Assembly: GCA_000002435.2 (NCBI GenBank)
Contig: CM018792.1
Origin: Giardia intestinalis
Lineage: Eukaryota
Length of the DNA: 64,000 nt
Direction: 5' to 3' (one strand)
Shown: positions 1 to 64,000 of the stretch, piece by piece
How positions within the stretch are numbered: the first letter of the stretch is position 1
How the letters are laid out: each line of letters starts with the position of its first letter
Position numbers and translations under genes: made by a program
The notes under the pieces: model-generated
Seen by the model: only the letters and a program-made list of their open reading frames with translations
What the model was told of the DNA's origin: nothing
Databases searched by the model: none

Positions 1-723
1 AATTGGCGCTATAAGAGATGAGTTATTTGCATCAGATTGCTTTACAAAGTATGAAAGCTTTCTTATCAAGGGTCTTAGCTCTTGATCATCTCCAATTTGT
101 GCGATTGTTAAATGCCCCAGGAATTCTAGTGGTTGTATATTTCCAGAGAGCATATCTATGATCTGCTGGAGTTCAGACTTTTTTCCACCGGCCTGAGCAA
201 GCTTATCCGCTCCTGGCTTTCCTTGCTTAGGTTGTGATATACCATTCAAGAGGTTAGCTATCTGTATGCTAAGCGGATCATGATTACTTGCCAGATAGCC
301 TTGTATATCCTCAGTATTGCCTAGCAGTAAATCAAGCTTGAATCGTGTTTCTGGAGCCAAATGGGGCTGCCTCTGAAGTGCAGCCCCATCCAGGTCAGCT
401 AACGCTTTGATAAAGTTCCTAAGAATGCTTAATATTCCTTCTGTGGCAGTAGCTCTTGCCAGCGTTGCGTGTTTGTATATTCGAAGATAGAACATCTCGA
501 GAAGGGCCCAAATAGATCGTAAGAAGAGCAAGTCATAGGTAATGTTCAAGTTCGATACCTTCAAAGCCTTTACGAGTTCGTCAAACACAGAGAGATAGTC
601 CTGCGATGCTTGAATGGGATCAAAGTGGGTATTAGATGCTCGATTGTGAATAGAGGCTTGGGATGAGAGAAAGACCTTGTGCATTTCAAATAGGAGACGG
701 ATCACTTGCGGCGTAGAGTCCAT
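1..723 (-). CDS. hypothetical protein, partial (ORF continues past the left window edge)
   Basis: ATG at 723..721 on the minus strand. I translated the whole 1..723 minus frame by hand with no stop (MDSTPQVIRLLFEMHKVFLSSQ...SLIAPI). An AAAATTT element lies about 25 nt upstream. The ORF track did not list it because it lacks an in-window stop. Confidence 0.6.
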   Translation of the reverse strand, partial: MDSTPQVIRLLFEMHKVFLSSQASIHNRASNTHFDPIQASQDYLSVFDELVKALKVSNLNITYDLLFLRSIWALLEMFYLRIYKHATLARATATEGILSILRNFIKALADLDGAALQRQPHLAPETRFKLDLLLGNTEDIQGYLASNHDPLSIQIANLLNGISQPKQGKPGADKLAQAGGKKSELQQIIDMLSGNIQPLEFLGHLTIAQIGDDQELRPLIRKLSYFVKQSDANNSSLIAPI

Positions 724-793
724 ACGTGCCTCCGGTCACGATAGCAAATTTTAAGGAAGCCAGATTTACTGTAAAACGCACCGAACCTTCTTT

Positions 794-3331
794 TTACCTC
801 CCTCCTGCTCGTCCAGATGCGCCACGCTTCTTTAGGAGCCGTGCTCTTGCTGCGTCCAGGTCTTTGTAACTATGTTGATCAACTTCCAACATATGTTGAA
901 CTTTATTGGCGGCGCGCTCTCGTCCTGTTTTAAGCTTTAGCTTTTGTTCTGTTCGGAGAGCTGCTTTCCGTCTGATTTCTCTCCGAGCACTCCGCTCCTC
1001 GTCTCGTTTCTGCTTTTTGATACGCTTCTCTTCTACACGGGCGCGCTCGCGGGCCTTGTTGGGATCCATACTCTTTCCTGGGCAAAAGTCAACCATATAC
1101 ATAGGTTCGTTTGCTTTGATCTCAGGAAGCCTATCATCTATCCAACTTAGACTCTGCTCTTTTCTTTCAGACGACAGCGTCTCAACCAGCAAATTAAGAG
1201 ACCACTGAATCGAGAATTGTGTACCAGGGGTGCTATAACTTTCTGCAGGCACTAAGTGAGATTGGAGCTCCTTGCAAATTGGCAATAGAAGTGAGTACTG
1301 TGAGGATAGGTCGTACTTCTTTGCGATCTTAAGTTGTAAGAAACATGCGTTGAGAACTGTTGAGAACCCTGCTAATATATTTCCCAGGGTGAAAGTCAGA
1401 TCGTCCTGGAATAGAGACGGTAGCAACTCAATCTTGTGTTCTGTTGGTACACTTAGGACTATGTACGGCGCAGTAATAGATTGAAAAACCTTCTTAGGTG
1501 TGTCTGTGATGGCAACGGAGTGTGCAAATAACTTGGAATATACACGGAGTATACACGCGAGGCCTCGAGACACAGATGGAATATGAAGTTGAGTTGCATT
1601 ACTTAGCATGAGGGTGGTCAGAACGAGAGCCTGCAAGAAAAGAGTCTCTTGATATATTGTACAGAGCATGCAGCTATTCATATTAATTAGTGCATCCTCT
1701 GTTGTCAAAAGAATCTGTTCAAGGCGCAAACACAGACCTTGAATTGGAGCGTCGTTGGCCAAAAACATAGCGGTATAGAGAGGCTGTTCCTCAAACACGC
1801 GCATATTAGTGAGTGCAAACTCATCTGGGGATAACGTATACCAAGTTCCTTGTGGAAAAACAATGGCCATTAAATTAGAAAGCATAACACCTCCAAATAT
1901 TGCACGACCATGTAGAGAAAGAAACCCTTTTGGCTGCTCATCACAGGCCTCTGTTTTTTGACTGGCTATAGATGCAGTGGAAAAAAGCACAGTGTCAAGA
2001 CCTTCTATTCTTTTCTTCTTATTAGAGCATTTGCTTTTTAAGGCCTCCTGATTGTGTAGAGAGATCCTCATAAAATTCACAGCCTGGACCGCTTTGTGAT
2101 ACGTTAAGATAAGCTTTTGATAGGCAGACATCATGTAATGTGGAATTTCACTGGTTATATGTCGTAGTCCTCGAGCCTGAGCGTCAATGCGAACTGGATC
2201 TAGTTCAGGCGCGTCATAGATGAGGTACATGAAGCGAGTGGTGCAGAAAGATCCCAATCTCTCCATTTCGGGACGATTAGATCTTTCCAAGAGCGTAGAG
2301 TTGGACTTAATGAGCCTGTCTAGGACCAGTATCTCCTCAATCGATTGAACAGAGTCCAACATTGCCTGGAACTCATCCATAGTACTTGGAACTGGCAACG
2401 AGAATGACAGCTTTTCGAAATATGTGGGCTGAACTTCCCGGCAGAGAAAATGAGGCAACTGATGCTCTCTAGTATCATCTTCCTCACTGTGCTCATTGCC
2501 TTCTGTGCCACTTTGCGTATCAGATTCTTCAGGAGTATCAGATGAAAAATTATCTCCTAAGTTGAAATCTCCGTTAAGGCACTCTGGATCATTACTGGTA
2601 ATATTGGTGGATTGCTGGTGGTCAAGTTTAGGACGCATAACTGGAGCTGTGCTCCTGTCTCTATCCATTTTCTCCAGTGTTTCAGCACACGCTCTTACTG
2701 CGTCGGCTAAATTAGTAGCCCCACGTGACGCATGGACGCGGACTCCATCTAAAGGTTGAAACTCTGCAACAATGGACTGGGATTCCAGACGAGTCTCTTT
2801 CGGCAACAGTCGAGACACTGTCCCATAAGCTCTGTCGAGCTGTTGTACGGCTTCTGAAACATCTCTATTAATACGCTTATGCTCTTCTCGGTAGGCTTTT
2901 GCTTTAGCACGGACCTCGGCGTAAACATCTCTAGCACGCTGCCTCATTTCCCGCTCATAAAAAATCCGCTCATCTGGCCGCGTATTATCTGGAAAATCGA
3001 ATTTCTGTGGTGTCTGATTAATACTGTGTCGTATGAGTTCGCTACGTTGATAGGAATAGCCCTTTTCTCCTTGCTTCGGAACAATGCGCTCATCATTTAT
3101 TTCCGCTATTACGTGAGCATTGTTACCCGCAGAACCAAGTGGTTTTTTGATTGCCTCGGTAATGGGCTTTGCACAAGTGTGTCTATATTTATGCTCCCCT
3201 TTGTTGAGGACTTGACGGCGTGTATTCACCTTAATATGATCAAATGGGTTCAGCTTTCCGTCTTCTACACCCATTTTCCGCTTCACTATGTCCAGTTTTG
3301 CTTGTAACTTAAGGTGGGTCGGTTTCCCCAT
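794..3331 (-). CDS. Nop14-like nucleolar (SSU processome) protein
   Basis: The track ORF 794..3604 starts at a GTG inside the GC-rich inverted repeat. The first ATG with a Giardia-type AT-rich initiator (ttaaaataaatataATGggg) is at 3331. The N-terminus, GKLNPFDHIKVNTRRQVLNKG, resembles the NPFEVKVNRQKF signature of Nop14. The C-terminal tail is long and K/R-rich. Family assignment is from memory of the motif, not a search. Confidence 0.55.
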   Translation of the reverse strand: MGKPTHLKLQAKLDIVKRKMGVEDGKLNPFDHIKVNTRRQVLNKGEHKYRHTCAKPITEAIKKPLGSAGNNAHVIAEINDERIVPKQGEKGYSYQRSELIRHSINQTPQKFDFPDNTRPDERIFYEREMRQRARDVYAEVRAKAKAYREEHKRINRDVSEAVQQLDRAYGTVSRLLPKETRLESQSIVAEFQPLDGVRVHASRGATNLADAVRACAETLEKMDRDRSTAPVMRPKLDHQQSTNITSNDPECLNGDFNLGDNFSSDTPEESDTQSGTEGNEHSEEDDTREHQLPHFLCREVQPTYFEKLSFSLPVPSTMDEFQAMLDSVQSIEEILVLDRLIKSNSTLLERSNRPEMERLGSFCTTRFMYLIYDAPELDPVRIDAQARGLRHITSEIPHYMMSAYQKLILTYHKAVQAVNFMRISLHNQEALKSKCSNKKKRIEGLDTVLFSTASIASQKTEACDEQPKGFLSLHGRAIFGGVMLSNLMAIVFPQGTWYTLSPDEFALTNMRVFEEQPLYTAMFLANDAPIQGLCLRLEQILLTTEDALINMNSCMLCTIYQETLFLQALVLTTLMLSNATQLHIPSVSRGLACILRVYSKLFAHSVAITDTPKKVFQSITAPYIVLSVPTEHKIELLPSLFQDDLTFTLGNILAGFSTVLNACFLQLKIAKKYDLSSQYSLLLPICKELQSHLVPAESYSTPGTQFSIQWSLNLLVETLSSERKEQSLSWIDDRLPEIKANEPMYMVDFCPGKSMDPNKARERARVEEKRIKKQKRDEERSARREIRRKAALRTEQKLKLKTGRERAANKVQHMLEVDQHSYKDLDAARARLLKKRGASGRAGGR

Positions 3332-4099
3332 TATATTTATTTTAAGAAGAGATTTACTCCGTGTTAACAGACGAGCTTGCCACCCGCTGCCCGAGCAGGC
3401 CCGCTGGGGCCTCTCCCCCGCCCTGCGCGGTTGACCCCGAGAGCCTGGAGGCCGCCCGATTCTGGGGAGGGGAGGGGTGTCGCGCCTCCTCGCTCTGAGC
3501 GTCGTGACCTTGCTCTTGCGACACCGTCTGGGCTTCTCCTTTCTCTCACTCAGCCCCCTTGGGGCCAACTTCTGTATGGAGTGGAAAGCAGTGATCTTGG
3601 CCACGTAGCCTAGGGCCTTGGTACTCTATGACGAAGATTGCATACGCCATGAACCTCGGGATGGCCCGAAGCTCACCGGATACTTTCTTGTCATCTCGTG
3701 GAGCGGGTGTCCGTCCCACTATCAAGGGTGTGCTCCCCGTATGCCTCTATCTTGGAGTTAGAGTACGCACTCATGGATGCCGGCGGACAGCTCCCATGCG
3801 TTGGTGCCGAGGAAGAGGTCCAGCCCTGGTTTGCCTTCCCGCTCGACCCGTCCTTCTGCTCATGGACCACAGCGCGCCTCTTGTGCAGTGCTAGGAGACG
3901 CATACCGACAGACATTGCGCCTTGCCACGTCACTGGCCGGATCTTCCTGCTCGCGGTTGGCATGCGGCTCCTCGTCTGTCTGAACAAGGCAGTGGGGGTT
4001 GGAGTGGCAGAACTAGAGCGTGTTTGCCAGAGGCGCTAGTCTGCCGGCTAGAGGCGGAGTCGAGCGATGCCTGCCCAGAGATGCTCGCTCGGCTGCGAG

Positions 4100-5720
4100 G
4101 AGCACTGCAGGGGGTTCCACGAGCGCGGGAAGGCTCCCTCCCCTAGAAGCCCCGAGGGCCCTCGCGTCCCCGAGTTCAGTCTCCAGGGGCTTTGCGGGCA
4201 TATGCGACGATCTGGGCGCAAGAGCCCTGGGTGGTCTCGAACTCCGGACGCACGCTTTCACCAGGGTTTCGCACCCGAGCGTCCTCAGATACCACCGGGT
4301 AATCAGAACGAGCTGCTTTGTCTACACAACCATGGACCGCGGCCACAGAAGTCTAGGACAACTCCTCCTTGAGCACATGCAGGCCGACGAGCCGGTCGCT
4401 GAGGGCCTGGTGTTGTCCATCATGGAGCAGCTTTCTACCGGGCTTACCTACCTCCATGACGTCTGCTGGGAGGACGCCAGCGGAGCGCCCTGCCAGGGAA
4501 TCGTCCACTAGAGCCTCACGCCCGCCGACGCCCTCATTAGACAGGACGAACAGCGCGTCGTGCTCGCAGACTTCGCGTCCACAGAAACGCTCTGCACAGT
4601 GGCAGTGCGGAGGCAGAGGGCCCCGCGTACACGGATCCTGAAGCCCTCAGATGGCGCGGCCTCCGATCTCTGGGCCCTTGGTGCTATCGCATGCGAGCCT
4701 GCCACTTTGAAGGGGCCGAGCTTCCTGGACGGGTAAGACGCAAAGGCCCCTTTGTCGCCGGATGGAAGCCGAATCTGGGCCTTGTTGTGAAGGATCTCGT
4801 GTGGGATGTCCTCGGGAGGGTCTTTGCCTCAGACCCCGAGTGGTGACCAACAGCCACCAAGCTCGCCAGCCTGCTTCTGCGTGCGGGACGTCTGCTGTGG
4901 GCCCGGATCTCCAGGCCGGCGAGTTGGCAAGCACGGGCGAGTCTCTGCGGCCAGTGCCGAGTCTGTCCTTTCGAGGCAGGGCCCGAAGATGCCGCTCAGC
5001 ATATCAGAGGCATTGGCGCATCCATCGGGCCGTTCCACCAAAGGGCGGGAGCAGCACACTGCAGACGGGCACGGGGCTTCCATCGAATCGACCGACCAGG
5101 TTGCAGCGAGCGGCACGAGGTCCCTATCCTTCCGGGTCCCTGCGAAGGACTCCTCGTGGACCCGGCTGATGCGCGCTGCCGTTACTGGAGATCTCAAGAC
5201 GGCACAGAAGCACCTTGGTGAAAAGGACAAGAAGAACGAGGCGGCGACGCGGTGTACACTCCTGCCGTCAAGGCCGGACAGGGGCCGATGCTGGAGCTCC
5301 TTGACCTTACGGATAAGGCCGGGTCACGGCGCTCATGAGGGCTGCGGACAGAGGAGACGCAGAGGCAGTGAGGCTTCTGGTGAAGCACGAGGACGGCATG
5401 AGGGATGACGATGATTGACGGCGCTCATGATAGCAGCACGGTATCGCCATCCGGAATGCGTTAAGCTTGCTAGAGAGGGAAGCATGTATGACAGGCATAA
5501 GAGGCGCGACTGCTCTTGTGCATGCGGCGGCCAACGGCAGTGCCTTGTGCATACCCTTCCTCTTGGAGAAGGAGGCATGTGTGCAGGACGCCAGTGGCTG
5601 GTCTGCTCTCGCGTGGGCAACATATCTAGATAAGCCAGAGTGTGCGAAGCTTCTTATGGGGGAGGAGGACATAGAAATCACCCCCATAGCTGGAGGGTAT
5701 GCCGACGATGGCAACAATGG
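4100..5720 (+). pseudogene. NEK-family protein kinase / ankyrin-repeat pseudogene (left-arm copy), GC-rich
   Basis: Kinase subdomains are readable: HPSVLRYH, LTYLHD..GIVH*SLTPADALIRQDEQRVVLADFAS (an in-frame TAG sits where HRD would be), and SDLWALGAIACE. Ankyrin repeats follow (TRLMRAAVTGDLKTAQKHL, TALMIAARYRHPECVKL, GATALVHAAANGSALCIPFLL, SGWSALAWATYLDKPECAKLL). They are spread over three frames with stops. The coordinates are approximate. Confidence 0.7.
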
Positions 5721-8287
5721 CAAGACCGGTGGCGACTATTGTCGACTATGACGACTATGATTACTCGACTCCTATGACCACGATTATCATGCTCCTGACG
5801 ATCATGACGTTTACGATTGCTACGGTTACTAGTATTCTGATAACTATGATTTTCATAATCCTTTTGAATGCGATTCCTTATGTGGCGCCACAGCTCTTGA
5901 GCTAGAGGATGGATCATCGAGGGATAGTGGAGGTTCTTTCAACGCGACTGCAGGGTACTAACGGGCTTCTCTACAGGCACACCTTTATACAACTGCCAAT
6001 CTGTTTGCAGCAGTAAAGCTGCGTCACCGCAGTGGCCTAGGGGCTGCTCGATCTATAATTCCGCAAGGGGCAGGCTGATAAAGCAAAACTCTGCGGCCTA
6101 ATTTGTGCCCTGTACAGCCAGCAAGCAAATCCTCTGGACCGCCAGCAGAGCTGCTCGTTCAGCGGAGCGCCGTCTCGTAGGGAGAAGCGGGACGTCACTG
6201 TCAGGCCCAAGCGAGAGTGCCGGCGCCATGCGAACAGTCTCCGGTCCCTGGAGGCCGCCCCGGGTCACCGAAGGCAGGGTATCCTATTGCACAGTGCAGG
6301 CGCGTAGCAGCTAACAGAACCGGCGCAAGTGGCGGCCGAGCGGTGGCTTTTGCGCCTCTCCGAAGTGGGGAGACAGTGTCCAGAAGGCGCGAGGTTCCCG
6401 CGATTTGTCTGGAGCCAGCCGGGAGCGTCACAGAAAAAGCATCTTGAGGGCTCCCTAGGTGCAGTGGCAAAGGGACGTCCGCTGCTTCTTCGCCAGCGGC
6501 TTGCCCGGTGGACCACAGGGCCTCCTAGGCCGCCAAGCGCGAACACAGCTGCGATGAGTGGCTACTGTACGCCCTTGTGACACAGAGTGGACGTGCAGGA
6601 TGCCAGCGACGTGCTGAGGAAGGCTTTATTACCCTCCTGCTGTCTGTGCACCTGCTCCTGGTAAGGATGCTGAGCCCATGCTTACAAGCCACGGCCCCTT
6701 TGAGAGTGGCCAAAGCCGGTGCTCGAGCAGAGATAGATGGCTGCCTCGCAGATCTCGAATCGCTGCGCATGCCGGTCCAGAGAGACACCGATCAGCCCGT
6801 CACTAGGGATGAGGATCCAGGCATGAGAATCGCCAGCCTCCCGCGCCTCGGATGGACCCAGGCGATGGTGGTACGGGGCTAAGGGTCCTGCTACATCCGG
6901 GCAGACCAGGCATTGCCTCTGAACATGACATCAGGTCAGGGCCCTGTCGCGGACAGAGGGGCGAGGCTAGAAGCCAGCCGAGGCGGAGCAGCTGCATAGA
7001 CGGGAGCGCAGGTTATTATGGCAGCAGACTTCCACAGACGAGGGAGCCCGCGCTCTACTCCAGGATGAAACAGCGACGCCCCAGAGTGCGGCCCCGAACC
7101 ATGCTGCACCCCTCCTTTTGTGGCGCGGGAAGACTGCATGCACTTCAACCACGATGCATCCGGCCTTGAACACTGTGCGGAAAGACAGGCGGCCAGTGCG
7201 ATTCATGCGACGCAAGGAAGATGCCTCACCTTCTGATGCCCTACAATGCGGGGAACATAGCCCCCTGCGCACGGGCTGTCTGCTTAAGGACGGCAAGCAC
7301 ATGGAACCAGGCATGAACGGAACCGGGTCTTGATAGCGGCACGGCTGTCTTCAAGGGAAGGGTGATCTCTTGTCTCTTTAAGCAAGACGTGCTGGATCGC
7401 ACAAGCTTACGATTGGGTGAGGAAGGCTTCTGCATGCAACTCTCTGGCATGACCTAGCTGCAAACAGGCGGCAGCGAAGAGCGGACAGCGGGCTCCAGTC
7501 GTGCGGAAGGAGGATGCACCTGCCTGAGGCTACACGCAGTCATCAGGCGGGGCGTTCTCTGCAGAGGTTACGTGCTATGCAGGGTCGTGTCAAACCGAAG
7601 GACCACTCTTAGATGAGCCAGACCAAGGTGCCCCCATCCGCGCGAGACAGGCCTGTCAGATATATGGCATGCCTGCGAAAGTGAGCGCCGACAGGCAGGG
7701 GCCCGGGTAGACCTGGCGTCCTGGCCCAGAGAGTGAACGAGGACGGCCCGCGATACTTGTCCAGCCGAAGTATGAACGCTATGATGCCCCGGGTTGGACA
7801 AGCAACTCTTAGCGCCCCCCCTGAGAGGCTGCAGAGGACGGGCTTCTGGATGGAGGGACGACCCCAGCCAGGCAGACGTGATCACAGAAGAAGGGGCGCT
7901 GGAACCCGGAACAGTGGCTGACGACTGCGTGTCTGCGCGATGCAGTGCCCACTACTGTCAGTCGGCACACGGCGGTCGGCAGGACGCAGAGCTGCAGAGT
8001 GCTGGAGGCGCCGAGCGAGGCCAGTCTCGCTCATGGGACAGAGGCTGCCTGAGCCCCGCAGTCCTGCGAGCCTCTGGACGGTGGCAACAAGAGACCTTTC
8101 ATGGTACGCATCTGCCTGGATGGCGGCGTGATCCCAGAGCCGGCATCGTACCACTTCACGAGCATCACGATCGCTGTGTCCCCCACGATGGTCACTCGGG
8201 CAGTAGTCAGGTGCAGGGCATGGCGGCTCTTCCCTGTCCCCCAGCAGGACCTCGTAAGAGTAGAGTAGATTGTATAACGATGGACGC

Positions 8288-8302
8288 GTTTACTATCTAA
8301 GT
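8288..8302 (-). terminator. VSP-type extended polyadenylation signal (ACTTAGATAGTAAAC)
   Basis: The motif starts at the A of the TGA stop. It matches the conserved ACTYAGRTAGTRAAY element found 3' of Giardia VSP genes (established knowledge). Confidence 0.75.
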
Positions 8303-10524
8303 CACGCCTTGCCCCTACATATGAACCACCAGCAGAGGAAGCCCACGAGGCCCCCAACGACGACGATGACTGCGACGGAGATGCCCGCGATGGCCCCCGT
8401 GGAGAGCCCGCTCTTATTCGTGCTTCCGCCAGTATTGTCGCCGGTATTATCATCCGTTTCGAAACATATGAACTTGCCGTTAACAGGTGTCGCGCACTGC
8501 CTGCATCCAGCCAGCCCCTCGGAGCACTTTCTGCACGGCCCATTACTACTACTCTCCTTGTAATATCCAGGAGTACATACCTTGCATGTAGTAGCATCGG
8601 CTTCGCAGGTGTAGCAACTTTCGTGGCATTTCGTGCAGGCACTGCCGACCTTCACATATCCGTCCATGCACCTAGAACAGTCCCTAGTGGTGGTGCACTC
8701 AGCGCACCCAGTGTAGCAAGCCACAAGGCTCTCGCCTGTCAGGCTAAATCCTTCTTCCGGAGTCTTGCAGGTTCCGCCTGTACTCTGCGCACTCAAGCAC
8801 ACTGTCGACCCCGGAAGCTGGCTGGTGGAGTAGCAGCCGCCGTTCATCTTGAAGAAGCCGTCTGCGCAGACATTGCACACGCCACCAGTAATGCTTCCAT
8901 CTTTGCACTTATCTGTGCGACTGGTTTTAACAGCACAGACGCCGTTCTGGGGATACTCGTTGTTTTGACTACAGACAGAGCAGTATTTTGTCCCCTCAAC
9001 AGTCAGACCGCACTCCCTGCACTTGCCTGTGCCTGTGCCCGCCGCGCACTCGGCCCCACATGTGCCAGTGTTTCCTGTGGATCCGTAGGTGAGCGCGCTT
9101 CCAGACTTACAGCTTGTGCAATCATTGGCAGTATTTCCGCTACATGTCTTACAGCTGGAATCGCAAGGGGAGCACGCTTCGCCGTAGAAGCCGTCCTTAC
9201 AGAGACCGCACCCGCCATTTTCACTGCACGCGAGACAGTTGGCGACCTCGCACTTCTTGCAGACCCTCTTGTTGCCCTCTGTGCTACTGTAGTAGCCTAG
9301 AATATATTCGCAGTGGTCTATGCACTGGTTTGTTGGCGTCAGATACTTGTTGGACAGACATTCGGTGCAGATCTCTTTGTTTGTTTGTGCACCACTGCAT
9401 GCCTTACAATCCTGAGTACTGCATGGATTTGAAGGGGAATCATTTGGCACGCATTGTGTTTCTTCTTCGTCAAGTTTAAATCCATCATTGCACGTGCAAG
9501 TATTCTCGGTCTTGGCTTCTGAGTTATCAGGGCAGCTACTAATGCACGACTTCTTTCCGAGTCCAAATACCATATTTTCCTTACACGCTGTGCAGGTAAC
9601 GGAGGTGTCACTTTTGGTGCATGTTTTGCAGTTCTCAAACGTTCCTGCCGTGCACGGCTTGCACGTCTTCGGCTCCTCATCGTCGGCGTAGTGGGTGTTT
9701 CCACTCGTGCACGCTTCCTCAGTCACGCACTCGCCTGCCTGATCCTGTGACTGCGCCTTCTTTAGGTACGGCTTGTCCTCATTGCAAGAGGTGCACTTCG
9801 TAGCCTCGGTCTCACAGGTCTTGCATGTCTCAGCGCACTTGGTGCATTTTTTACTGCCTGTTGCATCGACGAAGAAGCCTGCAGTACTCGTGCACTCATG
9901 TTCCGTCACACACGACGTCACGTCGCCGTCCGTCTTAACAATCCTCGCGGTTTGCTGCGCATCAGGGCCGCACGCAGTACACTTAGCAACTCCACTGGCC
10001 TCTACCGTTAATTGTAATCCGTCACAGGCAGTGCACCCATCCACGCCCGTGTACTTCTTATTGCCAGTAAGCGTCACGCCTATCGAATCTCCGCACGAAA
10101 CAACCGAGTCGTGCGCATTATCAGCGCCCGGCGGTAGAAAGTATCCTTCCGTAGCCTGTGTGCACTTACCACCAGCTGCTCCTCCACACATCACATTGCC
10201 AGGCTCAATAGCTTGTTCGTAACACCCGCCCTTGTACATAAAAGTCTGACCAGCGCACTTTGCACAGGTCTCATCAGATGCAGTATTTCCATCGGCAGCT
10301 GTACATTTATCTGTTACATCATCTTTGCCTACACATTTTCCATTGATAGGAACAAATCCTGTGTTACATTGAGAGCAATACAATTTACCACCGATCAGAA
10401 CGTTGCATGCGTTTGCTGCACAATTGGCGTTATTCGCGCAGTGAGCTTCCCGCGCACGTTCTGCTACTTTTTCTGCCCATGCAATCTGGATGGCTAGGCC
10501 CGCGAATATAAAACTGCCGAACAT
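8302..10524 (-). CDS. vsp: Variant-specific surface protein (VSP), 740 aa, copy 1
   Basis: Signal peptide MFGSFIFAGLAIQIAWA. Cysteine-rich with many CxxC motifs and two GGCY motifs. TM helix plus the invariant C-terminus CRGKA. Identical in protein to the ORF at 13767..15989. Confidence 0.95.
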   Translation of the reverse strand: MFGSFIFAGLAIQIAWAEKVAERAREAHCANNANCAANACNVLIGGKLYCSQCNTGFVPINGKCVGKDDVTDKCTAADGNTASDETCAKCAGQTFMYKGGCYEQAIEPGNVMCGGAAGGKCTQATEGYFLPPGADNAHDSVVSCGDSIGVTLTGNKKYTGVDGCTACDGLQLTVEASGVAKCTACGPDAQQTARIVKTDGDVTSCVTEHECTSTAGFFVDATGSKKCTKCAETCKTCETEATKCTSCNEDKPYLKKAQSQDQAGECVTEEACTSGNTHYADDEEPKTCKPCTAGTFENCKTCTKSDTSVTCTACKENMVFGLGKKSCISSCPDNSEAKTENTCTCNDGFKLDEEETQCVPNDSPSNPCSTQDCKACSGAQTNKEICTECLSNKYLTPTNQCIDHCEYILGYYSSTEGNKRVCKKCEVANCLACSENGGCGLCKDGFYGEACSPCDSSCKTCSGNTANDCTSCKSGSALTYGSTGNTGTCGAECAAGTGTGKCRECGLTVEGTKYCSVCSQNNEYPQNGVCAVKTSRTDKCKDGSITGGVCNVCADGFFKMNGGCYSTSQLPGSTVCLSAQSTGGTCKTPEEGFSLTGESLVACYTGCAECTTTRDCSRCMDGYVKVGSACTKCHESCYTCEADATTCKVCTPGYYKESSSNGPCRKCSEGLAGCRQCATPVNGKFICFETDDNTGDNTGGSTNKSGLSTGAIAGISVAVIVVVGGLVGFLCWWFICRGKA

Positions 10525-10590
10525 TAACCAATCTGGTAGATTGATAGGAACAGAATCGCGATATATTCAGCCAATCCGTGTGACTGACAC

Positions 10591-10607
10591 ATGATGATGA
10601 TGATGAT
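10591..10607. repeat. (CAT/ATG)5 trinucleotide microsatellite about 70 nt upstream of the VSP copy 1 ATG
   Basis: atgatgatgatgatgat, read directly. Mirror of 13684-13700. Confidence 0.9.
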
Positions 10608-11449
10608 TTACTCCACCCACCGGTTGCTTCCAGTGGTGTGCTGCTGGGGCCCTCGCCTGCAGGCGCTGTCCGCAAATCTCGCGAGTAAATTCCCGCTCAA
10701 TTTTTGGCGATGTCCGGAGATGAGGGTTGGTCACGGGCCGTAACGATAATCACAGCGGTTGTAAGGAGGAGCTATCTGCATTCCTCGGCTGTTCCGTGGG
10801 CATGCGCACACAACCGGACCTGAAACGAAGGAGAGCCCGCAAGGACCCGATCCACATCATGAACGCAAGATCGTACCTTCGGGCCCCCAGAGAGCAAGCC
10901 GTGAGTCTCTACTTGGGAGACCACTCCAAAGACGCTTGCCCTCTCGGCAGGACACACACGCTGGCTCTGTGGCCTACCGTGCAAGAGTGCCAACAATCAA
11001 CCGAGCACCTGAGAGAAGCAAATGATAACAGACACAGAGTACTAGGTGACGACAAACTGATCATTCCATCCCATATACCGAACCAGACAGCTGCCATGCT
11101 CATCCACCAGGGTGCAGCATGATCGCGAGCATCGAGCAGGCCGGGACTGGGGTAGCGCTCCCCGCTATCAGGGGCCTGAACGCCTTGGTAGGAAACTGCT
11201 AGAAGACTCAAGCAACACAGCAGAGCAGACCCAGAGCAAGGCGGACCCAGACCCCGAGAAGGCGAGACGCCGGATAGCAAACAGGGTGAACAACGCGCTG
11301 AGTTTCGGGGCAGTTGCCAAGGCCCTCCGCGCCCTTGATGACACGCCCACGATAGACAAGCCGGAGAAGGCCGACCGCCCTCAGCGCGCTACACCTGTGC
11401 GTCCCCCCGAAGGCTACGTTGGCCTTGACTACCCTCCATCGATGAGCTC

Positions 11450-13360
11450 GACGGGCTGGAGTGGCAACCGAAGAAGAAATGAGGAAGGCTCTGTTTGAGA
11501 CTCTCAACAAGAAGGCCTCGGGCCGGTCCAGCTCAAGGCGATGAAGCAGAGCGACAGCTTCGTGAAGTACCTCACGCAGGCATACAACGAGCTGACCACC
11601 CACCCCGAGGCGATGCCAGAGGTGATGGCCATGCTCGAGTTCCGGGCGATCCTCATCCCGAAGGAGTCCGACGGATACCGCCCGATCGCGATAGGCGAGA
11701 CGGTGACAAACATCTTCCACCGCGTCCTGCTGAAGGGCTGATCAGGCATGCCAACTACCTCTTGTGCGAACAGATCGCCTTCATGCAGAACGCATACGCG
11801 GTAGGCGTGAGGAGGGCCCACGAGCTCATCAGCAGGACAGGAGCACGCCGTCTCCCTCGACACAAAGAACGCCCTCAACTCGCTCCCGAGGGCGGAGGTC
11901 GTCAGAGCCCTGAACGAGGCGGGCGTCCCGAAGGTCCTGGTCGACTACATCGGGGACTTCCTCGACCTGAGGCACAGCCGGGACGTGAAGTGCGAGGTCT
12001 GCGGCGTCCCCCAGGGCGACCCGCTCAGCATGCTCCTCTTCTGCATGGCCACCGAGCGCCTCCTGAGACGCCTCAGGGAGAGGGGCATCACCTTCCTTGC
12101 CTATGCGGACGACATCGTGGCGTTCCACGACGAGGCCTACCCAGCAGGCGTGATAACACAGCTGGCCATGGGCCTGACGATCAGGAGCGACAATGCAAGT
12201 CCACCATGGCGGGCGAGGAGGTGACCTTCCCCAACCACCCGGTGTCCCCCACTCCTGCCAGTCTCGCGCCGAAGGCCATCGCAGGTGCCGAGACTGCCCT
12301 GAGGAAGATTGAGAACGCCCCCATAACCACCCACCAGAAGCTCATCCTGATGTCACTCTGCGTGGTCCCGATGGTGAACTACGCCCCCCTGGTCGAGATA
12401 ACATCGGATAAGGCGGACTACAAGGAGCTGACAGATATCGCACAAGGCTTCAGCAAGCTAACCAGCAGAAGCTGCGATCGCCTGGTCGACTTCCTGGCGT
12501 ACCAAAGGAGAAGGGCGGCCCGGGCCTGCTCATGCCGGGGTTCTACCACGACGAGCTGCGGAGAGCATGGGCCTCCCTGGACGTCAACAAGGGGACCAGA
12601 GACCCGGTGGAGCTGCCGGTGGAAGGCCAGGCACTGCAAGGGAAGGGGACCTACTCCAACCGCCTCCTCACGCATACACCAGCTTCCGGACAGAGCGGCG
12701 GCGTGCTGACCGAGGAGGAAAGGGCCCTGAAGCAGAGAGATGGCTCGATCATGGGGCAGACAAGAGGCACCTGCCCGGGCTGCCACACGGCAAGGACCCT
12801 CGACCGCGACATGATCGTCACGTGCCTGTACCTCCGCGTCTCAGGGAAGTTCAACGCAGAGCTGGAGGTCAAGACCCACAGCCACCTCAGCGGCCAGAAC
12901 CAGAAGCCCGACATCTGGTTCGTCGACAAGTGCAAGGCGATAGATGTGGGTGTCATCCAGCCCCGCCAGATGGACGCCTACTACAACGAGAAGGTCAAGA
13001 AGTACAGGGACGGGACGCTCCCGATCATCTACGGGACAGACGGATCCCTCCACCCAAGTCCAAGGGGCACCTCGAGGAGCTCCACGTGGACCTCTGTCCG
13101 GGCTGCCTTCGCCATCGCCCACATGGCTGCAAAGGCGAACGAGCACCCGACGAAGCTGATCAGACGGGCCGGGCCGAAAGCCTGGCCACCCAGAGCGACC
13201 GTCTCCTGTCATCCTACTTCTGACAACCGAATGAGTCCATCCCCGGGACCTGTCGACAACGACCGAGAAGGGGCGCAAGACTGGACACACAACCGAGTTG
13301 AATCCCAACCAGAAGAGAAAGCCCCGCTAGCTGCTGCTGATATACATGGACAGTATTGAG
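11450..13360 (+). mobile_element. Degenerate non-LTR (LINE-like) retrotransposon remnant: RT domain with a frameshift and stop, and a REL-endonuclease domain in another frame
   Basis: Track frame 0 carries the RT motifs. RAILIPKESDGYRPIAIGETVTNIFHRVLL covers the IPK..RPI motif (track ORF 11541..11741, which ends in TGA). AVSLDTKNALNSLPR, GVPQGDPLSMLLF and FLAYADDIVAF follow (track ORF 11985..12224). KKASGP upstream lies in a different frame. Track ORF 12532..13359 is in another frame and carries CPGCHTARTLDRDMIVTC (CCHC) plus KPDIWFVDKCKAIDVGV (PD..D/ExK). That is the C-terminal REL-endo architecture of Genie/GilM/GilT/GilD-type Giardia elements (family assignment from established knowledge, no search). 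Local coordinates are approximate to within a few nt. Confidence 0.8.
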
Positions 13361-13683
13361 AATGACAACAAAGACCAGAGCTTCACTCACCGTGAAGGGA
13401 GAGCAAGGAGAGGCACCCTAGTAGACCAGCAAGCCTGCAGGACGGCTTGATCTCTGAAAGAACCGATGTGCACACCCAGTCTGAGCTCACGCCCACGGAA
13501 CAGCCGAGGAATGCAGATAGCTCCTCCCTTCCACTACTGTGGTCTTTGTATTGATACACGACCAACCCTCGTCTCCGGACTAGTCAGGGACTGAGCAAGA
13601 GCTTACCCGTGAGATCTCTGGACCATACCTGCAGGCGAGGGCCCCAGCAGCACACCACTGGAAGCAACCGGTGGGTGGAGTAA

Positions 13684-13700
13684 ATCATCATCATCATCAT
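13684..13700. repeat. (ATC)5 microsatellite upstream of the VSP copy 2 ATG, running into an ATG at 13699
   Basis: atcatcatcatcatcatg. The ATG at 13699 opens a 22-codon uORF. Its TAA stop (13765-13767) overlaps the VSP ATG (13767) as ggtTAATGttc. Confidence 0.9.
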
Positions 13701-13766
13701 GTGTCAGTCACACGGATTGGCTGAATATATCGCGATTCTGTTCCTATCAATCTACCAGATTGGTTA

Positions 13767-15989
13767 ATGTTCGGCAGTTTTATATTCGCGGGCCTAGCCA
13801 TCCAGATTGCATGGGCAGAAAAAGTAGCAGAACGTGCGCGGGAAGCTCACTGCGCGAATAACGCCAATTGTGCAGCAAACGCATGCAACGTTCTGATCGG
13901 TGGTAAATTGTATTGCTCTCAATGTAACACAGGATTTGTTCCTATCAATGGAAAATGTGTAGGCAAAGATGATGTAACAGATAAATGTACAGCTGCCGAT
14001 GGAAATACTGCATCTGATGAGACCTGTGCAAAGTGCGCTGGTCAGACTTTTATGTACAAGGGCGGGTGTTACGAACAAGCTATTGAGCCTGGCAATGTGA
14101 TGTGTGGAGGAGCAGCTGGTGGTAAGTGCACACAGGCTACGGAAGGATACTTTCTACCGCCGGGCGCTGATAATGCGCACGACTCGGTTGTTTCGTGCGG
14201 AGATTCGATAGGCGTGACGCTTACTGGCAATAAGAAGTACACGGGCGTGGATGGGTGCACTGCCTGTGACGGATTACAATTAACGGTAGAGGCCAGTGGA
14301 GTTGCTAAGTGTACTGCGTGCGGCCCTGATGCGCAGCAAACCGCGAGGATTGTTAAGACGGACGGCGACGTGACGTCGTGTGTGACGGAACATGAGTGCA
14401 CGAGTACTGCAGGCTTCTTCGTCGATGCAACAGGCAGTAAAAAATGCACCAAGTGCGCTGAGACATGCAAGACCTGTGAGACCGAGGCTACGAAGTGCAC
14501 CTCTTGCAATGAGGACAAGCCGTACCTAAAGAAGGCGCAGTCACAGGATCAGGCAGGCGAGTGCGTGACTGAGGAAGCGTGCACGAGTGGAAACACCCAC
14601 TACGCCGACGATGAGGAGCCGAAGACGTGCAAGCCGTGCACGGCAGGAACGTTTGAGAACTGCAAAACATGCACCAAAAGTGACACCTCCGTTACCTGCA
14701 CAGCGTGTAAGGAAAATATGGTATTTGGACTCGGAAAGAAGTCGTGCATTAGTAGCTGCCCTGATAACTCAGAAGCCAAGACCGAGAATACTTGCACGTG
14801 CAATGATGGATTTAAACTTGACGAAGAAGAAACACAATGCGTGCCAAATGATTCCCCTTCAAATCCATGCAGTACTCAGGATTGTAAGGCATGCAGTGGT
14901 GCACAAACAAACAAAGAGATCTGCACCGAATGTCTGTCCAACAAGTATCTGACGCCAACAAACCAGTGCATAGACCACTGCGAATATATTCTAGGCTACT
15001 ACAGTAGCACAGAGGGCAACAAGAGGGTCTGCAAGAAGTGCGAGGTCGCCAACTGTCTCGCGTGCAGTGAAAATGGCGGGTGCGGTCTCTGTAAGGACGG
15101 CTTCTACGGCGAAGCGTGCTCCCCTTGCGATTCCAGCTGTAAGACATGTAGCGGAAATACTGCCAATGATTGCACAAGCTGTAAGTCTGGAAGCGCGCTC
15201 ACCTACGGATCCACAGGAAACACTGGCACATGTGGGGCCGAGTGCGCGGCGGGCACAGGCACAGGCAAGTGCAGGGAGTGCGGTCTGACTGTTGAGGGGA
15301 CAAAATACTGCTCTGTCTGTAGTCAAAACAACGAGTATCCCCAGAACGGCGTCTGTGCTGTTAAAACCAGTCGCACAGATAAGTGCAAAGATGGAAGCAT
15401 TACTGGTGGCGTGTGCAATGTCTGCGCAGACGGCTTCTTCAAGATGAACGGCGGCTGCTACTCCACCAGCCAGCTTCCGGGGTCGACAGTGTGCTTGAGT
15501 GCGCAGAGTACAGGCGGAACCTGCAAGACTCCGGAAGAAGGATTTAGCCTGACAGGCGAGAGCCTTGTGGCTTGCTACACTGGGTGCGCTGAGTGCACCA
15601 CCACTAGGGACTGTTCTAGGTGCATGGACGGATATGTGAAGGTCGGCAGTGCCTGCACGAAATGCCACGAAAGTTGCTACACCTGCGAAGCCGATGCTAC
15701 TACATGCAAGGTATGTACTCCTGGATATTACAAGGAGAGTAGTAGTAATGGGCCGTGCAGAAAGTGCTCCGAGGGGCTGGCTGGATGCAGGCAGTGCGCG
15801 ACACCTGTTAACGGCAAGTTCATATGTTTCGAAACGGATGATAATACCGGCGACAATACTGGCGGAAGCACGAATAAGAGCGGGCTCTCCACGGGGGCCA
15901 TCGCGGGCATCTCCGTCGCAGTCATCGTCGTCGTTGGGGGCCTCGTGGGCTTCCTCTGCTGGTGGTTCATATGTAGGGGCAAGGCGTGA
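13767..15989 (+). CDS. vsp: Variant-specific surface protein (VSP), 740 aa, copy 2 (identical to copy 1)
   Basis: Same translation as 8302..10524. ATG at 13767. Ends ...WWFICRGKA. Confidence 0.95.
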   Translation: MFGSFIFAGLAIQIAWAEKVAERAREAHCANNANCAANACNVLIGGKLYCSQCNTGFVPINGKCVGKDDVTDKCTAADGNTASDETCAKCAGQTFMYKGGCYEQAIEPGNVMCGGAAGGKCTQATEGYFLPPGADNAHDSVVSCGDSIGVTLTGNKKYTGVDGCTACDGLQLTVEASGVAKCTACGPDAQQTARIVKTDGDVTSCVTEHECTSTAGFFVDATGSKKCTKCAETCKTCETEATKCTSCNEDKPYLKKAQSQDQAGECVTEEACTSGNTHYADDEEPKTCKPCTAGTFENCKTCTKSDTSVTCTACKENMVFGLGKKSCISSCPDNSEAKTENTCTCNDGFKLDEEETQCVPNDSPSNPCSTQDCKACSGAQTNKEICTECLSNKYLTPTNQCIDHCEYILGYYSSTEGNKRVCKKCEVANCLACSENGGCGLCKDGFYGEACSPCDSSCKTCSGNTANDCTSCKSGSALTYGSTGNTGTCGAECAAGTGTGKCRECGLTVEGTKYCSVCSQNNEYPQNGVCAVKTSRTDKCKDGSITGGVCNVCADGFFKMNGGCYSTSQLPGSTVCLSAQSTGGTCKTPEEGFSLTGESLVACYTGCAECTTTRDCSRCMDGYVKVGSACTKCHESCYTCEADATTCKVCTPGYYKESSSNGPCRKCSEGLAGCRQCATPVNGKFICFETDDNTGDNTGGSTNKSGLSTGAIAGISVAVIVVVGGLVGFLCWWFICRGKA

Positions 15990-16003
15990 CTTAGATAGTA
16001 AAC
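15989..16003 (+). terminator. VSP-type extended polyadenylation signal (ACTTAGATAGTAAAC)
   Basis: tgACTTAGATAGTAAACgcg, read directly after the copy-2 stop codon. Confidence 0.75.
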
Positions 16004-18570
16004 GCGTCCATCGTTATACAATCTACTCTACTCTTACGAGGTCCTGCTGGGGGACAGGGAAGAGCCGCCATGCCCTGCACCTGACTACTGCCCGAGTGAC
16101 CATCGTGGGGGACACAGCGATCGTGATGCTCGTGAAGTGGTACGATGCCGGCTCTGGGATCACGCCGCCATCCAGGCAGATGCGTACCATGAAAGGTCTC
16201 TTGTTGCCACCGTCCAGAGGCTCGCAGGACTGCGGGGCTCAGGCAGCCTCTGTCCCATGAGCGAGACTGGCCTCGCTCGGCGCCTCCAGCACTCTGCAGC
16301 TCTGCGTCCTGCCGACCGCCGTGTGCCGACTGACAGTAGTGGGCACTGCATCGCGCAGACACGCAGTCGTCAGCCACTGTTCCGGGTTCCAGCGCCCCTT
16401 CTTCTGTGATCACGTCTGCCTGGCTGGGGTCGTCCCTCCATCCAGAAGCCCGTCCTCTGCAGCCTCTCAGGGGGGGCGCTAAGAGTTGCTTGTCCAACCC
16501 GGGGCATCATAGCGTTCATACTTCGGCTGGACAAGTATCGCGGGCCGTCCTCGTTCACTCTCTGGGCCAGGACGCCAGGTCTACCCGGGCCCCTGCCTGT
16601 CGGCGCTCACTTTCGCAGGCATGCCATATATCTGACAGGCCTGTCTCGCGCGGATGGGGGCACCTTGGTCTGGCTCATCTAAGAGTGGTCCTTCGGTTTG
16701 ACACGACCCTGCATAGCACGTAACCTCTGCAGAGAACGCCCCGCCTGATGACTGCGTGTAGCCTCAGGCAGGTGCATCCTCCTTCCGCACGACTGGAGCC
16801 CGCTGTCCGCTCTTCGCTGCCGCCTGTTTGCAGCTAGGTCATGCCAGAGAGTTGCATGCAGAAGCCTTCCTCACCCAATCGTAAGCTTGTGCGATCCAGC
16901 ACGTCTTGCTTAAAGAGACAAGAGATCACCCTTCCCTTGAAGACAGCCGTGCCGCTATCAAGACCCGGTTCCGTTCATGCCTGGTTCCATGTGCTTGCCG
17001 TCCTTAAGCAGACAGCCCGTGCGCAGGGGGCTATGTTCCCCGCATTGTAGGGCATCAGAAGGTGAGGCATCTTCCTTGCGTCGCATGAATCGCACTGGCC
17101 GCCTGTCTTTCCGCACAGTGTTCAAGGCCGGATGCATCGTGGTTGAAGTGCATGCAGTCTTCCCGCGCCACAAAAGGAGGGGTGCAGCATGGTTCGGGGC
17201 CGCACTCTGGGGCGTCGCTGTTTCATCCTGGAGTAGAGCGCGGGCTCCCTCGTCTGTGGAAGTCTGCTGCCATAATAACCTGCGCTCCCGTCTATGCAGC
17301 TGCTCCGCCTCGGCTGGCTTCTAGCCTCGCCCCTCTGTCCGCGACAGGGCCCTGACCTGATGTCATGTTCAGAGGCAATGCCTGGTCTGCCCGGATGTAG
17401 CAGGACCCTTAGCCCCGTACCACCATCGCCTGGGTCCATCCGAGGCGCGGGAGGCTGGCGATTCTCATGCCTGGATCCTCATCCCTAGTGACGGGCTGAT
17501 CGGTGTCTCTCTGGACCGGCATGCGCAGCGATTCGAGATCTGCGAGGCAGCCATCTATCTCTGCTCGAGCACCGGCTTTGGCCACTCTCAAAGGGGCCGT
17601 GGCTTGTAAGCATGGGCTCAGCATCCTTACCAGGAGCAGGTGCACAGACAGCAGGAGGGTAATAAAGCCTTCCTCAGCACGTCGCTGGCATCCTGCACGT
17701 CCACTCTGTGTCACAAGGGCGTACAGTAGCCACTCATCGCAGCTGTGTTCGCGCTTGGCGGCCTAGGAGGCCCTGTGGTCCACCGGGCAAGCCGCTGGCG
17801 AAGAAGCAGCGGACGTCCCTTTGCCACTGCACCTAGGGAGCCCTCAAGATGCTTTTTCTGTGACGCTCCCGGCTGGCTCCAGACAAATCGCGGGAACCTC
17901 GCGCCTTCTGGACACTGTCTCCCCACTTCGGAGAGGCGCAAAAGCCACCGCTCGGCCGCCACTTGCGCCGGTTCTGTTAGCTGCTACGCGCCTGCACTGT
18001 GCAATAGGATACCCTGCCTTCGGTGACCCGGGGCGGCCTCCAGGGACCGGAGACTGTTCGCATGGCGCCGGCACTCTCGCTTGGGCCTGACAGTGACGTC
18101 CCGCTTCTCCCTACGAGACGGCGCTCCGCTGAACGAGCAGCTCTGCTGGCGGTCCAGAGGATTTGCTTGCTGGCTGTACAGGGCACAAATTAGGCCGCAG
18201 AGTTTTGCTTTATCAGCCTGCCCCTTGCGGAATTATAGATCGAGCAGCCCCTAGGCCACTGCGGTGACGCAGCTTTACTGCTGCAAACAGATTGGCAGTT
18301 GTATAAAGGTGTGCCTGTAGAGAAGCCCGTTAGTACCCTGCAGTCGCGTTGAAAGAACCTCCACTATCCCTCGATGATCCATCCTCTAGCTCAAGAGCTG
18401 TGGCGCCACATAAGGAATCGCATTCAAAAGGATTATGAAAATCATAGTTATCAGAATACTAGTAACCGTAGCAATCGTAAACGTCATGATCGTCAGGAGC
18501 ATGATAATCGTGGTCATAGGAGTCGAGTAATCATAGTCGTCATAGTCGACAATAGTCGCCACCGGTCTTG

Positions 18571-20191
18571 CCATTGTTGCCATCGTCGGCATACCCTCCA
18601 GCTATGGGGGTGATTTCTATGTCCTCCTCCCCCATAAGAAGCTTCGCACACTCTGGCTTATCTAGATATGTTGCCCACGCGAGAGCAGACCAGCCACTGG
18701 CGTCCTGCACACATGCCTCCTTCTCCAAGAGGAAGGGTATGCACAAGGCACTGCCGTTGGCCGCCGCATGCACAAGAGCAGTCGCGCCTCTTATGCCTGT
18801 CATACATGCTTCCCTCTCTAGCAAGCTTAACGCATTCCGGATGGCGATACCGTGCTGCTATCATGAGCGCCGTCAATCATCGTCATCCCTCATGCCGTCC
18901 TCGTGCTTCACCAGAAGCCTCACTGCCTCTGCGTCTCCTCTGTCCGCAGCCCTCATGAGCGCCGTGACCCGGCCTTATCCGTAAGGTCAAGGAGCTCCAG
19001 CATCGGCCCCTGTCCGGCCTTGACGGCAGGAGTGTACACCGCGTCGCCGCCTCGTTCTTCTTGTCCTTTTCACCAAGGTGCTTCTGTGCCGTCTTGAGAT
19101 CTCCAGTAACGGCAGCGCGCATCAGCCGGGTCCACGAGGAGTCCTTCGCAGGGACCCGGAAGGATAGGGACCTCGTGCCGCTCGCTGCAACCTGGTCGGT
19201 CGATTCGATGGAAGCCCCGTGCCCGTCTGCAGTGTGCTGCTCCCGCCCTTTGGTGGAACGGCCCGATGGATGCGCCAATGCCTCTGATATGCTGAGCGGC
19301 ATCTTCGGGCCCTGCCTCGAAAGGACAGACTCGGCACTGGCCGCAGAGACTCGCCCGTGCTTGCCAACTCGCCGGCCTGGAGATCCGGGCCCACAGCAGA
19401 CGTCCCGCACGCAGAAGCAGGCTGGCGAGCTTGGTGGCTGTTGGTCACCACTCGGGGTCTGAGGCAAAGACCCTCCCGAGGACATCCCACACGAGATCCT
19501 TCACAACAAGGCCCAGATTCGGCTTCCATCCGGCGACAAAGGGGCCTTTGCGTCTTACCCGTCCAGGAAGCTCGGCCCCTTCAAAGTGGCAGGCTCGCAT
19601 GCGATAGCACCAAGGGCCCAGAGATCGGAGGCCGCGCCATCTGAGGGCTTCAGGATCCGTGTACGCGGGGCCCTCTGCCTCCGCACTGCCACTGTGCAGA
19701 GCGTTTCTGTGGACGCGAAGTCTGCGAGCACGACGCGCTGTTCGTCCTGTCTAATGAGGGCGTCGGCGGGCGTGAGGCTCTAGTGGACGATTCCCTGGCA
19801 GGGCGCTCCGCTGGCGTCCTCCCAGCAGACGTCATGGAGGTAGGTAAGCCCGGTAGAAAGCTGCTCCATGATGGACAACACCAGGCCCTCAGCGACCGGC
19901 TCGTCGGCCTGCATGTGCTCAAGGAGGAGTTGTCCTAGACTTCTGTGGCCGCGGTCCATGGTTGTGTAGACAAAGCAGCTCGTTCTGATTACCCGGTGGT
20001 ATCTGAGGACGCTCGGGTGCGAAACCCTGGTGAAAGCGTGCGTCCGGAGTTCGAGACCACCCAGGGCTCTTGCGCCCAGATCGTCGCATATGCCCGCAAA
20101 GCCCCTGGAGACTGAACTCGGGGACGCGAGGGCCCTCGGGGCTTCTAGGGGAGGGAGCCTTCCCGCGCTCGTGGAACCCCCTGCAGTGCTC
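18571..20191 (-). pseudogene. NEK-family kinase / ankyrin-repeat pseudogene (right-arm copy)
   Basis: Exact mirror image of 4100-5720. The mirrored ORFs (18658..18876, 18540..18824, 19780..20271) have identical translations. Confidence 0.7.
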
Positions 20192-20953
20192 CTCGCAGCC
20201 GAGCGAGCATCTCTGGGCAGGCATCGCTCGACTCCGCCTCTAGCCGGCAGACTAGCGCCTCTGGCAAACACGCTCTAGTTCTGCCACTCCAACCCCCACT
20301 GCCTTGTTCAGACAGACGAGGAGCCGCATGCCAACCGCGAGCAGGAAGATCCGGCCAGTGACGTGGCAAGGCGCAATGTCTGTCGGTATGCGTCTCCTAG
20401 CACTGCACAAGAGGCGCGCTGTGGTCCATGAGCAGAAGGACGGGTCGAGCGGGAAGGCAAACCAGGGCTGGACCTCTTCCTCGGCACCAACGCATGGGAG
20501 CTGTCCGCCGGCATCCATGAGTGCGTACTCTAACTCCAAGATAGAGGCATACGGGGAGCACACCCTTGATAGTGGGACGGACACCCGCTCCACGAGATGA
20601 CAAGAAAGTATCCGGTGAGCTTCGGGCCATCCCGAGGTTCATGGCGTATGCAATCTTCGTCATAGAGTACCAAGGCCCTAGGCTACGTGGCCAAGATCAC
20701 TGCTTTCCACTCCATACAGAAGTTGGCCCCAAGGGGGCTGAGTGAGAGAAAGGAGAAGCCCAGACGGTGTCGCAAGAGCAAGGTCACGACGCTCAGAGCG
20801 AGGAGGCGCGACACCCCTCCCCTCCCCAGAATCGGGCGGCCTCCAGGCTCTCGGGGTCAACCGCGCAGGGCGGGGGAGAGGCCCCAGCGGGCCTGCTCGG
20901 GCAGCGGGTGGCAAGCAAATTCTACAAAGATTTACTTCTAAGAACGTAAAGGA

Positions 20954-23900
20954 TTAGATCTTGTATTCTTGACATCCCAATATGATTCCTTCTTCAGCTG
21001 CCTGTCTTACATCGTCTGCCTTTCCAAAAACAACAGTTTGACCAGAGATAACGGCTTCAAATGAAACAGCAGCACTCTTAAGGTCATTAATGGTCATGCG
21101 ACGAATTTGGCCAACAGCTCTTCTGTAATCGTTAACACTGTTGCCTTCTAACCAGTAGTCAACGGCCTGGGTAAAGCGAACTAACGGGGCCAAATCCATT
21201 TGGCGCTTACCGACGGCGCCTATTTTGAAGAAAAGAAGCTCTTCAGCAGTTAAGGTAAGGCGGTCGATATATTCTTTAATCTCATCAAACACCTTCTTTG
21301 TTTCTACCAATTGAGGATCTAAGTATGTTGTTAGATAGGACCAGCGTGATCTGGATAAAATAAAGAAGCAGCCACAAGCTCCATTTTCTATTCGTATCTT
21401 TTTTGCAAGATAATCGTAAGTGATGATATGCAAAAGCAATAATTCCGCACCAGTCAGCTCTGTCAACGGAAGCCGGCCACTTCGAGCAACATAATTAACG
21501 TTGACGGGAGCCGCCACAGAGAGCATCCTATGCTGTATGTCTTGTTCCATTTTGAGGAAGCGCTGAGAGTCCTTTTCTGGGGGGCACAAGTCCTTCTTAT
21601 GCAACTTGACCGGGGTAGTTAGAAAGTGCGCGGCATGTTCAGTTATTGGGAATATGTCTGGCTTCATATTCCACTTGTTTATATCGTAAGTATGTGTTGA
21701 GTATTTGTCGTGTATAATAGCTTGAAGCTTTTGAACTATTAGCAGCCCATTAATAATTTTATCTACCACGGCTTGCGTATTGCTGGTGATAATGCGCTTA
21801 TTCATGAAGGGTTCAAGTTCAGGGACATTTAAGCCAATACAAACAGCAATCGATGTGTGCCTTTGCAGAAGCCTTGCATACATGTTCTTCAGCTTCCTTG
21901 ACATAACAATAGCTATCTTCAAATCATCATCGGTCAATGTGTATACATTATGCTTGATGCATTCCTCATCAAAATCAAGTCCGTTGGCGGAGGAAATTTC
22001 GGAGTCAGCCGGGGGCTCCAGCAAAGTCTTCTTCAGGTATTCCAGATAATTGATCCCATTAACATACTCATCATAGATGGCCCCGATACTCCCAGATAGT
22101 GCCATGGCACGCGTGTAAGCGATGTAGTAGCCCATTTTCTGTAAGAAGTGGCTCTCCATTTGCTCCTTATGGCTGTGAAGTATCTTGAATACTAGCTCCA
22201 GATTGCCCAATCCAACCATTGACTTTTGCCAGATTTCGCTGAGTATAAGGTGAAGGGCCTGATCCGTTTTGCTTTCTAAGAATGAAGCATCTATCCTTAT
22301 ATAGGCACGTGGGTATGTTTCTGACGCATTCAGTGTGTGTACGGTTGAATAACGATACTCCATAGAGACGCGGAACTTTCCTAGGACATTGCTAATTGCT
22401 AGCTGCAGCTGCTCCGGAGATTCATAGTTCTCTGTACTGACATTTCCGAGCATCGCACCTGCTAAGAAAGAGATCAAAGGCGCCTCTTCAAAGGTCACCA
22501 GTTCAGAGACGTCAATAAACATACTAAAGTGAACAATTCCATTTCCCAGACTTCCTGTATTATACACGTTTATGGGGACATCATTAAGGTGAACTCCTGG
22601 GCTATTGTGTTTGGAAAGCGATCGAGAAAATATGCGTAGCTGCAAGTAGTCATCTTCAAGAGAGACTAGGTCTGCTTCCGAGACCTGAGGAAACTCCCTG
22701 AGCACCTTCTCGTCGACTTCATTAGAGCGATTGAGTACAGCCAGTGTTTGTGCAACTAAGCCGTTTATCTCCTTCTCTGACATCATACTCTTTTTGTCCT
22801 GGAGCTCTCTTTGCTTGGCTTCTGCTATGTCCTCAGCAAGACCTGGTGTTGGGGTCAAAATAGCATCCTTCCAGGCTTTGTTGTCAATGTAGTATCTTCT
22901 AAGGAGTTCGCGCATATATACACTTATGGTACCCTCTGCTATTTTCTCTCGTAACTCTAGGAATGCCCCTTCAAACAGTAACTCTTCTTCTGGGGTCACA
23001 TTGTAGAACCAAGAGCCGAAAAGTGAGGTCAGAACCTTGACGCCATAGTTAGTCTGATGCTCACGAAGCTCAAACTCAAGTCTGTCCATCTCTGACGAGA
23101 TTCGGGTTGGAGAAAGATAAAACATATAGTCGGAAAGCGGATCCTGCTCTGTTCGCGTACTATTCTCATTCTCCAAAAGAAGGAAGACACGATCAAGCTC
23201 TCTGCGCAGACGACTAGTGGAATCTTCATCATATTCGCACCCGTGAAGACAAATATATGTGTATCCTTGGCAGTTAGTATCATCAGTCTCCACAGATAGT
23301 TCTGAAATAAGGCCCAACTTCTGTAGATGAGCAAGGACAGGAGAGGAAGTGGCACCAAATAAAATTCCAGAAAGGGTGTCAAGCGCTAAGCGCTCTGTTC
23401 GCGTGACTTCGTTAATGTTGAAAGTACGCCACATACGTACCAAATAGCCTTGTCGAAAGCCTACTTGAGATTCCTTTGCGATAGGGTAAGAGAGGCGCAA
23501 TGGTTCTATGCACGCGTTGATGGGTAAAGCGCCTGCTAAAATAGGGGCCTTTTTAACAATGTAAGGAGCCAGCTCTTCGCTGCTCATAGATTCTAGAGGC
23601 TGCAGATATCTATCATATATCAGTGAGAGCTCCTTCTCTAATGGGAGAGTAGAATGGTAGGCTATACGACCGTTTGCCATGGTATAGTGAGTGCTGTGGT
23701 ACTCGACAAGATCATCCGGCTCTAAGGTGACGATGTGATCAGGGTGTCCAATAGATGTATACATGAGACTGCCTCCATCGAATAGAGCCTGCTTAAGAGC
23801 GTGCACAGCGATGTGGATGGGCTCTGAGAAGGCCACTGTTAGCTCATTAAGGATGGCGCCTCGCAGCTCCAGCTCTGACGTATTGCTCATAAGGTGCATG

Positions 23901-24355
23901 GACCACGCTTCCTGGTGAAAGACTCGCTTGTCGTGAAGGAGTGCAGGACAGAACACCGCGTCGAGATAGATGGCCATTATATTCAGATAGTCCTTTTCAC
24001 AACGCGACGCAAAGGGATAAAGAGTAAATGTGTCGTAGGTTCCAGCGTTAAGGTACGTTTTAAGAGATCCTTGTAACAGCTGGCCAAATGGATCTGGAAG
24101 AGGATAACGGTCGGAACCACAAAGAACAGAACGGCTGAGAATGTGCGGAAGGCCTGTATCAGAGGTTGGAGGAGTGCAAAAGCCAATCGAAGCACTGAAT
24201 TCCGGGTAACTTGCCTGAAGCGGGGTCAATTTGATCGCTCGAAAACCAGTAAGCTTGTGCTCTAGTTCGATCAAGGAGCAATCTATCTCTGGTATCTGTT
24301 CAACCGTGCGAACGACGGTGAAGCCCGAAATGACACTTCCTATTGGCGGAGGCAT
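20954..24355 (-). CDS. M16C-family (PreP/Cym1-like) metallopeptidase homologue with a degenerate zinc-binding motif
   Basis: 1133 aa. ATG at 24355 preceded by atatttttaatttataaaaag. The N-terminal block FCTPPTSDTGLPHILSRSVLCGSDRYPLPDPFGQLL...YLNAGTYDTFTLYPFASRCEKDYLNIMAIYLDAV is collinear with the PreP block FRTPP.DSTG.PHILEHSVLCGS.KYP...NAFT..D.T.YPF.......F.NL..VYLDA. HILSR replaces HILEH. Confidence 0.8.
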   Translation of the reverse strand: MPPPIGSVISGFTVVRTVEQIPEIDCSLIELEHKLTGFRAIKLTPLQASYPEFSASIGFCTPPTSDTGLPHILSRSVLCGSDRYPLPDPFGQLLQGSLKTYLNAGTYDTFTLYPFASRCEKDYLNIMAIYLDAVFCPALLHDKRVFHQEAWSMHLMSNTSELELRGAILNELTVAFSEPIHIAVHALKQALFDGGSLMYTSIGHPDHIVTLEPDDLVEYHSTHYTMANGRIAYHSTLPLEKELSLIYDRYLQPLESMSSEELAPYIVKKAPILAGALPINACIEPLRLSYPIAKESQVGFRQGYLVRMWRTFNINEVTRTERLALDTLSGILFGATSSPVLAHLQKLGLISELSVETDDTNCQGYTYICLHGCEYDEDSTSRLRRELDRVFLLLENENSTRTEQDPLSDYMFYLSPTRISSEMDRLEFELREHQTNYGVKVLTSLFGSWFYNVTPEEELLFEGAFLELREKIAEGTISVYMRELLRRYYIDNKAWKDAILTPTPGLAEDIAEAKQRELQDKKSMMSEKEINGLVAQTLAVLNRSNEVDEKVLREFPQVSEADLVSLEDDYLQLRIFSRSLSKHNSPGVHLNDVPINVYNTGSLGNGIVHFSMFIDVSELVTFEEAPLISFLAGAMLGNVSTENYESPEQLQLAISNVLGKFRVSMEYRYSTVHTLNASETYPRAYIRIDASFLESKTDQALHLILSEIWQKSMVGLGNLELVFKILHSHKEQMESHFLQKMGYYIAYTRAMALSGSIGAIYDEYVNGINYLEYLKKTLLEPPADSEISSANGLDFDEECIKHNVYTLTDDDLKIAIVMSRKLKNMYARLLQRHTSIAVCIGLNVPELEPFMNKRIITSNTQAVVDKIINGLLIVQKLQAIIHDKYSTHTYDINKWNMKPDIFPITEHAAHFLTTPVKLHKKDLCPPEKDSQRFLKMEQDIQHRMLSVAAPVNVNYVARSGRLPLTELTGAELLLLHIITYDYLAKKIRIENGACGCFFILSRSRWSYLTTYLDPQLVETKKVFDEIKEYIDRLTLTAEELLFFKIGAVGKRQMDLAPLVRFTQAVDYWLEGNSVNDYRRAVGQIRRMTINDLKSAAVSFEAVISGQTVVFGKADDVRQAAEEGIILGCQEYKI

Positions 24356-24503
24356 CTCTCACTTTTTATAAATTAAAAATATCGCGTCTTGTGGCGTTCT
24401 TTGCAGCTTGGTTGCCCCGGACTTTGAGGGAGTCACCAACAAAGAGACCGCAAGCATCAGCCAGCGTACCACGGGGAATACTTAAGAGTTTAAGATTTCA
24501 ACC
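24356..24503. promoter_or_regulatory. 148-bp divergent intergenic region holding the AT-rich initiators of both flanking genes
   Basis: Minus gene ATG at 24355 (…atatttttaatttataaaaagtgagagATG). Plus gene ATG at 24504 (…cttaagagtttaagatttcaaccATG). Giardia promoters are short AT-rich elements abutting the ATG (established knowledge). Confidence 0.5.
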
Positions 24504-27500
24504 ATGGCATCCTTAGCCACATCCCAGTTTATATTTCATGATGACACAATAGACATCCTTGTGGGCAACAGGGTTGTTAACAATGTGCAGCTTACAAACT
24601 CTTGCATCTTGGCGCTGCACAGAATAGGAAGATTTGATGTGCCTCAAGTCTTTGCCGTCTATATCAGTAGTGAAGAGCCAGGCCTTCATTCTATCCTTTT
24701 CCGTCTGTCGACGATTAAGGATGTTGCCACACTTGTCCCGCTGATGCGTATTGATATTAGCTCCATAATGTCAAATTGTCCGGGATTGACTGTGTCCCAC
24801 CTTTTTCCAGAGCATACTAAGATTCTTTTGTACCTTCGAGAAGAGCACATTTGCATCCAGTTTTCTCCGTCTTGTATCATTTACGCAAACATGCGACTTT
24901 CGCACCGTGTGGATACTGGCGGTGTGTACCGCTTTGTGCTTCCTTCGACTGCCTCATGCATGCTGAACATACCGAATCCAGAACACATTACATCCATGGA
25001 TGCTAACGAGTACCTGTACGCATGTGTAGGAAATGCGCTTTTACGGACCAAGACTCCTATAAATCTTCACATACTAAGCAGGCGACAGACGCCAATGATG
25101 TTTAAGAGGGTTGCAACACTATCCACTTCTGGAGAGTATGTTTGTCTCAATTGTAGTATACTTTCTGACTCTACCCTTTCCGAAATCGACACTCACAGAC
25201 CGGGTTACAAGCATGCTCCTACATTGTTAAAAAGGCCCATAGATATTGCTCCTTTATCACAAAAGTTTTCTCAGCAACTTCAGTCTGCTTACCCTCCTCT
25301 TCCGTCTACCTTGTTGACTCACAAGTGGCAAAAAGAGATCTCTACTGCATCTCATCTCTCTACTAACAGTACCACTTTTATTAAGCACTATATCATGAAT
25401 ATCTCGGGTAGTAGTCAGACTCCTGTGTTTCTCATCGGAACTCTGGTTCATGACACAACAGGGTGTTTCTCTTTCTTCTCAATTAATATCTACACACTCT
25501 CTCAGGTGCCAATGAGCGACTGGAAACGGTACACAAAAAATGAGATGACTTCTGCATCTATGTTTAGACTGTGCAAGACAGTTGGAAGAATCAATTTGGA
25601 TGAGCTGTGTACGTACAGGTTTCCTCTTGCCACGGAAACGGAAATGAAGCCTCAGCAACTAGGCGGTCCGTCGTTGTGTCATACTAAGACATACTTAGAT
25701 AACTTCACCATCTCTCCATTGCGAGCTATCAACAATTCTTTCTTTTTCTCTATGAGCTTCATGGCCCGATATACCGATACAGACGCATTCCGTTTTTTCT
25801 ATGCTTTCCAGGTTAACTGCGAATCTGCAAACATCCGCCTGGTGATGAAGCAGATCTACTTGTCTGTGCCTCGAGCCCCCGACTGCAATGAGTTTGCACT
25901 TACTGAGCAAACGATTATCAATAACACAATTGCAGGGGTACATCTGGTCTCCTTTATATCGGATAAATCGGAGAATCTCCTATACATTCACGATAACACA
26001 AAGGTGTACTTCCTTATGATGTTTAACGAGAAAATCAAGTTTGTGTCCGGTAGGGATCTCACCCTCTTCATCTATTCGTATGCAAATAACGAGCGCGATG
26101 TCTTTAATATTTACAACTTAGAGCTTTCTGAGAATTGTGCATCCCTTCCGGCGGATGGCTTAGAGGCGCAGGAACATGGAGGACTGTTTGAGGCTGTAAG
26201 CTATAAGTATGTGTCTAAATATAGTGTCGGGCTGGCTGCTACATTCTTGCGCCTGGTTGGCTTTGGAAAGAATCTGATGATGATACAAGGGATTGCAGGA
26301 GCTGCTATGCCTTATGGAAACAAGACCGACAAATTAGATGGAGAACTAATTAAGATAACTATATTTTCTGAAAAAGACGGGAACTATTTGTCTTCCTTCA
26401 AGTACTTAGTCCTTCCACACACATCTCGTGACTCTTCTGAAGCGTCTCTAAAGCACGCACTATTTACTAGCTTTGAGAGGTATGGGCAGCTATACATTGC
26501 TTTCTGCACTGAGTATGCTGCCGACAACAGAGTTCAAATGACCGGTGACACGCTCAAGGTGGATAGTCTTGCACGAATAGCTTCCACAGCATCGATCACT
26601 AGAACATCCTCTATCACGACCATAGGGTCAGACCACTCCACTGAGTCTCTCCTTACTATACCGTCCGATCTTTCCGACGCGTCTGTGAAAACATCCTCTG
26701 GCTTAAAGAACCCGGAGCCTCTTCCTGGCTTCCCGTGCCCGAACATAGATACCCATTTGGATCAGCACACTCGGAGCACATTCATGATTCGAGACTTTAA
26801 CTTGCTGACCATTGTGTTTACTATGTCTGGAAGATATCTTTACTCCACAGGTTTCCAAGACTTAGAATACGATGCTCTTCCTTCGACGGAGAAGGTTACA
26901 AGTGATCCGTCTGATGACCCTCAAACGAGTTTCTTTTCTAGCGGGGTGACACAATTTCGCTGTCTATTGCGCAGATCAAATTTAATTCCTCATCGTTTGT
27001 TCTATGTTCTTCCAAATGACTGCTTGCGATTATCTTTTATTACCCCATATGAGCTGCGTGCCCCACTGCAGCGCCACAAGATACATGTAGAGCGCTTCTT
27101 TTTGCCATTTCTTTCAATTGCCACATGCTTCCTTTCCTCTGCGCCAAGCATTCTCAGAACATACACTGCTCACCTGCACACAACGCTTTTTAGGCGCTTT
27201 ATTACAAATGTGCTGACATCCAGCCACTACCTCTTCAACATTACTCTCCGGGACAAGCTGGAACCAGATACTATCATGAAGTACGCCTTCTTCAACCTTT
27301 ACGATGTTTCTGTTTCGATAAGTGAGTTCACCTCTATTTTACTCTTATCTACTTCTCAACATTATGACTATGACTCTCATCTTACAAATTACATCGTAAC
27401 AAAATTATTGATGTCTAAGGATCTTCCAAGAGATAGACTTCTCCCTTACCTAGTCACCGGCGTTCTCTGCTTAACAAAGCAGCTTGGGCCAAAAGGCTCA

Positions 27501-30500
27501 GATAGTATATCTCAGGATCTGGCGTATGATCTGCCCAATTGGTTGGAAACCTACCTTTCTGCTGATCATGTCGCTGTTGATTATACATTGCTGGCTGCCC
27601 ACTCTGGGTCTGTGCCTCGTATTTTCTTACCGGAAGCACATGCTTTCAAAACAGGCCTGCTCAGAGTTCTCCCGTCTGTCTATCTTAGGGGACTCTTTAT
27701 CGCCATTGGTGACACAGAGTACCGCTTATCAAAAGTGCCGAATTCAGTGGTCACCTTCTACTATGTAATAACCAATCGACTTGTTGTACTTGCAAACCTT
27801 TATCTGCGTGCACAGAATACCAAAGTAGCCACTTTCCTTAAATCCCACACGTACAACGGAGAAGACAGCGCGAGATCGTTTGAGGTCGCCAGGAAAAACG
27901 CATTTGTATTACTGACGAAGTGCGATTATTATATGGCAGCAGCATGGTTCGTCTTGGCGGCCGATTTTGAACACATGGTTACTGTTCTTGTTGATAAGCG
28001 CTACATGGCCAACATAGATCTTGGGCTGGCAGTTTTCAGGTATCTGCGAGACACCATGTCTGATTCACTTGTTAAACTGACCCAACTATCTTCGACATTC
28101 GTCATCACACCTGATCATCTTACATCGATGGAAAGAGTTCTTTTTAACTCCACAATCAAGGAGTATGTTGTCACAGAAGATACAGAGGACACTGGGAGCC
28201 TATCTCCGCAAAAGCATACAGTTATCAATCTGGAAAAGTCTGAGATATCAAGGTTGTCGTACAAGATGTCATCAAGCAGAATTCACAAAAACATCACTGA
28301 TTTTACCTCTCACTGTATGGCAGCATACGATATAATCTACTATTACTTTGTTCTAAGTCAATACGAAGACAGCAGCGAATTTCTTGCTGCAGTTATTACA
28401 GATGTTGTTGCTGCGATCATCTCGTTTACGCAGCACACAACTCTAGAAAATGGTACACCAGCGGATATGCACGAGGCTATCTCTGTGGTACTGCATGTAC
28501 TTCACAACTTCATATTCCTTTGCGTCCATTACAAAATGACAAACGAGATCCGGAGCATCTTGAACGCACTATATCGACTTTACTCATGTAACATGTTTGG
28601 GCCCATTGAGAAGTTGCGAATTCTTAATCTGTCCATGTATATTCTTGCTCTAAGCAGGCGCACATTTGCTGCAGTGGAGGGTCTAGGATCGTTCCTCCTA
28701 CTTTCAGATGTCAAGGTCTCTCAGAGGCAGCTCTTTAACGCGTTTGAGCTCTCTTTCGTGTCACTGATCCACTTACACTCTAACACACTTTCAACGTCTC
28801 TGCTCTACAATGCGTTTCTTTATTTTCTAAACCCTAGCCGATATCTTGGCAGCAGCTACACATCTCGAATGAAGAAGCTAAGAGAGCAATGCGACATTGC
28901 AGCAGAAAAAGAGATAGCAGCCACCGGGAAGGATGAGTCTTCAGACAGTCAATCTGACCGCTTCAGACGCATACTATCTACGTTTGTGTTTTACCTTTGC
29001 TTGGGATTCTTCACTGGAGATGGGAAGAGAGCTGCTAACCTCATGTGGGAGAAATATCAGTCTGAGGTAGCAGAGCATATTTTGTTCACTCAATTGAAGC
29101 GACGCCCAAGCAGATTTGACATAGAAAATGCCCACCTAAAAGAGGAAAGAGTTATCAGACGCCGTCGCCTCTGTGCGGCAAGTGTGCCTGACGGCTATAT
29201 TGATGACAATATCGAGCTTGATAATGACAACGACGAGAGTGACAGCAATAACAGTAGCTATAGCTATAGCGATGACGAAAGCTGTCATGAGCCTATAGAA
29301 GCAGACAGTGAGGAAGAGGTTATGATCAAGGAAAAGAGTCATGATAAAACTAGGGTCCATTTGAAGAATCGCCGCTGCCGGCTGCAGACACCAGAAGAGA
29401 TTCAGCACCTGTGCAGAATTGTCCATGCGTATTTCAAAACTATCTTTGGTTTCACACAGTCTCCTCGTATCATAGATCATACTACTCAGATTCTAAACTC
29501 GTTTGAAGCAACTATTCTTCCTGTCGTCAACACCACTATTACAGCAGCTACGTCTAAGGAGATACACGATATGACCGACTCCTTACTTAACTTGATTTCA
29601 ACCCTTTCAACAGGGGACGAGGCGTCTAAGCAGCTCTTGAATTCAGTGCACTCTGAGGCGCGCGTGTTGCAAAGCGAGTCTGAATATCAATCTATGGCGA
29701 CATCGGATAGAGATAGCACGTCTATTATCCAGCAGTTGTTATTTAAGCGTCGTGAAAACCCCACCTCGGCTAGCTCGGATAGAGAGCTGCTTAAACAGCC
29801 AAAGCACAGAGAGAAGCGTGTGATAACGATCTCGGATATGGAGATGCATACGACCATGCTTTCAGATGCTATGAATGGTCCGTACGATACTCCAGGAGAA
29901 GATGACTATGATAGAACTGCGCGTACACCTTTTGCAAAGCATCCTGTTTTACGCCGCAGTCTTGGGTTTGTAATTGTAACAAAGAATAACACATTAATGA
30001 TTGAACAATATGATACCCTACTAGAATTCTATTCATATCTAACACTGACCCCGGGCGGCTACACAAGGTATGTGCCAGCAGCCTTTAATTCTGCACTGGC
30101 TGCAACAGCCCATTCTATCTCATTGTCGCGTAAAGAGGCCTCGACTATGGGCTTTGAAATGCTCTCTGTTTTCCTTACTCACGGGAGCAATAGCTTGTCA
30201 CATCTTGTGCGACATGGCTTGTCAGCAACTAAACGTGTAGAGCCGATGAACTTTGATTGCTTCCTTGCAACGCATGCTCAGAATTCGATTTCGGACGTTC
30301 GGATCTCCAATCTTTTTTACATTTTAATTGCACTACATGAATACACAATTAACAATGGGAGCATGCTTCTTTTTAGAAACACCATGCAGAGCAAGTATGG
30401 ATTGCAGATTCACCTCAATCAACTTATGGAGAAGACAAGTAACTGCCCGTACAAGGATATCCTTCCTGCCTACCATGCCATCTTTAAAGAGATCCAGCGC

Positions 30501-31997
30501 AATGCACTCACCACGGATGAGGTCTCCTATCTGGAAATACTTGAGCACGCAGGCACCACCTTTGTGGAAAGATTACTGATAGCTAAGAAGCTCATTCTAT
30601 TAGAGATTTACTATATTATCAGTAGGTACAAGACGGTTCCTACGAAAGAATCGCGCATCCATCATATGAGAGCAGCGCAGGACTCCGGTGGTGGGGCGCT
30701 AATCCCATCAACCCTGATAACCTTCCTCAAGAACCCGTTTGTATGTTTCCTAAACGGGCTTCTCAACCATATCTTCTACTCTCCGCGGTTGGCACTGAAT
30801 GCTACACCAATTAGTGTGTTGCATAAGACACAGATTTCAGGAAGTCTTGCTGAGGACTTACTGCCCGTTTTAAAGGACACCCTCTTTTGGCAAACATACA
30901 TAGCAAAAGATTGGAAGACAAGTTATGCGGCCAGCGAGCGGTTCTTTGACAGCAGACTTCTAAGATACTGCATTTTTCTCTCTAAGTACATCCTTCTTTA
31001 CTTGTACCCCTCCTCTATCCTTGTGTTCTCCATCGTGCAGAATAACAATCCATCAAGCACTACCACAGTGGACGGGACAATGGTGTCTATAGATACCTTC
31101 GAGGAGTATGGTGCAACAGATGAAAGCGACAGCGGAACCTCTCTCGATGGGAGCTCTGATGTTCCACCAAGATTGGCACGACGAGGTCGCTTAAAGAGCC
31201 GGGGACGGAAGGATCATCAGACTAGGCGTATGTATGACCTCAGATTAGTGCTTGAATACACGAATGTTACTTCGTTTATCCAAACGTCTAAAAACACTTT
31301 CTATCTCCTTGTCAAGTCAAACTATATCATAGGTGTCACGTTACATAAGGACGGCGACGAGGTTGCAACTGTTTCAGCACCTATTTCCACAAACTTCGAC
31401 TCGGAGAAGCTGATAGGTGGATTAGATACCATTAATGACTTAGGGGTTTTGTTTAGCAAATCTATGTACTCTGTGTTCTGCAAAGATGGTATCGTGGTTC
31501 CAGCAGTTCAAAATCGCAACATTAAGTTTGGCCTGACAGATGCATCGTTATCATTGAAAACTGCCACTATTCATGATATGGCACTATTCACCAACTTCCA
31601 GGCGTTGGCGCTAGTCTCCTATCTTGAGCATGGCTCTTCCGACAACACTCCACCCAAGCTAATTCTCGCCACGGTCAACCTTCTTAATTGCTCCATCATC
31701 GACGGCATTGAACTTGAAGAGGCATACGTCCATATTGTCTTGACTAAAGTGCGCGACATTCAAATTCTTCTGCTTTTTGGCGCGAAAGAGTACTGCATTC
31801 TGTGCAAGCATGTGGCAGGAGCAACAGACACTTATATCAAGGCGGAAGGTGGCCTTCTTCCTGAGGACGTGGGATCAGCACTGGTTCTTGCTGAGGCGCT
31901 TTGTGAGGGAAGCCGGGTCATCTACAGGCTTGTCTACGCCGTGGGACGGGGTGCCGTGAAGACCCACGTCATCACATATCATGTGAACGTTGTCTGA
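24504..31997 (+). CDS. Giant hypothetical protein, 2497 aa
   Basis: Uninterrupted 7.5-kb ORF from an ATG. I recognised no domain. It contains an acidic S/D/N-rich cluster (DDNIELDNDNDESDSNNSSYSYSDDESCHEPIEADSEEE). Confidence 0.8.
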   Translation: MASLATSQFIFHDDTIDILVGNRVVNNVQLTNSCILALHRIGRFDVPQVFAVYISSEEPGLHSILFRLSTIKDVATLVPLMRIDISSIMSNCPGLTVSHLFPEHTKILLYLREEHICIQFSPSCIIYANMRLSHRVDTGGVYRFVLPSTASCMLNIPNPEHITSMDANEYLYACVGNALLRTKTPINLHILSRRQTPMMFKRVATLSTSGEYVCLNCSILSDSTLSEIDTHRPGYKHAPTLLKRPIDIAPLSQKFSQQLQSAYPPLPSTLLTHKWQKEISTASHLSTNSTTFIKHYIMNISGSSQTPVFLIGTLVHDTTGCFSFFSINIYTLSQVPMSDWKRYTKNEMTSASMFRLCKTVGRINLDELCTYRFPLATETEMKPQQLGGPSLCHTKTYLDNFTISPLRAINNSFFFSMSFMARYTDTDAFRFFYAFQVNCESANIRLVMKQIYLSVPRAPDCNEFALTEQTIINNTIAGVHLVSFISDKSENLLYIHDNTKVYFLMMFNEKIKFVSGRDLTLFIYSYANNERDVFNIYNLELSENCASLPADGLEAQEHGGLFEAVSYKYVSKYSVGLAATFLRLVGFGKNLMMIQGIAGAAMPYGNKTDKLDGELIKITIFSEKDGNYLSSFKYLVLPHTSRDSSEASLKHALFTSFERYGQLYIAFCTEYAADNRVQMTGDTLKVDSLARIASTASITRTSSITTIGSDHSTESLLTIPSDLSDASVKTSSGLKNPEPLPGFPCPNIDTHLDQHTRSTFMIRDFNLLTIVFTMSGRYLYSTGFQDLEYDALPSTEKVTSDPSDDPQTSFFSSGVTQFRCLLRRSNLIPHRLFYVLPNDCLRLSFITPYELRAPLQRHKIHVERFFLPFLSIATCFLSSAPSILRTYTAHLHTTLFRRFITNVLTSSHYLFNITLRDKLEPDTIMKYAFFNLYDVSVSISEFTSILLLSTSQHYDYDSHLTNYIVTKLLMSKDLPRDRLLPYLVTGVLCLTKQLGPKGSDSISQDLAYDLPNWLETYLSADHVAVDYTLLAAHSGSVPRIFLPEAHAFKTGLLRVLPSVYLRGLFIAIGDTEYRLSKVPNSVVTFYYVITNRLVVLANLYLRAQNTKVATFLKSHTYNGEDSARSFEVARKNAFVLLTKCDYYMAAAWFVLAADFEHMVTVLVDKRYMANIDLGLAVFRYLRDTMSDSLVKLTQLSSTFVITPDHLTSMERVLFNSTIKEYVVTEDTEDTGSLSPQKHTVINLEKSEISRLSYKMSSSRIHKNITDFTSHCMAAYDIIYYYFVLSQYEDSSEFLAAVITDVVAAIISFTQHTTLENGTPADMHEAISVVLHVLHNFIFLCVHYKMTNEIRSILNALYRLYSCNMFGPIEKLRILNLSMYILALSRRTFAAVEGLGSFLLLSDVKVSQRQLFNAFELSFVSLIHLHSNTLSTSLLYNAFLYFLNPSRYLGSSYTSRMKKLREQCDIAAEKEIAATGKDESSDSQSDRFRRILSTFVFYLCLGFFTGDGKRAANLMWEKYQSEVAEHILFTQLKRRPSRFDIENAHLKEERVIRRRRLCAASVPDGYIDDNIELDNDNDESDSNNSSYSYSDDESCHEPIEADSEEEVMIKEKSHDKTRVHLKNRRCRLQTPEEIQHLCRIVHAYFKTIFGFTQSPRIIDHTTQILNSFEATILPVVNTTITAATSKEIHDMTDSLLNLISTLSTGDEASKQLLNSVHSEARVLQSESEYQSMATSDRDSTSIIQQLLFKRRENPTSASSDRELLKQPKHREKRVITISDMEMHTTMLSDAMNGPYDTPGEDDYDRTARTPFAKHPVLRRSLGFVIVTKNNTLMIEQYDTLLEFYSYLTLTPGGYTRYVPAAFNSALAATAHSISLSRKEASTMGFEMLSVFLTHGSNSLSHLVRHGLSATKRVEPMNFDCFLATHAQNSISDVRISNLFYILIALHEYTINNGSMLLFRNTMQSKYGLQIHLNQLMEKTSNCPYKDILPAYHAIFKEIQRNALTTDEVSYLEILEHAGTTFVERLLIAKKLILLEIYYIISRYKTVPTKESRIHHMRAAQDSGGGALIPSTLITFLKNPFVCFLNGLLNHIFYSPRLALNATPISVLHKTQISGSLAEDLLPVLKDTLFWQTYIAKDWKTSYAASERFFDSRLLRYCIFLSKYILLYLYPSSILVFSIVQNNNPSSTTTVDGTMVSIDTFEEYGATDESDSGTSLDGSSDVPPRLARRGRLKSRGRKDHQTRRMYDLRLVLEYTNVTSFIQTSKNTFYLLVKSNYIIGVTLHKDGDEVATVSAPISTNFDSEKLIGGLDTINDLGVLFSKSMYSVFCKDGIVVPAVQNRNIKFGLTDASLSLKTATIHDMALFTNFQALALVSYLEHGSSDNTPPKLILATVNLLNCSIIDGIELEEAYVHIVLTKVRDIQILLLFGAKEYCILCKHVAGATDTYIKAEGGLLPEDVGSALVLAEALCEGSRVIYRLVYAVGRGAVKTHVITYHVNVV

Positions 31998-32026
31998 GAT
32001 CTTCCGTTTACAAGAGTATTCATTGC

Positions 32027-32929
32027 TTACTCATCGAAGAAGCCCGCATAGGCCTGCTCCTCGATGCTACAGTCGTTTATGCCGCGGATCATGCGGAAGT
32101 AGCCGTCCTCGCCCCAGTCAGGACCCCAGGAGTTGCGGATGATCCAGTAGTCAACGCCGTCGTCGTCTGTGCCGTAGCCCACCATCTCGACTGCGTGGCC
32201 ACCCTCCATGTATCCGTAGGTGTGCTGGTAGACGCCGCTCTCGTAGTACATGAAGTCGGAGTAGACCAAGAAGGCGACCTGGAGAGGGCCGCTCGTGGAC
32301 AGGGCCTTCATCATGGCGGGTATGTCAAGCCCGTAATCCTTGTAAGACGTGGCGGTGGCCAAGTGAACCTTGCTCGATCCATCGGCGCACTTCGTCGGGC
32401 AGGTGCCACGGAGAGTTGTCGACCCGCTCTTGTAGGGGACGCACTCGTCGGTGGTCGTTCCAGTCTTGGTAAGGAACTTCCAGACATTCGGGAGCCAGCC
32501 CCCATTGCAAGCCATGTCGCCATGATCACAGGAGACCACGTACTGTGGGGAGTACTTGACAGGCTTCTTGTCGAGCCCAGCGACGCAGCGGCGATCACCA
32601 AAGGTGGCAACAGAGGAGAAGGCCCAGCAGGAGCCGCACCCGCCCTGGTCGACAACCTCGGGGATGCAGTGAGGATACTCCTCGCGGAAGTCAAAAGACT
32701 CAGGCACGTCGTCCTTATCGGTAAAAGTGCCACGGGGTGCGGCGCCCTTTGCGTTCTTAAGGAAGGAAACAGGCATAAGGAGACTCGAGATCTCGTCCTT
32801 CGTGAGCCCCTCGAAGCGCTTCGGGATGCCCGCCTTCCACCTGGGATTCAGGGACTTGATGTGGTTAAGCTCGGAGACCGTCAGGGCGGGCGCAGAGAAA
32901 GCTGCAGCGGCGAGGAGAAAGAGCTTCAT
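32027..32929 (-). CDS. Cathepsin B-like cysteine protease (papain family C1) with signal peptide
   Basis: The track ORF starts upstream at a non-ATG codon. The real start is at ccaattttaaaATGaagctc (32929), giving MKLFLLAAAAFSAPA. Active-site Cys region QGGCGSCWAFSSVATFGDRRC. His region GGHAVEMVGYG...YWIIRNSWGPDWGEDGYFRMIRGINDCSIEEQ. Confidence 0.93.
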   Translation of the reverse strand: MKLFLLAAAAFSAPALTVSELNHIKSLNPRWKAGIPKRFEGLTKDEISSLLMPVSFLKNAKGAAPRGTFTDKDDVPESFDFREEYPHCIPEVVDQGGCGSCWAFSSVATFGDRRCVAGLDKKPVKYSPQYVVSCDHGDMACNGGWLPNVWKFLTKTGTTTDECVPYKSGSTTLRGTCPTKCADGSSKVHLATATSYKDYGLDIPAMMKALSTSGPLQVAFLVYSDFMYYESGVYQHTYGYMEGGHAVEMVGYGTDDDGVDYWIIRNSWGPDWGEDGYFRMIRGINDCSIEEQAYAGFFDE

Positions 32930-33040
32930 TTTAAAATTGGAGGAAAAGCGTGGACCAAAAAAACAAAAAATGAAATCGCATTCAGAACAATACAGTCTGA
33001 CACCCAGTAACACTAAAAAAACGTTTGACTGTTCGGATGA

Positions 33041-35383
33041 TCACCGCAGAGAAGGTAGGGAAAACTCCGTCTGTGTAATAAAAGGGATCCAGGCGGCCTC
33101 TGTGAAGAGTTTGTTGCTATCTGCAGATGCGTATGCCGGAAAGACCAGATTGTATGTCACTCCCTGCTCGAGTCGAGATGCTGTTCTGATCTGGTCTCCC
33201 TGGACACTATAGCAACGGCTTTCTGCGACAATGGTTTTTTTGAAAAGACCCAGTAACAGTGTCACGTACACAAAGAGTTGCATATACGAGGCGTCGCTCG
33301 GGAATCTTGAGGGTATTGCTTCCAGATTATTGTTAGCAGCACTACAAACTGATTGAACAAGAGACGGTGGACTTTCGCCGCGTTCTAATGGAGCTGTCAG
33401 CTTTGTCCTTCCACAGCAATCTGTACTGTTATTAAAATTGCTCAGCATTGCCAGCACGAAGTGTAGGCTAGACAGGAAGTTTGGATCACGTTCTTCCAGC
33501 TCATTAGTCTTAGAGCTTGCGATTACGCTTGCAATATGGACCAGCGCGCATTGAACTTCGTTTCCCCACTTATTTAAGATAAAATAGGCCCCAAGTTGCA
33601 TCGAGAGGATACTAAGTTCATCTGAGTCCTTGTTACTTCCTAATTGACGGTGCTTGCGATAGTTGTAAATGACTATCTCCTTTTCTGGAAGTAGAGTTGC
33701 GGGTAGAAAGTACAGAAGAAAGTAGAACATCTGCTTCTGCATCCAAACGTACGTATCGTTTGAGAGCGAAAGCATGAGGTCGTGTAGGGCGATATAAGGG
33801 TTGTCGGCCCCTGTCTGGAGACTCTGGATGCGTGCTTGGTTGTGGGCCATAACATCCCTTGTATGCTTAGCCAAGGCTTGTACCTCGAGCTGTACCTCCT
33901 CCAGACGCACCTCCTTGTAGTTAGTATCCTCTGCAATACCAAGTGAATTATCGCGATGTTCTAAATCGGATGTGTATTTCTCAACTAGTTGACGTAGGAG
34001 CGTCTCCAGTGGAATATCTAATAATGCTCTCATAACACTCTCTTCCCCTTTCTCCTTGATTGCTCCTGAGACTGAATGAGCAAAAGAGAGCTCTGAAGAA
34101 AAGGGTGGCAGGATGCTGTTAGCGCCATATGTATTCAATAGGTATGCCCGCAGTGACGGGTTCTTTGCGTCAGTTGTCGGCGAATAATAAGGACTGAGGA
34201 GTAGGTCTGCAATGTCATCACCATTGGTGTTGCTTGATAATTTCACCGGATGTTCCTCTTCGGTTGTATTGAAACTTTCTTTTTTCTCTTCTTGGCTGGT
34301 GGATTGCAACGCGAATAGACTGTGTCTCCCGGTCTCATCCTTGGGGTAAATATACTTTATCGACGAGTCTCGTATCTGTAGACCCAGTAGTTCCTTAGTG
34401 AAGTCGATTACAGTAGTTCCACCTGGTTCAGACCAGGGGCACAAGAGGAAAACTCCTGATAAGAACAATAGAGAGCCTTGCACGTCGACGCTGTTGAAGA
34501 ACGGAGCAGGATGCTCTGTTAACGTGTCATGCTGCAGTGAGTAGTGGAGATACTCAGACTTGCGGCAGTTGCTCGCTTCCTGGGCAATAAGCACTATGGA
34601 ATTCTCTGTGATGGCGACAGAGTTGCGAATGGGTAGGCCATGCAGGTGTGTGCTTTGAGCACTCATCACCATTCCACTTGGACCTAGATTGATCTTATGA
34701 AGGTTGGCCTGAAAGGCCGGTACGGATGCTCCATCACAGATAGGATGGTCCGTAAGGAAGTAAATAACCATTGCAGCATCATGCTTGAGAGAGGTTGGAG
34801 GGTCTTGTATGTCTGCCTTGTGAATGGAAGCGACGCATTTAAAACGTCCAGAATGGCCCCTTGGGGGAGGCGGAGGGGGCGGGCTTTTGTTGCTTATAAA
34901 ATTTGGCGGGGTAGGTGGCAGAACTTGGAGCTTGATGAAGAAAGGTCTTTGTTGTTTACCAGGGTCAGTAGTCGGCTCCTGCATAGAACAGACATCCACC
35001 AATTGCATCGCAACATCCTGACCCTCTATAAGTCTATATGCTGTTTGTACCAGTCGCAGCTCATTGCAGTCTTTCCTGAAAAGAAAGATGAGATATTGAC
35101 TAACACCTTCGACATCCACTAAATTGCATAGTCCCAGAGGCTTCATGATCTCCCTTAGCTCTGTGACGCACACTCTTGGCTGTATCATCAGAGAAACAGT
35201 GAGCCTTGCACTGATTATAAGCACTAGGTCTTTAGTGCTCACCACGAAGAGCCTCTCTCCCTGATGCGCCGGAATACATTCATACATAATTTCAACCCAT
35301 GAAGAACCCTCTAGAACATCGATGCTTATCGCTGTGCCCCTATCATGTAATCTGTACGTGTCATTTTGATGATTAAATAGCAT
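33041..35383 (-). CDS. Hypothetical protein, about 780 aa, with a poly-Pro tract
   Basis: Long ORF. The track start is GTG at 35392. I prefer the ATG at 35383 (gtgataaaaATGctattt). It contains PPPPPPPRGH. No domain assigned. Confidence 0.75.
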   Translation of the reverse strand: MLFNHQNDTYRLHDRGTAISIDVLEGSSWVEIMYECIPAHQGERLFVVSTKDLVLIISARLTVSLMIQPRVCVTELREIMKPLGLCNLVDVEGVSQYLIFLFRKDCNELRLVQTAYRLIEGQDVAMQLVDVCSMQEPTTDPGKQQRPFFIKLQVLPPTPPNFISNKSPPPPPPPRGHSGRFKCVASIHKADIQDPPTSLKHDAAMVIYFLTDHPICDGASVPAFQANLHKINLGPSGMVMSAQSTHLHGLPIRNSVAITENSIVLIAQEASNCRKSEYLHYSLQHDTLTEHPAPFFNSVDVQGSLLFLSGVFLLCPWSEPGGTTVIDFTKELLGLQIRDSSIKYIYPKDETGRHSLFALQSTSQEEKKESFNTTEEEHPVKLSSNTNGDDIADLLLSPYYSPTTDAKNPSLRAYLLNTYGANSILPPFSSELSFAHSVSGAIKEKGEESVMRALLDIPLETLLRQLVEKYTSDLEHRDNSLGIAEDTNYKEVRLEEVQLEVQALAKHTRDVMAHNQARIQSLQTGADNPYIALHDLMLSLSNDTYVWMQKQMFYFLLYFLPATLLPEKEIVIYNYRKHRQLGSNKDSDELSILSMQLGAYFILNKWGNEVQCALVHIASVIASSKTNELEERDPNFLSSLHFVLAMLSNFNNSTDCCGRTKLTAPLERGESPPSLVQSVCSAANNNLEAIPSRFPSDASYMQLFVYVTLLLGLFKKTIVAESRCYSVQGDQIRTASRLEQGVTYNLVFPAYASADSNKLFTEAAWIPFITQTEFSLPSLR

Positions 35384-35452
35384 TTTTATCACAGACCTGC
35401 ATGCACATAGAATGGCCGAATAAAGTCATAAGTTTACTAAAAGTTAGTCAGA

Positions 35453-37972
35453 TCACGGCTCCTCCGAGTCTTGATACTCCAGCCCCTGGCCGTCTGGGAT
35501 GAGCGTGGTATTTTGTTCACAGAATATTGCATCTTCCCGGTCCATCCTCTTACGAAGACGAATAAGAAGCACTACTGTAACAACGATGAGAATGAGTACA
35601 ATAATGAAGACAATAACTCCTACTATGAGGCCTGTATTTGTCTGGCTGTTGCTCTTTGGGAAAACGCATATGTTGACGCCATTGAATAAGGACAACCGGT
35701 ATCCAGCCACACACTCATAACATGTGGACCCGCTGGAGGAGCCTCTCTTCTCGATACAAAGACGACACCCTTCCGAGCACGGATTAATGGATGCATCCTC
35801 GGAATTGTAGTAGTATCCATCCATCGCCAGGTTGCATTGAGTCCCATTGTCGCAACTCAAACAGTTCTCCATGCACTGCTCTATTGTTTTAGATTCTGTG
35901 ATATAAAACCCTTTTGCTGCTTTCTCGCATATAGACTTACCATCCTTTTTTTCCAGGCTGCAAATCTCACAGTTGGGATCGCACTGCTGGCAGATCATTG
36001 TGATTGGCGAGCTCGTTGTGTCGAGGGTCAGATAGAATCCTTGTGCACACACGGAGCAATGATATTCCCTTTCACATAACTCACAGTTGGCCAGGCATTT
36101 AACACATTGTGTTCCAGCGAGATAGTAACCTGGTGCACAGTTAGTACACTCAAAAGACGCAGTGCCTGTTTGCTTACATTCAGCGCAATTTTCGATACAC
36201 GTAAGGCAGCTGGATACCCCGTTGCTCGTTGATAAGAAGTATCCTGGAGCACATGTGCCACAGGAAGTGGCGGAGCTGCAAATAGCACAGTTATCCATGC
36301 ACTTTGCGCAAGTGTGTGTCTCAGAAACATAGTACCCAGTCTCGCAGCCCAAACATCGACCATCAGAAAGACACTTCAAACAGCGGTCTTGGCAAGAGAG
36401 ACACTCTCCATTAAACAGGAACATCCCTGACTTACAATCCGTGCATGTTCTGGTATCTCCGACGCACTTAGCACATCCAAGTGTTATGCTCTCACAGAAA
36501 ATGCACTGTGGTCCACCCTCGGGGCCAGGAGACGCATTAGAAGCGCAGATCAGACAGACACCTGTCGAATCGCAAACCTGGCAGCCAGGTATATGAGCAC
36601 AGGAGATGCATGTATCCTGCTCCCCCGACGGGCTTGGGTTAAGGTAGTACCCTTCGTCACATGTTGTGCACTGGGGTGTACCATCATTCGTGCATTCTAC
36701 ACAATGTGCTATGCCACAACCCTTGATAACGCACTGCCCATTGACCAATGTTGCTATGTCCCTGCACTTAGAACACTTGTTGGAAAGAGGAGGACATTGA
36801 ATACAGTTTTCCAAAGACACGCCAAGACATTTGTACGTGGTACACATATCACCGCTATATCCCGATAAACAAGAAGTACACTTACTCAAGGACTCACAAC
36901 TGGCACAACCTAAAGGGCATTCAACACATGATTCATAGAAGATATTATCAAGCGTGTAACTCTTAAAGCGCCCACTGCTGCAAGAACCGCATGCATTGGG
37001 ATCAATCTGGTCACAGCTGGCACAGCCCTCGAATAGGTTAAACCCACATTGCCGAACAACACAGTTCACGCCACTTAGTCCAGATTCGCAAGGTGTACAA
37101 ATCCCGCTAGTGTTTGGTGCGTACCCATCAAAGCAAACGCCGCACTTTCCCGTCGTCCCACAAGACGTGCAGTGCTCCAATTTCTTGAGTCCGCACTTCA
37201 GAAGGGAGCACTCAGGCCCTAAACGCCCATCTGGACATGCCACGCATTTCCCCAAGCTCACCAAGACACCGTCAATCATTGTCTGTTCATAGACATCTAG
37301 CTTGTAGTCATCGTTGCACTCCCTACACATCATACTATTGTCAGGGCCGCAGACCTTACAGTCATAAATAGCAAAGCCGTTACACTGCTTTTGGCGGCAG
37401 TTGTTGCCACTGGTTCCCTCAGGACACGGCTCACACCTACCTTCGTCGGTCAACTGATAGTCCTCATCGCAAGTCTCACAGGAAGCTTGTATGCCCTTAC
37501 ATTTTGAGCAATAGGGGATTACAGTACTAGCACACAACCTATCTGCACAGTTCTTTCCCATTCTATCGTCTTCGCACGCAACGCATCGATCCCCTACTCG
37601 GTGGCTTCCAAGAGCACATGTCTTACAGCCGCTGCCATCTTCTGTGCACTCTTGGCAATTCGTCATTAGAATGTTGCACATGATATCTGCACAATTGTAT
37701 CCCGTGGTGTTTGTCTTGCCAAGATCCTTTGTACAATCATAGCATGCAGAAAGATCTGGGTACTTAGGCCCATATCCATTATCACATGTTTTGCACAGAG
37801 ATCCAGTCTTAGTACATGTCACACAGTGCTCAATTTCTTTTCCTCTACATGAAATTGACACATTTAGGCTTAGTGGCGGACTTGATGACAGATTGCTATC
37901 TTTAGCATCAGGGGTTTGCGAACAATAAAGTATAAAGAGACCAAAAAGCAGGGTGATAGAGGAACAGGGCAT
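35453..37972 (-). CDS. High-cysteine membrane protein (HCMP; VSP-like but lacking the CRGKA tail)
   Basis: The track start is TTG at 37999. The ATG at 37972 gives the signal peptide MPCSSITLLFGLFILYCSQ. There are dozens of CxxC/CxC motifs (CVTCTKTGSLCKTCDNGY...), one C-terminal TM helix (GLIVGVIVFIIVLILIVVTVVLLI) and an acidic tail ...YQDSEEP. Confidence 0.85.
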   Translation of the reverse strand: MPCSSITLLFGLFILYCSQTPDAKDSNLSSSPPLSLNVSISCRGKEIEHCVTCTKTGSLCKTCDNGYGPKYPDLSACYDCTKDLGKTNTTGYNCADIMCNILMTNCQECTEDGSGCKTCALGSHRVGDRCVACEDDRMGKNCADRLCASTVIPYCSKCKGIQASCETCDEDYQLTDEGRCEPCPEGTSGNNCRQKQCNGFAIYDCKVCGPDNSMMCRECNDDYKLDVYEQTMIDGVLVSLGKCVACPDGRLGPECSLLKCGLKKLEHCTSCGTTGKCGVCFDGYAPNTSGICTPCESGLSGVNCVVRQCGFNLFEGCASCDQIDPNACGSCSSGRFKSYTLDNIFYESCVECPLGCASCESLSKCTSCLSGYSGDMCTTYKCLGVSLENCIQCPPLSNKCSKCRDIATLVNGQCVIKGCGIAHCVECTNDGTPQCTTCDEGYYLNPSPSGEQDTCISCAHIPGCQVCDSTGVCLICASNASPGPEGGPQCIFCESITLGCAKCVGDTRTCTDCKSGMFLFNGECLSCQDRCLKCLSDGRCLGCETGYYVSETHTCAKCMDNCAICSSATSCGTCAPGYFLSTSNGVSSCLTCIENCAECKQTGTASFECTNCAPGYYLAGTQCVKCLANCELCEREYHCSVCAQGFYLTLDTTSSPITMICQQCDPNCEICSLEKKDGKSICEKAAKGFYITESKTIEQCMENCLSCDNGTQCNLAMDGYYYNSEDASINPCSEGCRLCIEKRGSSSGSTCYECVAGYRLSLFNGVNICVFPKSNSQTNTGLIVGVIVFIIVLILIVVTVVLLIRLRKRMDREDAIFCEQNTTLIPDGQGLEYQDSEEP

Positions 37973-38048
37973 CTTCCAAAACCCAATAACCAGAGCCAAA
38001 CTGCTTTTTTATTTTACAACCTATTAATGTCTAAGTATTATAGTTTAC

Positions 38049-38801
38049 TCATTCAATAACAAGCTTCGACGCTTTTCGCTTGATTTCTCGGACAAGTTGT
38101 TCATAGGCCTTTGTATTTTCTCGTGTCTCTTGAAGTATGGAGAAGGAATTTGTCTTCATTTTGGAGTAAAAGGACGGGGTCGGTAGCCCCTTAGGTTCGT
38201 CTGGCGGAGACTTTTCAAGGTCCTCTAATGAGACACACTGCTTGTAGATAGAGAGAATGGCCTTGGCGATTTGCCTTCTGTAGTCCGTGGAAGTCATAAA
38301 GCAAGGGTAGTCGACCGAGTAAATTGTAGTCAGAATCCTCTCTTTTACTTCTGAAAAGCACGTCTTTACAGCTGGGTGGTTCCTTATAGCGGCTAGGGAG
38401 TGAAAGTCCAGGACCACAGCTACCATGAAGGTTTTCCAGCTGTAGTTCACGCCCTTAGAATTGAAGCGTATCAGATCATTTGTCCACTTTACGCGACAAC
38501 TGTGTATGTCTCGCTGCTGAAACAACTCTTGTGCCTTAGAAAAGTCCAAGGACTCCAAGATTATGAACTGAATAAGTAGCTGGAGGTTGTCTACAAAAGA
38601 CCAATGCTTGTAGCGCTTATTGGGCTTCGACTGCTGTTCGTCCTCGTCACTTGGCGATGCATTCTTTATTCGGTCGAAGTTGGGGATCGTAAGGGTCGGC
38701 ATTTCTATGTGCTCGAAATGATTTGGATTTAGTAACGCGTCTCTGTGCTGCTCGAGAATCTTCTTGTCAAATACGACTGTGTAATACTGCTGAATAGTCA
38801 T
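38049..38801 (-). CDS. Hypothetical protein, about 250 aa
   Basis: The track start is TTG at 38807. ATG at 38801 (gataaattgaaaATGact). No domain recognised. Confidence 0.7.
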   Translation of the reverse strand: MTIQQYYTVVFDKKILEQHRDALLNPNHFEHIEMPTLTIPNFDRIKNASPSDEDEQQSKPNKRYKHWSFVDNLQLLIQFIILESLDFSKAQELFQQRDIHSCRVKWTNDLIRFNSKGVNYSWKTFMVAVVLDFHSLAAIRNHPAVKTCFSEVKERILTTIYSVDYPCFMTSTDYRRQIAKAILSIYKQCVSLEDLEKSPPDEPKGLPTPSFYSKMKTNSFSILQETRENTKAYEQLVREIKRKASKLVIE

Positions 38802-38822
38802 TTTCAATTTATCGCCAGGGGT

Positions 38823-40931
38823 ATGGATGTCTACATCCTTTCTGTTGCCCCCCTATCCCTCCTTATCCGTGCCCTGAACAGTAGTAATGCAGTGCTGGTC
38901 AATGTTCCAGGCGGGACGCAGCGAATCCTGAACTCAAATAAGCTAAAGGTAGGAGATATATCCACAGTGCTCCTGACCAATGCACACCCGTATTTCTTAG
39001 AAGGCCTCTCGGGGCTTCTCCAGACCTTATGCAATAACGGCCCTCCGGTGACTACTGATCTACTGACGAGCGACCCCAGTGTTCTTGATCTTCTAGAAAC
39101 ACTCAACAATTTTGCACATACACCATATTGGGATGGACGCACTGTACTGTTTAGTAAGACATACCAGGACTATTCCACTGCTTTGTATGCGATACGCGCC
39201 ATAATCCTGGATTCAGAAATGCCACTCTTATTCTCCATAGAGCATGTTGTGACGAAGCGTAAGTTGGACAAGAAGAAAATTAAGGAGCTAAGATTGACCG
39301 GTCTTCAATGCAAGGAGCTGGCAGCTGGAAGCACGGTTGTTCATGAAGGTGTCCCCATTATTCCCGATGATGTCTCTGTGCTGGCGACTACCCGTAGCGT
39401 TATCATTCTAATGGATACATACTATCCCGAGAAAACAGAGCAAATACTCTCAGCCGTGTTAGAACTAGTTCAAAAGGAAGGGTCGTTTCTTATTTGTGCA
39501 TCTGAGCGGTACAGGCCTCTGTTATCAGCGAAAGTGTTGAAGCGGAATACGTTAGATATTGTATACTGTGCCGACAGCTACACCCTTAAATCTCCAAATG
39601 ATCCAGGTGTTCTCACGGCATATGCAGATTTTGTTGGTTTGCGCAGAATTTGGAATGTACTTGTTCCTCATGCACTTATACCTCCTCTCGAATCGTGTTT
39701 GGCCTCAGAAACTCCCAGTCTGACAAGGTTTTTTCTCAGCACTGCTCTAGAGCGATTTGCTCCGATTCGGCTTTCTACTTTGCAAGACCTTATATCTAGC
39801 CTGGAAATCTATCCCCAATACTCTGGTTTGCTTACAGAGACCGATCCCAGCTTAGCTCCCCTAGCGTGCGTTCACAGTCTAGATGTTCCAGGGCTATTAC
39901 TCTTAGGGACCGGTGCTTCGGTTCCCTCCAAATATCGCAACGTGTCTGGTTACCTGGTTGTCACATCTAGTCGACATACAGTATGCATTGATCCTGGAGA
40001 GGGGACCCTGCAACTATTGGAATGGGCGGCCAGGGGCATATCGGTTTCAGACTTGGTTGTTAGCTTGTCTTTTATTGGCATTACACATAGTCATGCTGAT
40101 CATTATCTTGGATTATCCTCGCTGGTTCACCGGTATTTGCTCGAAGTCATGCGCCTCACAACTGAAGGTGACACAGAAAAACTACATCCTTTGATTATAT
40201 TGGCGGGATCAACAGAACTGTCCTTTTTGGATCACAGTCTTAAGACCCTTGAAAAATCTTATCAACAACTAGCAAATATGTATCTGCAAATATTACCTAG
40301 AGAGGCAACCAACTATTTAGGAAGACTTACCTCCCTTCCGGAGTTCTTGGATGGGTGTCAATCTACTTCTTACTACCTGACAGCTGTACGCGACATTCAG
40401 TTTCTCTGTGTGCCATCTGATCATATCCCCGGCTCTATCTCCATATTCTTGAGGGACAACTCCTTGCAGATCGGTATCGGTATTAGCGGAGATACCAGAC
40501 CCTCTCCGGCCTTCGTTTTTGGGGCGCAAATGCTTAGAGAGGCTAACACTAGGTTCCTAATAATTGTTCATGAAGCTACTTTTGCTGATTCTGAGCAGGA
40601 TCTTGCTGCACTAAAGGGACACAGTACAATAGGCCAAGCAGCCGAACAAATACGAAAATGTGGAGCAGACGTGGGGATTTTCACTCACTTTTCACAGCGA
40701 TACACAAAGAATATTCCAGAATTGTCCTCTGATAAGGATCAGGAGGACAAGGAGGCTCCAATTGACAGGCCTGTCTGCTTGTACGCATCTGACATTATGT
40801 GGCTACCAATTGAACAGCATTCAAATCATCATAGTGTGCATAATTTACCTGTGTCAATCCAGCCCTGGACAGATCTAGCCTCAGTTGTAAAGCAGCTCTA
40901 TGTAATGGCTGACTGTTCCGCTATCAATTGA
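38823..40931 (+). CDS. Ribonuclease Z, long form (tRNase Z / ELAC2-like metallo-beta-lactamase)
   Basis: HxHxDH motif ITHSHADHYLGL. tRNase Z blocks AVLVNVPGGTQRIL, LGTGASVPSKYRNVSGYLVV, CIDPGEGTLQLL and, C-terminally, GDTRPSP, IIVHEATF, GHSTIGQA, IFTHFSQRY. The track starts at a GTG at 38745, which would overlap the neighbouring gene. The ATG at 38823 (MDVYILSV) matches the family N-terminus. Confidence 0.85.
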   Translation: MDVYILSVAPLSLLIRALNSSNAVLVNVPGGTQRILNSNKLKVGDISTVLLTNAHPYFLEGLSGLLQTLCNNGPPVTTDLLTSDPSVLDLLETLNNFAHTPYWDGRTVLFSKTYQDYSTALYAIRAIILDSEMPLLFSIEHVVTKRKLDKKKIKELRLTGLQCKELAAGSTVVHEGVPIIPDDVSVLATTRSVIILMDTYYPEKTEQILSAVLELVQKEGSFLICASERYRPLLSAKVLKRNTLDIVYCADSYTLKSPNDPGVLTAYADFVGLRRIWNVLVPHALIPPLESCLASETPSLTRFFLSTALERFAPIRLSTLQDLISSLEIYPQYSGLLTETDPSLAPLACVHSLDVPGLLLLGTGASVPSKYRNVSGYLVVTSSRHTVCIDPGEGTLQLLEWAARGISVSDLVVSLSFIGITHSHADHYLGLSSLVHRYLLEVMRLTTEGDTEKLHPLIILAGSTELSFLDHSLKTLEKSYQQLANMYLQILPREATNYLGRLTSLPEFLDGCQSTSYYLTAVRDIQFLCVPSDHIPGSISIFLRDNSLQIGIGISGDTRPSPAFVFGAQMLREANTRFLIIVHEATFADSEQDLAALKGHSTIGQAAEQIRKCGADVGIFTHFSQRYTKNIPELSSDKDQEDKEAPIDRPVCLYASDIMWLPIEQHSNHHSVHNLPVSIQPWTDLASVVKQLYVMADCSAIN

Positions 40932-41865
40932 ATATGTTATGGAAAAAGCGCGAAATAGCGTTCCCCGACTCTCTAGTTCGCTTTGTAAATCGCGGGGGAG
41001 GGTCCATAGCTGCCCCGTAGTAATCTTTGTCGCGATGGTAATTCTCAAGCAAGCTTTCGAAATACTCTAGCCCATTTATGGATGAGCTATCAACCCCATT
41101 GAATATTCCATCGAAGTAGACACGGCAACACAGCTCCTTGACTAATGAGTGCACCATAGTAAATATAGTGTTGTCCGTGCACGACACCTCTATAAGCAAA
41201 TCAACAGAATTGCTGACTAGCTTCATGACGAGGTCAAAGGGCGGCGTGTCAATATCGAGTTTGTTAAGACTAAAGGCAGGATGAAATATATACCTTACAT
41301 GTCTGATGGTCTTATGCGGCGGTGGCTCAATCTGTAGCTGTATGTTAAACCATCCGTCCGGCCTCAGTCCAAGGCGGATTGACTCTGGGGAACACTTTGT
41401 TCTTATGGCGACATTCTTTATCTTCCATCTGCGCTCTCCCATTGGTCCATCCATATCTATGTTTGCGCGGCATAATGGGCATGAAGTATTGTCATAGTGT
41501 AGCCATCTAATGAGGCAGATCCGATGAAAGGTATGGGTGCACGGTAGAACAACGACGTCATTAGGGTCTGGATTCGAATGGGCCGTCTCTCGCACCCTGT
41601 TGCAATCTACAATTGTAGCGCTCCTATCAGGCTCCTTGTGTGGTTTGAGCTGAATGACCAGAGGGAGCTTCTTCTTAGACACCTTCGTTGTTATTCTCTC
41701 CATCTCCACACTCCGATGGGACGGGGTCTGTATGGAGGACATAGATTCACATTCGTGCATGCTTGCTTGACAGATTACACACCAAACGCCGTCCTCAGAC
41801 ATCGAGGTACTTGGAATGGGCGTTGGTGTTTGACCTTGACTGGGAGTAACTCTAAACATAGACAT
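40924..41865 (-). CDS. RING-H2 finger protein (putative E3 ubiquitin ligase)
   Basis: CVICQASMHECE...LPCTHTFHRICLIRWL...CPLCR. ATG at 41865 preceded by ttagattaaattaattc. Its last 8 nt overlap the 3' end of the convergent tRNase Z gene. Confidence 0.75.
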   Translation of the reverse strand: MSMFRVTPSQGQTPTPIPSTSMSEDGVWCVICQASMHECESMSSIQTPSHRSVEMERITTKVSKKKLPLVIQLKPHKEPDRSATIVDCNRVRETAHSNPDPNDVVVLPCTHTFHRICLIRWLHYDNTSCPLCRANIDMDGPMGERRWKIKNVAIRTKCSPESIRLGLRPDGWFNIQLQIEPPPHKTIRHVRYIFHPAFSLNKLDIDTPPFDLVMKLVSNSVDLLIEVSCTDNTIFTMVHSLVKELCCRVYFDGIFNGVDSSSINGLEYFESLLENYHRDKDYYGAAMDPPPRFTKRTRESGNAISRFFHNIFN

Positions 41866-41973
41866 GAATTAATTTAATCTAAGTTGATGTGGTTGGGTTC
41901 ATATCCCACTTTCAGGATGAATGTGAACCATGTCTTCATAAGGTCCATAAGTATAGTAGAGCGGAGAAAAAGT

Positions 41974-43377
41974 CTAGTTCTCATCTAACCCCGCTTCACT
42001 TCGCAAGGCGCCGTCAACAAAACCATTTTGACCCATAACAACTACGGTTGGCTCATCCCGATTCTGCCGAGCCCGTTCTCGTGTACCCTCGCTAACACCT
42101 TCTTTCTCATGCTGACCCAACCCATCTTCATCTTCGGCCAGTGGCCGCCCTCCATAGTAGTCTCTATCTTTCCCTTGTAGCATCTCCTTACTAGTCTCCA
42201 CAGAAGCAGGCATAACGCTTGTCAACGTGCTGCTACCACCACATGCGTTTGCGGGTTGTATTTCTCTGAGCTTTTGTCGAATGTGTGTGAGCTTCTGCTC
42301 AATGTCCTGTCTTGTGTTCTGATTGGGAAGATTGATGCGTGGAACAAGCAGCGAATAATCGGGGCCATAGTACTCGTAGAACTGATTTGCTGGTATCTGT
42401 TCGGACAGGACCTGGTTACAGACGAGTGATGTCTCATATGTCCAACACTTGGCGGCAGAACGCGCTGTATACCCACCCCCACCTGTTAAGAGAAGCGGTA
42501 TGCCCTTCGCTTGCGTATACTGATACAGAATCTTAACACACTCCCCGTGACCTTTCAAGGTGACATTGAAGACCCCTAGTCGATCGCCTGCCAGCGAGTC
42601 TGCTCCACACTGCAAGACAACTGCTTGTGGATCATAGCAACACATCACATCCTTTACCACGCTTCCAAAGATGTAGATGAATGTGTCATCATCGATGGCG
42701 TCTTTCAGCGGAAAATTAATGGCGTACCCTTTCCCTTGGTCAGCTCCATTATCAAACAGATTGCCGGTGCCCGGAAAGAAGTCTGTGTCGTACTTGTGGA
42801 ATGACAGAGTCAAAACCCGATTTGTGGTATAGAAGGCCTCCTCGACTCCATCTCCGGCATGGATGTCAATATCTACATACAGCACACGCTCGTGTACCTT
42901 CAAGAGCTCAAGTATCCCTAAGACAAGATCATTGGCATAACAAAACCCAGAGGCTTCAGAAGCCTTTGCATGGTGGAACCCGCCCATCCAGTTGAGGGCT
43001 ACATCGCACATCCCATGATTCAAGTGAGCACATGCATTAACAGAAGCACCCACTGTCATGCTACAGTAGTCGTAGAGCCCAGAGAACACGGGGCAGTCTT
43101 CGGTAATGTTATATCTCTTGGCAAGGTCCTGGAACTTAGAAAGAGTCTCAGGCGTGATATTTTTCAGAAAGCGTATATAATCAGGGGTGTGGTAAAGAGC
43201 CATGTCCTGAAAAGTGGCGTCTCTAGGTGTATAGTAGTTCAAATGCTCATCCAAGCCGTATGCTAAAATAAGCTCATTCACCAAGGCAATCCTGAATGGC
43301 TTCATCGGATGATGCAGCCCAAAGTAGAAGGTGGGGAAGAGTGGGTTGTAGAAGAAGGAGGGTTTTGAAGGCGGCAT
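41974..43377 (-). CDS. Class I histone deacetylase (Rpd3/HDAC1-like)
   Basis: GFCYANDLVLGILELLKVHERVLYVDIDIHAGDGVEEAFYTTNRVLTLSFHKY is nearly identical in pattern to the HDAC1 catalytic core. ATG at 43377 preceded by ggattaaaa. Confidence 0.95.
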   Translation of the reverse strand: MPPSKPSFFYNPLFPTFYFGLHHPMKPFRIALVNELILAYGLDEHLNYYTPRDATFQDMALYHTPDYIRFLKNITPETLSKFQDLAKRYNITEDCPVFSGLYDYCSMTVGASVNACAHLNHGMCDVALNWMGGFHHAKASEASGFCYANDLVLGILELLKVHERVLYVDIDIHAGDGVEEAFYTTNRVLTLSFHKYDTDFFPGTGNLFDNGADQGKGYAINFPLKDAIDDDTFIYIFGSVVKDVMCCYDPQAVVLQCGADSLAGDRLGVFNVTLKGHGECVKILYQYTQAKGIPLLLTGGGGYTARSAAKCWTYETSLVCNQVLSEQIPANQFYEYYGPDYSLLVPRINLPNQNTRQDIEQKLTHIRQKLREIQPANACGGSSTLTSVMPASVETSKEMLQGKDRDYYGGRPLAEDEDGLGQHEKEGVSEGTRERARQNRDEPTVVVMGQNGFVDGALRSEAGLDEN

Positions 43378-43454
43378 TTTTTAATCCTTCAAATCAATGC
43401 AATGTAAAGCCGGTTTAAACACGGAGATGCTATGCATTAGCTCACCAGATGAAC

Positions 43455-45728
43455 TTAGTGCTCAGAGGTAGTAACAACAGACAGCATCTTGGCTAGAACA
43501 ATGTGCCTATTTTGCTGTGTGTTTATCCACGCCTCAAATGATGCTCCATCCACTTGAAGCCAGTGTAAAAGCTCATCAGGAAAATCAAGGACCTGTCCAT
43601 CCAAGGAGCTAGCAGATATCTTGGCGGGATTGAATACATACGTTTGATAGTAGTTGTTAGTAAGAAACAAAGTTTGATCTATACCTTCCTCTGCAAACTC
43701 ATTCAATAAGGTCATGCACAAGACTCCAGATCGCTGGATAGCATTTCGTGATACTTGCAAGGCTAAAATCTGACGAAGAATATCGGATGACTGTGCTGGT
43801 AGTTCAACCATTGTTTTAGCGTGCGGTTGGATCCCTGCAAACTTGACAGTGATGGCTGTTTGTAGCATGCAGCTGCTCGAAGATAAAACACCGCGGCTAA
43901 GCATGGCTATAGTTGCATCTACTGTTTTCCTCAATACGATGGTAGCTACTCTTTTCTCCAGGCAAGACGCGAAGCAGCGCGATCCTAGTATTCGGCAGAG
44001 TGTCAGGGGTGTTTTTTGTATATTGCTGTATTGACAAAGAAGCCCTCCTATAACTGCCTGGGCAGTGTTAGGGTTAAAGTTGCTATATCGTGCAAATACT
44101 GTAAGGAACAAATCAATTACCAAATAATCAAGACTGCTGATTTTTGAATTTTGCGCTTGAGAAGACTGTGCTTTGCTTCTATTAACAGAGATATCATTAG
44201 AACAGGCACTCTTACCCTTTAAATTTGCCATAAGGTTGGTGATTTTCTCGCATAGCTTACGAGTCCCATCGAGCTTAAGTTCACGGTCTGTCTGGTTTCT
44301 GATGAAGTAGTTATTTTCTGTTGATGCTATAACCTGCTGTCTATGTTCTTGTCCGGCAACAAACATAGTTCGCGCCTTTGGTTGCTTGGTCACTAACTTC
44401 AGTTGAGTGCTTAATGGAGGGAGTGTCGTACGTGATGTTATCTCTAGGCTTTTATAGTCTATTTTTGTGCTTGTGTTAAAGACTGGCTGCTTATTTTTCG
44501 TCAGTGCAGAACTCTTTTTGGAAATAGCTGGGGAAGACGAGGACAGAAGCTGCGGCTTAGATAGTGGGGTTTCAGAAGAGCATTCTGCAGGAGAGGTCTC
44601 ATCTATTACGCAGCGCAGAAGTGATAGCAAATCTAGGGGATGTAGGGCCTCACAAAAGTGCAAGGAAAAGAGGCCTAAAACGCCACAACATGCTAGTGTC
44701 ACAATGTGGAACTTGGGGAGCTTATAGAGACCGTCTCGGTATATCAGTCGGAGAAATATGTTTGCCATATAGCGAGATGTCAGGACGCGCTTAGTGATAG
44801 AGCGCGGAGATAGCTCCAAGAGATGCCTATTAAAGCTGTTACTATTAACCTGGGCAATGATACATGGCTGCACTAGAATGTCTGCTACTACATCGGCACA
44901 GATGTGATTCTGACCCGGGGCTATCGCCATCGCAATGGACTCTGCTACAGTGTCCTGCAAGAAGTAGTCTTGCGCACCTTCTGATGCATATGGAAGGGCT
45001 GCTATTCTTTTCATCCAAAGGTCCGCATACTCCATCGTGGAATCCAATAGGATCAAATACTGTAGGCATAACCTATCTGTCGGTACGGAGTTGAAGGGAG
45101 TGTTGGCGATGATGACAGACGACGATTTGGACAGATATACTTGCATTTCTTGAAAGTGGCAATTGTATATGTTAAGCGCTTTGTGAAAGAAAACCCCAGT
45201 TAAATTCCCCAGGCCATGCAACCCAGAAAAGTTAGAAAGTACTGAATAGACGTTTGAGCATACATGACAAAAGAGGGACTCGCACGTAGATATTAGCATT
45301 AAGATGATTGTGCAGGCATCTTCATTTTTAGAGCACTCCTCTTCTGCACTTAAACGCTTAAGAATGGCCTCCAGCAGCATCTGAAGGTATTGGATGCATG
45401 TGACAGGACTTATACTATGCGTGCATGTGACTAAAGCGTCGCACGCGCCATGTACAACACTGGACGTGTTTGAATAAAGAAATATCTCTGTGAATTCATC
45501 CAGAATTTGACCAGAGAGAGGAGACTCCTCAAAGATGTAAGGCGAGTTGGTGATGACTGATAACGCAGTAAGCTGTGCCATGGGGTCCCGTAAACTCAGA
45601 GAACTGATGGCATCTTGGAGCTCTCCGACTGAATAGAATGTGTCAAGCAAGTTTTCTGCTTCCACAGTATACAAAACTTCGTCATCTTCATGCAAGAAAT
45701 GGACACGTCCCGTGGGGTCCTTGAGCAT
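43455..45728 (-). CDS. Hypothetical protein, 757 aa
   Basis: Long ORF from an ATG with an AT-rich initiator (aaaatttgaaatttacctATG). No domain recognised. Confidence 0.75.
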   Translation of the reverse strand: MLKDPTGRVHFLHEDDEVLYTVEAENLLDTFYSVGELQDAISSLSLRDPMAQLTALSVITNSPYIFEESPLSGQILDEFTEIFLYSNTSSVVHGACDALVTCTHSISPVTCIQYLQMLLEAILKRLSAEEECSKNEDACTIILMLISTCESLFCHVCSNVYSVLSNFSGLHGLGNLTGVFFHKALNIYNCHFQEMQVYLSKSSSVIIANTPFNSVPTDRLCLQYLILLDSTMEYADLWMKRIAALPYASEGAQDYFLQDTVAESIAMAIAPGQNHICADVVADILVQPCIIAQVNSNSFNRHLLELSPRSITKRVLTSRYMANIFLRLIYRDGLYKLPKFHIVTLACCGVLGLFSLHFCEALHPLDLLSLLRCVIDETSPAECSSETPLSKPQLLSSSSPAISKKSSALTKNKQPVFNTSTKIDYKSLEITSRTTLPPLSTQLKLVTKQPKARTMFVAGQEHRQQVIASTENNYFIRNQTDRELKLDGTRKLCEKITNLMANLKGKSACSNDISVNRSKAQSSQAQNSKISSLDYLVIDLFLTVFARYSNFNPNTAQAVIGGLLCQYSNIQKTPLTLCRILGSRCFASCLEKRVATIVLRKTVDATIAMLSRGVLSSSSCMLQTAITVKFAGIQPHAKTMVELPAQSSDILRQILALQVSRNAIQRSGVLCMTLLNEFAEEGIDQTLFLTNNYYQTYVFNPAKISASSLDGQVLDFPDELLHWLQVDGASFEAWINTQQNRHIVLAKMLSVVTTSEH

Positions 45729-45854
45729 AGGTAAATTTCAAATTTTAAGAAGACCTTTCACAGCTTGCTCATAATAAACCCCTTGTCTGCTCTCTGCAGT
45801 GTCTGCTGGTACTTTATAGATTGTCTGGCTACTTGCTTGTTTACTCGCTGCTTT

Positions 45855-48800
45855 CTAATAGTCCTTTAATAGACCACCATAAATTAGAGATAATATCTGA
45901 ATCGATAAGCGCCTGCGATTCAGCCGCATAAAACACCCTCCTCCTGGAGCTACAAATCCAAACCCATCTTCATACGGTTCTAGAACATAGCTTTCCTTTT
46001 CTAGTCTTGCGTAGCGGCTAGCACAGAACGGTGATTCGAAAAACTCATTGCTCCAGCACTGACAGAGCCCATCTTCCACCAATTTATCAGCAACAAATAG
46101 ATCCTCCCGCTCGTCACTTATTGGAAGTCCACAGTATATGCAGACTCTGCCTTCTGTTGAATCGAGAAAGAACTTATTCCGACCCAGACTAAAGTATGCG
46201 AGCTTCAGGCGCTGAAAAGCTGTATCTGCTAGTGCTAGAGGACACAGGAGATTAAACGTTGTGGGTTTTATTGTTGTCGATATTGTACTTGTAGTGTTCT
46301 TCATCGCAATTCGGACTACATGGGTCTGGAAGCTGCATGCCTCTGTGCTGAAGGTCGTATTCAAAGCCATGGGCTGGCCTCCGTTCAAGTAGCTCTGTAT
46401 GTTGCGCTTGAGAGAATACGCACGTGCATTGGAAGACTGCTCTGGACAAAGAGCTTCATATATAGCCGCTTCCAGACAGACCAAAATCAAACTGTAGGAA
46501 ATGGCTGTTGCCTCTGTATAATTACGAATGGATCCTATACTTAGTAGGTTGCCAGTAAGTCTCTCCAAGGTACACGTAAGGCACTGCGACAAGTCTTCCA
46601 TGTTGGGTGTAATTGCTTGCTCTCCCAACCGCTGAAGCTCCTTGCTGACGTCCACGGCCATCTCCCAGATGATACGCATAGACAAGACGGCCCTTTCGCC
46701 TAGTTGCACTAGGCACTCGTTCACGGCTTGTACAAACGGCCTCTTGCCTATCCTTGTATCAAAAATCCAAATATATTGTAGCAAATACAGCAGAACAGCG
46801 AATATGCGAGACACGTCTGAGATTACTCTAAGAAACAACTGTGGAAGAGACGGCTCTGCACACATTTCCTGACACTTTGGTAAAAATAATAGAGATTGTA
46901 GATTGCAATCTATAAAATGAATAAGAAAAAGAATCATACCTAAAAGAAAGGGATCAGATGATAACACCGCCTTCAACTCATCTGTATTTGGAAAGAATCT
47001 CTTGGTACCGTGGTTTGAATGAGCAACATGCAATATTCTGATTAATAGTGGGAAAACAAGCTCTACCAGAATGAAGTTATGCATCTTATAGTTAGAGCTG
47101 GACCAGAATATGCTCGGCTGTACAAGAATATCGTGAAATAGAGGTATTCCGGTGATGTATGGAAAGGAGCAAACGGGACAAACTAGCGACTCCGCAACTT
47201 CAGACTCATCGTTACGTAGCATACACGACACGTGCTGGATGTGCGCACAAGATGCTGAGAGCAACGAGAAGAGCTCTGTGCTCGACGTTGTAAAAACAGA
47301 TATGATGATTCCTGCGTGCTCCTCCTCTGCTAACTGCTCAACGTACGGTATTAGAATAGAGTCAGCAGTAATGTCTAGCAAGTATGTATAGCCTGTGCTG
47401 TGATGGGAAATATGTGAGCTGGTGTTTCCTGTGTGAGGATTAAGATCAAATACTGATAGTTCTGGCCAAACACGTGGAGGGTAGTGGGAGACTGTCTCTC
47501 CCAACTGGCAGGCATGCTTGCGGAACGCTATGTACAAAAAATTGCTCCTAATGATTTGTAATGGTACGGCTTGTAATTGGTTGAGCAGCTGCACATCAAG
47601 CTCTGACAAAGCACAGAGCTGCGTTTTATAAACCAGTGATCTATTAATGGTCAGGGACTCCAAGCAAATGCAACAGATAGCGGCATCTACCCCGGTATTC
47701 TGGTGCTCCTTCTTTCCCGAGGAAGATGCGTGTATCATGTGGTGATCTGCCATAAGCTTTCTTAGTGTGCGCGTCAATTTGACCTTAATAGCTTGCGGGG
47801 ATTTTCGTTTGGTTACTCTTTCTGTGAATTTCGTAGCTGAATCAGAAGCCTGGACATAGAGCATCGAGGAGTATTCTATACTATTCTCCCTGAAGCTTTC
47901 CTCAAGATACTCTACAAGAGTCCTTGCCATCGGGTCAAACAGGAGGCGTCCTGCGCTAGATGCTATACGTCCGTGAGCGTAGCTAAGCATCTGGATGATG
48001 TTTGCAGTTGGGACAAGGAATCGGGTCGTTATGCACCTTTTAGATATGCAAATCAGAAGACGAAGAAGATGCAAAAAGCAACAGTGCCGTAAATATCCTG
48101 CACCATACAAATCAATGCAGGCAAATAATAAGTCAGCAAAATACTTACTGCCAGCAAAACAGCTAAGCAGATCTTCGTTACACTGTAGACTTACCAACAC
48201 TGGAAGTATGCGTAGCTCTCGGAGAGCCTCAGAATCCATAAACGCAGAGTGCACCCTATCGAGCTCCAGCGGGGCCAATAGAGGCTCCAGGACACGCCAG
48301 CCATTAGTTGTTAGCCTTACTTCTGCAGAGAAGTCCGTGTCATGTGTCTTGGGACTACAGACTAGCTTCACGGCTTCTAGGATGATCGATGTGTCTGAGA
48401 ACTGTCCAGAAAACTCCACAATTAAAGATGAAGGTGACGTGGTGCGATTTAGCGCTACATAAACGGCAACAAGGCTCTGAATATAGGTATTTCCTACGGT
48501 CAAGTACGGGTTATGAGTCACGAAAATAAGTTGAAGCAACAGTATGAGGGCCCCCTCATACAGAGACGAAAAAAGTGCAGCGGGTTCTGGATGAAGAGCG
48601 TGCGCATTACCAAGTTCTCCACCTACAATCGGAGGTATGAGCTCAGCCGTTTGTGTCATAAATCTTCGTCTGTCGAGTTCAATGGTCAATAGCGGCAGGT
48701 ATGACTGGTTAAAGATACTGGAAGACTGAATATATAGGTTATTGGAACCCCGAGATATCAGTCCAAACGACACTAAAATACCTAGCAAACAACAATTAAC

Positions 48801-51242
48801 AGGGTTGTAAAAACTAGAAAGACTATTGTCAAGAGAACCGTATCTGGCTTTAGAAACCATGATGAAGATAAGGAGTTGGAGTAGCGAGATATGCTTGTGC
48901 CAGATATGTATCTGCTTAGGCCTGTGACAACTGATAAAGAGGGTAGCAACCATTGTAACGTCTTCGCCGTTGCGTGCATATGCCCCGAACGCCATTCTAT
49001 AGACGAGAGAGATACCAATAAGAGTACTAAGTATTTCTAAAAACATTACTGAGGCAATCCGTTCGGATTGACAATCCTTAGTACACGAGGTATCATCGCA
49101 ATGATATGGCATCCTAAACAATGTATCAGCTTGATTTTTAACAATGTCAAAAACTTCATCAGAGGCAAGTATAGGCGGTGGAAGAAGCTCGTCTGCAAAC
49201 TGCCACGAGAAGCAATCAGTCCGAAGAAGAAGTCGCTCATGCATAGTTTTAGCAAAGGACCATGTAGTGGCTGCCGATGAGCTAGCCAAGTATTTAGTAA
49301 GACATGCATGTAGGAGAGAGGAGTACAACGGCAGAGAGGGAAACCGAAGCCCAGACAGTGCATATCCATCTTCAGAAACGCCACTCCACGTCTTCAACCT
49401 ATTAACAAATAGTGGATCCAAGGCCAATCCTGTCGCCTGTGCAGCTATAAAGATGGTTCTATAGTTAGCAGAATACTCATAGGCGTTGTGAACTGCTGCT
49501 AGAAAAATTGCTGGATACGTATACCCTGCGCACCCACGTGCAACCTTCAGTTCGTGATTGTACACATAGGCGCAGAGATTGGTGCGACCATGAAGAGTCT
49601 GGTTAAGTAAGAGTCGGAGAGTAGTGTCCATCAGCTCTATTATATTACCTGAACGGGCCATAAATACCGCGTGGACAGCGCTTAAAGTGGGATGAAACAG
49701 TGCTCGTTCATTATCAACCATTAAGGCCAAGCTTCGTCCAGACAGGTCTGCAGCAGATGCGTGCTCTCCAGAGACCTTTCTGTGTACAAAGGTGAGTTTG
49801 TTACCGACAAGCCTTAGCAACTCTACATACAAGAGAACCGAATCTATGACATCATGGTTCACGGAGTCATAAAAGGTACTGTTCTCCAGAGGAAGAAGAG
49901 CTGCCGAAACCCGAATAGCCCTGGCAAGTTGAGAAACCATATACGTATTGACGGGAAGGTACCTCCCCTCGTGGACCAAGAAGAACAGTTGCTCCAAAAC
50001 TGTCACTCTCTGCGGTGCATCACCGCATGCAGCTTGTAAATATTGCTGAGATAGTGAATCAGTGGAAAATAGACAAAGATAATTAGAAAAGGAATGCAAG
50101 AGCGCCGAGTTTCTCTTTTCTGGACCTCCAAAAATAAGGACAATCCATCTAACAAGAAGGGATTGGACAAGCTGCATATGTGCCAGATCTAGATTAGTAA
50201 AGCGTTTCATAGCTCTGCATCCCAGCTTATATGTCGCTATCAGGTACATCAGGCTTTCGCATGGTTCACGTGTAAGTGTATAGAATAAATCAGAAAAATA
50301 ATCAGATTGAAGGGCCGAGCAAAAGGCATCATCAAACAATAGCGCTCTGCATACTCTCAAATCGCTTGTAGTGAAGACCAGAGGAAGGACAATAAAGGGC
50401 CAGAGCTTGAAAATAAAGCATGGAAAGCTGGTACTATCAGACGCTAGCATAGAGTACAGTGCATGAAGATCAGTGCTAGCGCCAGCACTTGCTGGGCCTA
50501 GTGGCAAGCAACCACTGTGTGTGTATAGGACATAGAACTCTAGGAATGAATAGCCCCTCTTAATAGCTTCATGCAGTTGTCCAACTGAACTAGTACCGTG
50601 ATCAATCAGCTGAAAAAAGCCCTCTAGTGAGCGTACTATCGTGCATACCAATAGTGCATATGTTTTGTTAAGAGCACACTGCGTAACAGGTATTGAAGTC
50701 TGTGGAGATGAGTATTCAAGAAGACCCGGGAGAGTCGGTTTAGTACAACAAACTTGCGCTACAAGTGCGTGGTAAATAGGATATTTCAGTATAAAATTCA
50801 AGACTTCCTGGGCATTGTTCGACAAGTGTGCCTGATAAAGAAGTACTTCAGTTGCAAATACCAGTCTTGTGTAAAGATCGCGGGGGATCCGCGCGTGTAG
50901 AAAGGCCTCTGGATCATCTGGACGTAGGGTCACTGCGTTCATCTGCTCGTGAGCGTGACAGAGTATGCCATTGGCGCAGGAAATGACAGAATAGGGGATT
51001 AAAAACCAGACGTGATCTTCGTGCTGACCCTGCGTAAAGCAATCCAGGCATAATTCTAATTGGTTGTCAGAGTGGCATGTTAGACATACAATTCGTGGTC
51101 CTGGCGGAGCCAAACAAAAGTTGAGATGGGCCAGATCCGGTGGAAGAGCTAGTAAATTTGATTCAATATCATGGCTTACTGAATCAACTACCTTTCTACT
51201 GAAGTTTATCGGTACTGAAATCAAACGATCACGAAGAAACAT
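45855..51242 (-). CDS. Giant protein (1795 aa) with an N-terminal UBR-box-like zinc finger; putative UBR/N-recognin-type E3 ligase
   Basis: Residues about 45-95, RIVCLTCHSDNQLELCLDCFTQGQHEDHVWFLIPYSVISCANGILCH, fit the UBR-box pattern C..C......LC..CF....H..H........G..C. A CCICLE segment around aa 1180 resembles the mid-protein RING of UBR1. The assignment is tentative. Confidence 0.45.
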   Translation of the reverse strand: MFLRDRLISVPINFSRKVVDSVSHDIESNLLALPPDLAHLNFCLAPPGPRIVCLTCHSDNQLELCLDCFTQGQHEDHVWFLIPYSVISCANGILCHAHEQMNAVTLRPDDPEAFLHARIPRDLYTRLVFATEVLLYQAHLSNNAQEVLNFILKYPIYHALVAQVCCTKPTLPGLLEYSSPQTSIPVTQCALNKTYALLVCTIVRSLEGFFQLIDHGTSSVGQLHEAIKRGYSFLEFYVLYTHSGCLPLGPASAGASTDLHALYSMLASDSTSFPCFIFKLWPFIVLPLVFTTSDLRVCRALLFDDAFCSALQSDYFSDLFYTLTREPCESLMYLIATYKLGCRAMKRFTNLDLAHMQLVQSLLVRWIVLIFGGPEKRNSALLHSFSNYLCLFSTDSLSQQYLQAACGDAPQRVTVLEQLFFLVHEGRYLPVNTYMVSQLARAIRVSAALLPLENSTFYDSVNHDVIDSVLLYVELLRLVGNKLTFVHRKVSGEHASAADLSGRSLALMVDNERALFHPTLSAVHAVFMARSGNIIELMDTTLRLLLNQTLHGRTNLCAYVYNHELKVARGCAGYTYPAIFLAAVHNAYEYSANYRTIFIAAQATGLALDPLFVNRLKTWSGVSEDGYALSGLRFPSLPLYSSLLHACLTKYLASSSAATTWSFAKTMHERLLLRTDCFSWQFADELLPPPILASDEVFDIVKNQADTLFRMPYHCDDTSCTKDCQSERIASVMFLEILSTLIGISLVYRMAFGAYARNGEDVTMVATLFISCHRPKQIHIWHKHISLLQLLIFIMVSKARYGSLDNSLSSFYNPVNCCLLGILVSFGLISRGSNNLYIQSSSIFNQSYLPLLTIELDRRRFMTQTAELIPPIVGGELGNAHALHPEPAALFSSLYEGALILLLQLIFVTHNPYLTVGNTYIQSLVAVYVALNRTTSPSSLIVEFSGQFSDTSIILEAVKLVCSPKTHDTDFSAEVRLTTNGWRVLEPLLAPLELDRVHSAFMDSEALRELRILPVLVSLQCNEDLLSCFAGSKYFADLLFACIDLYGAGYLRHCCFLHLLRLLICISKRCITTRFLVPTANIIQMLSYAHGRIASSAGRLLFDPMARTLVEYLEESFRENSIEYSSMLYVQASDSATKFTERVTKRKSPQAIKVKLTRTLRKLMADHHMIHASSSGKKEHQNTGVDAAICCICLESLTINRSLVYKTQLCALSELDVQLLNQLQAVPLQIIRSNFLYIAFRKHACQLGETVSHYPPRVWPELSVFDLNPHTGNTSSHISHHSTGYTYLLDITADSILIPYVEQLAEEEHAGIIISVFTTSSTELFSLLSASCAHIQHVSCMLRNDESEVAESLVCPVCSFPYITGIPLFHDILVQPSIFWSSSNYKMHNFILVELVFPLLIRILHVAHSNHGTKRFFPNTDELKAVLSSDPFLLGMILFLIHFIDCNLQSLLFLPKCQEMCAEPSLPQLFLRVISDVSRIFAVLLYLLQYIWIFDTRIGKRPFVQAVNECLVQLGERAVLSMRIIWEMAVDVSKELQRLGEQAITPNMEDLSQCLTCTLERLTGNLLSIGSIRNYTEATAISYSLILVCLEAAIYEALCPEQSSNARAYSLKRNIQSYLNGGQPMALNTTFSTEACSFQTHVVRIAMKNTTSTISTTIKPTTFNLLCPLALADTAFQRLKLAYFSLGRNKFFLDSTEGRVCIYCGLPISDEREDLFVADKLVEDGLCQCWSNEFFESPFCASRYARLEKESYVLEPYEDGFGFVAPGGGCFMRLNRRRLSIQILSLIYGGLLKDY

Positions 51243-51578
51243 GACACATCAAGGAGGAAGAGCCTGCGCTATAAGATTCTTTTAAATTTAGTGGACCGAA
51301 ATAGAAATTCATACACTGTACTTCTGTATACGACTCACATGATCAGAATGTCTAACTATTTGTTCGCCAGTGAACTCTTTCTCCTTACAGTTTGACGCCA
51401 TTACTTTTTTAATTCGTACTCTCAGTAACCTGTACAAAAAGAAAGAATCGCCTACTGGCACTTTCTGGACAACTGTGCGGTGAGTATTCGCAGTGAATAT
51501 CTATCCTCTTGACATTTTAAATAAATCTTTCAAAAAATTTTAAATTTCACAGCTCTTGTCACAGTACTCTCTCACAGG
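51243..51578. promoter_or_regulatory. 336-bp divergent intergenic region, the largest gap in the core part of the window
   Basis: AT-rich elements lie next to both ATGs (…ttttaaatttcacagctcttgtcacagtactctctcacaggATG on plus, and gatgtgtcATG on the minus side). No ORF or RNA gene recognised. Confidence 0.4.
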
Positions 51579-53696
51579 ATGAGGCACAACGAGGTTTTCC
51601 TGACCCAGCTGGACAACGGCGTAGTCTCAAAAGTTCCCGGCAGTTTTTCCCGTTTTTGGCATGAACTGGTGGATGACTTTCCACCGTTTACTAAGATCGT
51701 AACGGCCAAAGAGTCCAGTTTTTCTTGTAGTGTAATTACCACAAGCCATCGCTTAATCATTACGCAGCTTCTCCAGCCAGGCTTGGCAGCTTCCATTGTT
51801 AATGAAGATAGCCAGGTTCAGTTACCGATTTGCGCGTCTATTCCCTTCTCCCACTTTAGCTCTATCCTTTCAACAGGCGTTAGTACCACTGGGGTGACTG
51901 TCACATTCAATTTTTATTATCCACTGCAGCTTAATCTATTCATCCCCGTCGGCCAGAATCCCCAGGCAATAGTTGATCAAACGGTTAAGCACTGGTGCAT
52001 ACAAGCCCGTGGAGTCTTTCTCCGTCCTATGTCTGTTCCTCTTATTAATGCAGCAAAGGATCTAAAAGGACTTGGACGGTGTGCAGACATACCAACATTT
52101 TGTGATAACCGCCCTACGTTTCTTCGCTCGACTGGCGATGATACACTCAGCACCGCCAATGATCGCTGGACACATTATAGTATATCACGTACAATATTGG
52201 CTATGCAAAAGGGCGGTGATGTATTGCGTGCTAAGTTAGTGCTGGGCCCAGATCAGAACCCTGAGACACTGAAGGAACCCCTCACTGTCCAGAGGTATCT
52301 GAACATTAAGGCACACTACAACGCTGTACTTGATTTAGGTAGTAGCCCTGTCTACGCTGAGGCTTCCATAGATAGCCTCCTAGGTGGTGAGGCAGGTGCT
52401 CTCAAGGAACTTCTTGAATATGAACCTGAAAATGGCCAAGATGGCACCGCAGAGTTTACACGAACTCAGCTCCACATTTGTATCAATAAGAACTACCAGG
52501 TCTGCGAAACATATCCATACCTTCTCTTTCTGCCGAATCAAGCCATCATTAGACCAAACACATTCGTCGATAATCGTTTTCTCTGCGTTGCCGGATTCAT
52601 TGATGGACTTCCCATATTCCGCTCCGGAAACCCTATTCTTGGGATTGGTGCTAATCCCATTGCGGATTTTCTGGACTTCTACATGCCTTCTACGTGCTAT
52701 AAGCGCGCCATTGTTTTTAGTCTAGGACCAACGACCTACTATGACATTCAGAAGCCAGTTAGCACCATGCCACCTAACTCAAATGGTACCTTCATAGATT
52801 ACGCTAATTACTTGCGTGTGTTGCAGACCAAGCTTCCGTTCCTTGAAGAACTGGCCATGGCATTTAATACTATGTGGTCTCTGAACTTGGTACAGCCGAC
52901 GCAATTTTTCTCTAGCGAGCTTCCAGCGAACTGGAATCTTCAGCAAAAGGGGGATACAGATCTCTATAGTGTAGCTGCAGATCTGTTCGACACATTTCAC
53001 ATCAAAACGATTAAGGAGGATAACGATTTCCAGTACACTGTTCGCGTGGAGGAATCTGGCTGGCTGGATTACATAATCTCATTTGTTGCTACAGCAAGGT
53101 TATTGGTTGAACTTCTTCGAGATGACAACAGTCAGAACATGATCATTTTGTCAGGAGACCTGGAGGTGTTCTGGGCTCCTGTAATACTGATCCTTTCTAC
53201 GATAATAGCGAAGAAGCAGTACAGGACTATCAGGGGTCTTTTAGAATTGATGCGTTACTATCTTCCATCTTTTGGCTTGCCACTTGCATCATGTATGAAT
53301 TTCGAGGGCTCTCAAATAGAGGCTAAGGCGCCAGTTCAGGAGCAACACTACAGGCTCATCACGCAACGTGCTGGTCACGTACCAGTTATCCCGCTGCTAA
53401 TAGATTGTATCTCTCTTTTAGTGCATTACTCACGGCCTGCGTTTGGCTTTGGAGAAGGCTTTTTAATGCATCTTTCGGCTATTATTTATTCCAATCTCTA
53501 CGGAGACTTTCTCTTTGATAGTGAAGCTGAGCGCTACTTCCTTGCCATTCCAGAGCTTACTGATTCTCTTTATTCACAGGAGGCCATAGAGCTTCTTTCT
53601 AAAAGGTTTGAAACACCGATTGTTGTCGATTCTCTTGAGCTGAGCTCTTGGCCAACGATCAGCAAGTTCTGGTCACTTGGGCTAGACTTTTCTTGA
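51579..53696 (+). CDS. Hypothetical protein, 705 aa
   Basis: Long ORF from the ATG at 51579. No domain recognised. Confidence 0.75.
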   Translation: MRHNEVFLTQLDNGVVSKVPGSFSRFWHELVDDFPPFTKIVTAKESSFSCSVITTSHRLIITQLLQPGLAASIVNEDSQVQLPICASIPFSHFSSILSTGVSTTGVTVTFNFYYPLQLNLFIPVGQNPQAIVDQTVKHWCIQARGVFLRPMSVPLINAAKDLKGLGRCADIPTFCDNRPTFLRSTGDDTLSTANDRWTHYSISRTILAMQKGGDVLRAKLVLGPDQNPETLKEPLTVQRYLNIKAHYNAVLDLGSSPVYAEASIDSLLGGEAGALKELLEYEPENGQDGTAEFTRTQLHICINKNYQVCETYPYLLFLPNQAIIRPNTFVDNRFLCVAGFIDGLPIFRSGNPILGIGANPIADFLDFYMPSTCYKRAIVFSLGPTTYYDIQKPVSTMPPNSNGTFIDYANYLRVLQTKLPFLEELAMAFNTMWSLNLVQPTQFFSSELPANWNLQQKGDTDLYSVAADLFDTFHIKTIKEDNDFQYTVRVEESGWLDYIISFVATARLLVELLRDDNSQNMIILSGDLEVFWAPVILILSTIIAKKQYRTIRGLLELMRYYLPSFGLPLASCMNFEGSQIEAKAPVQEQHYRLITQRAGHVPVIPLLIDCISLLVHYSRPAFGFGEGFLMHLSAIIYSNLYGDFLFDSEAERYFLAIPELTDSLYSQEAIELLSKRFETPIVVDSLELSSWPTISKFWSLGLDFS

Positions 53697-53803
53697 GTAG
53701 CCACCAGTCCACTTACGCTGCTGCTTGTGTGCTGCCCATATTCTGTAAATGCATGAACTGTTCAAAGAGCCGTTTGTTTACTCACTCGTGGCTACCGTTT
53801 AGG

Positions 53804-54529
53804 TCAAGGCGGGGTGAGGCAGTACTCTCCGCAGTCCGGATCAGTAAAGCACTGGGCACAGTTGGTTGGTGGCAAGGTTCCACAGTTCTCACAGTCGACA
53901 TCTCCGCACTTGAAGACGAACTGCACTCCAGTCGCATCGGGGCATGTGAGGTCAGGGTTGCAGTTGAGATAGAGCTCCATAAGGTAGGGGAGCGTCATAA
54001 GGCCAACAGGGACCGTGCCTGACAGCTGATTGCAGTCTAGGTGGAGCTCCTTGAGAAATTGAAGCTCATTGATGCAGGTGGGGATGGAGCCTGTGAGAGC
54101 GTTGTCACTCATGTACCAGAACATTAGGTGAATGAGGTCGCACATGCACTCGGGAATATCGCCTGTCAGACCGGCACTATTGACCTGCAAGTACTGGAGG
54201 TTCGTCAATTGGCACAGACCCTCTGGGATGGCACCAGCCAATGAGTTGTTGCTCAAGTAAAGGGTCTTGAGGTAAGTAAGGCAGCCGATGTTCTCCGGGA
54301 TGGTACCTGTAAGGCCCATGTCCGAAAGATCCAGGGCGATAACGTAGTTATTCGAGGCCTCACACGTAACACCTGTCCAGGTGCAAATAGAGTCTCCCGA
54401 AAGCCAATTATTGGTCTTCCAATTTGCTCCGTCAGTGGCATCGTAGATTTCGACGAGCACCTCCCTCTGAGTAGCCGGGCAAGTGAGGGCAAGGGCAGAA
54501 CCTGCAAGAGCAAGGAGAGCGAGCATCAT
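53804..54529 (-). CDS. Secreted leucine-rich-repeat protein with plant-type LRRs (LxxLxLxxNxLxGxIP) and a Cys-rich C-terminal cap
   Basis: Signal peptide MMLALLALAGSALA. Repeats such as LTGTIPENIGCLTYLKTLYLSNNSLAGAIPEGLCQLTNLQYLQVNSAGLTGDIPE. Tail CPDATGVQFVFKCGDVDCENCGTLPPTNCAQCFTDPDCGEYC. Confidence 0.8.
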   Translation of the reverse strand: MMLALLALAGSALALTCPATQREVLVEIYDATDGANWKTNNWLSGDSICTWTGVTCEASNNYVIALDLSDMGLTGTIPENIGCLTYLKTLYLSNNSLAGAIPEGLCQLTNLQYLQVNSAGLTGDIPECMCDLIHLMFWYMSDNALTGSIPTCINELQFLKELHLDCNQLSGTVPVGLMTLPYLMELYLNCNPDLTCPDATGVQFVFKCGDVDCENCGTLPPTNCAQCFTDPDCGEYCLTPP

Positions 54530-54567
54530 CCCTGATATTTTATTTCTGTGTTTCTTGATCTGAGAGT

Positions 54568-54616
54568 TGTAAACTGTAGATTGTATACTGTAAATTGTAG
54601 ACTGTAGACTGTTAGC
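54568..54616. repeat. Tandem array of seven heptamers TGTARAY (tgtaaac tgtagat tgtatac tgtaaat tgtagac tgtagac tgttagc)
   Basis: Read directly. It lies in the 148-bp gap between the 3' end of the NEK gene (54678, minus) and the ATG of the LRR gene (54529, minus). Confidence 0.85.
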
Positions 54617-54677
54617 CAGAAAAAATGCAGACAGCCCATGCGTGGCTAGAACAAGAGAATGATTTAGTAAGCCGTTG

Positions 54678-57014
54678 TCATGAAGCGTATTTCATGACAA
54701 AGTCCAATGCCTCTGGAGACCCGAGGTCCTTCGCCACATCGACCCATGTCCTTGAATCGCCAGAAGAGAGAACTACTGTCTTTTGACATTCTACTGGGGA
54801 ATTAGTGAGTATATACTCTGCTGTCGAGTATGCCTTTTGCTCAATTGCCAGCAGAAGAGCGGTATACCCTGCTCCTTTAGAGTGTAAATTGTTTGTTTGG
54901 AGACCCTCTTCTAACGGCAAAAGCAAGCGAACACAGTCAAGAGAATTAGAATGTGCCGCGCACATAAGGGCGGTAGTTCCATCAGCCTTCTGCAGCTTCG
55001 CTTCTCCCGGTGCTAAGAGCTTGCAGATATCTGCATAGCCTTTGTGTGCAGCGCACATCAAGGCGGTCTGGCCCTCAGTCGTCTGCATCTTTATTTCTGC
55101 TGGCTGAAGGCTTCTAACTATATCTAGAAAGCCTTTATTAGCAGCCACCATAAGAGAAGTTTCACCGGTGTCGTCAGCAATCCCAGCCTCGAAAGATACG
55201 AGACTCTCCACAATGTCTGGATAACCAAAGTTGGAAGCTATCTTAAGAGCGGTCCATCCATCCTCGTCAGCAAGCCCGTGCTCGAAATGTATGAGGACAT
55301 CAACAACGTTCTTTCTTTGTGCTTGAGCAGCAATCATAAGCGCAGTTTGGCCATCACGACGAACACACTTTGCTTCATACGGTGCCAACGCTGTAACGGC
55401 AGAAATAAAGCCTCGCCTGGCTACCTGCATCAATGCAGTTTCTCCTTCGAAGATTCTAGGGGCCTTCAGAGCCATCGTCGCTTCCTTTGGAGCAAGCAAG
55501 CGAACAATATCTAACATCTCTTGTTCAGCGGCTACCATAAGGGCTGTGCGGCCGTCCAGTGTTGCACGTCCAGCATGCGTGGGGATGAGCTGCATAATCT
55601 TTTCTATATCCTTGCGTTCTACGGCCAATATCAAGGAGTTGGCCTTGTCTGGGTTGAGTTCGGAGATTGATAGTGTGTTATCGTCGTAGGGGTTCGCTTT
55701 AGAGAGAGCAGACGCGCCTTTATTAGCAGAGCCTGGGGCCTTTGGTGGTGTAGTGCCTTGTATTCCAGTATCTGGGAGAGTTAGCTTTAATGGATTGCTA
55801 GGGGCCATGGGGACGAGTAGGTGATTGTCATCCGGTACTTGTGCCTCTTCAACGTTGTCTGTTCTATCTCGGAGCTTATAAGCTGTTGGGCCATTACTTT
55901 TCGGCTCGCAGTTCGCCGCCAAGAGAGAGGATGGAGTGGCAAGATCCATAATATCCATTAGAACATCTGGAGACATACGGGCCTCGGGCGTATCGCAAAG
56001 GCGTTCTATCGTTTTCATTCTAGAAATGAAAGGGTTGGAGGACGGAGATGGCATAGAGAGAAAGGTCTCTGGAGGGGTTTTATTCATCATGTAGAGCATG
56101 TCTACGACTTGGCGCATCTCAAACAAATCACTCAGAAGAGGCCTGTTAGTCGGGTTGACGTTCAGCATGTAATAGATTGTGCAGCGAAGTATATCTGTAT
56201 AGTCCTGAGGTATTGGACGGCGCTCTGCTGCCACACTCTGCAGGAGCCCGGCAACATCCTTCTTATCCATGTGGGATGGTGCTATGAACAGCGGCTTGAA
56301 GGTACAAAGTTCGTAGAGTAATGCCCCCAAAGACCAGATATCCGATGCTGCGGTATACTCGCCAGTTAGAAACCACTCTGGAGCAGTGTAAATGGCTTGC
56401 TGCGCGTTTTCTTTAATATCTTCTGCAGGGCCATAATGAAACAGTATATAATCGTGGGCAGAAATAGGCTCAACAGACGGCTGACAGATAAATTTGTTGG
56501 GACTGAAGACGGAAAGAAGGTAGTTCCCATCTCTAGTCACAGAGATTGAGGATGGACGAATGTCCATATGAACAGGCGGGCTATCGTTCTTAAGGCGCTG
56601 ATTTTCAACTGGATCATGTATTGACGCCAGTGCATAAAGGAGCTGCGCAAAGATGTACCATATTTTGGCCTCAGATATATGCTCTCCTTGCGCTCGTGCG
56701 CTTGATATGAGATTGAGCAGCGTCTCAGTACTCGGTCTATCGGTAATGACGTATGATGAGGAAGACCCATTGTGACGTTGAACCGAAAAGCACTTAGTAA
56801 TGTATGGATTGGTAACAAATGGAAGATGTCGTATTGAGAGCTCCATGTCGACAAGCTCCATTGTCTTAAGCTTATCGCGCTTGATGCGATATATGTAGAC
56901 GGGGTGGCTATCATGAGCGCGCACGGCCTCATATACGTCAAGTGCATGATATTCTCTCATAAGTCTTCCTAGCAAGTAGCCATGCGGCGTGTACTTCGTG
57001 CATTCTGTGTCCAT
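54678..57014 (-). CDS. NEK-family kinase-like protein with C-terminal ankyrin repeats (likely pseudokinase)
   Basis: Kinase fold motifs SDIWSLGALLYELCTFKPLF and YTAPEW. The catalytic loop reads VHMDIRPSSI where HRDLKPxNI is expected. LSVFSP stands where DFG should be. C-terminal TALM-type ankyrin repeats (GRTALMVAAEQEMLDIVRLLAP, GETALMQVARRGFISAV, GQTALMIAAQAQRKNVV, ...). Confidence 0.85.
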   Translation of the reverse strand: MDTECTKYTPHGYLLGRLMREYHALDVYEAVRAHDSHPVYIYRIKRDKLKTMELVDMELSIRHLPFVTNPYITKCFSVQRHNGSSSSYVITDRPSTETLLNLISSARAQGEHISEAKIWYIFAQLLYALASIHDPVENQRLKNDSPPVHMDIRPSSISVTRDGNYLLSVFSPNKFICQPSVEPISAHDYILFHYGPAEDIKENAQQAIYTAPEWFLTGEYTAASDIWSLGALLYELCTFKPLFIAPSHMDKKDVAGLLQSVAAERRPIPQDYTDILRCTIYYMLNVNPTNRPLLSDLFEMRQVVDMLYMMNKTPPETFLSMPSPSSNPFISRMKTIERLCDTPEARMSPDVLMDIMDLATPSSLLAANCEPKSNGPTAYKLRDRTDNVEEAQVPDDNHLLVPMAPSNPLKLTLPDTGIQGTTPPKAPGSANKGASALSKANPYDDNTLSISELNPDKANSLILAVERKDIEKIMQLIPTHAGRATLDGRTALMVAAEQEMLDIVRLLAPKEATMALKAPRIFEGETALMQVARRGFISAVTALAPYEAKCVRRDGQTALMIAAQAQRKNVVDVLIHFEHGLADEDGWTALKIASNFGYPDIVESLVSFEAGIADDTGETSLMVAANKGFLDIVRSLQPAEIKMQTTEGQTALMCAAHKGYADICKLLAPGEAKLQKADGTTALMCAAHSNSLDCVRLLLPLEEGLQTNNLHSKGAGYTALLLAIEQKAYSTAEYILTNSPVECQKTVVLSSGDSRTWVDVAKDLGSPEALDFVMKYAS

Positions 57015-57213
57015 TTTGTTTCTTTTCAGTTTTTCCCAGACGTTTCCCTTTATGATCGGCTCATCTAGTGAAGGTTTAACGATTAAATGACTCCCAGCAC
57101 ATGCTCATATACCAGCTCACTACCCTGCCTCAACTGCATCCGTTGCGTATTAGGTTTCCATCAGTAAGGCAAAAATTTATCTATAAAATTCCAGTCTCAT
57201 TCCTGGAACATCA
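57015..57213. promoter_or_regulatory. 199-bp divergent intergenic region with AT-rich initiators for both flanking genes
   Basis: gaaaagaaacaaaATG on the minus side and aaaaatttatctataaaatt...caATG on the plus side. Confidence 0.4.
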
Positions 57214-60200
57214 ATGCTTGATGCAGGGTCTGTAGACAGCTCAGTCATCCACAGCACCACCGGATTTAGTTTTAGTTCGACTGGGTCTCTTACGTACACT
57301 CCAAACGGAAATATCATATCTGTGTCACCTTTTGGACTTATCCGGCACACTTTGACAGCGACTGGGGCAAAGATTGACAAAATTTGTCATCTCGGAGAAT
57401 ACGACCAAGTGGTGACGGCCATTCGCGCCCATCCACGGGAAAGCATTGTGGCAGCGGCGGTTTACGGATCCACACAGGGCTCTATTGCGATAGTCAACAC
57501 AGATACCATGGCGCACACTTATGACATCCCGTGGCCTTCTATTTTTGGCGAGCCGTCGGGACTCTGCTTCTCCCATGATGCAAGCTTCTTGGCAGTCACC
57601 ACTAGATTCCCGGGAGCTGTGTATTTTATAATGATGGAGATGGACGCACACGTTATTGTTGCTTCCGTTGAAGGATTTCTCCCAGACGGAGTGCCCTTTG
57701 CGCCCCAATACTTTCTTGCAGATCCGACAAGCCTCCTATCTGACGAACCTTCGTTCATTGTGGAGGCAGGAATGGCATGCATTCATTTATCCCTGCGGAA
57801 GAAATTCAACTATGATAAGGGGGATCTCTCGCGGCTGTCCTCCAGCTATACATGCACTGCCCAATATGTCCTGAACATGACTGGAGCAACGTCTGTCGAC
57901 TTTGCGCCTTTCTACACTAATAATTATCTTGTTGGAGGATTCCCAGACTCTTCTATTGCCCTCTGCGCCCTGCTAAGGCATCCAGACATACCCCACCGCA
58001 GTACTCTGACCAATAATACGTTCACTAAATATCTCCCAACTACTGTGTCCGGTGTAACCGCACGCTCGGGGCAAACATTTGAGAATATGACTCTTGTCGA
58101 GTGTCTTGCGGCAGATACTTATGTTACATTTAAAGAAATAAATAGGCGAATCAACATTCCACTCATACTTCCTAAGAACGTTCCCACTCCCCGGTTTGGG
58201 GTGAGCTCTATACGGGGAATCGTAGGGGGAACTATCTATGTGCTCATGAAGTCAGGAATGTTCTGCTCATTCTATATATCCAGCACCGAGAAGAGAAGTG
58301 CTGAGCTGGATGATCTAAGTAGCGAGGAAAGCGATACGGAGGGTCAGGGGCCTGATGATGTTAAGAGCACAGCCAAGAAACGTGATGTTCGCTTTGATGC
58401 CATGGACAGGCCGGTAGAAGTCAAGAAGCCGCCACAGCTAGAAGGACACACCATCGAACTGCAGACAGCCATGAAAACCGGCTATATGAGTGTAGCTCTT
58501 AACTTTTCTGCTTGTGTTCTCTTGAATGCGGACCTTGTCCTGTGTGACTCTGGAAAGAACGGCTCAGTGACTTCTATCTTTTCCAGGGCATCGTCAATAG
58601 TCGATGAGATAACATCTTGGAGTGAGACTAGGTCGAATATCACGCTTTGTTCCATGACTGTGGATCGTACGGATCTCACGACTATTGCATGTGTGGTGTA
58701 TGACCCCGCCACAGGGTCTGCCTACCCCGTCTATATGAATCTTCCCCAGGTTAATAATAGGACTGCCCTTCAGTGTGTCATGCGCCCAATATGTGCGCCT
58801 TTCATTTCTCTCTTTGGCTATGTTCACATTAACACTATTTCTGGAGCAGTCCCCTATCTCCGTCAAGTGTCTCAGACTTTTTCGTTTATGAGCAAACAAG
58901 CATCACTGATTGGTTCTGATACTCTCGCCTCCTCTACGCGATCTCAGCCATTGCTTGACCCACTGGATAGCACATCTACTGTAGATGATCCAGTTACTGG
59001 CTTTGAGACAGATAGCCTTGTCGCACTGTTCGGGCATTCTAGTCTGGCGCCATTCATTTCTAGTGCTGGCAGGCTATCCACCCGAATAACACTAGTCGAC
59101 TCTAGCTGTGCCTTCAGCACAAGGAGATTTGTTGTCGCTACAAGTGATGGCACTGTTAGACTTTATGAGTATGATGATCAGTGTATTTCGGTAGTTGCAG
59201 CAGTGAGAATTATAGATACCATTACCTCAATTTCTTGCCATCCCATGGGAAATATTGTTGCGGTAGCGTGCACAGACAGCGTACGTCTCTTAATTACTAA
59301 CTCAGACTCTTTGGTGCTAGAGTACGAGATTCCAATTAAGCTATCAACGTATGTGCGCTTTAATACATCAGGCGGGATCCTTTCTGTACTCAAAGGGAAC
59401 GTTGTGTCTTTGTATGACACCTGGACCAAGCACTGTATCGGGACTCTCGAGGGTCACAATGACATGATTGTGGACATATGCCGTCTACCAAACAAGCTCT
59501 ACAAGGATGTCTTCTTTGTGACAGCGGCGAAGGACGGCATGCTTTATCTTTGGAGCCAGGCTGGGGTACGCATATCTGAGATAATAGGCAGAATTCGCTT
59601 TACGTCTCTTTCTCCGTACACTGCACCTATACCTGAGTTTGGCAAATACCCCCCTGTTTTAACATGCGGAAATGGCTGCATTCATCTCTGCGACTTTAAT
59701 TCTAATTTGGTGTTATTTACAGGTTATTATGAAGAAGAAATAGACCAAAATGTGGTATGTCTGCGGCATATACTCTATGACGACTACAGAGACATAGTGT
59801 ATGCCTCAGACATCGATGGCCGTATTCATTCGCTTTTGTTTCCAGACAGCCTCAAGGACAAGTGTCTTCGCATAATAGAGAATAGCAAGACGGGGATGGT
59901 CGGGGTAGACTTGCAGCCAGAGCCGACACCCCTCCGTCAAGCAGAAATGAAACTCCCATATGTCCGATTTTCCACGTCTATGAGTATTGTGGAAACCAAT
60001 CTGCAGGCGACCTTTGGTGCAGGTCTCATGAGCACATACCGCTCGGGCATCACCTCAACGGATCGTCAGCTAACAGCATCCTCTACGACCAAGCGGAAGA
60101 CTCCCGTGTCTGTTCCAACGTCTTCAGAGACACAGAGGCAGATAGAACAGCCTTCTGATGCATCGGACATAGATCTGCCCGAGGTAGCTGGGCCACAGAA

Positions 60201-61977
60201 GCATCTCATTGGAAAGATATCTCGATCTTTTGAAGAAATACAAAAGACAAAGTCTCCCTTGGTTGTAAGGCTTGCTCTTTCTCCAGATCACAAATATCTT
60301 CTTGTCACTAGCACTAATCAAAATGGCTGTTTCACACTTGTCCTTCTTCCAGGCCCATACAAGCCATGCATCCACAGAAAGTTTAGGGAGCTTGCCAGCG
60401 ACATCGGTGTCTTCAAGAATGAGGAGGCTGGTTTCATTGACACAGATATTTTGGTTGACGAATCCTATCTGTATGTCTTGCGCAGAATTCTTCTTACACT
60501 ACTCGATCGCACAAAAGAGGCCGAGCTAGAGTTTGAGCACACAGTTCGGATAGTCATCCAACGGCATGAAAAGGCGGCAGAGGCCGAAAAGTCTCTAGCT
60601 GCTCAGGAACTGGAGAGCGCAAAGCAGCGAACAGACCTATTAGTGAACAACGCCGAGCGAGAGGCAGAGCAATATGAGGCAGAGCTGCATTCACTGGATC
60701 GAATGCACTCTGCAGCCCTAGAGAAATTGGAAGCACAGTATCGTATTAAGGTGCAAGCCAGTCATGAAAAGCATGAGAAACTCAAGCTGGATCTTGAAGC
60801 GTCCCAGACCTACTTAAATGATACGCTCGCTGAGCTCATGAAGCAGCGTGACAGTCGTATGGAATCAACTTTTACAGCATACAATAGGGAAGAGGAAATG
60901 ATCAAGAAGAAATTGTCTAAACTCGATTCTGATCGCGCACAGCTACGCAAGGAGTACCAGGAGCTGCTAAGACAGAGTGACGAAGATGCAGACGTCCAGC
61001 TGCAGGAACTTCAGTCTCGCTACAATGCCCAGCTAGAAGAGCTCCAAACACGCACTAACAGCATTGCCGCAGAAACAGGAATGATAAAGAATAAGTTCCA
61101 GACAATTGAAAAATCAATCCTAACCTATCAAGGAAGCGTTGCTACGTGCGAGAATACCCTTCACAACTTACAACAAACAAGTAACAGCCTCAAGGCAGAA
61201 ATACAACTTGCTCGGGCGGAGGCAGAGGCTCGAAATGAGGCCATCGTGTCCCGGGAGCGGCTTATCTACTCCTTAAAGAAGGAGGCTAAAGATCTTGAAA
61301 AGCATCGCTTTGTCTTAGACTTCAAAATTAAGGAGCTACGTAAGTGCATAGAGCCACGAGAGACAGAGATAAGCGACCTCAAAGAGCAGATAAGGGAGCT
61401 GAGCAACGAGCTGGAGAATTTCCACAAGGCTGCTGCTATATTGGAGAATGTTATCCAGGGACATAAGGATGAAAGCGCCGAGCTGAAGAATAACCTTCTT
61501 CGTCTCAAGTCGGATAACCAACTTCTTCGCAATAAGCTTATGCATTTGGAGCATGATGTACATGACTTGGCTGACGTGCACGGTAGCATACCACTTGCCA
61601 CTCTCAAGGAGAAGTGTCGGACGCTGTTCGATCAGTATGGTGGCTTCAACATCATAGATGCAGACGCAGCTTCGGCCGCCAACGAGAAGGAGCGTCACCA
61701 ACAGTACCTTGTCAAGGCAATCAATATGCTCACCCGTGAACTCCAGAATTCCAAGGATGCAACAGTGACGGAGAACGCTAGGATAGTGGAAGAGAATGCA
61801 GAGCTGCTCAAAGAGGCTGCCGTGTTGCGGCGAGAGATACAGAAGATTTTGCACGGTCCCATCACCCAACAAAACACGGAGAACAGCAAGGTTTTTGCTG
61901 CACGCCTCACTGCTCAGGAAGCAGAGATCAAGCGGCTCAAGAAGCGCATCGTTGAGCTTCAGAACGCCGATGATTAA
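57214..61977 (+). CDS. WD40 beta-propeller plus long C-terminal coiled-coil protein (1587 aa); CFAP43/44/57-like flagellar-type architecture
   Basis: N-terminal WD-like blades (e.g. ...DVFFVTAAKDGMLYLWSQ). The C-terminal roughly 450 aa are a heptad-rich coiled coil (EAELEFEHTVRIVIQRHEKAAEAEKSLAAQELESAKQRTDLL...LKKRIVELQNADD). The family call is by architecture only. Confidence 0.7.
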   Translation: MLDAGSVDSSVIHSTTGFSFSSTGSLTYTPNGNIISVSPFGLIRHTLTATGAKIDKICHLGEYDQVVTAIRAHPRESIVAAAVYGSTQGSIAIVNTDTMAHTYDIPWPSIFGEPSGLCFSHDASFLAVTTRFPGAVYFIMMEMDAHVIVASVEGFLPDGVPFAPQYFLADPTSLLSDEPSFIVEAGMACIHLSLRKKFNYDKGDLSRLSSSYTCTAQYVLNMTGATSVDFAPFYTNNYLVGGFPDSSIALCALLRHPDIPHRSTLTNNTFTKYLPTTVSGVTARSGQTFENMTLVECLAADTYVTFKEINRRINIPLILPKNVPTPRFGVSSIRGIVGGTIYVLMKSGMFCSFYISSTEKRSAELDDLSSEESDTEGQGPDDVKSTAKKRDVRFDAMDRPVEVKKPPQLEGHTIELQTAMKTGYMSVALNFSACVLLNADLVLCDSGKNGSVTSIFSRASSIVDEITSWSETRSNITLCSMTVDRTDLTTIACVVYDPATGSAYPVYMNLPQVNNRTALQCVMRPICAPFISLFGYVHINTISGAVPYLRQVSQTFSFMSKQASLIGSDTLASSTRSQPLLDPLDSTSTVDDPVTGFETDSLVALFGHSSLAPFISSAGRLSTRITLVDSSCAFSTRRFVVATSDGTVRLYEYDDQCISVVAAVRIIDTITSISCHPMGNIVAVACTDSVRLLITNSDSLVLEYEIPIKLSTYVRFNTSGGILSVLKGNVVSLYDTWTKHCIGTLEGHNDMIVDICRLPNKLYKDVFFVTAAKDGMLYLWSQAGVRISEIIGRIRFTSLSPYTAPIPEFGKYPPVLTCGNGCIHLCDFNSNLVLFTGYYEEEIDQNVVCLRHILYDDYRDIVYASDIDGRIHSLLFPDSLKDKCLRIIENSKTGMVGVDLQPEPTPLRQAEMKLPYVRFSTSMSIVETNLQATFGAGLMSTYRSGITSTDRQLTASSTTKRKTPVSVPTSSETQRQIEQPSDASDIDLPEVAGPQKHLIGKISRSFEEIQKTKSPLVVRLALSPDHKYLLVTSTNQNGCFTLVLLPGPYKPCIHRKFRELASDIGVFKNEEAGFIDTDILVDESYLYVLRRILLTLLDRTKEAELEFEHTVRIVIQRHEKAAEAEKSLAAQELESAKQRTDLLVNNAEREAEQYEAELHSLDRMHSAALEKLEAQYRIKVQASHEKHEKLKLDLEASQTYLNDTLAELMKQRDSRMESTFTAYNREEEMIKKKLSKLDSDRAQLRKEYQELLRQSDEDADVQLQELQSRYNAQLEELQTRTNSIAAETGMIKNKFQTIEKSILTYQGSVATCENTLHNLQQTSNSLKAEIQLARAEAEARNEAIVSRERLIYSLKKEAKDLEKHRFVLDFKIKELRKCIEPRETEISDLKEQIRELSNELENFHKAAAILENVIQGHKDESAELKNNLLRLKSDNQLLRNKLMHLEHDVHDLADVHGSIPLATLKEKCRTLFDQYGGFNIIDADAASAANEKERHQQYLVKAINMLTRELQNSKDATVTENARIVEENAELLKEAAVLRREIQKILHGPITQQNTENSKVFAARLTAQEAEIKRLKKRIVELQNADD

Positions 61978-62114
61978 AAATTTATTCAGCTTACAATCTG
62001 CAATCTGTATTTTTATGATGTTATGAACTATATCTCTGTTACAAATTGCTTTAGTGTAAATACCTTATGATGTTTATTTTAAGTTTCAAAATTTAATTTC
62101 TAAATCACAAGCCG

Positions 62115-64000
62115 ATGGAGCACCGTCGTCTACCTCCCCAGTTCTCTTACGTTCAGCTTCTCGGGGAGACGGGCTTTGGGGCTAGTATTCTTGCCCAGCG
62201 CAGGGACACCGGAGTTGGGGTCGCTGTAAAGGACGTTAACACGCAAACGCTCACCGAACTTGGCCGCGTAAAGCTCGAGCAGAACATTGAGCGCATTCGT
62301 TCTCTTCATCATCCCAACGTCAATCCCTATTACGAGACGTACACCACAGAGACCGACCACTTTTACATAACCTCTGACTATCTGCCCCAGGGGAGTCTTC
62401 GTGATGAGATTGCCGCGCGTAAATATGACAATTCACCGTTTCCGGAAGAACGTATCTGGGCTATTATCTCACAGATCCTCCAATCCCTCGCATATCTTCA
62501 CGCTCGCATGAAAGCAAACGCTCCTGACGCGGGTTGCATCATTCATGGGAATTTGAAGCCAAGCAATATACTATTGTGTGATGATGGTCCTCTGCGCGTG
62601 ACTGATTACGCCATTCGTCCGTCTTCCTCAAATAGGGTCTTCTCTACCACGACAAACGATTACACCGTTTGCTATAAGGCTCCAGAGGTGCTGATGCACA
62701 AACCATGTGACGAAAAGCAGGATATCTGGTCTCTGGGATGCATTCTCCTCGAGATGTGCTCTCTCTCATATCCGGCGTTGATTAAGTCGGGGGTTCCCCT
62801 CGAGGATAATTTTCGCGAGGAGCCTGATTGCATTATTCCACAGAAGTACAGTAATACTATTCGTATTTTCTTAGACCATACTCTTGTTCTAGATCCGTCT
62901 AAGAGATTGTCTGCTGCTGAGCTGCTAATGTTCCCGATAATAACGGAAAGCCTGCAAAAGTTATCATTCAAATATGCACCAGAGGATGATCTGCGGCGTA
63001 GCTCTAATATTTTTGTCTACAAGGAGTCTGAGCAGCGTCAGACAGAGATGGTTGAATCTCTCCCTATGGTTCCTGTGGCTCCTCTTGACGATAACTACGT
63101 AGGAACTCCCTTCCTAGGCCGAGCACCGCCTCCTCTTGTAGCTACCACCAAGGAGTATGTACTGGCTGAAAATAGTACTCTACTGCACGTCTCTGCCTCA
63201 AAAGGTGATGTAGATGGAATTAGAACATATATAAGCATGGCAAGAGCTAAGAATGATGACGGGCTCACGGCTCTAATGGTGGCAGCCCAATTCAATCAGC
63301 CCGAAAGCTGTCGTGAGTTGCTGAACTATGAGTGCTATCTTCGGGATGACTATGCAACTACGGCTCTTATGATTGCAGCTACAGAGGGACACATAGACTG
63401 TGTTCGTGTGTTGATGACTCGAGAAGCCGGGTTTATGCGCCCTGACAGAGCCTGTGCATATAGCCTCGCCATGGCTAAAGGGCACATACATGTCGCTAAC
63501 TTGCTAAAGCCTATCGAGGACGTCTGGCGTGACGATAAGGGAAACACGGCTCTAATTCTTGCGGCAATGGCCGGTAACTTAAAACAAGTTACTGATAACC
63601 TCGACAAGGTTCGATTCACTAATGCGCAAGGGAAAACCGCGCTGATGTACGCATCAGAAGGTAATCACGTTGACATAGTGAAAATCCTTACTCCAGATGA
63701 ATCTGGAATACATAAACTTGGGACAAATAACTGCATCGGTGCAACAGCCTTGATGCTAGCATCCAGTGCGGGTCATACACACGTAGCAGAAATACTTGCT
63801 CATTACGAGGCTGGAAAGGTGAAGCACAATGGCTGGACAGCTCTGATGTTTGCAGCCCAGAACGGCCATGACGAAATTATACCCTATCTCATAGATAAGG
63901 AGGCACGTAGGCAGCTTGTGGATGGGTGGACAGCCCTTATGTTTTCTGCAAAAGGAAACTTTATCAAGTGTATGGACAGACTCATTGAATTTGAAGCAGG
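62115..64000 (+). CDS. NEK-family kinase-like protein with ankyrin repeats, 3'-partial in the window (likely pseudokinase)
   Basis: I translated it by hand from the ATG at 62115 to the window end with no stop (MEHRRLPPQFSYVQLLGETGFGASILA..VAVKDV..GCIIHGNLKPSNILL..VTDYAI..DIWSLGCILLEM.., then GLTALMVAAQFNQPESC, TALMIAATEGHIDCVRVLM, ...). HGN replaces HRD and DYA replaces DFG. It is absent from the ORF track because it has no in-window stop. Confidence 0.8.
   Translation, partial: MEHRRLPPQFSYVQLLGETGFGASILAQRRDTGVGVAVKDVNTQTLTELGRVKLEQNIERIRSLHHPNVNPYYETYTTETDHFYITSDYLPQGSLRDEIAARKYDNSPFPEERIWAIISQILQSLAYLHARMKANAPDAGCIIHGNLKPSNILLCDDGPLRVTDYAIRPSSSNRVFSTTTNDYTVCYKAPEVLMHKPCDEKQDIWSLGCILLEMCSLSYPALIKSGVPLEDNFREEPDCIIPQKYSNTIRIFLDHTLVLDPSKRLSAAELLMFPIITESLQKLSFKYAPEDDLRRSSNIFVYKESEQRQTEMVESLPMVPVAPLDDNYVGTPFLGRAPPPLVATTKEYVLAENSTLLHVSASKGDVDGIRTYISMARAKNDDGLTALMVAAQFNQPESCRELLNYECYLRDDYATTALMIAATEGHIDCVRVLMTREAGFMRPDRACAYSLAMAKGHIHVANLLKPIEDVWRDDKGNTALILAAMAGNLKQVTDNLDKVRFTNAQGKTALMYASEGNHVDIVKILTPDESGIHKLGTNNCIGATALMLASSAGHTHVAEILAHYEAGKVKHNGWTALMFAAQNGHDEIIPYLIDKEARRQLVDGWTALMFSAKGNFIKCMDRLIEFEA

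Follow-up and report, generated by a model that had tools for sequence, protein, structure and literature searches.

The window, i.e., the whole stretch of 64,000 nucleotides that was analysed, harbors a GC-rich island of 17.5 kb located between two housekeeping genes of Giardia intestinalis WB. The left flank is occupied by a Nop14-like gene coding for 845 aa (794..3331, minus strand; Pfam Nop14), whose ATG is 43 nt away from the arm, and the right flank by a gene for an insulinase-family (PreP-like) metalloprotease (20954..24355, minus strand; Pfam M16C_assoc and PreP_C), whose stop codon is separated from the arm by 37 nt. The island is composed of a left arm (3375..10663; 7,289 nt, 58% GC), a spacer, and a right arm (13628..20916), each arm being the perfect reverse complement of the other and carrying one VSP gene. 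The locus is the already catalogued duplicated pair GL50803_0050229/d50229 on chromosome 4, which is listed in Table 2 of Xu et al. 2020 (PMC7000408) as chr 4, 50229/d50229, "<- ->, 740 aa, 3242 bp, psiRT".

The two VSP genes (copy 1, GL50803_0050229 or d50229, 8302..10524, minus strand; copy 2, 13767..15989, plus strand) are intact and identical, and lie on opposite strands in a head-to-head arrangement with 3,242 nt between them. The encoded protein of 740 aa matches Pfam VSP (PF03302) with E=1.1e-136 and 456 bits (cut-off 31.4), and possesses 88 Cys residues (11.9%) and 28 CXXC motifs as well as a transmembrane helix at the C-terminal end, which has the tail CRGKA; the attribution to Giardia, the assignment to the VSP family, the head-to-head layout, and the 3.2-kb interval given in the preliminary description are borne out by these data. 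The ATG is embedded in the initiator-like context TTAATGTT, and the polyadenylation signal AGTAAAC is located 9 nt past the stop codon, both being read directly from the sequence. Consensus motifs of the VSP start context and of VSP polyadenylation are known. The same motifs are also given in a preprint (10.1101/2022.03.07.483299). Both copies might be equally expressible. In the protein collection searched, the 740-aa VSP is 100% identical to a VSP of WB C6; the old WB protein set contained in the same collection has no match to it, the best XP_ entry being 56% identical, and for this reason the pair was probably unresolved in the 2007/2010 assembly.

The base-by-base pairing of position i against position 24291-i revealed one unbroken run of complementarity, 3375-10663 versus 13628-20916, which extends for 7,289 nt free of mismatches and indels. 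A perfect match of 7.3 kb cannot have originated by chance, and the perfect, indel-free arms that had been claimed beforehand stand. A repeat finder called a single inverted repeat (3375-10699 versus 13592-20916), and no further repeats of at least 40 nt were found beyond the palindrome in the 64-kb window. As for the limits of the arms, the outer edges are sharp, with the pairing falling to the chance level at 3374/20917; the inner edges deviate somewhat from the preliminary description, about 147 nt of decayed inverted homology continuing beyond 10663/13628. The left inner shoulder (10664..10810) pairs with the right one (13482..13627), their gapped alignment having 109/152 identical columns (~72%), with indels, next to 7,289 perfect bases. 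This drop from 100% to ~72% at the shoulder fits with an old repeat that was homogenised only in part. Apart from the shoulders, the pairing within the spacer is at the chance level. As a side observation, consensus polishing over a two-copy repeat could slightly inflate the perfect identity of the WB arms.

Besides the VSP gene, each arm harbors the remnants of other genes. The Pfam scan of the arms covered the three plus frames, with stops masked as X, and the minus frames were searched by tblastn, with the available proteins as queries. A pseudogene derived from a NEK-type kinase with ankyrin repeats is located on the plus strand of the left arm (4257..5680; mirror 18611-20034, minus strand); in this region, Pkinase (26.8 bits, under the cut-off) and Ank_2 (51.6 bits) were matched in separate frames, tblastn with a Giardia kinase/ankyrin protein gave E=1.4e-19, and the Logan gene calls include an 87-aa Ank_2 fragment in the arm. 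At the outer end of the arm, a C-terminal endonuclease fragment of a retroelement, hereinafter relic B, lies on the minus strand (3618..3882; mirror 20409-20673, plus strand), its 3' end being oriented toward the arm boundary; it was disclosed by tblastn of a 'Reverse transcriptase' of P15 (aa 348-445, E=4e-11) and contains one frameshift. About 2.6 kb of each arm (5700-8300 of the window in the left one) consist of GC-rich DNA without annotation, and the search of Rfam over positions 1-26000 found no RNA family.

The spacer contains a second and different retroelement remnant, relic A (11464..13356, plus strand; Pfam RVT_1), a pseudogene of a non-LTR reverse transcriptase/endonuclease corresponding to the psiRT of Xu 2020. 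RVT_1 was matched with 40.6 bits on one fragment; once the frames were stitched together, the score was 65.2 bits (E=8.5e-18). Compared with Giardia fragments named 'Reverse transcriptase/endonuclease', relic A is 55-76% identical, and identities of 63-81% were obtained with WB proteins of that name; an endonuclease-like motif, CPGCH...KPDIWF...IDVGV, was recognised by eye in its translation. The element is frameshifted, with tblastn homology shifting among all three plus frames and the longest in-frame reverse transcriptase piece being 79 aa, and no relatives of it were found in the metagenome scan. Two dead non-LTR retrotransposons of Giardia have reportedly been described, i.e., GilD (by Arkhipova and Morrison in 2001) and Genie 2 (by Burke and colleagues in 2002), the latter being said to possess a short terminal inverted homology of 'up to 172 bp'. 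Relic A resembles these elements in being chromosome-internal, frameshifted, and stop-ridden, in joining a reverse transcriptase to a putative C-terminal restriction-like endonuclease, in being represented across Giardia genomes by numerous copies with 55-76% identity, and, with regard to Genie 2, in its short inverted terminal homology; we presume that it belongs to a GilD/Genie 2-like family, the relatives disclosed by the search being unnamed Giardia sequences. The idea that both arm boundaries are the 3' ends of one retroelement family was discarded, because the nucleotide similarity between relics A and B does not exceed that of shuffled controls. In addition, the spacer has a GC content of ~60% and is as GC-rich as the arms; GC-biased conversion as the sole cause of the GC-rich island is therefore not supported, the unconverted spacer being equally rich.

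Knowledge of inverted VSP pairs dates back to Adam et al. 2010 (PMC2996952), where the existence of identical inverted pairs was called "an interesting, but cryptic observation", and the description of the vsp1267 pair, which is built alike, antedates genome sequencing (as cited in later papers). The pair analysed here shares with the duplicated WB pairs of Adam 2010 and Xu 2020 the identical inverted ORFs, a spacer of 2-4 kb, and abrupt points of divergence. In Table 5 of Adam 2010, the identity extends just 141-729 nt beyond the ORFs, and the spacer is referred to as non-coding; the 50229 pair agrees with this on the 5' side (139 nt), whereas on the 3' side the identity runs for 4,927 nt past the stop codon, well in excess of the published values, and includes the pseudogenes. 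A psiRT is annotated between 4/7 head-to-head pairs in Xu 2020 (PMC7000408), and the 12 tail-to-tail pairs reported in the same work are without an annotated reverse transcriptase between them. What is added here to the catalogue is the extension of the identity over 7.3 kb, pseudogenes included, and the presence of retroelement relics both at the centre and at the outer ends of the island. The preliminary description had mentioned neither the published record of the pair nor the relic in the spacer, the decayed shoulders, or the pseudogenes within the arms.

The preliminary description had proposed checking the arm-flank junctions and comparing other isolates. The junction between the arm and the Nop14 flank was recovered with 100% identity in one contig (L009) of an independent short-read assembly, and that between the arm and the PreP flank, also with 100% identity, in three Logan contigs (L002, L010, and L011). 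Four other Logan contigs (L001 and L003-L005) enter the arm for exactly 30 nt (k-1) and end there, which is the signature of a fork in a de Bruijn graph, and one contig ending k-1 nt inside the arm was reported in at least 20 samples. Exact-product look-ups with the VSP, its 74% relative, the 845-aa Nop14, and the spacer ORFs of 404 aa and 275 aa gave no hit, and yielded no Logan contig over the two arm-spacer junctions of WB.

Both outer junctions of the palindrome are also present in the isolate DH (assemblage AII), in which the same arm sequence joins both flanks (contig L014 carrying the PreP flank and the arm, contig L017 the Nop14 flank and the arm) at a place equal to that of WB within 2 nt. 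Over the flank-anchored outer 419 nt, the left and the right arm are identical to each other in WB, and so are they in DH; WB and DH differ by 12 substitutions and one 3-nt indel. These 419 nt are the only part of the DH right arm covered, and are approximately the length of one 454 read; since short-read/454 assemblies can merge identical repeats, they are probably, and not certainly, arm-specific. Substitutions between the DH arm and that of WB amount to 7.75% over 5.1 kb, compared with a synonymous divergence of the flanking genes of ~4.6%. The VSP found at the DH locus (747 aa) has just 51% amino acid identity to that of WB, while the two WB arms both have the WB version. The shoulder in DH combines the two WB shoulders in a mosaic. 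In the DH contig, the spacer is reversed relative to the flanks; the reads underlying that assembly probably do not reach across an arm, so this orientation may be an arbitrary path of the assembly. The contigs of assemblage B (GS) and of the lineage ERR3333380, whose PreP is 79% identical, end 856-907 nt past PreP, and over that length no homology to the WB island was detectable.

The outer junctions shared by DH and WB, together with arm variants that are specific to each isolate, suggest that the palindrome predates the split between assemblages AI and AII and evolves in concert. The reading that we consider very probable is that of an old palindrome, both outer junctions of which would have been in place before AI and AII diverged, and whose arms would owe their identity to recurrent gene conversion from arm to arm within the chromosome. 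Such conversion would also have carried a replaced VSP cassette to both arms in at least one lineage. Had no conversion occurred, the arms should differ from each other ~380 times outside the VSP gene; 0 differences are observed in WB, which places the last homogenisation within ~0.5% of the AI-AII divergence time. The attribution of homogenisation to gene conversion, as well as the length of its tracts, is suggested by the pattern of differences. A palindrome that appears to be older than the AI/AII split and yet is internally perfect represents evidence for concerted evolution, which goes beyond the existing catalogue.

A similar pattern has been reported for the palindromes of the primate X and Y chromosomes (PMC3723533, PMC8981503). 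According to these papers, the repeats are large and inverted, surround a unique spacer, and have an arm identity of >99.9%; their orthologues are conserved across lineages, with arms identical within and diverged between lineages, and the pattern is ascribed to arm-to-arm gene conversion. In comparison with the primate palindromes, the arms in Giardia are much shorter (7.3 kb versus tens of kb to Mb), the organism is a tetraploid, apparently asexual protist, the antigen gene has been swapped between lineages, and the spacer is a dead retrotransposon.

The identity of the arms might also be accounted for, although this appears rather unlikely, by the occasional re-synthesis of a whole arm in place of short-tract conversion, in which a break near the spacer would be followed by the fold-back pairing of the shoulders or of the arm, and by break-induced replication up to the end of the homology; the retroelement shoulders would then be both the seed of the palindrome and its inner limit. 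The fall from 100% to ~72% identity at one base, exactly where the shoulder starts, is consistent with this scenario, as are the full VSP cassette swap on both WB arms, the central relic and those at the two outer ends, and the psiRT between four of the seven head-to-head pairs of Xu 2020. However, the mosaic nature of the DH shoulder looks like the outcome of short-tract exchange, the two relics have no sequence in common at their 3' ends, and the 12 tail-to-tail pairs of Xu 2020 have no annotated reverse transcriptase.

The preliminary description had left the choice between a very recent inverted duplication and continuous conversion; these were the right alternatives, and the comparison with DH favours conversion over duplication. 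If the WB/AI lineage had undergone one very recent inverted duplication, after which the arms neither exchanged sequence nor had time to diverge, zero differences over 7,289 nt would result; this scenario agrees with the absence of any other protein at least 90% identical to this VSP in the protein collection, and is in line with the duplication and transposition, relatively recent, that Adam 2010 (PMC2996952) proposed for such pairs. Nevertheless, it must be regarded as very unlikely, given that both novel junctions also occur, within 2 nt, in the AII isolate DH, that all 13 WB-DH differences in the 419 nt are common to both arms of each isolate, and that the decayed shoulders imply an older inverted repeat; independent events would require the same two breakpoints twice.

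The concern that a chimeric or fold-back long read, or a mis-resolved repeat, created a false inverted duplication is largely answered and such an artefact is extremely improbable: although long reads are known to yield false inverted duplications, the duplicated VSPs of the older assembly were doubted (according to the preprint 10.1101/2022.03.07.483299), and the check with independent contigs was confined to the outer arm-flank junctions, Illumina-based Logan assemblies of different runs connect either unique flank with the arm at 100% identity, a contig ending k-1 nt inside the arm recurs in at least 20 samples, the same two outer junctions exist in the DH assembly, the PacBio reference containing the pair had 200x coverage and agreed with optical maps (Xu 2020, PMC7000408), and the vsp1267 pair, built in the same way, had been known before genome sequencing.

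Coming back to the old palindrome homogenised by conversion, its 7.3-kb arms call for caution, since read mapping, expression counts, and variant calls are ambiguous within them. On a wider scale, it is conceivable, even if quite unlikely, that inverted VSP pairs, rather than being accidental duplicates, are a recurrent product of dead retroelements with short inverted ends, the resulting palindrome then keeping the copies identical and yielding hairpin RNA; the evidence for this idea is the anatomy of the locus and its concerted evolution. According to it, a retroelement with short inverted ends would seed a fold-back event, duplicating the neighbouring VSP gene in inverted orientation, and the palindrome would hold the two antigen copies identical and spread cassette replacements to both. 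Transcription across the centre would produce a long hairpin RNA, which might enter the Dicer/Argonaute pathway, for which a control of VSP expression has been reported, and, as a visible by-product, the spacer would flip from one orientation to the other. It is known that VSP genes drive antigenic variation in this major human parasite; the palindrome bears on how a replaced VSP reaches both copies and on how Giardia, an organism without known sex, homogenises its sequence.

A single large inverted repeat was disclosed by the repeat search in the whole window. When each position i was compared base by base with position 24291-i, complementarity turned out to be perfect and unbroken over 3375-10663 (7,289 nt, with neither mismatches nor indels), and the ORFs at 8302-10524 (minus strand) and 13767-15989 (plus strand) were found to be identical and separated by 3,242 nt. 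The preliminary description, which had proposed perfect, indel-free arms carrying two identical VSP genes, is thus correct in its observation; concerning the arm limits, the outer edges are abrupt, whereas the inner ones grade into two shoulders (10664-10810 and 13627-13482), where inverted homology of about 72% identity, broken by small indels, extends for about 147 nt. Further inward, pairing is at chance level.

The island (3375-20916) has a GC content of about 58-60%, versus 44% in the surrounding sequence, and is bordered by two housekeeping genes: a Nop14-like gene on the left, whose ATG at 3331 lies 43 nt outside the arm, and an insulinase/PreP-like protease gene on the right, whose stop codon at 20954 lies 37 nt outside the other arm. 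A mechanically called ORF (794-3604; 936 aa, GTG start) enters the left arm by 230 nt, and its product is present among the Logan gene calls; the Nop14-like protein is annotated with 845 aa, and its ATG is preceded by an AT-rich initiator. The longer reading (extension 3332-3604, minus strand) was discarded as an annotation artefact in favor of the 845-aa form, the overlong call being explained by the scarcity of stop codons in the GC-rich arm.

Both VSP copies encode the same 740-aa product, which matches the Pfam VSP model (E = 1e-136), contains 88 cysteines and 28 CXXC motifs, and ends with a transmembrane helix and a CRGKA tail; the start context is TTAATGTT, and AGTAAAC is located nine bases 3' of the stop codon. 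With these features, it is a textbook VSP. In the protein collection, a VSP from a 2,761,001-bp contig of Giardia intestinalis WB clone C6 matches it with 100% identity, and no other protein exceeds 74% identity.

The spacer harbors a frameshifted non-LTR retroelement (relic A, about 11464-13356, plus strand), with an RVT_1 match of 40.6 bits for one 79-aa fragment and of 65.2 bits when frames are stitched, and with a CCHC/PD...D-type endonuclease motif downstream of the reverse transcriptase. Its conceptual product shares 55-76% identity with several WB and DH "Reverse transcriptase/endonuclease" fragments and only 32% with a P15 reverse transcriptase; presumably, it fits the dead GilD/Genie 2 family. 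Each arm carries a decayed kinase and ankyrin (NEK-type) pseudogene (4257-5680) and, at its outer end, the endonuclease C-terminus of a second retroelement (relic B, 3618-3882 on the minus strand, with its mirror at 20409-20673 on the plus strand), which is 42-51% identical, with one frameshift, to the P15 "Reverse transcriptase" P0130 and whose 3' end faces the arm boundary. Relic B derives from a retroelement different from relic A, and nucleotide similarity between it and the 3' end of relic A is absent. The stretch of about 2.6 kb that separates the kinase/ankyrin pseudogene from the VSP gene (5700-8300, mirror 15991-18591; roughly 60% GC) gave no protein, RNA-family, or VSP-fragment match and includes a short tandem repeat (three 9-nt units, 5733-5760).

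As to whether the island might be an assembly artefact, Logan contigs (short-read assemblies from separate sequencing runs) join the arm to the PreP flank (L002, L010, and L011) and to the Nop14 flank (L009), in all cases with 100% identity to the window. Four further Logan contigs, one of them reported in at least 20 samples, reach into the arm by exactly 30 nt (k-1) and end there, which is the behavior of a de Bruijn graph where one sequence has two different neighbors. Both outer junctions are thus independently supported, while the arm-spacer junctions in WB rest on the PacBio reference and on a contig of isolate DH (L017), in which one spacer end is joined to the VSP upstream region. L009 and L002, from different runs and opposite flanks, halt at one and the same arm position (6466, mirror 17825), through which L010 continues; the cause may be a difference between arms or alleles in certain WB sublines, or else a k-mer that another locus also contains.

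The outer junctions of the island were also found in DH (assemblage AII; WB belongs to AI), both within 2 nt of the WB position: contig AHGT01000053 connects the PreP gene to the outermost 419 nt of the arm, and contig AHGT01000005 (L017) leads from Nop14 across a whole arm with its VSP gene into the spacer. When the 419 nt anchored to each flank, which is the extent to which the DH right arm is covered, were aligned in six sequences from WB, Logan, and DH, the left and right arms of WB (Logan contigs included) were identical, and so were those of DH; the 12 substitutions and the one 3-nt indel separating the two isolates track the isolate rather than the arm. The DH and WB arms differ by 7.75% substitutions over 5.1 kb, the spacers by a similar 8.5%, and the pooled synonymous divergence of three flanking genes is about 4.6%.

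The preliminary description had left the choice between a very recent inverted duplication and continuous arm-to-arm conversion; this interpretation is supported, and, as far as the data go, the comparison with DH sharpens it in favor of the latter, gene conversion being what we infer from the pattern. Independent evolution of the WB arms since the AI/AII split should have left about 380 differences in their non-VSP part, against the 0 observed, which places the last complete homogenization within roughly the last 0.5% of the time since that split; the identity may be exaggerated by collapsed repeats in older assemblies and by polishing of the reference. The VSP gene of DH (L017:2716-4959, orthologous in position to window 8302-10524; 747 aa) is a different one: its product shares just 51% aa identity with the WB VSP, as compared with 98.7% for an unnamed ENA protein (P0011) and 80% for a P15 VSP (P0014). 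Conservation between the two is limited to the signal-peptide/promoter end and the C-terminal tail, the surrounding arm being 89-97% identical. Since the WB version is present on both WB arms, at least one lineage has seen a cassette replacement spread across the two arms.

The Jukes-Cantor distance is about 0.36 in the shoulders versus 0.08 for the arms between isolates, which suggests for the inverted repeat an age several times that of the AI/AII split, with only its outer part still homogenized. In the alignment of the shoulders (window 13470-13640 and 10651-10822, and L017:2105-2280), that of DH, which has an extra 23-nt insertion, is a mosaic of parts resembling the left and parts resembling the right WB shoulder, hinting at occasional exchange here too. 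About 377 nt without a WB counterpart (L017:2272-2648) lie between the DH shoulder and the VSP upstream region; the structure of the inner arm end is therefore not the same in AI and AII. Moreover, the spacer with its reverse transcriptase relic (L017:1-2271, window 11470-13634) is inverted in DH relative to the Nop14/PreP flanks. Either a flip-flop by crossover between the arms or an arbitrary route of the assembly through identical arms could account for this.

The contigs of assemblage B (GS) and of the ERR3333380 lineage, whose PreP is 79% identical, break off 856-907 nt past PreP (L012:11171-12026 and L013:11434-12340), and no homology to the WB island was found in this stretch. Variability or loss of synteny may be recurrent at the intergenic site adjacent to PreP.

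Pairs of this kind have been described before. Adam et al. 2010 (PMC2996952) reported that WB contains 14 pairs of identical VSP genes in inverted orientation, separated by 2.2-3.8 kb, and termed them cryptic. The PacBio chromosome-scale WB genome of Xu et al. 2020 (PMC7000408) tabulates 19 VSP pairs, one row of which (chromosome 4, 50229/d50229, <- ->, 740 aa, 3242 bp, psiRT) corresponds exactly to the present locus, and a 2022 preprint (10.1101/2022.03.07.483299) lists 20 pairs, with retrotransposon remnants between and around them. The island is thus one of the VSP pairs already catalogued, with a psiRT as its spacer; rather than a new type of system, the extended arms, the pseudogenes and relics, and the evidence of concerted evolution from the comparison of isolates represent useful details.

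What the first reader, a model, noticed from the sequence alone, without database searches (positions are those of the whole stretch)
3375..8301. GC-rich arms contain a NEK/ankyrin pseudokinase pseudogene; possible GC-biased gene conversion signature
The arm segment outside the VSP is visibly far more GC-rich than the flanking core genes, with long runs such as cccgctgcccgagcaggcccgctggggcctctcccccgccctgcgcgg. This produces overlapping stop-free ORFs on both strands. Within it is a recognisable NEK kinase plus ankyrin gene broken by an in-frame TAG in the catalytic loop (GIVH*SLTPAD) and by frameshifts between the ankyrin repeats. The intact NEK genes elsewhere in this window (54678..57014 and 62115..) have ordinary composition. 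GC enrichment confined to the palindrome arms would be the expected footprint of long-term GC-biased gene conversion between arms. Alternatively, the block derives from a GC-rich chromosome-end region, since VSP, NEK/ankyrin genes and non-LTR elements typically co-occur there in Giardia.
Basis: partly seen in the sequence, partly recalled or inferred. Interest (0 to 1): 0.6.

Follow-up and report, generated by a model that had tools for sequence, protein, structure and literature searches.

The report
GC-rich Giardia VSP palindrome with dead kinase
This is a catalogued inverted pair of surface-antigen (VSP) genes in the Giardia WB reference genome. Its GC-rich arms do carry a decayed NEK kinase gene, but the GC-richness is shared by the unique centre and by the same kinds of sequence elsewhere, so it is not a footprint of arm-to-arm gene conversion.

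Summary
The window is Giardia intestinalis WB-C6 chromosome 4. A perfect 7,325-nt inverted repeat (3375-10699 / 13592-20916) lies between the core genes Nop14 and PreP. The arm outside the VSP gene is 60.8% GC against 44-46% in the flanks, and the change occurs within about 50 bp. The arm holds a NEK kinase/ankyrin pseudogene with the stated in-frame TAG and frameshifts.

The unique 2.9-kb spacer, a dead retrotransposon, is equally GC-rich at 60.5%. Two further copies of that element in isolate DH are also 60.3-60.5% GC, one of them set between core genes, with a substitution equilibrium near 58%. The pseudogene's closest intact relatives have the same GC at codon positions 1 and 3. Only position 2 has risen, as expected when constraint is lost.

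The arms do evolve in concert: in isolate DH they are identical to each other over the testable 419 nt but differ from WB there.

The VSP pair and its reverse-transcriptase remnant are already listed by Xu et al. 2020 (Table 2: 50229/d50229). What remains of interest is a compartment-wide effect. Dead elements evolve towards about 58% GC while neighbouring core genes drift towards about 37%, and the arms diverge several times faster than core synonymous sites.

The parts
3375..10699 (.). Left arm of the perfect palindrome
   Evidence: It is 100% complementary to 13592-20916 over 7,325 nt. The junction with the Nop14 flank is reproduced at 100% identity in at least 20 independent short-read contigs.
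13592..20916 (.). Right arm of the perfect palindrome
   Evidence: Inverted repeat found. The junction with the PreP flank is reproduced in independent contigs L001-L008, and L002 runs 3,092 nt into the arm.
3425..3980 (.). Outer-arm segment related to a short dispersed repeat
   Evidence: Matches of 71-76% lie beside dead reverse-transcriptase copies in DH (L013 7774-8236, L014 5957-6040) and next to PreP in P15 (L021).
4020..5700 (+). NEK kinase/ankyrin pseudogene (kinase about 4140-4760, ankyrin repeats about 5160-5700)
   Evidence: Pkinase E=8.6e-8 and Ank_2 E=3.8e-16. The in-frame TAG at about 4509-4511 is shared with DH. tblastn matches fall in three frames. The closest intact relatives are only 41% (kinase) and 45% (ankyrin) identical. 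The N-terminal part of the kinase domain is missing from the match.
5700..5900 (.). AT-richer low-complexity patch inside the arm
   Evidence: GC is 0.47, and there is a 9-nt unit repeated three times at 5733-5760.
6101..8301 (.). GC-rich arm DNA with no recognisable coding content
   Evidence: GC is 0.615. No Pfam hit in any of six frames. Three-base GC periodicity is weak. This is the part most diverged from DH, at 90.3% identity.
8302..10524 (-). VSP gene, 740 aa (GL50803_50229 or its duplicate d50229)
   Evidence: Pfam VSP E=1e-136 and a CRGKA tail. Exact match to KAE8304422/KAE8304423. Listed in Xu 2020 Table 2. GC is 0.528.
13767..15989 (+). Second, identical VSP gene, head to head with the first
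   Evidence: ORF list. It lies inside the perfect arm. The 3,242 bp between the ORFs matches Xu 2020 Table 2.
10607..13684 (+). Dead non-LTR retrotransposon unit, with frameshifts, bounded by terminal inverted repeats of about 200 nt
   Evidence: RVT_1 E=2.3e-17 in one frame, with the reading frame broken. It is about 86% identical by BLAST (91% in ungapped alignment columns) to two DH copies, L013 8546-11672 and L014 9193-12292. Terminal repeats aligned. GC is 0.605.
10700..13591 (.). Unique spacer between the perfect arms
   Evidence: 2,892 nt at GC 0.605. Its ends (10712-10810 and 13482-13580) are a 79% inverted repeat, which is the inner half of the element's terminal repeats.
794..3331 (-). 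Core gene Nop14-like, left boundary of the island
   Evidence: Pfam Nop14. Corresponds to KAE8304421. GC is 0.45. It is 99.0% identical to DH.
20954..24355 (-). Core gene PreP-like M16 metalloprotease, right boundary of the island
   Evidence: Pfam M16C_assoc and PreP_C. Corresponds to KAE8304424. GC is 0.452. Homology with P15 stops at window 20922.

Best explanation
The 17.5-kb block 3375-20916 is one of the known inverted pairs of identical VSP genes in Giardia WB (chromosome 4, GL50803_50229/d50229). It sits as a lineage-variable, gene-poor island between two conserved core genes.

**Structure.** At its centre is a dead non-LTR retrotransposon with terminal inverted repeats of about 200 nt. 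On each side lie a VSP gene and 4.9 kb of decaying DNA that includes a pseudogene of a NEK pseudokinase with ankyrin repeats.

**Arm identity.** The two arms are kept identical by intrachromosomal gene conversion. This is shown by concerted evolution between WB and DH.

**GC content.** The high GC is real but is not produced by that arm-to-arm exchange. It belongs to the whole island and to this class of sequence wherever it occurs.
- The NEK subfamily the pseudogene came from is already about 56% GC, with GC3 about 0.64.
- The dead retroelement family is about 60% GC everywhere and sits at its substitution equilibrium.
- Positions released from protein constraint, seen as GC2 rising from 0.41 to 0.50-0.57, drift up to that local equilibrium of about 0.58-0.62.

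**Underlying cause (inferred, not shown).** The local equilibrium differs from that of neighbouring core genes. This may reflect GC-biased repair during the frequent ectopic or allelic recombination of these multicopy families, or a regional difference in mutation spectrum.
For: - **Identity of the locus.** Exact protein matches to WB KAE8304421-24. Xu 2020 Table 2 lists 50229/d50229, pointing away from each other, 740 aa, 3,242 bp apart, with a reverse-transcriptase remnant between.
- **GC across the island.** Arm outside the VSP 0.608, spacer 0.605, VSP 0.528, flanks 0.444 and 0.461.
- **Retroelement copies elsewhere.** Two DH copies are 0.603-0.605 GC. Equilibrium GC is 0.56-0.59 from three sequences and 0.578 (CI 0.50-0.64) from four, with no difference between the copies at this palindrome locus and those elsewhere.
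- **Intact NEK relatives.** GC is 0.554-0.565 with GC3 0.62-0.64. At aligned codons GC1 and GC3 equal those of the pseudogene and only GC2 differs. There is no third-position AT-to-GC excess.
- **Concerted evolution.** The DH arms are 100% identical to each other over 419 flank-anchored nt but 96.4% identical to WB. The WB arms show 0 differences in 7,325 nt.
- **Age of the pseudogene.** The TAG is shared by WB and DH, while a 2-nt indel and a second stop are lineage-specific.
- **Other isolates.** The DH island has the same composition, with arm GC 0.616. P15 has unrelated DNA of 0.65-0.68 GC at the same breakpoint.
- **Contrast with core genes.** Third positions of PreP and Rav1 give an equilibrium GC3 of 0.37 (CI 0.29-0.46), significantly different from the dead element (p about 1e-5).
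Against: - No outgroup exists for the arms themselves, so the direction of their substitutions could not be measured. A modest arm-specific GC push on top of the compartment effect cannot be excluded.
- Only one palindrome and two other element copies were examined, not the whole genome.
- The pseudogene is somewhat more GC-rich overall than its relatives (0.62 against 0.56).
- Parsimony polarisation at about 9% divergence can bias equilibrium estimates.
- Identity of the DH arms is established only for the outer 419 nt.
Confidence: 0.7

Rival explanations
1. Arm-to-arm GC-biased gene conversion. Repeated conversion between the two arms favours G/C alleles and has raised the GC of the arms above their surroundings.
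For: The arms are 100% identical and evolve in concert between AI and AII, so conversion does occur. The GC step coincides with the outer arm boundaries. A 2025 paper reports that Giardia genes in gene-conversion tracts are GC-enriched and enriched for VSPs (PMC12669663).
Against: The unique spacer, which has no arm partner, is equally GC-rich. Copies of the spacer element at other loci in DH have the same GC and the same equilibrium. The VSP genes, which are converted just as often, are only 0.528 GC. Synonymous positions of the pseudogene match those of intact relatives, with no AT-to-GC excess. At sites where WB and DH arms differ the two directions are roughly balanced (194 against 158).
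Confidence: 0.08
2. Compartment-wide GC-biased conversion. Frequent ectopic and allelic recombination among multicopy VSP, NEK and dead retroelement sequences, not specifically between the two arms, drives the whole variable compartment to about 60% GC and speeds its divergence.
For: Equilibrium GC is 0.58 in dead elements against 0.37 at core third positions. WB-DH divergence in the arm is 7.7%, against 1.4% at Nop14 third positions and about 3% at PreP/Rav1 third positions, rising towards the VSP, and the VSP itself has been replaced in one lineage. Mismatches are clustered, with a variance-to-mean ratio of about 3. The four dead-element copies show a star-like or mosaic relationship, with informative sites split 22/22/19. 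The element's terminal repeats are homogenised to different extents in different copies. GC-enriched conversion tracts are reported in PMC12669663.
Against: A regional mutation bias or a chromatin or transcription effect would give the same pattern. No polymorphism-frequency data were examined. The sample of loci is small. Clustering of mismatches may partly reflect alignment around indels.
Confidence: 0.35
3. The block was transposed from a GC-rich subtelomeric region.
For: Its content (VSP, NEK/ankyrin, non-LTR reverse transcriptase) is the mix typical of Giardia variable regions. Related retroelement families are telomeric according to the literature cited in Xu 2020.
Against: There are no TAGGG telomere repeats, allowing up to 2 mismatches, and no rRNA or other Rfam family. 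Core genes flank both sides in WB and DH, and P15 also has a GC-rich variable segment at the same breakpoint next to PreP. The island has therefore been a long-standing internal variable site since before the A/E split. The dead element also occurs between core genes elsewhere.
Confidence: 0.1
4. Assembly artefact. The perfect palindrome is a chimeric long-read or polishing product.
For: 100% identity over 7.3 kb is what an artefact would also give. Old assemblies broke here, and short-read contigs stop about 30 nt into the arm.
Against: Both outer junctions are reproduced exactly in many independent short-read data sets. Both junctions also exist in the independent DH assembly, with lineage-specific differences. 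The spacer is asymmetric and homologous to a real repeat family. The pair is listed in the genome paper.
Confidence: 0.02

Closest known systems
Identical inverted VSP gene pairs of Giardia WB (Adam et al. 2010, PMC2996952; Xu et al. 2020, PMC7000408, Table 2)
   Same: Two identical VSP ORFs in inverted orientation, 3,242 bp apart, with a reverse-transcriptase remnant between them. This exact pair (chromosome 4, 50229/d50229, 740 aa) is listed. Identity ends abruptly on both sides.
   Different: In the pairs tabulated in 2010, identity ends 139-729 bp outside the ORFs. Here it runs 4,927 bp beyond the stop codon and takes in a whole pseudogene. None of the four head-to-head pairs tabulated in 2010 has this 3,242-bp spacing. 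Neither paper comments on the arm composition or the NEK pseudogene.
Giardia NEK kinase/ankyrin family (about 180 members in WB, many catalytically dead)
   Same: A kinase domain followed by ankyrin repeats. The closest relative, P0003, shares the degenerate catalytic loop (YRSLTPAS against H*SLTPAD, instead of HRDLKPxN). These GC-rich relatives lie in variable surroundings: P0002 is next to a VSP, and the DH NEK in L014 is between VSPs and a dead retroelement.
   Different: It is not a functional member. It has an in-frame TAG, a second stop, at least three frame changes and no match to the N-terminal part of the kinase domain. It has no relative closer than about 41-45% identity.
GilD, the 'dead' non-LTR retrotransposon family of Giardia (Arkhipova and Morrison 2001; recalled from memory, paper not held)
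   Same: A reverse-transcriptase domain followed by a Cys/His-containing C-terminal region. All copies seen carry frameshifts. Copies are about 90% alike. The location is internal rather than telomeric.
   Different: No GilD reference sequence was available, so the assignment is an inference. The terminal inverted repeats of about 200 nt seen on all three full copies are not a normal feature of non-LTR elements.
Large palindromes kept identical by arm-to-arm gene conversion (for example the primate Y-chromosome ampliconic palindromes; from general knowledge)
   Same: Near-perfect arms around a unique spacer. The arms are identical within a lineage but diverged between lineages.
   Different: In those systems a raised arm GC relative to the spacer is taken as the footprint of biased conversion. 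Here arm and spacer are equal (0.608 against 0.605).

Membership tests
Giardia identical inverted VSP pair | Two VSP ORFs with identical sequence in inverted orientation | tested here: met
   8302-10524(-) and 13767-15989(+) lie inside 100% identical arms. Pfam VSP E=1e-136 and a CRGKA tail.
Giardia identical inverted VSP pair | About 2-4 kb of intervening DNA, and identity ending abruptly outside the ORFs | tested here: met
   3,242 bp lie between the ORFs. Identity ends 175 nt upstream of each ATG and 4,927 nt beyond each stop; the latter is unusually long.
Giardia identical inverted VSP pair | Listed in the published catalogue | tested here: met
   Xu 2020 Table 2 lists chromosome 4, 50229/d50229, pointing away from each other, 740 aa, 3,242 bp, reverse-transcriptase remnant. 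Accessions KAE8304422/3.
NEK kinase with ankyrin repeats | Protein kinase domain plus ankyrin repeats | tested here: met
   Pkinase 32.3 bits (cut-off 31.7) and Ank_2 59.8 bits.
NEK kinase with ankyrin repeats | Uninterrupted reading frame, that is, a functional gene | tested here: not met
   Stops at about 4509 and about 4722, and matches in three frames. It is also disabled in DH.
Non-LTR retrotransposon (GilD-like) | Reverse-transcriptase domain | tested here: met
   RVT_1 E=2.3e-17. Relatives annotated as reverse transcriptase/endonuclease are 55-78% identical.
Non-LTR retrotransposon (GilD-like) | Sequence identity to the GilD consensus | not testable with these tools
   No reference sequence is held and the paper is not held.
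Footprint of arm-to-arm GC-biased gene conversion | Conversion between the arms actually occurs (concerted evolution) | tested here: met
   WB arms show 0 differences in 7,325 nt. DH arms show 0 in 419 nt, while WB and DH differ at 12 sites plus 1 indel there.
Footprint of arm-to-arm GC-biased gene conversion | Arms more GC-rich than adjacent non-converting sequence of the same kind (the spacer) | tested here: not met
   0.608 against 0.605. Element copies at other loci are 0.603-0.605.
Footprint of arm-to-arm GC-biased gene conversion | Excess of AT-to-GC substitutions in the arms | tested here: inconclusive
   No outgroup is available. Unpolarised WB/DH differences are 194 against 158. Synonymous positions of the pseudogene against intact relatives show no excess.
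Subtelomeric block | Telomere repeats, rDNA or tandem telomeric retroelements adjacent | tested here: not met
   No TAGGG repeats and no Rfam hit. Core genes lie on both sides in two assemblages, and the PreP-side breakpoint is the same in a third.

The most novel reading that the evidence does not exclude
Giardia's variable-gene islands (VSP, NEK, dead retroelement) evolve under a separate, fast and GC-favouring substitution regime. Equilibrium GC is about 0.58 there against about 0.37 at synonymous sites of adjacent core genes, and AI-AII divergence is roughly 2.5-5 times higher. The driver would be recombination-associated biased repair in a largely asexual protist. In addition, the long perfect palindromes would be seeded from the roughly 200-nt terminal inverted repeats of a dead retrotransposon: the perfect identity begins inside that repeat, and four of the seven head-to-head VSP pairs in WB have such a remnant at their centre.
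Probability: 0.3. Interest if true: 0.55.

Novelty: already known. Interest (0 to 1): 0.25.

Why it matters
For the finding as stated, it matters little. The locus is a catalogued VSP pair, and the GC excess is ordinary for this type of Giardia DNA.

Two by-products could matter to people working on Giardia genome evolution and antigenic variation.
- There is direct evidence that the arms of a VSP palindrome evolve in concert, while the VSP itself has been swapped between the AI and AII lineages.
- There is a measurable difference in substitution equilibrium and rate between variable islands and adjacent core genes. This gives a concrete, testable handle on whether recombination-driven GC bias operates in an organism whose sexuality is debated.

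Tried and rejected
- **Exact lookup of the VSP.** It returned nothing from the contig index, although the cluster table identified it. The 845-aa Nop14 and protein P0004 were also not on record.
- **Arm segment 5700-8301.** A six-frame Pfam scan found nothing (after a formatting failure), and codon-phase GC periodicity gave no hidden gene.
- **RNA genes.** Rfam and tRNA scans of 1-26000 were empty.
- **Telomere repeats.** None were found.
- **P15 as an outgroup for the arms.** Only 71%-identical scraps are shared.
- **A possible target-site duplication.** 'AGATTTACT' lies outside both arm ends, but it also occurs at both ends of the retroelement and matches the Giardia polyadenylation-signal consensus AGTAAAT (my own knowledge). 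I therefore treat it as a shared functional motif, not a duplication.
- **Opposite orientation of the retroelement in the DH contig.** This could indicate flipping of the spacer by recombination between the arms. However, a short-read assembly cannot orient a spacer between 7-kb identical arms, so I do not rely on it.
- **The Arkhipova and Morrison 2001 paper** could not be read, and literature searches for GilD gave no usable description.

Full report
**Source and anatomy**

Exact protein look-ups place the window in Giardia intestinalis WB clone C6, in the 2020 chromosome-scale reference. Nop14-like is KAE8304421, the two identical VSPs are KAE8304422 and KAE8304423, and the PreP-like M16 metalloprotease is KAE8304424, all on a 2.76-Mb record.

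The repeat finder reports a perfect inverted repeat with arms at 3375-10699 and 13592-20916. It is 7,325 nt long and 100% complementary, with a 2,892-nt spacer. A further 79% inverted repeat lies just inside the arms, at 10712-10810 and 13482-13580.

- Each arm carries a 740-aa VSP (Pfam VSP E=1e-136, CRGKA tail), and the two genes are head to head.
- The spacer contains a reverse-transcriptase domain (RVT_1 E=2.3e-17) in a reading frame broken by frameshifts.
- The core genes Nop14 (794-3331, minus strand) and PreP (20954-24355, minus strand) abut the arms.

Xu et al. 2020 list exactly this pair in their Table 2: chromosome 4, 50229/d50229, pointing away from each other, 740 aa, 3,242 bp apart, reverse-transcriptase remnant between (PMC7000408). 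Adam et al. 2010 described the class: 14 identical inverted VSP pairs, 2-4 kb apart, with identity ending abruptly 139-729 bp outside the ORFs (PMC2996952). None of their four head-to-head pairs has this spacing. Here the identity runs 4,927 bp past the stop codon.

**Is the structure real?**

Yes. Independent short-read contigs reproduce both outer junctions at 100% identity. PreP-side contigs come from 20 or more samples. One of them, and at least 20 Nop14-side contigs, run 3,092 nt into the arm. The independent DH (assemblage AII) assembly has both junctions at the same positions.

**Checking the observation**

| Segment | GC |
|---|---|
| Left flank | 0.444 |
| Arm outside the VSP (3375-8301) | 0.608 |
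| NEK pseudogene | 0.622 |
| VSP | 0.528 |
| Spacer | 0.605 |
| Right flank (43 kb) | 0.461 |

- No 4.9-kb window in the right flank exceeds 0.493.
- GC jumps from 0.32 to 0.80 within about 50 bp at 3375 and falls symmetrically at 20916.
- Stop codons are about half as frequent in the arm and the spacer as in the flanks. This produces the overlapping spurious ORFs on both strands.
- The pseudogene is confirmed. Pkinase matches at E=8.6e-8 and Ank_2 at E=3.8e-16. The TAG gives QGIVH*SLTPAD. A second stop and matches in three frames follow.
- The closest relative (P0003) has the same degenerate catalytic loop, YRSLTPAS, whereas the other relatives aligned have an HRDL-type (or HHDL) loop. The ancestor was therefore already a pseudokinase.
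- The two intact NEKs in the window are 0.48 GC.
- The only other GC peak in the window is a cathepsin-like gene with GC3 0.75, which is a codon-usage effect.
- The one incorrect element is the assumption that the enrichment is confined to the arms.

**Testing arm-to-arm biased conversion**

*Spacer control.* The spacer has no partner to convert with, yet it matches the arms in GC (0.605 against 0.608).

*Copies at other loci.* The spacer is a unit of about 3.1 kb (window 10607-13684) with terminal inverted repeats of about 200 nt.
- One DH copy sits between the core genes NOT2 and EamA with no VSP pair (L013 8546-11672).
- Another lies next to an intact NEK at the end of its contig (L014 9193-12292).
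- Both are 0.603-0.605 GC, and the first is embedded in 0.45-0.48 core DNA.

Lineage-specific substitutions in these dead copies give an equilibrium GC of 0.56-0.59 from three sequences. Singleton sites among four sequences give 0.578 (95% CI 0.50-0.64). The two copies at this palindrome locus (0.64 and 0.52) do not differ from the two elsewhere (0.57 and 0.60).

The closest relatives are themselves GC-rich, at 0.554-0.565 overall with GC3 0.62-0.64.

| At aligned codons | GC1 | GC2 | GC3 |
|---|---|---|---|
| Pseudogene | 0.64 | 0.50 | 0.66-0.69 |
| Intact relatives | 0.61-0.63 | 0.40-0.44 | 0.66-0.69 |

Where the amino acid is identical, third positions show no AT-to-GC excess (26 against 20, 28 against 25, 26 against 21). 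The extra GC of the pseudogene is therefore loss of amino-acid constraint at second positions, drifting to the local background.

*The VSP genes.* They are converted as often as the rest of the arm but are only 0.528 GC, like the VSP in locus L012 (0.54).

**The arms do evolve in concert**

- In DH, the PreP-side contig reaches 419 nt into its arm, about one 454 read length, so it is anchored in unique flank.
- Those 419 nt are 100% identical to the Nop14-side arm of DH but 96.4% identical to WB (12 mismatches and 1 gap).
- Together with 0 differences in 7,325 nt in WB, this shows homogenisation after the AI/AII split.
- The pseudogene's TAG is shared by both lineages. A 2-nt indel and the second stop are lineage-specific, so the gene was dead before the split and is decaying neutrally.

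**A compartment effect remains**

- WB and DH are 99.0-99.2% identical in the flank, with 1.4% divergence at Nop14 third positions.
- They are only 92.3% identical in the outer arm. Identity falls from 96.6% at the edge to about 90% near the VSP.
- The VSP itself is a different gene in DH (747 aa, with patches of about 72% identity).
- Mismatches are clustered, with a variance-to-mean ratio of about 3.
- Using P15 as outgroup, third positions of PreP and Rav1 show 46 AT-to-GC against 70 GC-to-AT changes. This gives an equilibrium GC3 of 0.37 (CI 0.29-0.46), significantly different from the dead element (p about 1e-5).
- In P15, homology stops at window 20922, and unrelated DNA of 0.65-0.68 GC follows.

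This inter-genic site has therefore been a GC-rich variable island since before the A/E split. Something in such islands favours GC and speeds divergence. GC-biased repair during ectopic or allelic recombination is a reasonable candidate; PMC12669663 reports GC-enriched, VSP-enriched conversion tracts. A regional mutation bias would look the same with the present data.

**Mechanism of the palindrome (inference)**

The perfect identity ends inside the element's terminal inverted repeat, at 10699 and 13592. The inner halves of those repeats are only 79% alike in WB but 97% alike in a solo DH copy. Four of the seven head-to-head pairs in WB have a reverse-transcriptase remnant at the centre.

A short inverted repeat that templates fold-back or break-induced copying of one flank would produce exactly this geometry. 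Conversion would then maintain it. This was not tested.

**Other rivals**

- A subtelomeric origin lacks support. There are no telomere repeats or rRNA, and the site is internal and conserved.
- An assembly artefact is excluded by the independent junctions.

**Verdict**

The proposed cause is not supported. The structure is already catalogued. Interest is low, with a modest residual lead in the compartment-specific substitution regime.

Noticed in passing
window 10607-10810 and 13476-13684; L013 8544-8732 and 11485-11674: The dead retrotransposon unit carries terminal inverted repeats of about 200 nt starting TTTACTCCACCC. This is unusual for a non-LTR element. The perfect palindrome identity stops inside this repeat, and the two ends exist as two sequence variants that are homogenised to different extents in different copies.
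   Followed up: partly
L016 2716-4959 (DH), compared with window 8302-10524: At the orthologous locus, assemblage AII carries a different VSP (747 aa, only about 72% identical in patches). The 5' and 3' ends and the outer arms are orthologous, so the VSP has been replaced in one lineage.
   Followed up: partly
window 1-8442 compared with L016 (reverse complement) 9208-17720: AI-AII identity falls from 99% in the core flank to 96.6% at the arm edge and about 90% near the VSP. That is several times the divergence at synonymous sites of the adjacent genes.
   Followed up: partly
L016 (reverse complement) 20268-22538, compared with window 13634-11470: In the DH contig the central retroelement lies in the opposite orientation relative to the Nop14 flank. 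This is either flipping of the spacer by recombination between the arms, or an assembly ambiguity caused by the long identical arms.
   Followed up: no
window about 3425-3980; L013 7774-8236; L014 5957-6040; L021 about 13900-14080: A short GC-rich dispersed repeat at the outer edge of the arm recurs, at 71-76% identity, beside dead retroelement copies in DH and next to PreP in P15.
   Followed up: partly
window 6466: Every short-read contig that enters the arm from either flank stops at exactly this position. This suggests a repeat boundary or a heterozygous site there. Nothing obvious is visible in the sequence.
   Followed up: no
window 3351-3360, 10605-10614, 13677-13686, 20929-20938: GATTTACT(C/T)C, the reverse complement of an AGTAAAT motif resembling the Giardia polyadenylation signal, lies just outside both arm ends and at both ends of the retroelement. 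It is probably a shared functional motif rather than a target-site duplication.
   Followed up: partly
window 5700-5900: An AT-richer patch (GC 0.47) with a short 9-nt repeat (CGACTATGA, three copies) interrupts the GC-rich arm just after the ankyrin remnant.
   Followed up: no
window 32027-32953 (minus strand): A cathepsin-like cysteine protease gene with GC3 0.75 forms the only GC peak in the core flank. This is a codon-usage effect unrelated to the island.
   Followed up: yes
L021 13402-15010 (P15): In assemblage E, synteny with WB breaks within 6 nt of the WB arm boundary. An unrelated GC-rich stretch of about 400 nt (0.65-0.68) and then an AT-rich stretch follow, so the same site is a variable island in a third lineage.
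   Followed up: partly

Follow-up and report, generated by a model that had tools for sequence, protein, structure and literature searches.

A dead GilD/Genie 2-type retrotransposon and its inverted ends at the centre of a VSP palindrome in Giardia intestinalis

Antigenic variation in Giardia, a major human parasite, depends on VSP genes, and identical inverted pairs of them have been called 'an interesting, but cryptic observation' (PMC2996952). What keeps two such copies identical, and does the DNA between them have a part in it? The question is raised by one pair on chromosome 4 of Giardia intestinalis WB, which we analysed within a 64,000-nucleotide stretch (the window) of the long-read WB reference, where the chromosome is a 2.76-Mb record. 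The two genes, GL50803_0050229 and GL50803_00d50229 (KAE8304422.1/KAE8304423.1, XP_037902095.1/XP_037902096.1), stand head-to-head with 3,242 nt between their ORFs. The same gap is given in a preprint, which lists the pair with 'two retrotransposon relics' (Rodriguez-Walker et al. 2022, bioRxiv 10.1101/2022.03.07.483299, S4/S1 tables). As in the pairs of WB defined by Adam et al. 2010, the ORFs are identical and inverted, lie 2-4 kb apart and have flanks that diverge abruptly, here 139 nt above the VSP start codon. That account called the intervening DNA non-coding and proposed that identical vsp pairs are recent duplications (PMC2996952). The window pair departs from it in that the divergence point lies inside a retroelement's own inverted repeat and in that the arm sequence of other isolates indicates concerted evolution. 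The element family, its death, its adjacency to VSP genes and even the locus are already on record; the merging of the element's own inverted ends into the palindrome arms may be new.

The palindrome and its island

The coordinates of the locus are collected in Table 1. Comparison of the two arms gave 0/7,289 mismatches, and both of their inner boundaries give the same symmetry centre, 12145.5. The spacer between them, 10664-13627, is exactly 2,964 bp, just as an earlier sequence-only reading of the window had placed it. Arm identity extends 4.9 kb past the VSP stop and reaches both edges of the intergenic island, which is about 17.5 kb long and lies between a Nop14-like gene and an insulinase-family gene.

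Table 1. Features of the palindrome, its central unit and the island termini (window positions)
Feature	Position	Strand	Remarks
Outermost terminus, Nop14 side, TTTACTCCGTGTTAACAGACGA	3353-3374	+	just beyond the perfect arm
Left palindrome arm	3375-10663		7,289 bp; 0 mismatches to the reverse complement of 13628-20916
5'-truncated relic of a second non-LTR lineage (closest to P0005)	3609-3882	-	3' end outward, toward Nop14
Decayed NEK-type kinase and ankyrin pseudogene	4020-5751, mirrored in right arm	+	Pfam Pkinase E=8e-4 (below curated cut-off), Ank_2 E=1.6e-10
VSP gene, left copy	8302-10524	-	740 aa, CRGKA tail; ATG 83 bp from unit end
Whole repeated unit, dead GilD/Genie 2-type non-LTR retrotransposon including terminal inverted repeats	10607-13684	+	3,078 bp
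Left terminal inverted repeat	10607-10810	+	outer 57 nt (10607-10663) within perfect arm; inner ~147 nt diverged
Degenerate single reading frame	11112-13359	+	in three frames, at least 6 frame changes plus internal stops; from three-frame translation and ORF list
Reverse transcriptase domain (IPK..RPI, LDTKNAL, GVPQGDPLS, YADD)	11660-12240	+	Pfam RVT_1
Zinc knuckle and restriction-like endonuclease (RxD, KPD, D.GV, EK..KY)	12772-13060	+	aligned to R2 residues ~888-1042
Right terminal inverted repeat	13476-13684	+	outer 57 nt (13628-13684) within perfect arm; ends ...GGTGGGTGGAGTAAA
Right palindrome arm	13628-20916		7,289 bp; perfectly complementary to left arm
VSP gene, right copy	13767-15989	+	translation identical to left copy
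Mirror copy of second-lineage relic	20409-20682	+	3' end outward, toward insulinase-family gene

The earlier reading had seen nothing else transposon-like in the window, which overlooked a relic of a second lineage near the outer end of each arm. The left copy was matched by tblastn with residues 367-467 of P0005 (E=1e-10, including FMAYAIFVIEYQ), and the relic is 72% nucleotide-identical to the metagenome contig L010. Beyond it, the Nop14-side terminus opens with TTTACTCC, as does the central unit, and is conserved in the isolates DH and P15 (TTTA-CTCT...). On the insulinase side TTTGC is followed directly by TTGCCACCC, a 19-nt indel relative to the Nop14 side. The outer limit of arm identity adjoins this indel, a few bases from the TTTAC/TTTGC terminus, which is homologous to the terminus of the central unit. 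These outer inverted termini of the island predate the assemblage A/E split.

The central unit and its inverted ends

A single uninterrupted 79-aa piece of the spacer matches Pfam RVT_1 (E=3e-10). The scan of unstitched ORFs gave no Pfam match besides this piece, so stitching across frames was needed; the resulting 584-aa product covers positions 1-198 of the 205 in the RVT_1 profile (E=2e-20). The reverse transcriptase motifs that had been noticed on the plus strand are present, and they are not chance similarity in GC-rich DNA. Among solved structures, the best relatives of the family profile are the R2 proteins 9nl2 (E=2e-33) and 8gh6 (E=7e-29), and the C-terminal stretch CPGC...(RH)D...KPD...D.GV...EK..KY aligns with the zinc knuckle and endonuclease of solved R2 (8gh6 stretch, i-Evalue 2e-5). 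The order of reverse transcriptase, linker, CCHC knuckle and PD-(D/E)xK-type nuclease is shared with R2 (8gh6, 9nl2), as are the conserved RHD/N, KPD, D and K. However, the Giardia unit is only about 20-25% identical to R2, does not lie in rDNA and, unlike R2, has terminal inverted repeats. We recognised in it no N-terminal DNA-binding region, zinc-finger or Myb, and an Rfam scan of the whole palindrome gave no match, for instance to an HDV-like 5' ribozyme as in R2. The nearest proteins are three hypothetical reverse transcriptases of Giardia DH (58-66% identity). Reverse transcriptase and endonuclease are the sole coding capacity of the unit.

GilD was reportedly described by Arkhipova and Morrison in 2001 and is said to be the element that Burke et al. 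called Genie 2 in 2002. The unit resembles it in having a single ORF for reverse transcriptase, zinc knuckle and restriction-like endonuclease, in surviving as decayed copies only, with frameshifts and microhomology-flanked deletions, and in adjoining VSP genes and carrying inverted repeats at its ends. Burke et al. reportedly found Genie 2 copies with inverted repeats of up to 172 bp; the ends here are about 205 nt, and nothing that contradicts membership was found. The literature searched, which does not include the defining 2001/2002 papers, quotes no Genie 2 inverted repeats, but it does give microhomology-flanked deletions as a hallmark of GilD and places GilD beside VSPs (PMC2861651). 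WB has three retrotransposon families only, of which two are telomeric (PMC3091692). The unit is chromosome-internal, between two VSP genes and not in a telomeric head-to-tail array, and blastn detected no tandem copy of it within the window. By its properties and by published statements, rather than by alignment to a reference sequence, we assign the spacer to the chromosome-internal non-LTR family GilD/Genie 2, as a dead copy; the central unit has no activity of its own. The sequence-only reading, which had called it a dead non-LTR retrotransposon of Gil/Genie architecture, was right in this.

Decay has gone further than the one frameshift and one stop initially counted. The reading frame changes at least six times, and about 25 indels separate the WB unit from four other copies. 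The copies are 90-94% identical to one another (6-10% diverged) and none is intact; a consensus from five of them is still without an open frame. A 45-nt deletion at ~12804, flanked by two CACGACATGA repeats, has cost the CCHC knuckle its H...C half, which other copies have, and left CPGC. Of the reported CCHC and KPD endonuclease domain, the endonuclease stands and half of the knuckle does not. Each of the WB-specific deletions (16, 22 and 45 nt) is flanked by a direct repeat, GGCCTC, GCG and CACGACATGA respectively.

The limits of the unit were mapped by alignment to other copies. The blastn matches to four copies in isolate DH start and stop at 10607 and 13684, beyond the spacer by 57 bp on each side, so that the remnant first placed at about 11450-13360 is indeed there but belongs to a larger repeated unit. 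At both ends the unit terminates sharply at TTTACTCCACCC..., with identical termini in WB and in the copies L002 and L003, while the flanks vary among loci. The element had been described as not itself palindromic; in fact its ends are terminal inverted repeats (204/209 nt in the window). Perfect identity of the arms halts 57 nt into these repeats, and over the remaining ~147 nt the left repeat is 74% identical to the right one, with a conserved core GGAGGAGCTATCTGCATTCCTCGGCTGTTCCGTGGGC. The inner part of the right repeat is closer to its counterpart in the DH copy of this locus (L008) than to the left repeat.

It had been proposed that other copies be inspected for inverted VSP/NEK flanks. 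L002 has none: it lies between non-VSP genes, without a larger palindrome, and has 170-nt inverted ends at 98% identity. The inverted repeats therefore belong to the unit. Their inner limit is common to all copies, so the repeat was inherited and not remade at each insertion. The outer 57 nt on each side are part of the perfect arms, and hence the last homogenisation would postdate the presence of the element. No poly(A) tail was found at any copy and no convincing target-site duplication either, in agreement with the failure to see them by eye; the flanks of L002, L003 and the window have no more than CG in common. Folding of the left inverted repeat is no stronger than that of shuffled sequence (z=+0.8). 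The sharp inverted termini led us to consider a TIR DNA transposon, which was rejected, as the unit has neither transposase nor target-site duplication.

Arm sequence in other isolates

DH and P15 have arm sequence at this locus too, and in each of these isolates it lies on either side, adjoining the Nop14-like gene as well as the insulinase-family gene. The DH fragments on the Nop14 and insulinase sides are 100% identical (0/419 bp mismatches, 419 bp being all of the second arm that was compared), and at the same two junctions P15 carries an inverted repeat of 366 bp with 99.5% identity (2/366 mismatches, again the full extent of the comparison); these assemblies are short-read or 454, and identical arm fragments in them could partly be merged reads. 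The DH fragments share 12-14 differences and a 3-bp indel relative to both WB arms. Divergence between WB and DH is about 3.3% over the same 419 bp and 3-11% along the arm, and the P15 repeat is 71-76% identical to WB (about 24-29% divergence). The arms are thus near-identical within an isolate and diverged between isolates, which, from short second-arm stretches in short-read assemblies, indicates probable concerted evolution. Arm sequence that lies on both sides in DH and P15 and co-evolves in each isolate points to homogenisation at the DNA level, and not to recent retrotransposition, as the source of the perfect identity in WB.

In P15 the arms have diverged in their outermost ~210 bp, suggesting that conversion does not always reach the termini. 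An element copy is already present at the locus in DH. No GilD copy was seen in the readable 10 kb of the P15 island, where the second lineage is represented by several partial inverted copies. In a distant Giardia (L012) the region upstream of Nop14 is AT-rich and unrecognisable, neither an 'empty site' nor an island. The spacer appears in reversed orientation in DH; we set aside a flip-flop inversion as the reason, since the spacer cannot be phased in a 454 assembly when the arms are identical.

Probable homogenisation of the arms and its alternatives

We consider it probable (about 0.7) that the palindrome around this dead GilD/Genie 2 unit is kept perfect by arm-to-arm gene conversion or gap repair between nested retroelement-derived inverted repeats, a model that we infer from boundary positions at a single locus. 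The arms would be kept identical at the DNA level, by conversion or by double-strand gap repair, with two nested pairs of inverted repeats as the limits of the homology used for repair. On the inside these would be the terminal repeats of the GilD unit itself and on the outside the outward-facing 3' ends of the second, older relic lineage at 3353/20920. When one arm breaks, resection would proceed to the anchors and repair would follow from the other arm, copying everything between them: VSP, NEK pseudogene and outer relic. Repair bounded in this way would leave perfect identity that ends inside both anchor repeats, as is observed, and the retroelement core, having no pairing partner, would stay as the unique spacer. 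The sequence-only reading had offered a choice between an element that seeded the inverted duplication and one that inserted late. Neither option fits well with DH and P15, which have arms on both sides and an apparent concerted evolution; the most fitting role for the inverted ends of the element is that of an inner homology anchor in arm homogenisation.

A single recent inverted duplication, by fold-back or template switching at the inverted ends of the element and without ongoing gene conversion, would agree with the 2010 view of identical vsp pairs (PMC2996952), with the absence of any mismatch in 7,289 bp and with an inner breakpoint inside a short inverted repeat, where a repeat-mediated template switch is expected. 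We nevertheless regard it as unlikely. The two sides are near-identical within DH and within P15 and 3-29% away from WB, which one event in WB cannot explain, and it is less parsimonious to suppose that three lineages each formed the structure anew at the same two junctions. Slightly less likely is a later insertion of the element into the centre of a pre-existing palindrome, as a fragile or preferred target. Elements with a restriction-like endonuclease are often site-specific, the outer termini of the island are older than the A/E split, and the lack of a GilD copy in the 10 kb of P15 island that was read would allow a short-armed palindromic island to predate GilD. On the other hand, the unit carries its own inverted ends also in the non-palindromic context of L002, has no flanking target-site duplication and was already at the locus in DH, and the position of its outer 57 nt within the perfect arms puts the last homogenisation after its arrival.

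It is more doubtful still that the integration chemistry of the element made the inverted duplication, by twin priming or by template switching during target-primed reverse transcription of read-through RNA, with the arms themselves reverse-transcribed. Such chemistry may well explain the first origin of the short 205-nt inverted ends. In its favour, the 3.1-kb unit and the 17.5-kb island are both bounded by 3'-terminal sequences of related elements that face outward (TTTACTCC.../...GGAGTAAA), the GilD ORF and the VSP and outer relic of the right arm are all sense on the plus strand, and the P15 island contains its several partial inverted copies. But an element that is long dead, with about 25 indels and copies 6-10% diverged, none of them intact, is flanked by arms that are 100% identical, and co-variation of the arms within DH and P15 at one locus calls for repeated homogenisation of DNA and not for one event. 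The inherited inner limit of the repeat and the missing poly(A) tail and target-site duplication also speak against it. An assembly artefact is very improbable, even though inverted repeats that are identical make assembly difficult, earlier assemblies of Giardia were interrupted at such pairs and duplicated VSPs were at one time suspected of being artefacts. The source here is the long-read WB reference, later analyses confirmed the pair as duplicated, and independent DH and P15 contigs have arm sequence beside both flanking genes; moreover, the vsp1267 inverted pair was known from cloned DNA before any genome assembly.

The anatomy that could matter is that the limits of identity lie inside old retroelement inverted repeats and that the arms co-evolve in each isolate. 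It is possible, at somewhat short of even odds, that retroelement-derived inverted repeats organise the antigen-gene palindromes of Giardia more widely, as anchors for the conversion or gap repair that creates and re-creates them. On this reading the 17.5-kb island as a whole would be an ancient structure with inverted repeats at its limits, in place at a single locus from before the A/E split, and its arms would evolve in concert. An RNA-interference pathway has been linked to VSP silencing, and such palindromes might feed long hairpin transcripts to it. The same arrangement would explain other head-to-head VSP/CRMP pairs with retrotransposon relics between them, for which the preprint's S4 table is the basis in WB. 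Were it to hold for those pairs, antigen genes would be duplicated and homogenised on a structural scaffolding of dead transposons, in an organism that has little or no meiosis.

The ampliconic palindromes of the human Y chromosome offer a parallel. They too have kilobase-sized, gene-bearing arms around a unique spacer, a structure conserved across lineages and an arm-to-arm identity far above that between lineages. In contrast, the Giardia arms are 7 kb and not up to megabases, conversion is here inferred from the sequence, and the organism is asexual or tetraploid. The Giardia spacer also differs in being a dead retroelement, with inverted ends of its own that make up the innermost stretch of the arms.

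Palindrome geometry and locus

A single large inverted repeat was found within the window. Its two 7,289-bp arms show 0 mismatches in a base-by-base count, and the arm boundaries fix the spacer exactly, at the limits that an earlier sequence-only reading had given. The palindrome entirely fills the gap between two housekeeping genes, starting 43 bp from the ATG of Nop14 and ending 38 bp past the stop codon of an insulinase-family gene. The VSP, both flanking genes and the next gene are exact protein matches to the 2.76-Mb chromosome record of WB clone C6. The VSP pair is GL50803_0050229/GL50803_00d50229 on chromosome 4, and the 3,242 nt listed for the pair, alongside two retrotransposon relics, equals the distance between the two VSP ORFs in the window (supplementary tables, bioRxiv 10.1101/2022.03.07.483299). 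Towards the outer end of each arm lies a relic of a second non-LTR lineage, and the arm also carries a VSP and a kinase/ankyrin (NEK-type) pseudogene in a decayed state. NEK, ankyrin and VSP are likewise associated around duplicated pairs in Giardia muris (PMC7641422). An (ATG)5 microsatellite lies between the central unit and the VSP upstream region, directly adjoining both unit ends, where other element copies have CG before the terminus.

Features of the palindrome, in window positions
Feature	Position	Strand	Remarks
Left arm	3375-10663		matches reverse complement of right arm
Right arm	13628-20916
Spacer	10664-13627
Conserved unit (GilD/Genie 2-type)	10607-13684
Terminal inverted repeats of unit	10607-10810; 13476-13684
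(ATG)5 microsatellite	10591-10606; 13685-13700
VSP pair in palindrome			KAE8304422.1/KAE8304423.1; also XP_037902095.1/XP_037902096.1; exact protein match
Kinase + ankyrin-repeat (NEK-type) pseudogene, decayed	4020-5751	+	mirrored in right arm
Second-lineage non-LTR relic, 5'-truncated	3609-3882	-	3' end outward
Mirror copy of second-lineage relic	20409-20682	+	3' end outward

A dead GilD-type element with its own inverted ends

Three-frame translation of the spacer plus strand recovered the reverse transcriptase motifs noted in the sequence-only reading, together with a C-terminal CPGC...KPD...D.GV...EK..KY region. A lone uninterrupted 79-aa piece matches Pfam RVT_1 at E=3e-10, and the frame-stitched product matches nearly the whole profile (positions 1-198/205) at E=2e-20. 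When a profile built from the stitched product and its relatives was searched against solved structures, R2 retrotransposon proteins were the top matches (9nl2, E=2e-33; 8gh6, E=7e-29), the alignment spanning the reverse transcriptase, zinc-knuckle and restriction-like endonuclease region, including RH(D/N), KPD, D and EK..KY. These matches rule out chance similarity in GC-rich DNA, the refutation named in that reading. Its frameshift and in-frame TGA pointed rightly to decay, but the damage is far heavier: the frame changes no fewer than six times, comparison with other copies shows about 25 indels, and there is a 45-nt deletion. Of its CCHC knuckle and endonuclease, CPGC and the endonuclease region stand; the H...C half of the knuckle was lost through that deletion. 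The element is dead.

Its closest relatives are three proteins of isolate DH (assemblage A2), at 58-66% identity. We compared four further copies, on the DH contigs of these proteins (L001-L003) and on the DH contig of the same locus (L008); identity among copies is 90-94%. Using blastn against them, the conserved unit extends 57 bp past the spacer on each side. When the ends of the three copies with readable ends were aligned, all shared one sharp terminus, TTTACTCCACCCACCGG, on the left and on the right, beyond which the flanks were unrelated. The exact termini, left to be mapped by the sequence-only reading, are thereby placed, and the shared terminus therefore defines terminal inverted repeats of about 205 nt. 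In the window the match between these repeats is perfect over the outer 57 nt and falls to 74% over the inner ~147 nt, where a core is conserved. Burke et al. (2002) reportedly found inverted repeats, at most 172 bp long, on every Genie 2 copy. One possible source of the 205-nt ends is an ancestral, twin-priming-like event in the family. End alignment across copies found no poly(A) tail or target-site duplication at the unit ends. An Rfam scan of the palindrome gave no hit, and the left inverted repeat shows no unusual RNA fold.

Whether other copies also have inverted flanks depends on the locus. The L002 copy, whose neighbours are a NOT2/3/5-type and an EamA-like gene, has 170-nt inverted ends (98%) and no larger palindrome, while the L003 inverted repeat takes in the 3' end of a VSP and reaches the end of the contig. 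Thus the inverted ends belong to the unit itself, and some loci have a palindrome that continues beyond them.

Arm boundaries and comparison with DH and P15

The outer relic matches P0005, a protein of the second lineage, at E=1e-10, including FMAYAIFVIEYQ, and is 72% identical in nucleotides to a metagenome contig (L010). Between P0005, its closest relative, and the GilD-like element, protein identity is ~40%. In P15 (assemblage E), a far better preserved copy of the second lineage lies in the island upstream of Nop14 (L011 4818-6747, minus strand; 81-96% protein identity to P0005), with incomplete copies in inverted orientation on either side (3630-4485 and 8685-9350); this lineage may have been recently active in assemblage E. 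The terminal arm bases are similar to the GilD terminus. On the Nop14 side, homology continues 22 nt beyond the perfect arm, reaching TTTACTCC at 3353; the counterpart of this terminus at the insulinase end is TTTGC, adjoining a 19-nt indel. Perfect identity therefore ends inside the unit's own repeats at the inner boundary and a few bases from an older, related terminus at the outer one.

The DH contig with Nop14 holds arm sequence, the element and a VSP unlike that of WB; the DH insulinase contig covers 419 bp of arm before it ends. Over this stretch it is 100% identical to the DH Nop14-side arm, and the two DH pieces share their differences from the WB pair of arms, 12-14 sites and one 3-bp indel. 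In P15, the two sides have a common 366-bp inverted repeat (99.5%) that is only 71-76% identical to WB, and TTTAC-type termini are kept on both sides. Arms thus co-vary within isolates, and they appear to evolve in concert within each lineage, judging from second arms known as short stretches in short-read assemblies. Arm sequence on both sides in DH and P15 makes the inverted structure older than the assemblage A/E split. Homology of the P15 insulinase side (L007 13403-15010) to the Nop14 side is confined to ~576 bp, of which the outermost ~210 bp have diverged and the next 366 bp form the near-identical repeat; the sequence beyond is unrelated, so P15 arms are far shorter than those of WB.

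WB-DH divergence (window 3332-8442 against L008) climbs steadily from ~1% in Nop14 to 3-5% in the outer arm and 8-11% deeper, far exceeding that of the neighbouring housekeeping gene. Nucleotide identity between the DH VSP (747 aa, L008 2716-4959) and the WB VSP (8302-10524) is ~71-72% over alignable stretches, against ~91% for the arm around them. These identities suggest that the antigen gene was replaced, or diverged much faster than its flanks, with WB having the new version in both arms.

Origin of the arms and prior record

The sequence-only reading offered two roles for the element, seed of the duplication or later insertion into its centre, and both fit poorly. An RT-driven event is an unlikely source of the 7.3-kb arms, given that the element died long ago and that three lineages homogenised this structure independently. 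Late insertion into the palindrome centre does not fit well, since it leaves unaccounted for both the unit's own ends being part of the perfect arms and the inverted ends at sites without a palindrome. We favour arm-to-arm gene conversion or double-strand gap repair as the process that would maintain arm identity; it would be anchored by the inner and outer pairs of inverted repeats, one nested within the other, and the element core, unable to pair, would stay as spacer. GilD may have entered an island already having short outer inverted repeats.

Much of the original observation is on record. An earlier study described fourteen vsp pairs, identical and inverted, with 2-4 kb of 'non-coding DNA' between the members; it called them cryptic and made no mention of retroelements (Adam et al. 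2010, PMC2996952). Retrotransposon remnants often lie between head-to-head pairs (bioRxiv 10.1101/2022.03.07.483299). Three WB retrotransposon families are reported, two of them telomeric (PMC3091692); the third, GilD, lies beside VSP genes and carries disrupting deletions mediated by microhomology (PMC2861651). Three larger WB-specific deletions in the window copy (16, 22 and 45 nt), each bounded by short direct repeats, share this hallmark. The outer relic belongs to a second non-LTR lineage; WB is usually credited with only three retrotransposon families. The observation is correct, then, and concerns a known element at a documented locus, its core already known. Boundaries inside repeats, the outer second-lineage relic and concerted evolution across assemblages may be new, judging by the accessible literature; together they define a testable model for other VSP palindromes.

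Between the element right end and the VSP upstream region, DH has ~290-370 bp (L008 2272-2648) that is absent from WB. The DH element is also oriented opposite to WB relative to the Nop14-side arm (L008 1-2271 against window 11470-13634), which could reflect a spacer flip by arm crossover or, equally, an orientation that the 454 assembler picked arbitrarily because the arms are identical.

What the first reader, a model, noticed from the sequence alone, without database searches (positions are those of the whole stretch)
10664..10805. Graded palindrome: 100% arms, about 75%-identity inner shoulders, unrelated core
Inside the perfect arms the symmetry does not stop abruptly. 10664-10805 and its partner 13490-13627 are still recognisably reverse-complementary, but with substitutions and indels (e.g. 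gtccggagaTgagggttggtc versus gtccggagaCgagggttggtc, and an exactly shared aaggaggagctatctgcattcctcggctgttccgtgggc block). Only 10806-13489 is unique. A gradient like this is expected if the outer arms are kept identical by intrachromosomal gene conversion while sequence next to the non-homologous centre escapes conversion and decays. That favours an old, actively homogenised palindrome over a brand-new duplication.
Basis: seen in the sequence. Interest (0 to 1): 0.6.

Follow-up and report, generated by a model that had tools for sequence, protein, structure and literature searches.

The report
Retroelement end-repeats inside Giardia VSP palindrome
The imperfect "shoulders" are the built-in terminal inverted repeats of a dead retrotransposon lying between two identical, oppositely oriented Giardia surface-antigen genes, a published arrangement, and they are not worn-down palindrome arms.

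Summary
The perfect arms are 3375-10663 and 13628-20916 (7,289 bp, 0 mismatches). Inside them, 10664-10805 and 13627-13490 are about 71% reverse-complementary. The pattern is a mosaic (58%, 95%, 49%, 100%, then nothing), not a smooth gradient.

The window is Giardia intestinalis WB. The arms carry the published head-to-head VSP pair 50229/d50229 (740 aa, 3,242 bp apart, RT remnant between).

The whole centre, 10607-13684, is one 3.08-kb dead non-LTR retroelement, most likely GilD/Genie 2. It is 86-88% identical to copies in isolate DH, and the copies with both ends in hand have the same imperfect terminal inverted repeats (TIRs) of roughly 170-205 bp. One of these is a solo copy with unrelated flanks. 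The shoulders are therefore the element's TIRs, and arm identity runs 57 bp into them.

Most left/right shoulder differences are also seen in other copies or in the DH orthologue, so they did not arise by decay at this locus.

DH has the palindrome with the same outer edges. Its two arms match each other over 419 bp, yet differ from the WB arms there at 12 substitutions plus one 3-bp indel. That is concerted evolution.

The structure is already known, so interest is modest.

The parts
3375..10663 (.). Left perfect arm of the palindrome (7,289 bp).
   Evidence: It has 0 mismatches to the reverse complement of 13628-20916. The outer edge is abrupt and lies 43 bp upstream of the Nop14 ATG.
13628..20916 (.). 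Right perfect arm of the palindrome.
   Evidence: The outer edge lies 37 bp after the PreP stop codon. Short-read contigs from 20 or more samples end at 20885-20887.
8302..10524 (-). VSP gene, 740 aa, one member of the published pair GL50803_50229/d50229.
   Evidence: Pfam VSP E=1.1e-136. It has a signal peptide and a CRGKA tail. It matches the Table 2 entry of PMC7000408: chr 4, head-to-head, 740 aa, 3,242 bp apart, psiRT between.
13767..15989 (+). VSP gene, the identical second member of the pair, oriented head-to-head with the first.
   Evidence: tblastn 100% to both copies.
10607..13684 (+). Dead non-LTR retroelement of 3,078 bp (most likely GilD/Genie 2). It comprises the core, both shoulders and the innermost 57 bp of each perfect arm.
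   Evidence: It aligns end to end at 86-88% with copies L012, L013 and L014 in G. duodenalis DH. The TIR tip TTTACTCCACCC... occurs at 10607 and 13684 and at both ends of L013 and L014.
10607..10810 (+). 5' terminal inverted repeat of the element.
   Evidence: Alignments A1 and A2. It is nearly identical to L014_L along its length.
13476..13684 (-). 3' terminal inverted repeat. The stretch 13580-13627 is a divergent 'variant B'.
   Evidence: Variant B shares derived states with L012_L and with the DH orthologous element.
10712..10732 (+). Conserved 21-nt TIR block GTCCGGAGAYGAGGGTTGGTC (partner at 13560-13580).
   Evidence: It is largely conserved in the family copies aligned.
10765..10801 (+). 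Exactly shared 37-nt TIR block (partner at 13491-13527).
   Evidence: Its core, GAGCT..TGC.TTCCTC.G, is conserved across the family TIRs.
11100..13359 (+). Degenerate reverse transcriptase and C-terminal region, spread over three reading frames with stops.
   Evidence: Frame maps. Pfam RVT_1 E=3.1e-10 at 11985-12224. The best solved-structure relatives are R2 retrotransposon proteins, E=7e-8. The homologues are Giardia RT-domain proteins.
4206..5673 (+). NEK kinase/ankyrin pseudogene fragments in the left arm (mirror copy at 18618-20085, minus strand).
   Evidence: tblastn with a DH NEK protein. Pfam Ank_2 E=1.6e-10 and a weak Pkinase hit on arm ORFs.
794..3331 (-). Nop14-like gene, the unique left flank.
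   Evidence: Pfam Nop14. Exact match to WB XP_001705334.1.
20954..24355 (-). PreP/insulinase-family metalloprotease gene, the unique right flank.
   Evidence: Pfam hits. 100% identical to WB XP_001704875.1.

Best explanation
The window is Giardia intestinalis WB chromosome 4. A 17.5-kb module fills the intergenic space between the PreP and Nop14 genes. At its centre lies a 3.08-kb dead R2-like non-LTR retroelement (10607-13684, plus strand; most likely GilD/Genie 2). Like other copies of its family, this element carries imperfect terminal inverted repeats of roughly 170-205 bp.

On each side sits an identical 7.3-kb arm. Each arm contains the outer 57 bp of a TIR, an 82-bp VSP promoter region, a 740-aa VSP gene and NEK/ankyrin pseudogene debris.

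Shown here: the arms are kept identical within a genome while diverging between lineages, which is concerted evolution.

Inferred: the agent is intrachromosomal gene conversion between the arms. The tracts run into the TIR and stop at 10663/13628 because the next 48 nt of the two TIRs are only 58% identical. The right TIR is an old divergent variant, also present at the DH orthologous locus, so heteroduplex cannot extend further. In WB the outer 57 bp of that old variant were overwritten with the canonical version.

The 21-nt and 37-nt near-identical blocks are segments conserved in the family TIRs. They are not remnants of a decaying arm.
For: Identity of the locus: the flanking proteins are exact matches to WB entries. 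The pair matches PMC7000408 Table 2: chr 4, head-to-head, 740 aa, 3,242 bp, psiRT.

The centre is one repeat unit: 10607-13684 aligns at 86-88% with three DH copies.

The TIRs are intrinsic to the element: the solo copy L013 lies between NOT2 and EamA genes, has unrelated flanks, and carries a 170-nt TIR at 98% plus 34 nt at 79%.

It is a retroelement: RVT_1 E=3e-10, frameshifts and stops, and R2 proteins as the best PDB relatives.

The shoulder differences are mostly inherited: at 26 of 41 positions both states occur in other copies, and 14 are private to the right shoulder. By eye, most of those 14 are shared with the DH orthologous TIR.

Concerted evolution: DH has the same outer edges to within 2 bp. 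The outer 419 bp of the DH PreP-side arm are 100% identical to the DH Nop14-side arm, and 96.4% identical to both WB arms. The WB arms have 0 differences in 7,289 bp, although WB and DH arms differ by about 9% over 5.1 kb.

Literature: GilD copies lie next to VSP genes (PMC2861651). RT remnants lie between head-to-head VSP pairs (PMC7000408; bioRxiv 10.1101/2022.03.07.483299).
Against: No published GilD or Genie 2 sequence could be fetched, so the family name rests on properties and on memory of Burke et al. 2002 ('all copies contain inverted repeats up to 172 bp').

Both DH arms could be compared over only 419 bp.

Gene conversion is inferred from the pattern. A very recent re-duplication in each lineage would give the same pattern.

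Why conversion stops exactly at 10663 is also inferred. The A at 10661 is shared with variant B, so the true exchange point may lie a few bases further out.

Only three other copies and one orthologue were sampled.
Confidence: 0.8

Rival explanations
1. The shoulders are former arm sequence of an old palindrome. They sit next to the non-homologous centre, escape inter-arm conversion and decay in place.
For: An intermediate-identity zone does lie between the perfect arms and the asymmetric core. Another DH pair, L014, shows arm identity falling 99%, 97%, 95%, then 86% toward the centre, so conversion efficiency may decline inward in this kind of structure.
Against: The zone lies entirely inside a dispersed repeat unit whose solo copy has the same inverted termini. 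Twenty-six of the 41 left/right differences are shared family polymorphisms. The divergent right TIR is already present in the DH orthologue. The profile is 100/58/95/49/100, not a gradient.
Confidence: 0.08
2. A recent one-off inverted duplication. After a break in the right TIR, the 3' end folded back onto the left TIR and copied 57 bp of TIR plus 7.2 kb of flank. The arms are perfect because the event is recent, with no ongoing conversion.
For: There are zero mismatches in 7,289 bp, the inner boundary is abrupt and lies inside a pre-existing short inverted repeat, and the outer edges are abrupt with no homology beyond them. This matches the classical short-inverted-repeat route to large palindromes (established knowledge: Butler et al. 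1996; Tanaka et al. 2002).
Against: DH (AII) has arms with the same outer edges on both sides. Those arms are identical to each other yet 3.6-9% different from WB. The palindrome therefore predates the AI/AII split and was homogenised afterwards. The stretch that would have had to anneal is only 58% identical.
Confidence: 0.1
3. Assembly or polishing artefact. The perfect arms, or the shoulders, come from a collapsed or duplicated repeat in the long-read assembly.
For: Identical VSP pairs were once suspected of being assembly artefacts (bioRxiv 10.1101/2022.03.07.483299). Polishing with multi-mapped reads can erase small differences between repeats.
Against: Independent short-read contigs from 20 or more samples break at the arm edge. 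The DH assembly shows the same architecture. The pair was reported in both the Sanger-era and the PacBio assemblies (PMC2996952, PMC7000408).
Confidence: 0.02

Closest known systems
Identical inverted VSP gene pairs of Giardia intestinalis WB (Adam et al. 2010, PMC2996952; Xu et al. 2020, PMC7000408)
   Same: This is one of the listed pairs: chr 4, 50229/d50229, head-to-head, 740 aa, ORFs 3,242 bp apart, psiRT between. The identity boundary lies 139 bp upstream of the ATG, which equals the lower limit of the 139-729 bp range given by Adam et al.
   Different: The papers read here describe an 'abrupt divergence' and 'non-coding' or RT-remnant spacers. They do not say that the perfect identity ends inside the retroelement's own terminal inverted repeat. 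They do not report imperfect symmetry continuing about 145 bp further, and they do not show that the arms evolve in concert between AI and AII.
GilD (Arkhipova & Morrison 2001) / Genie 2 (Burke et al. 2002) dead non-LTR retrotransposon of Giardia
   Same: It is a degenerate RT with frameshifts, about 3 kb long, sits in gene-poor DNA next to VSP genes (PMC2861651) and is R2-like. The inverted terminal repeats of about 170 nt match my recollection of the Genie 2 description.
   Different: No reference sequence was available for direct comparison. At this locus the two TIRs belong to two diverged variants, and the outer 57 bp have been homogenised together with the host arms.
Conversion-maintained palindromes with a unique spacer (human/primate Y-chromosome palindromes P1-P8; plastid inverted repeats)
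   Same: The arms are identical within a genome but diverged between lineages. The spacer is unique. The spacer may also flip, since the DH contig shows the core in the opposite orientation.
   Different: This structure is much smaller (7.3-kb arms). The spacer is a transposable element with its own TIRs, which set the inner limit of homogenisation. The cargo is an antigenic-variation gene.

Membership tests
Giardia identical inverted VSP pair | Two identical VSP ORFs (signal peptide, CXXC-rich, CRGKA tail) in inverted orientation. | tested here: met
   Pfam VSP E=1.1e-136. The two 740-aa ORFs are 100% identical and lie head-to-head.
Giardia identical inverted VSP pair | ORFs separated by about 2-4 kb, with flanking identity ending abruptly 139-729 bp from the ORF. 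| tested here: met
   The ORFs are 3,242 bp apart, and identity ends 139 bp upstream of each ATG. This matches PMC7000408 Table 2 and PMC2996952.
GilD / Genie 2 non-LTR retrotransposon | Reverse-transcriptase domain of the non-LTR type. | tested here: met
   RVT_1 E=3.1e-10. R2 retrotransposon proteins are the best PDB matches, E=7e-8.
GilD / Genie 2 non-LTR retrotransposon | All copies dead (frameshifts, stops, deletions). | tested here: met
   The coding remains are spread over three frames with in-frame stops. This holds for the window copy only; some DH copies keep ORFs of 587-595 aa.
GilD / Genie 2 non-LTR retrotransposon | Terminal inverted repeats up to about 172 bp (recalled from Burke et al. 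2002; the paper is not held in the library). | tested here: met
   The solo copy L013 has a 170-nt TIR at 98%. The copies with both ends in hand share TTTACTCCACCC... termini.
GilD / Genie 2 non-LTR retrotransposon | Nucleotide identity to the published consensus. | not testable with these tools
   No GilD or Genie 2 reference sequence was reachable. The PNAS 2001 paper is not held, and a search for Genie found nothing.
GilD / Genie 2 non-LTR retrotransposon | C-terminal restriction-like endonuclease with an upstream Cys motif. | tested here: inconclusive
   A CPGCH motif and a conserved C-terminal ORF are visible, but there is no Pfam or PDB hit for that part.
Conversion-homogenised palindrome (concerted evolution) | Arm-to-arm identity within a genome exceeds orthologous arm identity between lineages that share the palindrome. 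| tested here: met
   WB arms: 0 differences in 7,289 bp. DH arms: 0 differences in 419 bp. WB against DH: 96.4% over those 419 bp and 90.6% over 5.1 kb. The outer edges are the same.
Conversion-homogenised palindrome (concerted evolution) | Spacer inversion by inter-arm recombination. | tested here: inconclusive
   The DH contig places the element's 3' end next to the Nop14-side arm, whereas in WB it faces the PreP-side arm. A short-read assembly cannot phase the core across identical arms.
De novo fold-back palindrome seeded by a short inverted repeat | Recent origin, absent from sister lineages. | tested here: not met
   The palindrome, with the same edges, is present in AII isolate DH and in AII short-read contigs.

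The most novel reading that the evidence does not exclude
GilD/Genie 2 elements may be more than debris next to VSP genes. Their imperfect TIRs could be the seeds and the inner 'stops' of the large VSP palindromes. A TIR pair would first allow inverted duplication of whatever flanks the element. It would then fix where inter-arm conversion ends. The resulting palindromes evolve unusually fast, with AI-AII divergence rising from about 3% at the outer edge to 10-16% near the VSP. They may also flip their core and swap VSP cassettes. That would make a dead retroelement an organiser of antigen-gene duplication and turnover.
Probability: 0.25. Interest if true: 0.55.

Novelty: already known. Interest (0 to 1): 0.3.

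Why it matters
The practical value is interpretive. The result shows what the 'graded' zone really is, and it warns against reading the age of a palindrome from symmetry that belongs to an embedded transposable element. It also adds three small points to the known picture of Giardia VSP pairs. First, arm identity ends inside the retroelement's TIR. Second, the pair at this locus predates the AI/AII split and evolves in concert. Third, inter-isolate divergence climbs steeply toward the VSP. If these hold for all roughly 20 pairs, they would explain why VSP pairs tend to be separated by a few kilobases. They would also tie a dead retroelement to maintenance of the antigenic-variation repertoire.

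Tried and rejected
- Rfam (gathering thresholds) and tRNA scans of the whole window found nothing.
Individual ORFs were scanned instead.
- Exact-protein look-ups of the WB VSP and of the 275-aa core ORF found no record, so the inner junction could not be checked independently in short-read contigs.
- The PNAS 2001 GilD paper is not held under either id. Searches for Genie 2 found nothing relevant.
- One metagenome scan with the 19-nt TIR block gave 9 contigs. None is related to the element by blastn, so they are chance hits.
- No 'outer shoulders' exist. A gapped comparison of 475 bp outside each arm gave only chance-level scores.
- The 8-mer TTTACTCC also occurs in the left outer flank. I rejected it as a chance match.
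- I considered a DNA transposon, because TIRs are present. I rejected it: there is no transposase, the coding remains are RT/R2-like, and the solo copy has no target-site duplication.
- I considered a VSP promoter element as the explanation for the conserved 21-nt and 37-nt blocks. This is unlikely, because the blocks are equally conserved in the solo copy that is not next to a VSP.

Full report
**What is in the sequence**

The window contains a large palindrome. Its arms, 3375-10663 and 13628-20916, are perfectly reverse-complementary: 7,289 bp with 0 mismatches. The first mismatch is at 10664/13627.

Identity by segment:
- 10664-10711: 58%
- 10712-10732: 95% (the quoted 21-mer with its T/C difference)
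- 10733-10764: 49%
- 10765-10801: 100% (37 nt, not 39)
- 10802-10810: 40%

Beyond that there is nothing. Overall, 10664-10805 is 71% identical. The shoulder similarity is far above chance, with a local score of 100 against 16.8 +/- 2.2 in shuffles. The two halves of the remaining core are not self-complementary. The observation therefore stands, but the profile is a step followed by a mosaic, not a gradient.

**Where the window comes from**

Each arm carries a 740-aa variant-specific surface protein (VSP) gene: 8302-10524 on the minus strand and 13767-15989 on the plus strand. Pfam VSP scores E=1e-136. The genes lie head-to-head with their ATGs 3,242 bp apart.

The unique flanking genes are exact matches to Giardia intestinalis WB proteins. 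These are a PreP/insulinase metalloprotease (XP_001704875.1) and a Nop14-like protein (XP_001705334.1).

Table 2 of the WB chromosome-scale genome paper lists this pair: chromosome 4, 50229/d50229, '<- ->', 740 aa, distance 3,242 bp, 'psiRT' between (PMC7000408). Adam et al. 2010 had already described 14 identical inverted vsp pairs. Those pairs are separated by 2-4 kb, with flank identity ending abruptly 139-729 bp from the ORF (PMC2996952). Here the identity ends 139 bp upstream of each ATG.

Beyond the VSP, each arm holds about 4.9 kb of GC-rich DNA containing NEK-kinase/ankyrin pseudogene fragments. The whole module (55-61% GC) fills the PreP-Nop14 intergenic space in a background of 44-47% GC.

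**What the core and shoulders are**

The core holds a degenerate reverse transcriptase spread over three frames with stops. Pfam RVT_1 scores E=3e-10 at 11985-12224. R2 retrotransposon proteins are the best solved-structure relatives.

A protein search with the repaired translation found Giardia RT-domain proteins. Their DH-isolate contigs were fetched. The decisive result came from blastn. Window 10607-13684 comprises the core, both shoulders and the inner 57 bp of each perfect arm. This stretch aligns at 86-88% with L013 and L014 end to end, and with L012 as far as its contig reaches. Homology stops at the same tips, TTTACTCCACCCACCGG..., in L013 and L014.

L013 is a solo copy between housekeeping genes, with unrelated DNA on its two sides. 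It nevertheless has a 170-nt terminal inverted repeat at 98%, plus a further 34 nt at 79%. The inverted termini are therefore a property of the element, not of this palindrome.

Several features fit the dead GilD/Genie 2 family:
- about 3 kb long
- a dead RT
- RT remnants between head-to-head VSP pairs (PMC7000408; bioRxiv 10.1101/2022.03.07.483299)
- inverted repeats of about 170 nt

From memory, Burke et al. 2002 described Genie 2 copies as having inverted repeats of up to 172 bp. I could not retrieve that paper or a reference sequence.

**Are the shoulder differences in-place decay?**

The two shoulders differ at 41 aligned positions. At 26 of them, both states are present in other copies of the family. 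At 14, the right shoulder is private among the DH paralogues. One is private to the left shoulder.

The left shoulder is the canonical version and closely resembles L014_L. The inner part of the right shoulder closely resembles L013_R. The stretch 13580-13627 is a divergent 'variant B' that shares several derived states with L012_L.

When the element at the orthologous DH locus is added, its TIR carries the same variant B, including by eye most of the 'private' states. So the divergence of the right shoulder predates the AI/AII split. In DH, variant B runs to the TIR tip. In WB, the outer 57 bp have been replaced by the canonical version carried on the other arm. The 21-nt and 37-nt blocks are the segments conserved across the family TIRs.

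**Is the palindrome old and homogenised?**

The answer is yes, on comparative evidence.

AII short-read contigs break about 30 nt inside the same outer edge. The DH contig carrying PreP runs 419 bp into the arm. The DH contig carrying Nop14 crosses the whole other arm and runs 2.3 kb into the element. The outer edges agree with WB to within 2 bp.

The two DH arm ends are 100% identical to each other over 419 bp. Both differ from the two identical WB arms there by 12 substitutions and one 3-bp indel. Over 5.1 kb, the DH arm is only 90.6% identical to WB, whereas the WB arms differ at none of 7,289 positions.

That is concerted evolution. Intrachromosomal gene conversion is the simplest agent, but this is inferred. 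I also infer that tracts stop at 10663/13628 because the next 48 nt of the two TIRs are only 58% identical.

In assemblages E (P15) and B (GS), homology to WB ends within about 30 bp after the PreP stop, which is at the arm edge. As far as can be seen, the module is specific to assemblage A.

**Verdict on the interpretation**

The premise is wrong, because the intermediate zone is the retroelement's TIR pair. The gradient does not exist as described. The conclusion, an old and actively homogenised palindrome, is independently supported. The verdict is therefore 'partly supported'.

**Rival explanations**

- A single recent fold-back duplication primed at the TIRs fits the perfect arms and the boundary inside a short inverted repeat. 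It does not fit the shared, lineage-specifically homogenised palindrome in DH.
- An assembly artefact is excluded by independent short-read breakpoints, the DH assembly and two generations of WB assemblies.

**Novelty and interest**

The pair, its RT remnant and (from memory) the element's inverted repeats are all published. Three details appear to be additions:
- the identity boundary lies 57 bp inside the TIR
- the two TIR variants are ancient
- the arms evolve in concert between AI and AII

These are incremental points. I rate the feature as already known, with interest 0.3.

The most novel reading still open is that GilD TIRs seed VSP palindromes and delimit their conversion. The palindromes would then act as fast-evolving antigen-gene modules that may also flip their core. 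I put the probability of this at about 0.25.

Noticed in passing
window 3375-8442 compared with L018 4819-9957: The gradient that does exist is between isolates, not between arms. WB-DH identity is 99-100% in Nop14 and about 96-97% at the outer arm edge. It falls to about 93-94% around 4200-5200, about 88-93% from 5700 to 8100, and 84% at the VSP 3' end. The VSP body is not homologous. Substitutions are mostly transitions (323 transitions, 79 transversions). The arms therefore evolve many times faster than their flanks, and faster toward the centre.
   Followed up: partly
L018 1-2321 compared with window 11470-13684: In the DH contig the 3' end of the retroelement abuts the Nop14-side arm. In WB it abuts the PreP-side arm. 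This is an apparent flip of the core, as expected from recombination between inverted arms. A short-read assembly cannot phase across identical arms of 5 kb or more, so the flip may not be real.
   Followed up: partly
L018 2321-4959: At the orthologous DH locus the VSP is a different gene of 747 aa, with only patches of about 72% nucleotide similarity. About 290 extra bp lie between the TIR and the promoter. The last ~75 bp of promoter, the signal-peptide start and the last ~140 nt of the VSP are conserved. This suggests cassette replacement anchored in the conserved VSP ends.
   Followed up: partly
L014 1-4773 (DH contig AHGT01000170.1): Another copy of the element sits between the 3' ends of a tail-to-tail VSP pair. 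There the arms are not perfect. Identity falls 99%, 97%, 95% toward the element and reaches 86% within the TIR. This is a genuinely graded case at a different locus.
   Followed up: partly
window 10656-10663 and 13628-13635: The perfect identity ends exactly at a palindromic octamer, CCTGCAGG. Other family copies have CCTGCGGG. The A at 10661 is shared with the divergent variant-B TIR of the DH orthologue (TCTGTAGG), so the true exchange point may lie a few bases further out.
   Followed up: no
window 10591-10605 and 13686-13700: An (ATG)5/(CAT)5 microsatellite sits one base outside the element tip, at the junction with the 82-bp VSP upstream region. DH has unrelated sequence of about 290 bp in this position.
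   Followed up: no
window 3332-3604: The mechanical ORF 794-3604 (936 aa, GTG start) runs from Nop14 across the arm edge into the palindrome. Gene callers on short-read contigs recorded this 936-aa product (P0150, 20 contigs). The annotated protein is 845 aa and starts at 3331.
   Followed up: yes
window 5700-8300 and 16000-18600: About 2.6 kb of each arm, at about 61% GC, lies between the NEK/ankyrin pseudogene and the VSP stop. It has no ORF longer than about 200 aa and no recognised domain. Its origin was not determined.
   Followed up: no
L009 11171-12026, L010 11434-12340, L011 11700-11961, L020 13403-15010: In assemblage B (GS), assemblage E (P15) and two unnamed, more distant Giardia lineages known only from short-read contigs, the DNA downstream of PreP is unrelated to the WB arm. 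In all four the contigs end within 0.3-1.6 kb. The PreP-Nop14 interval is therefore a variable, repeat-rich site across Giardia lineages.
   Followed up: partly
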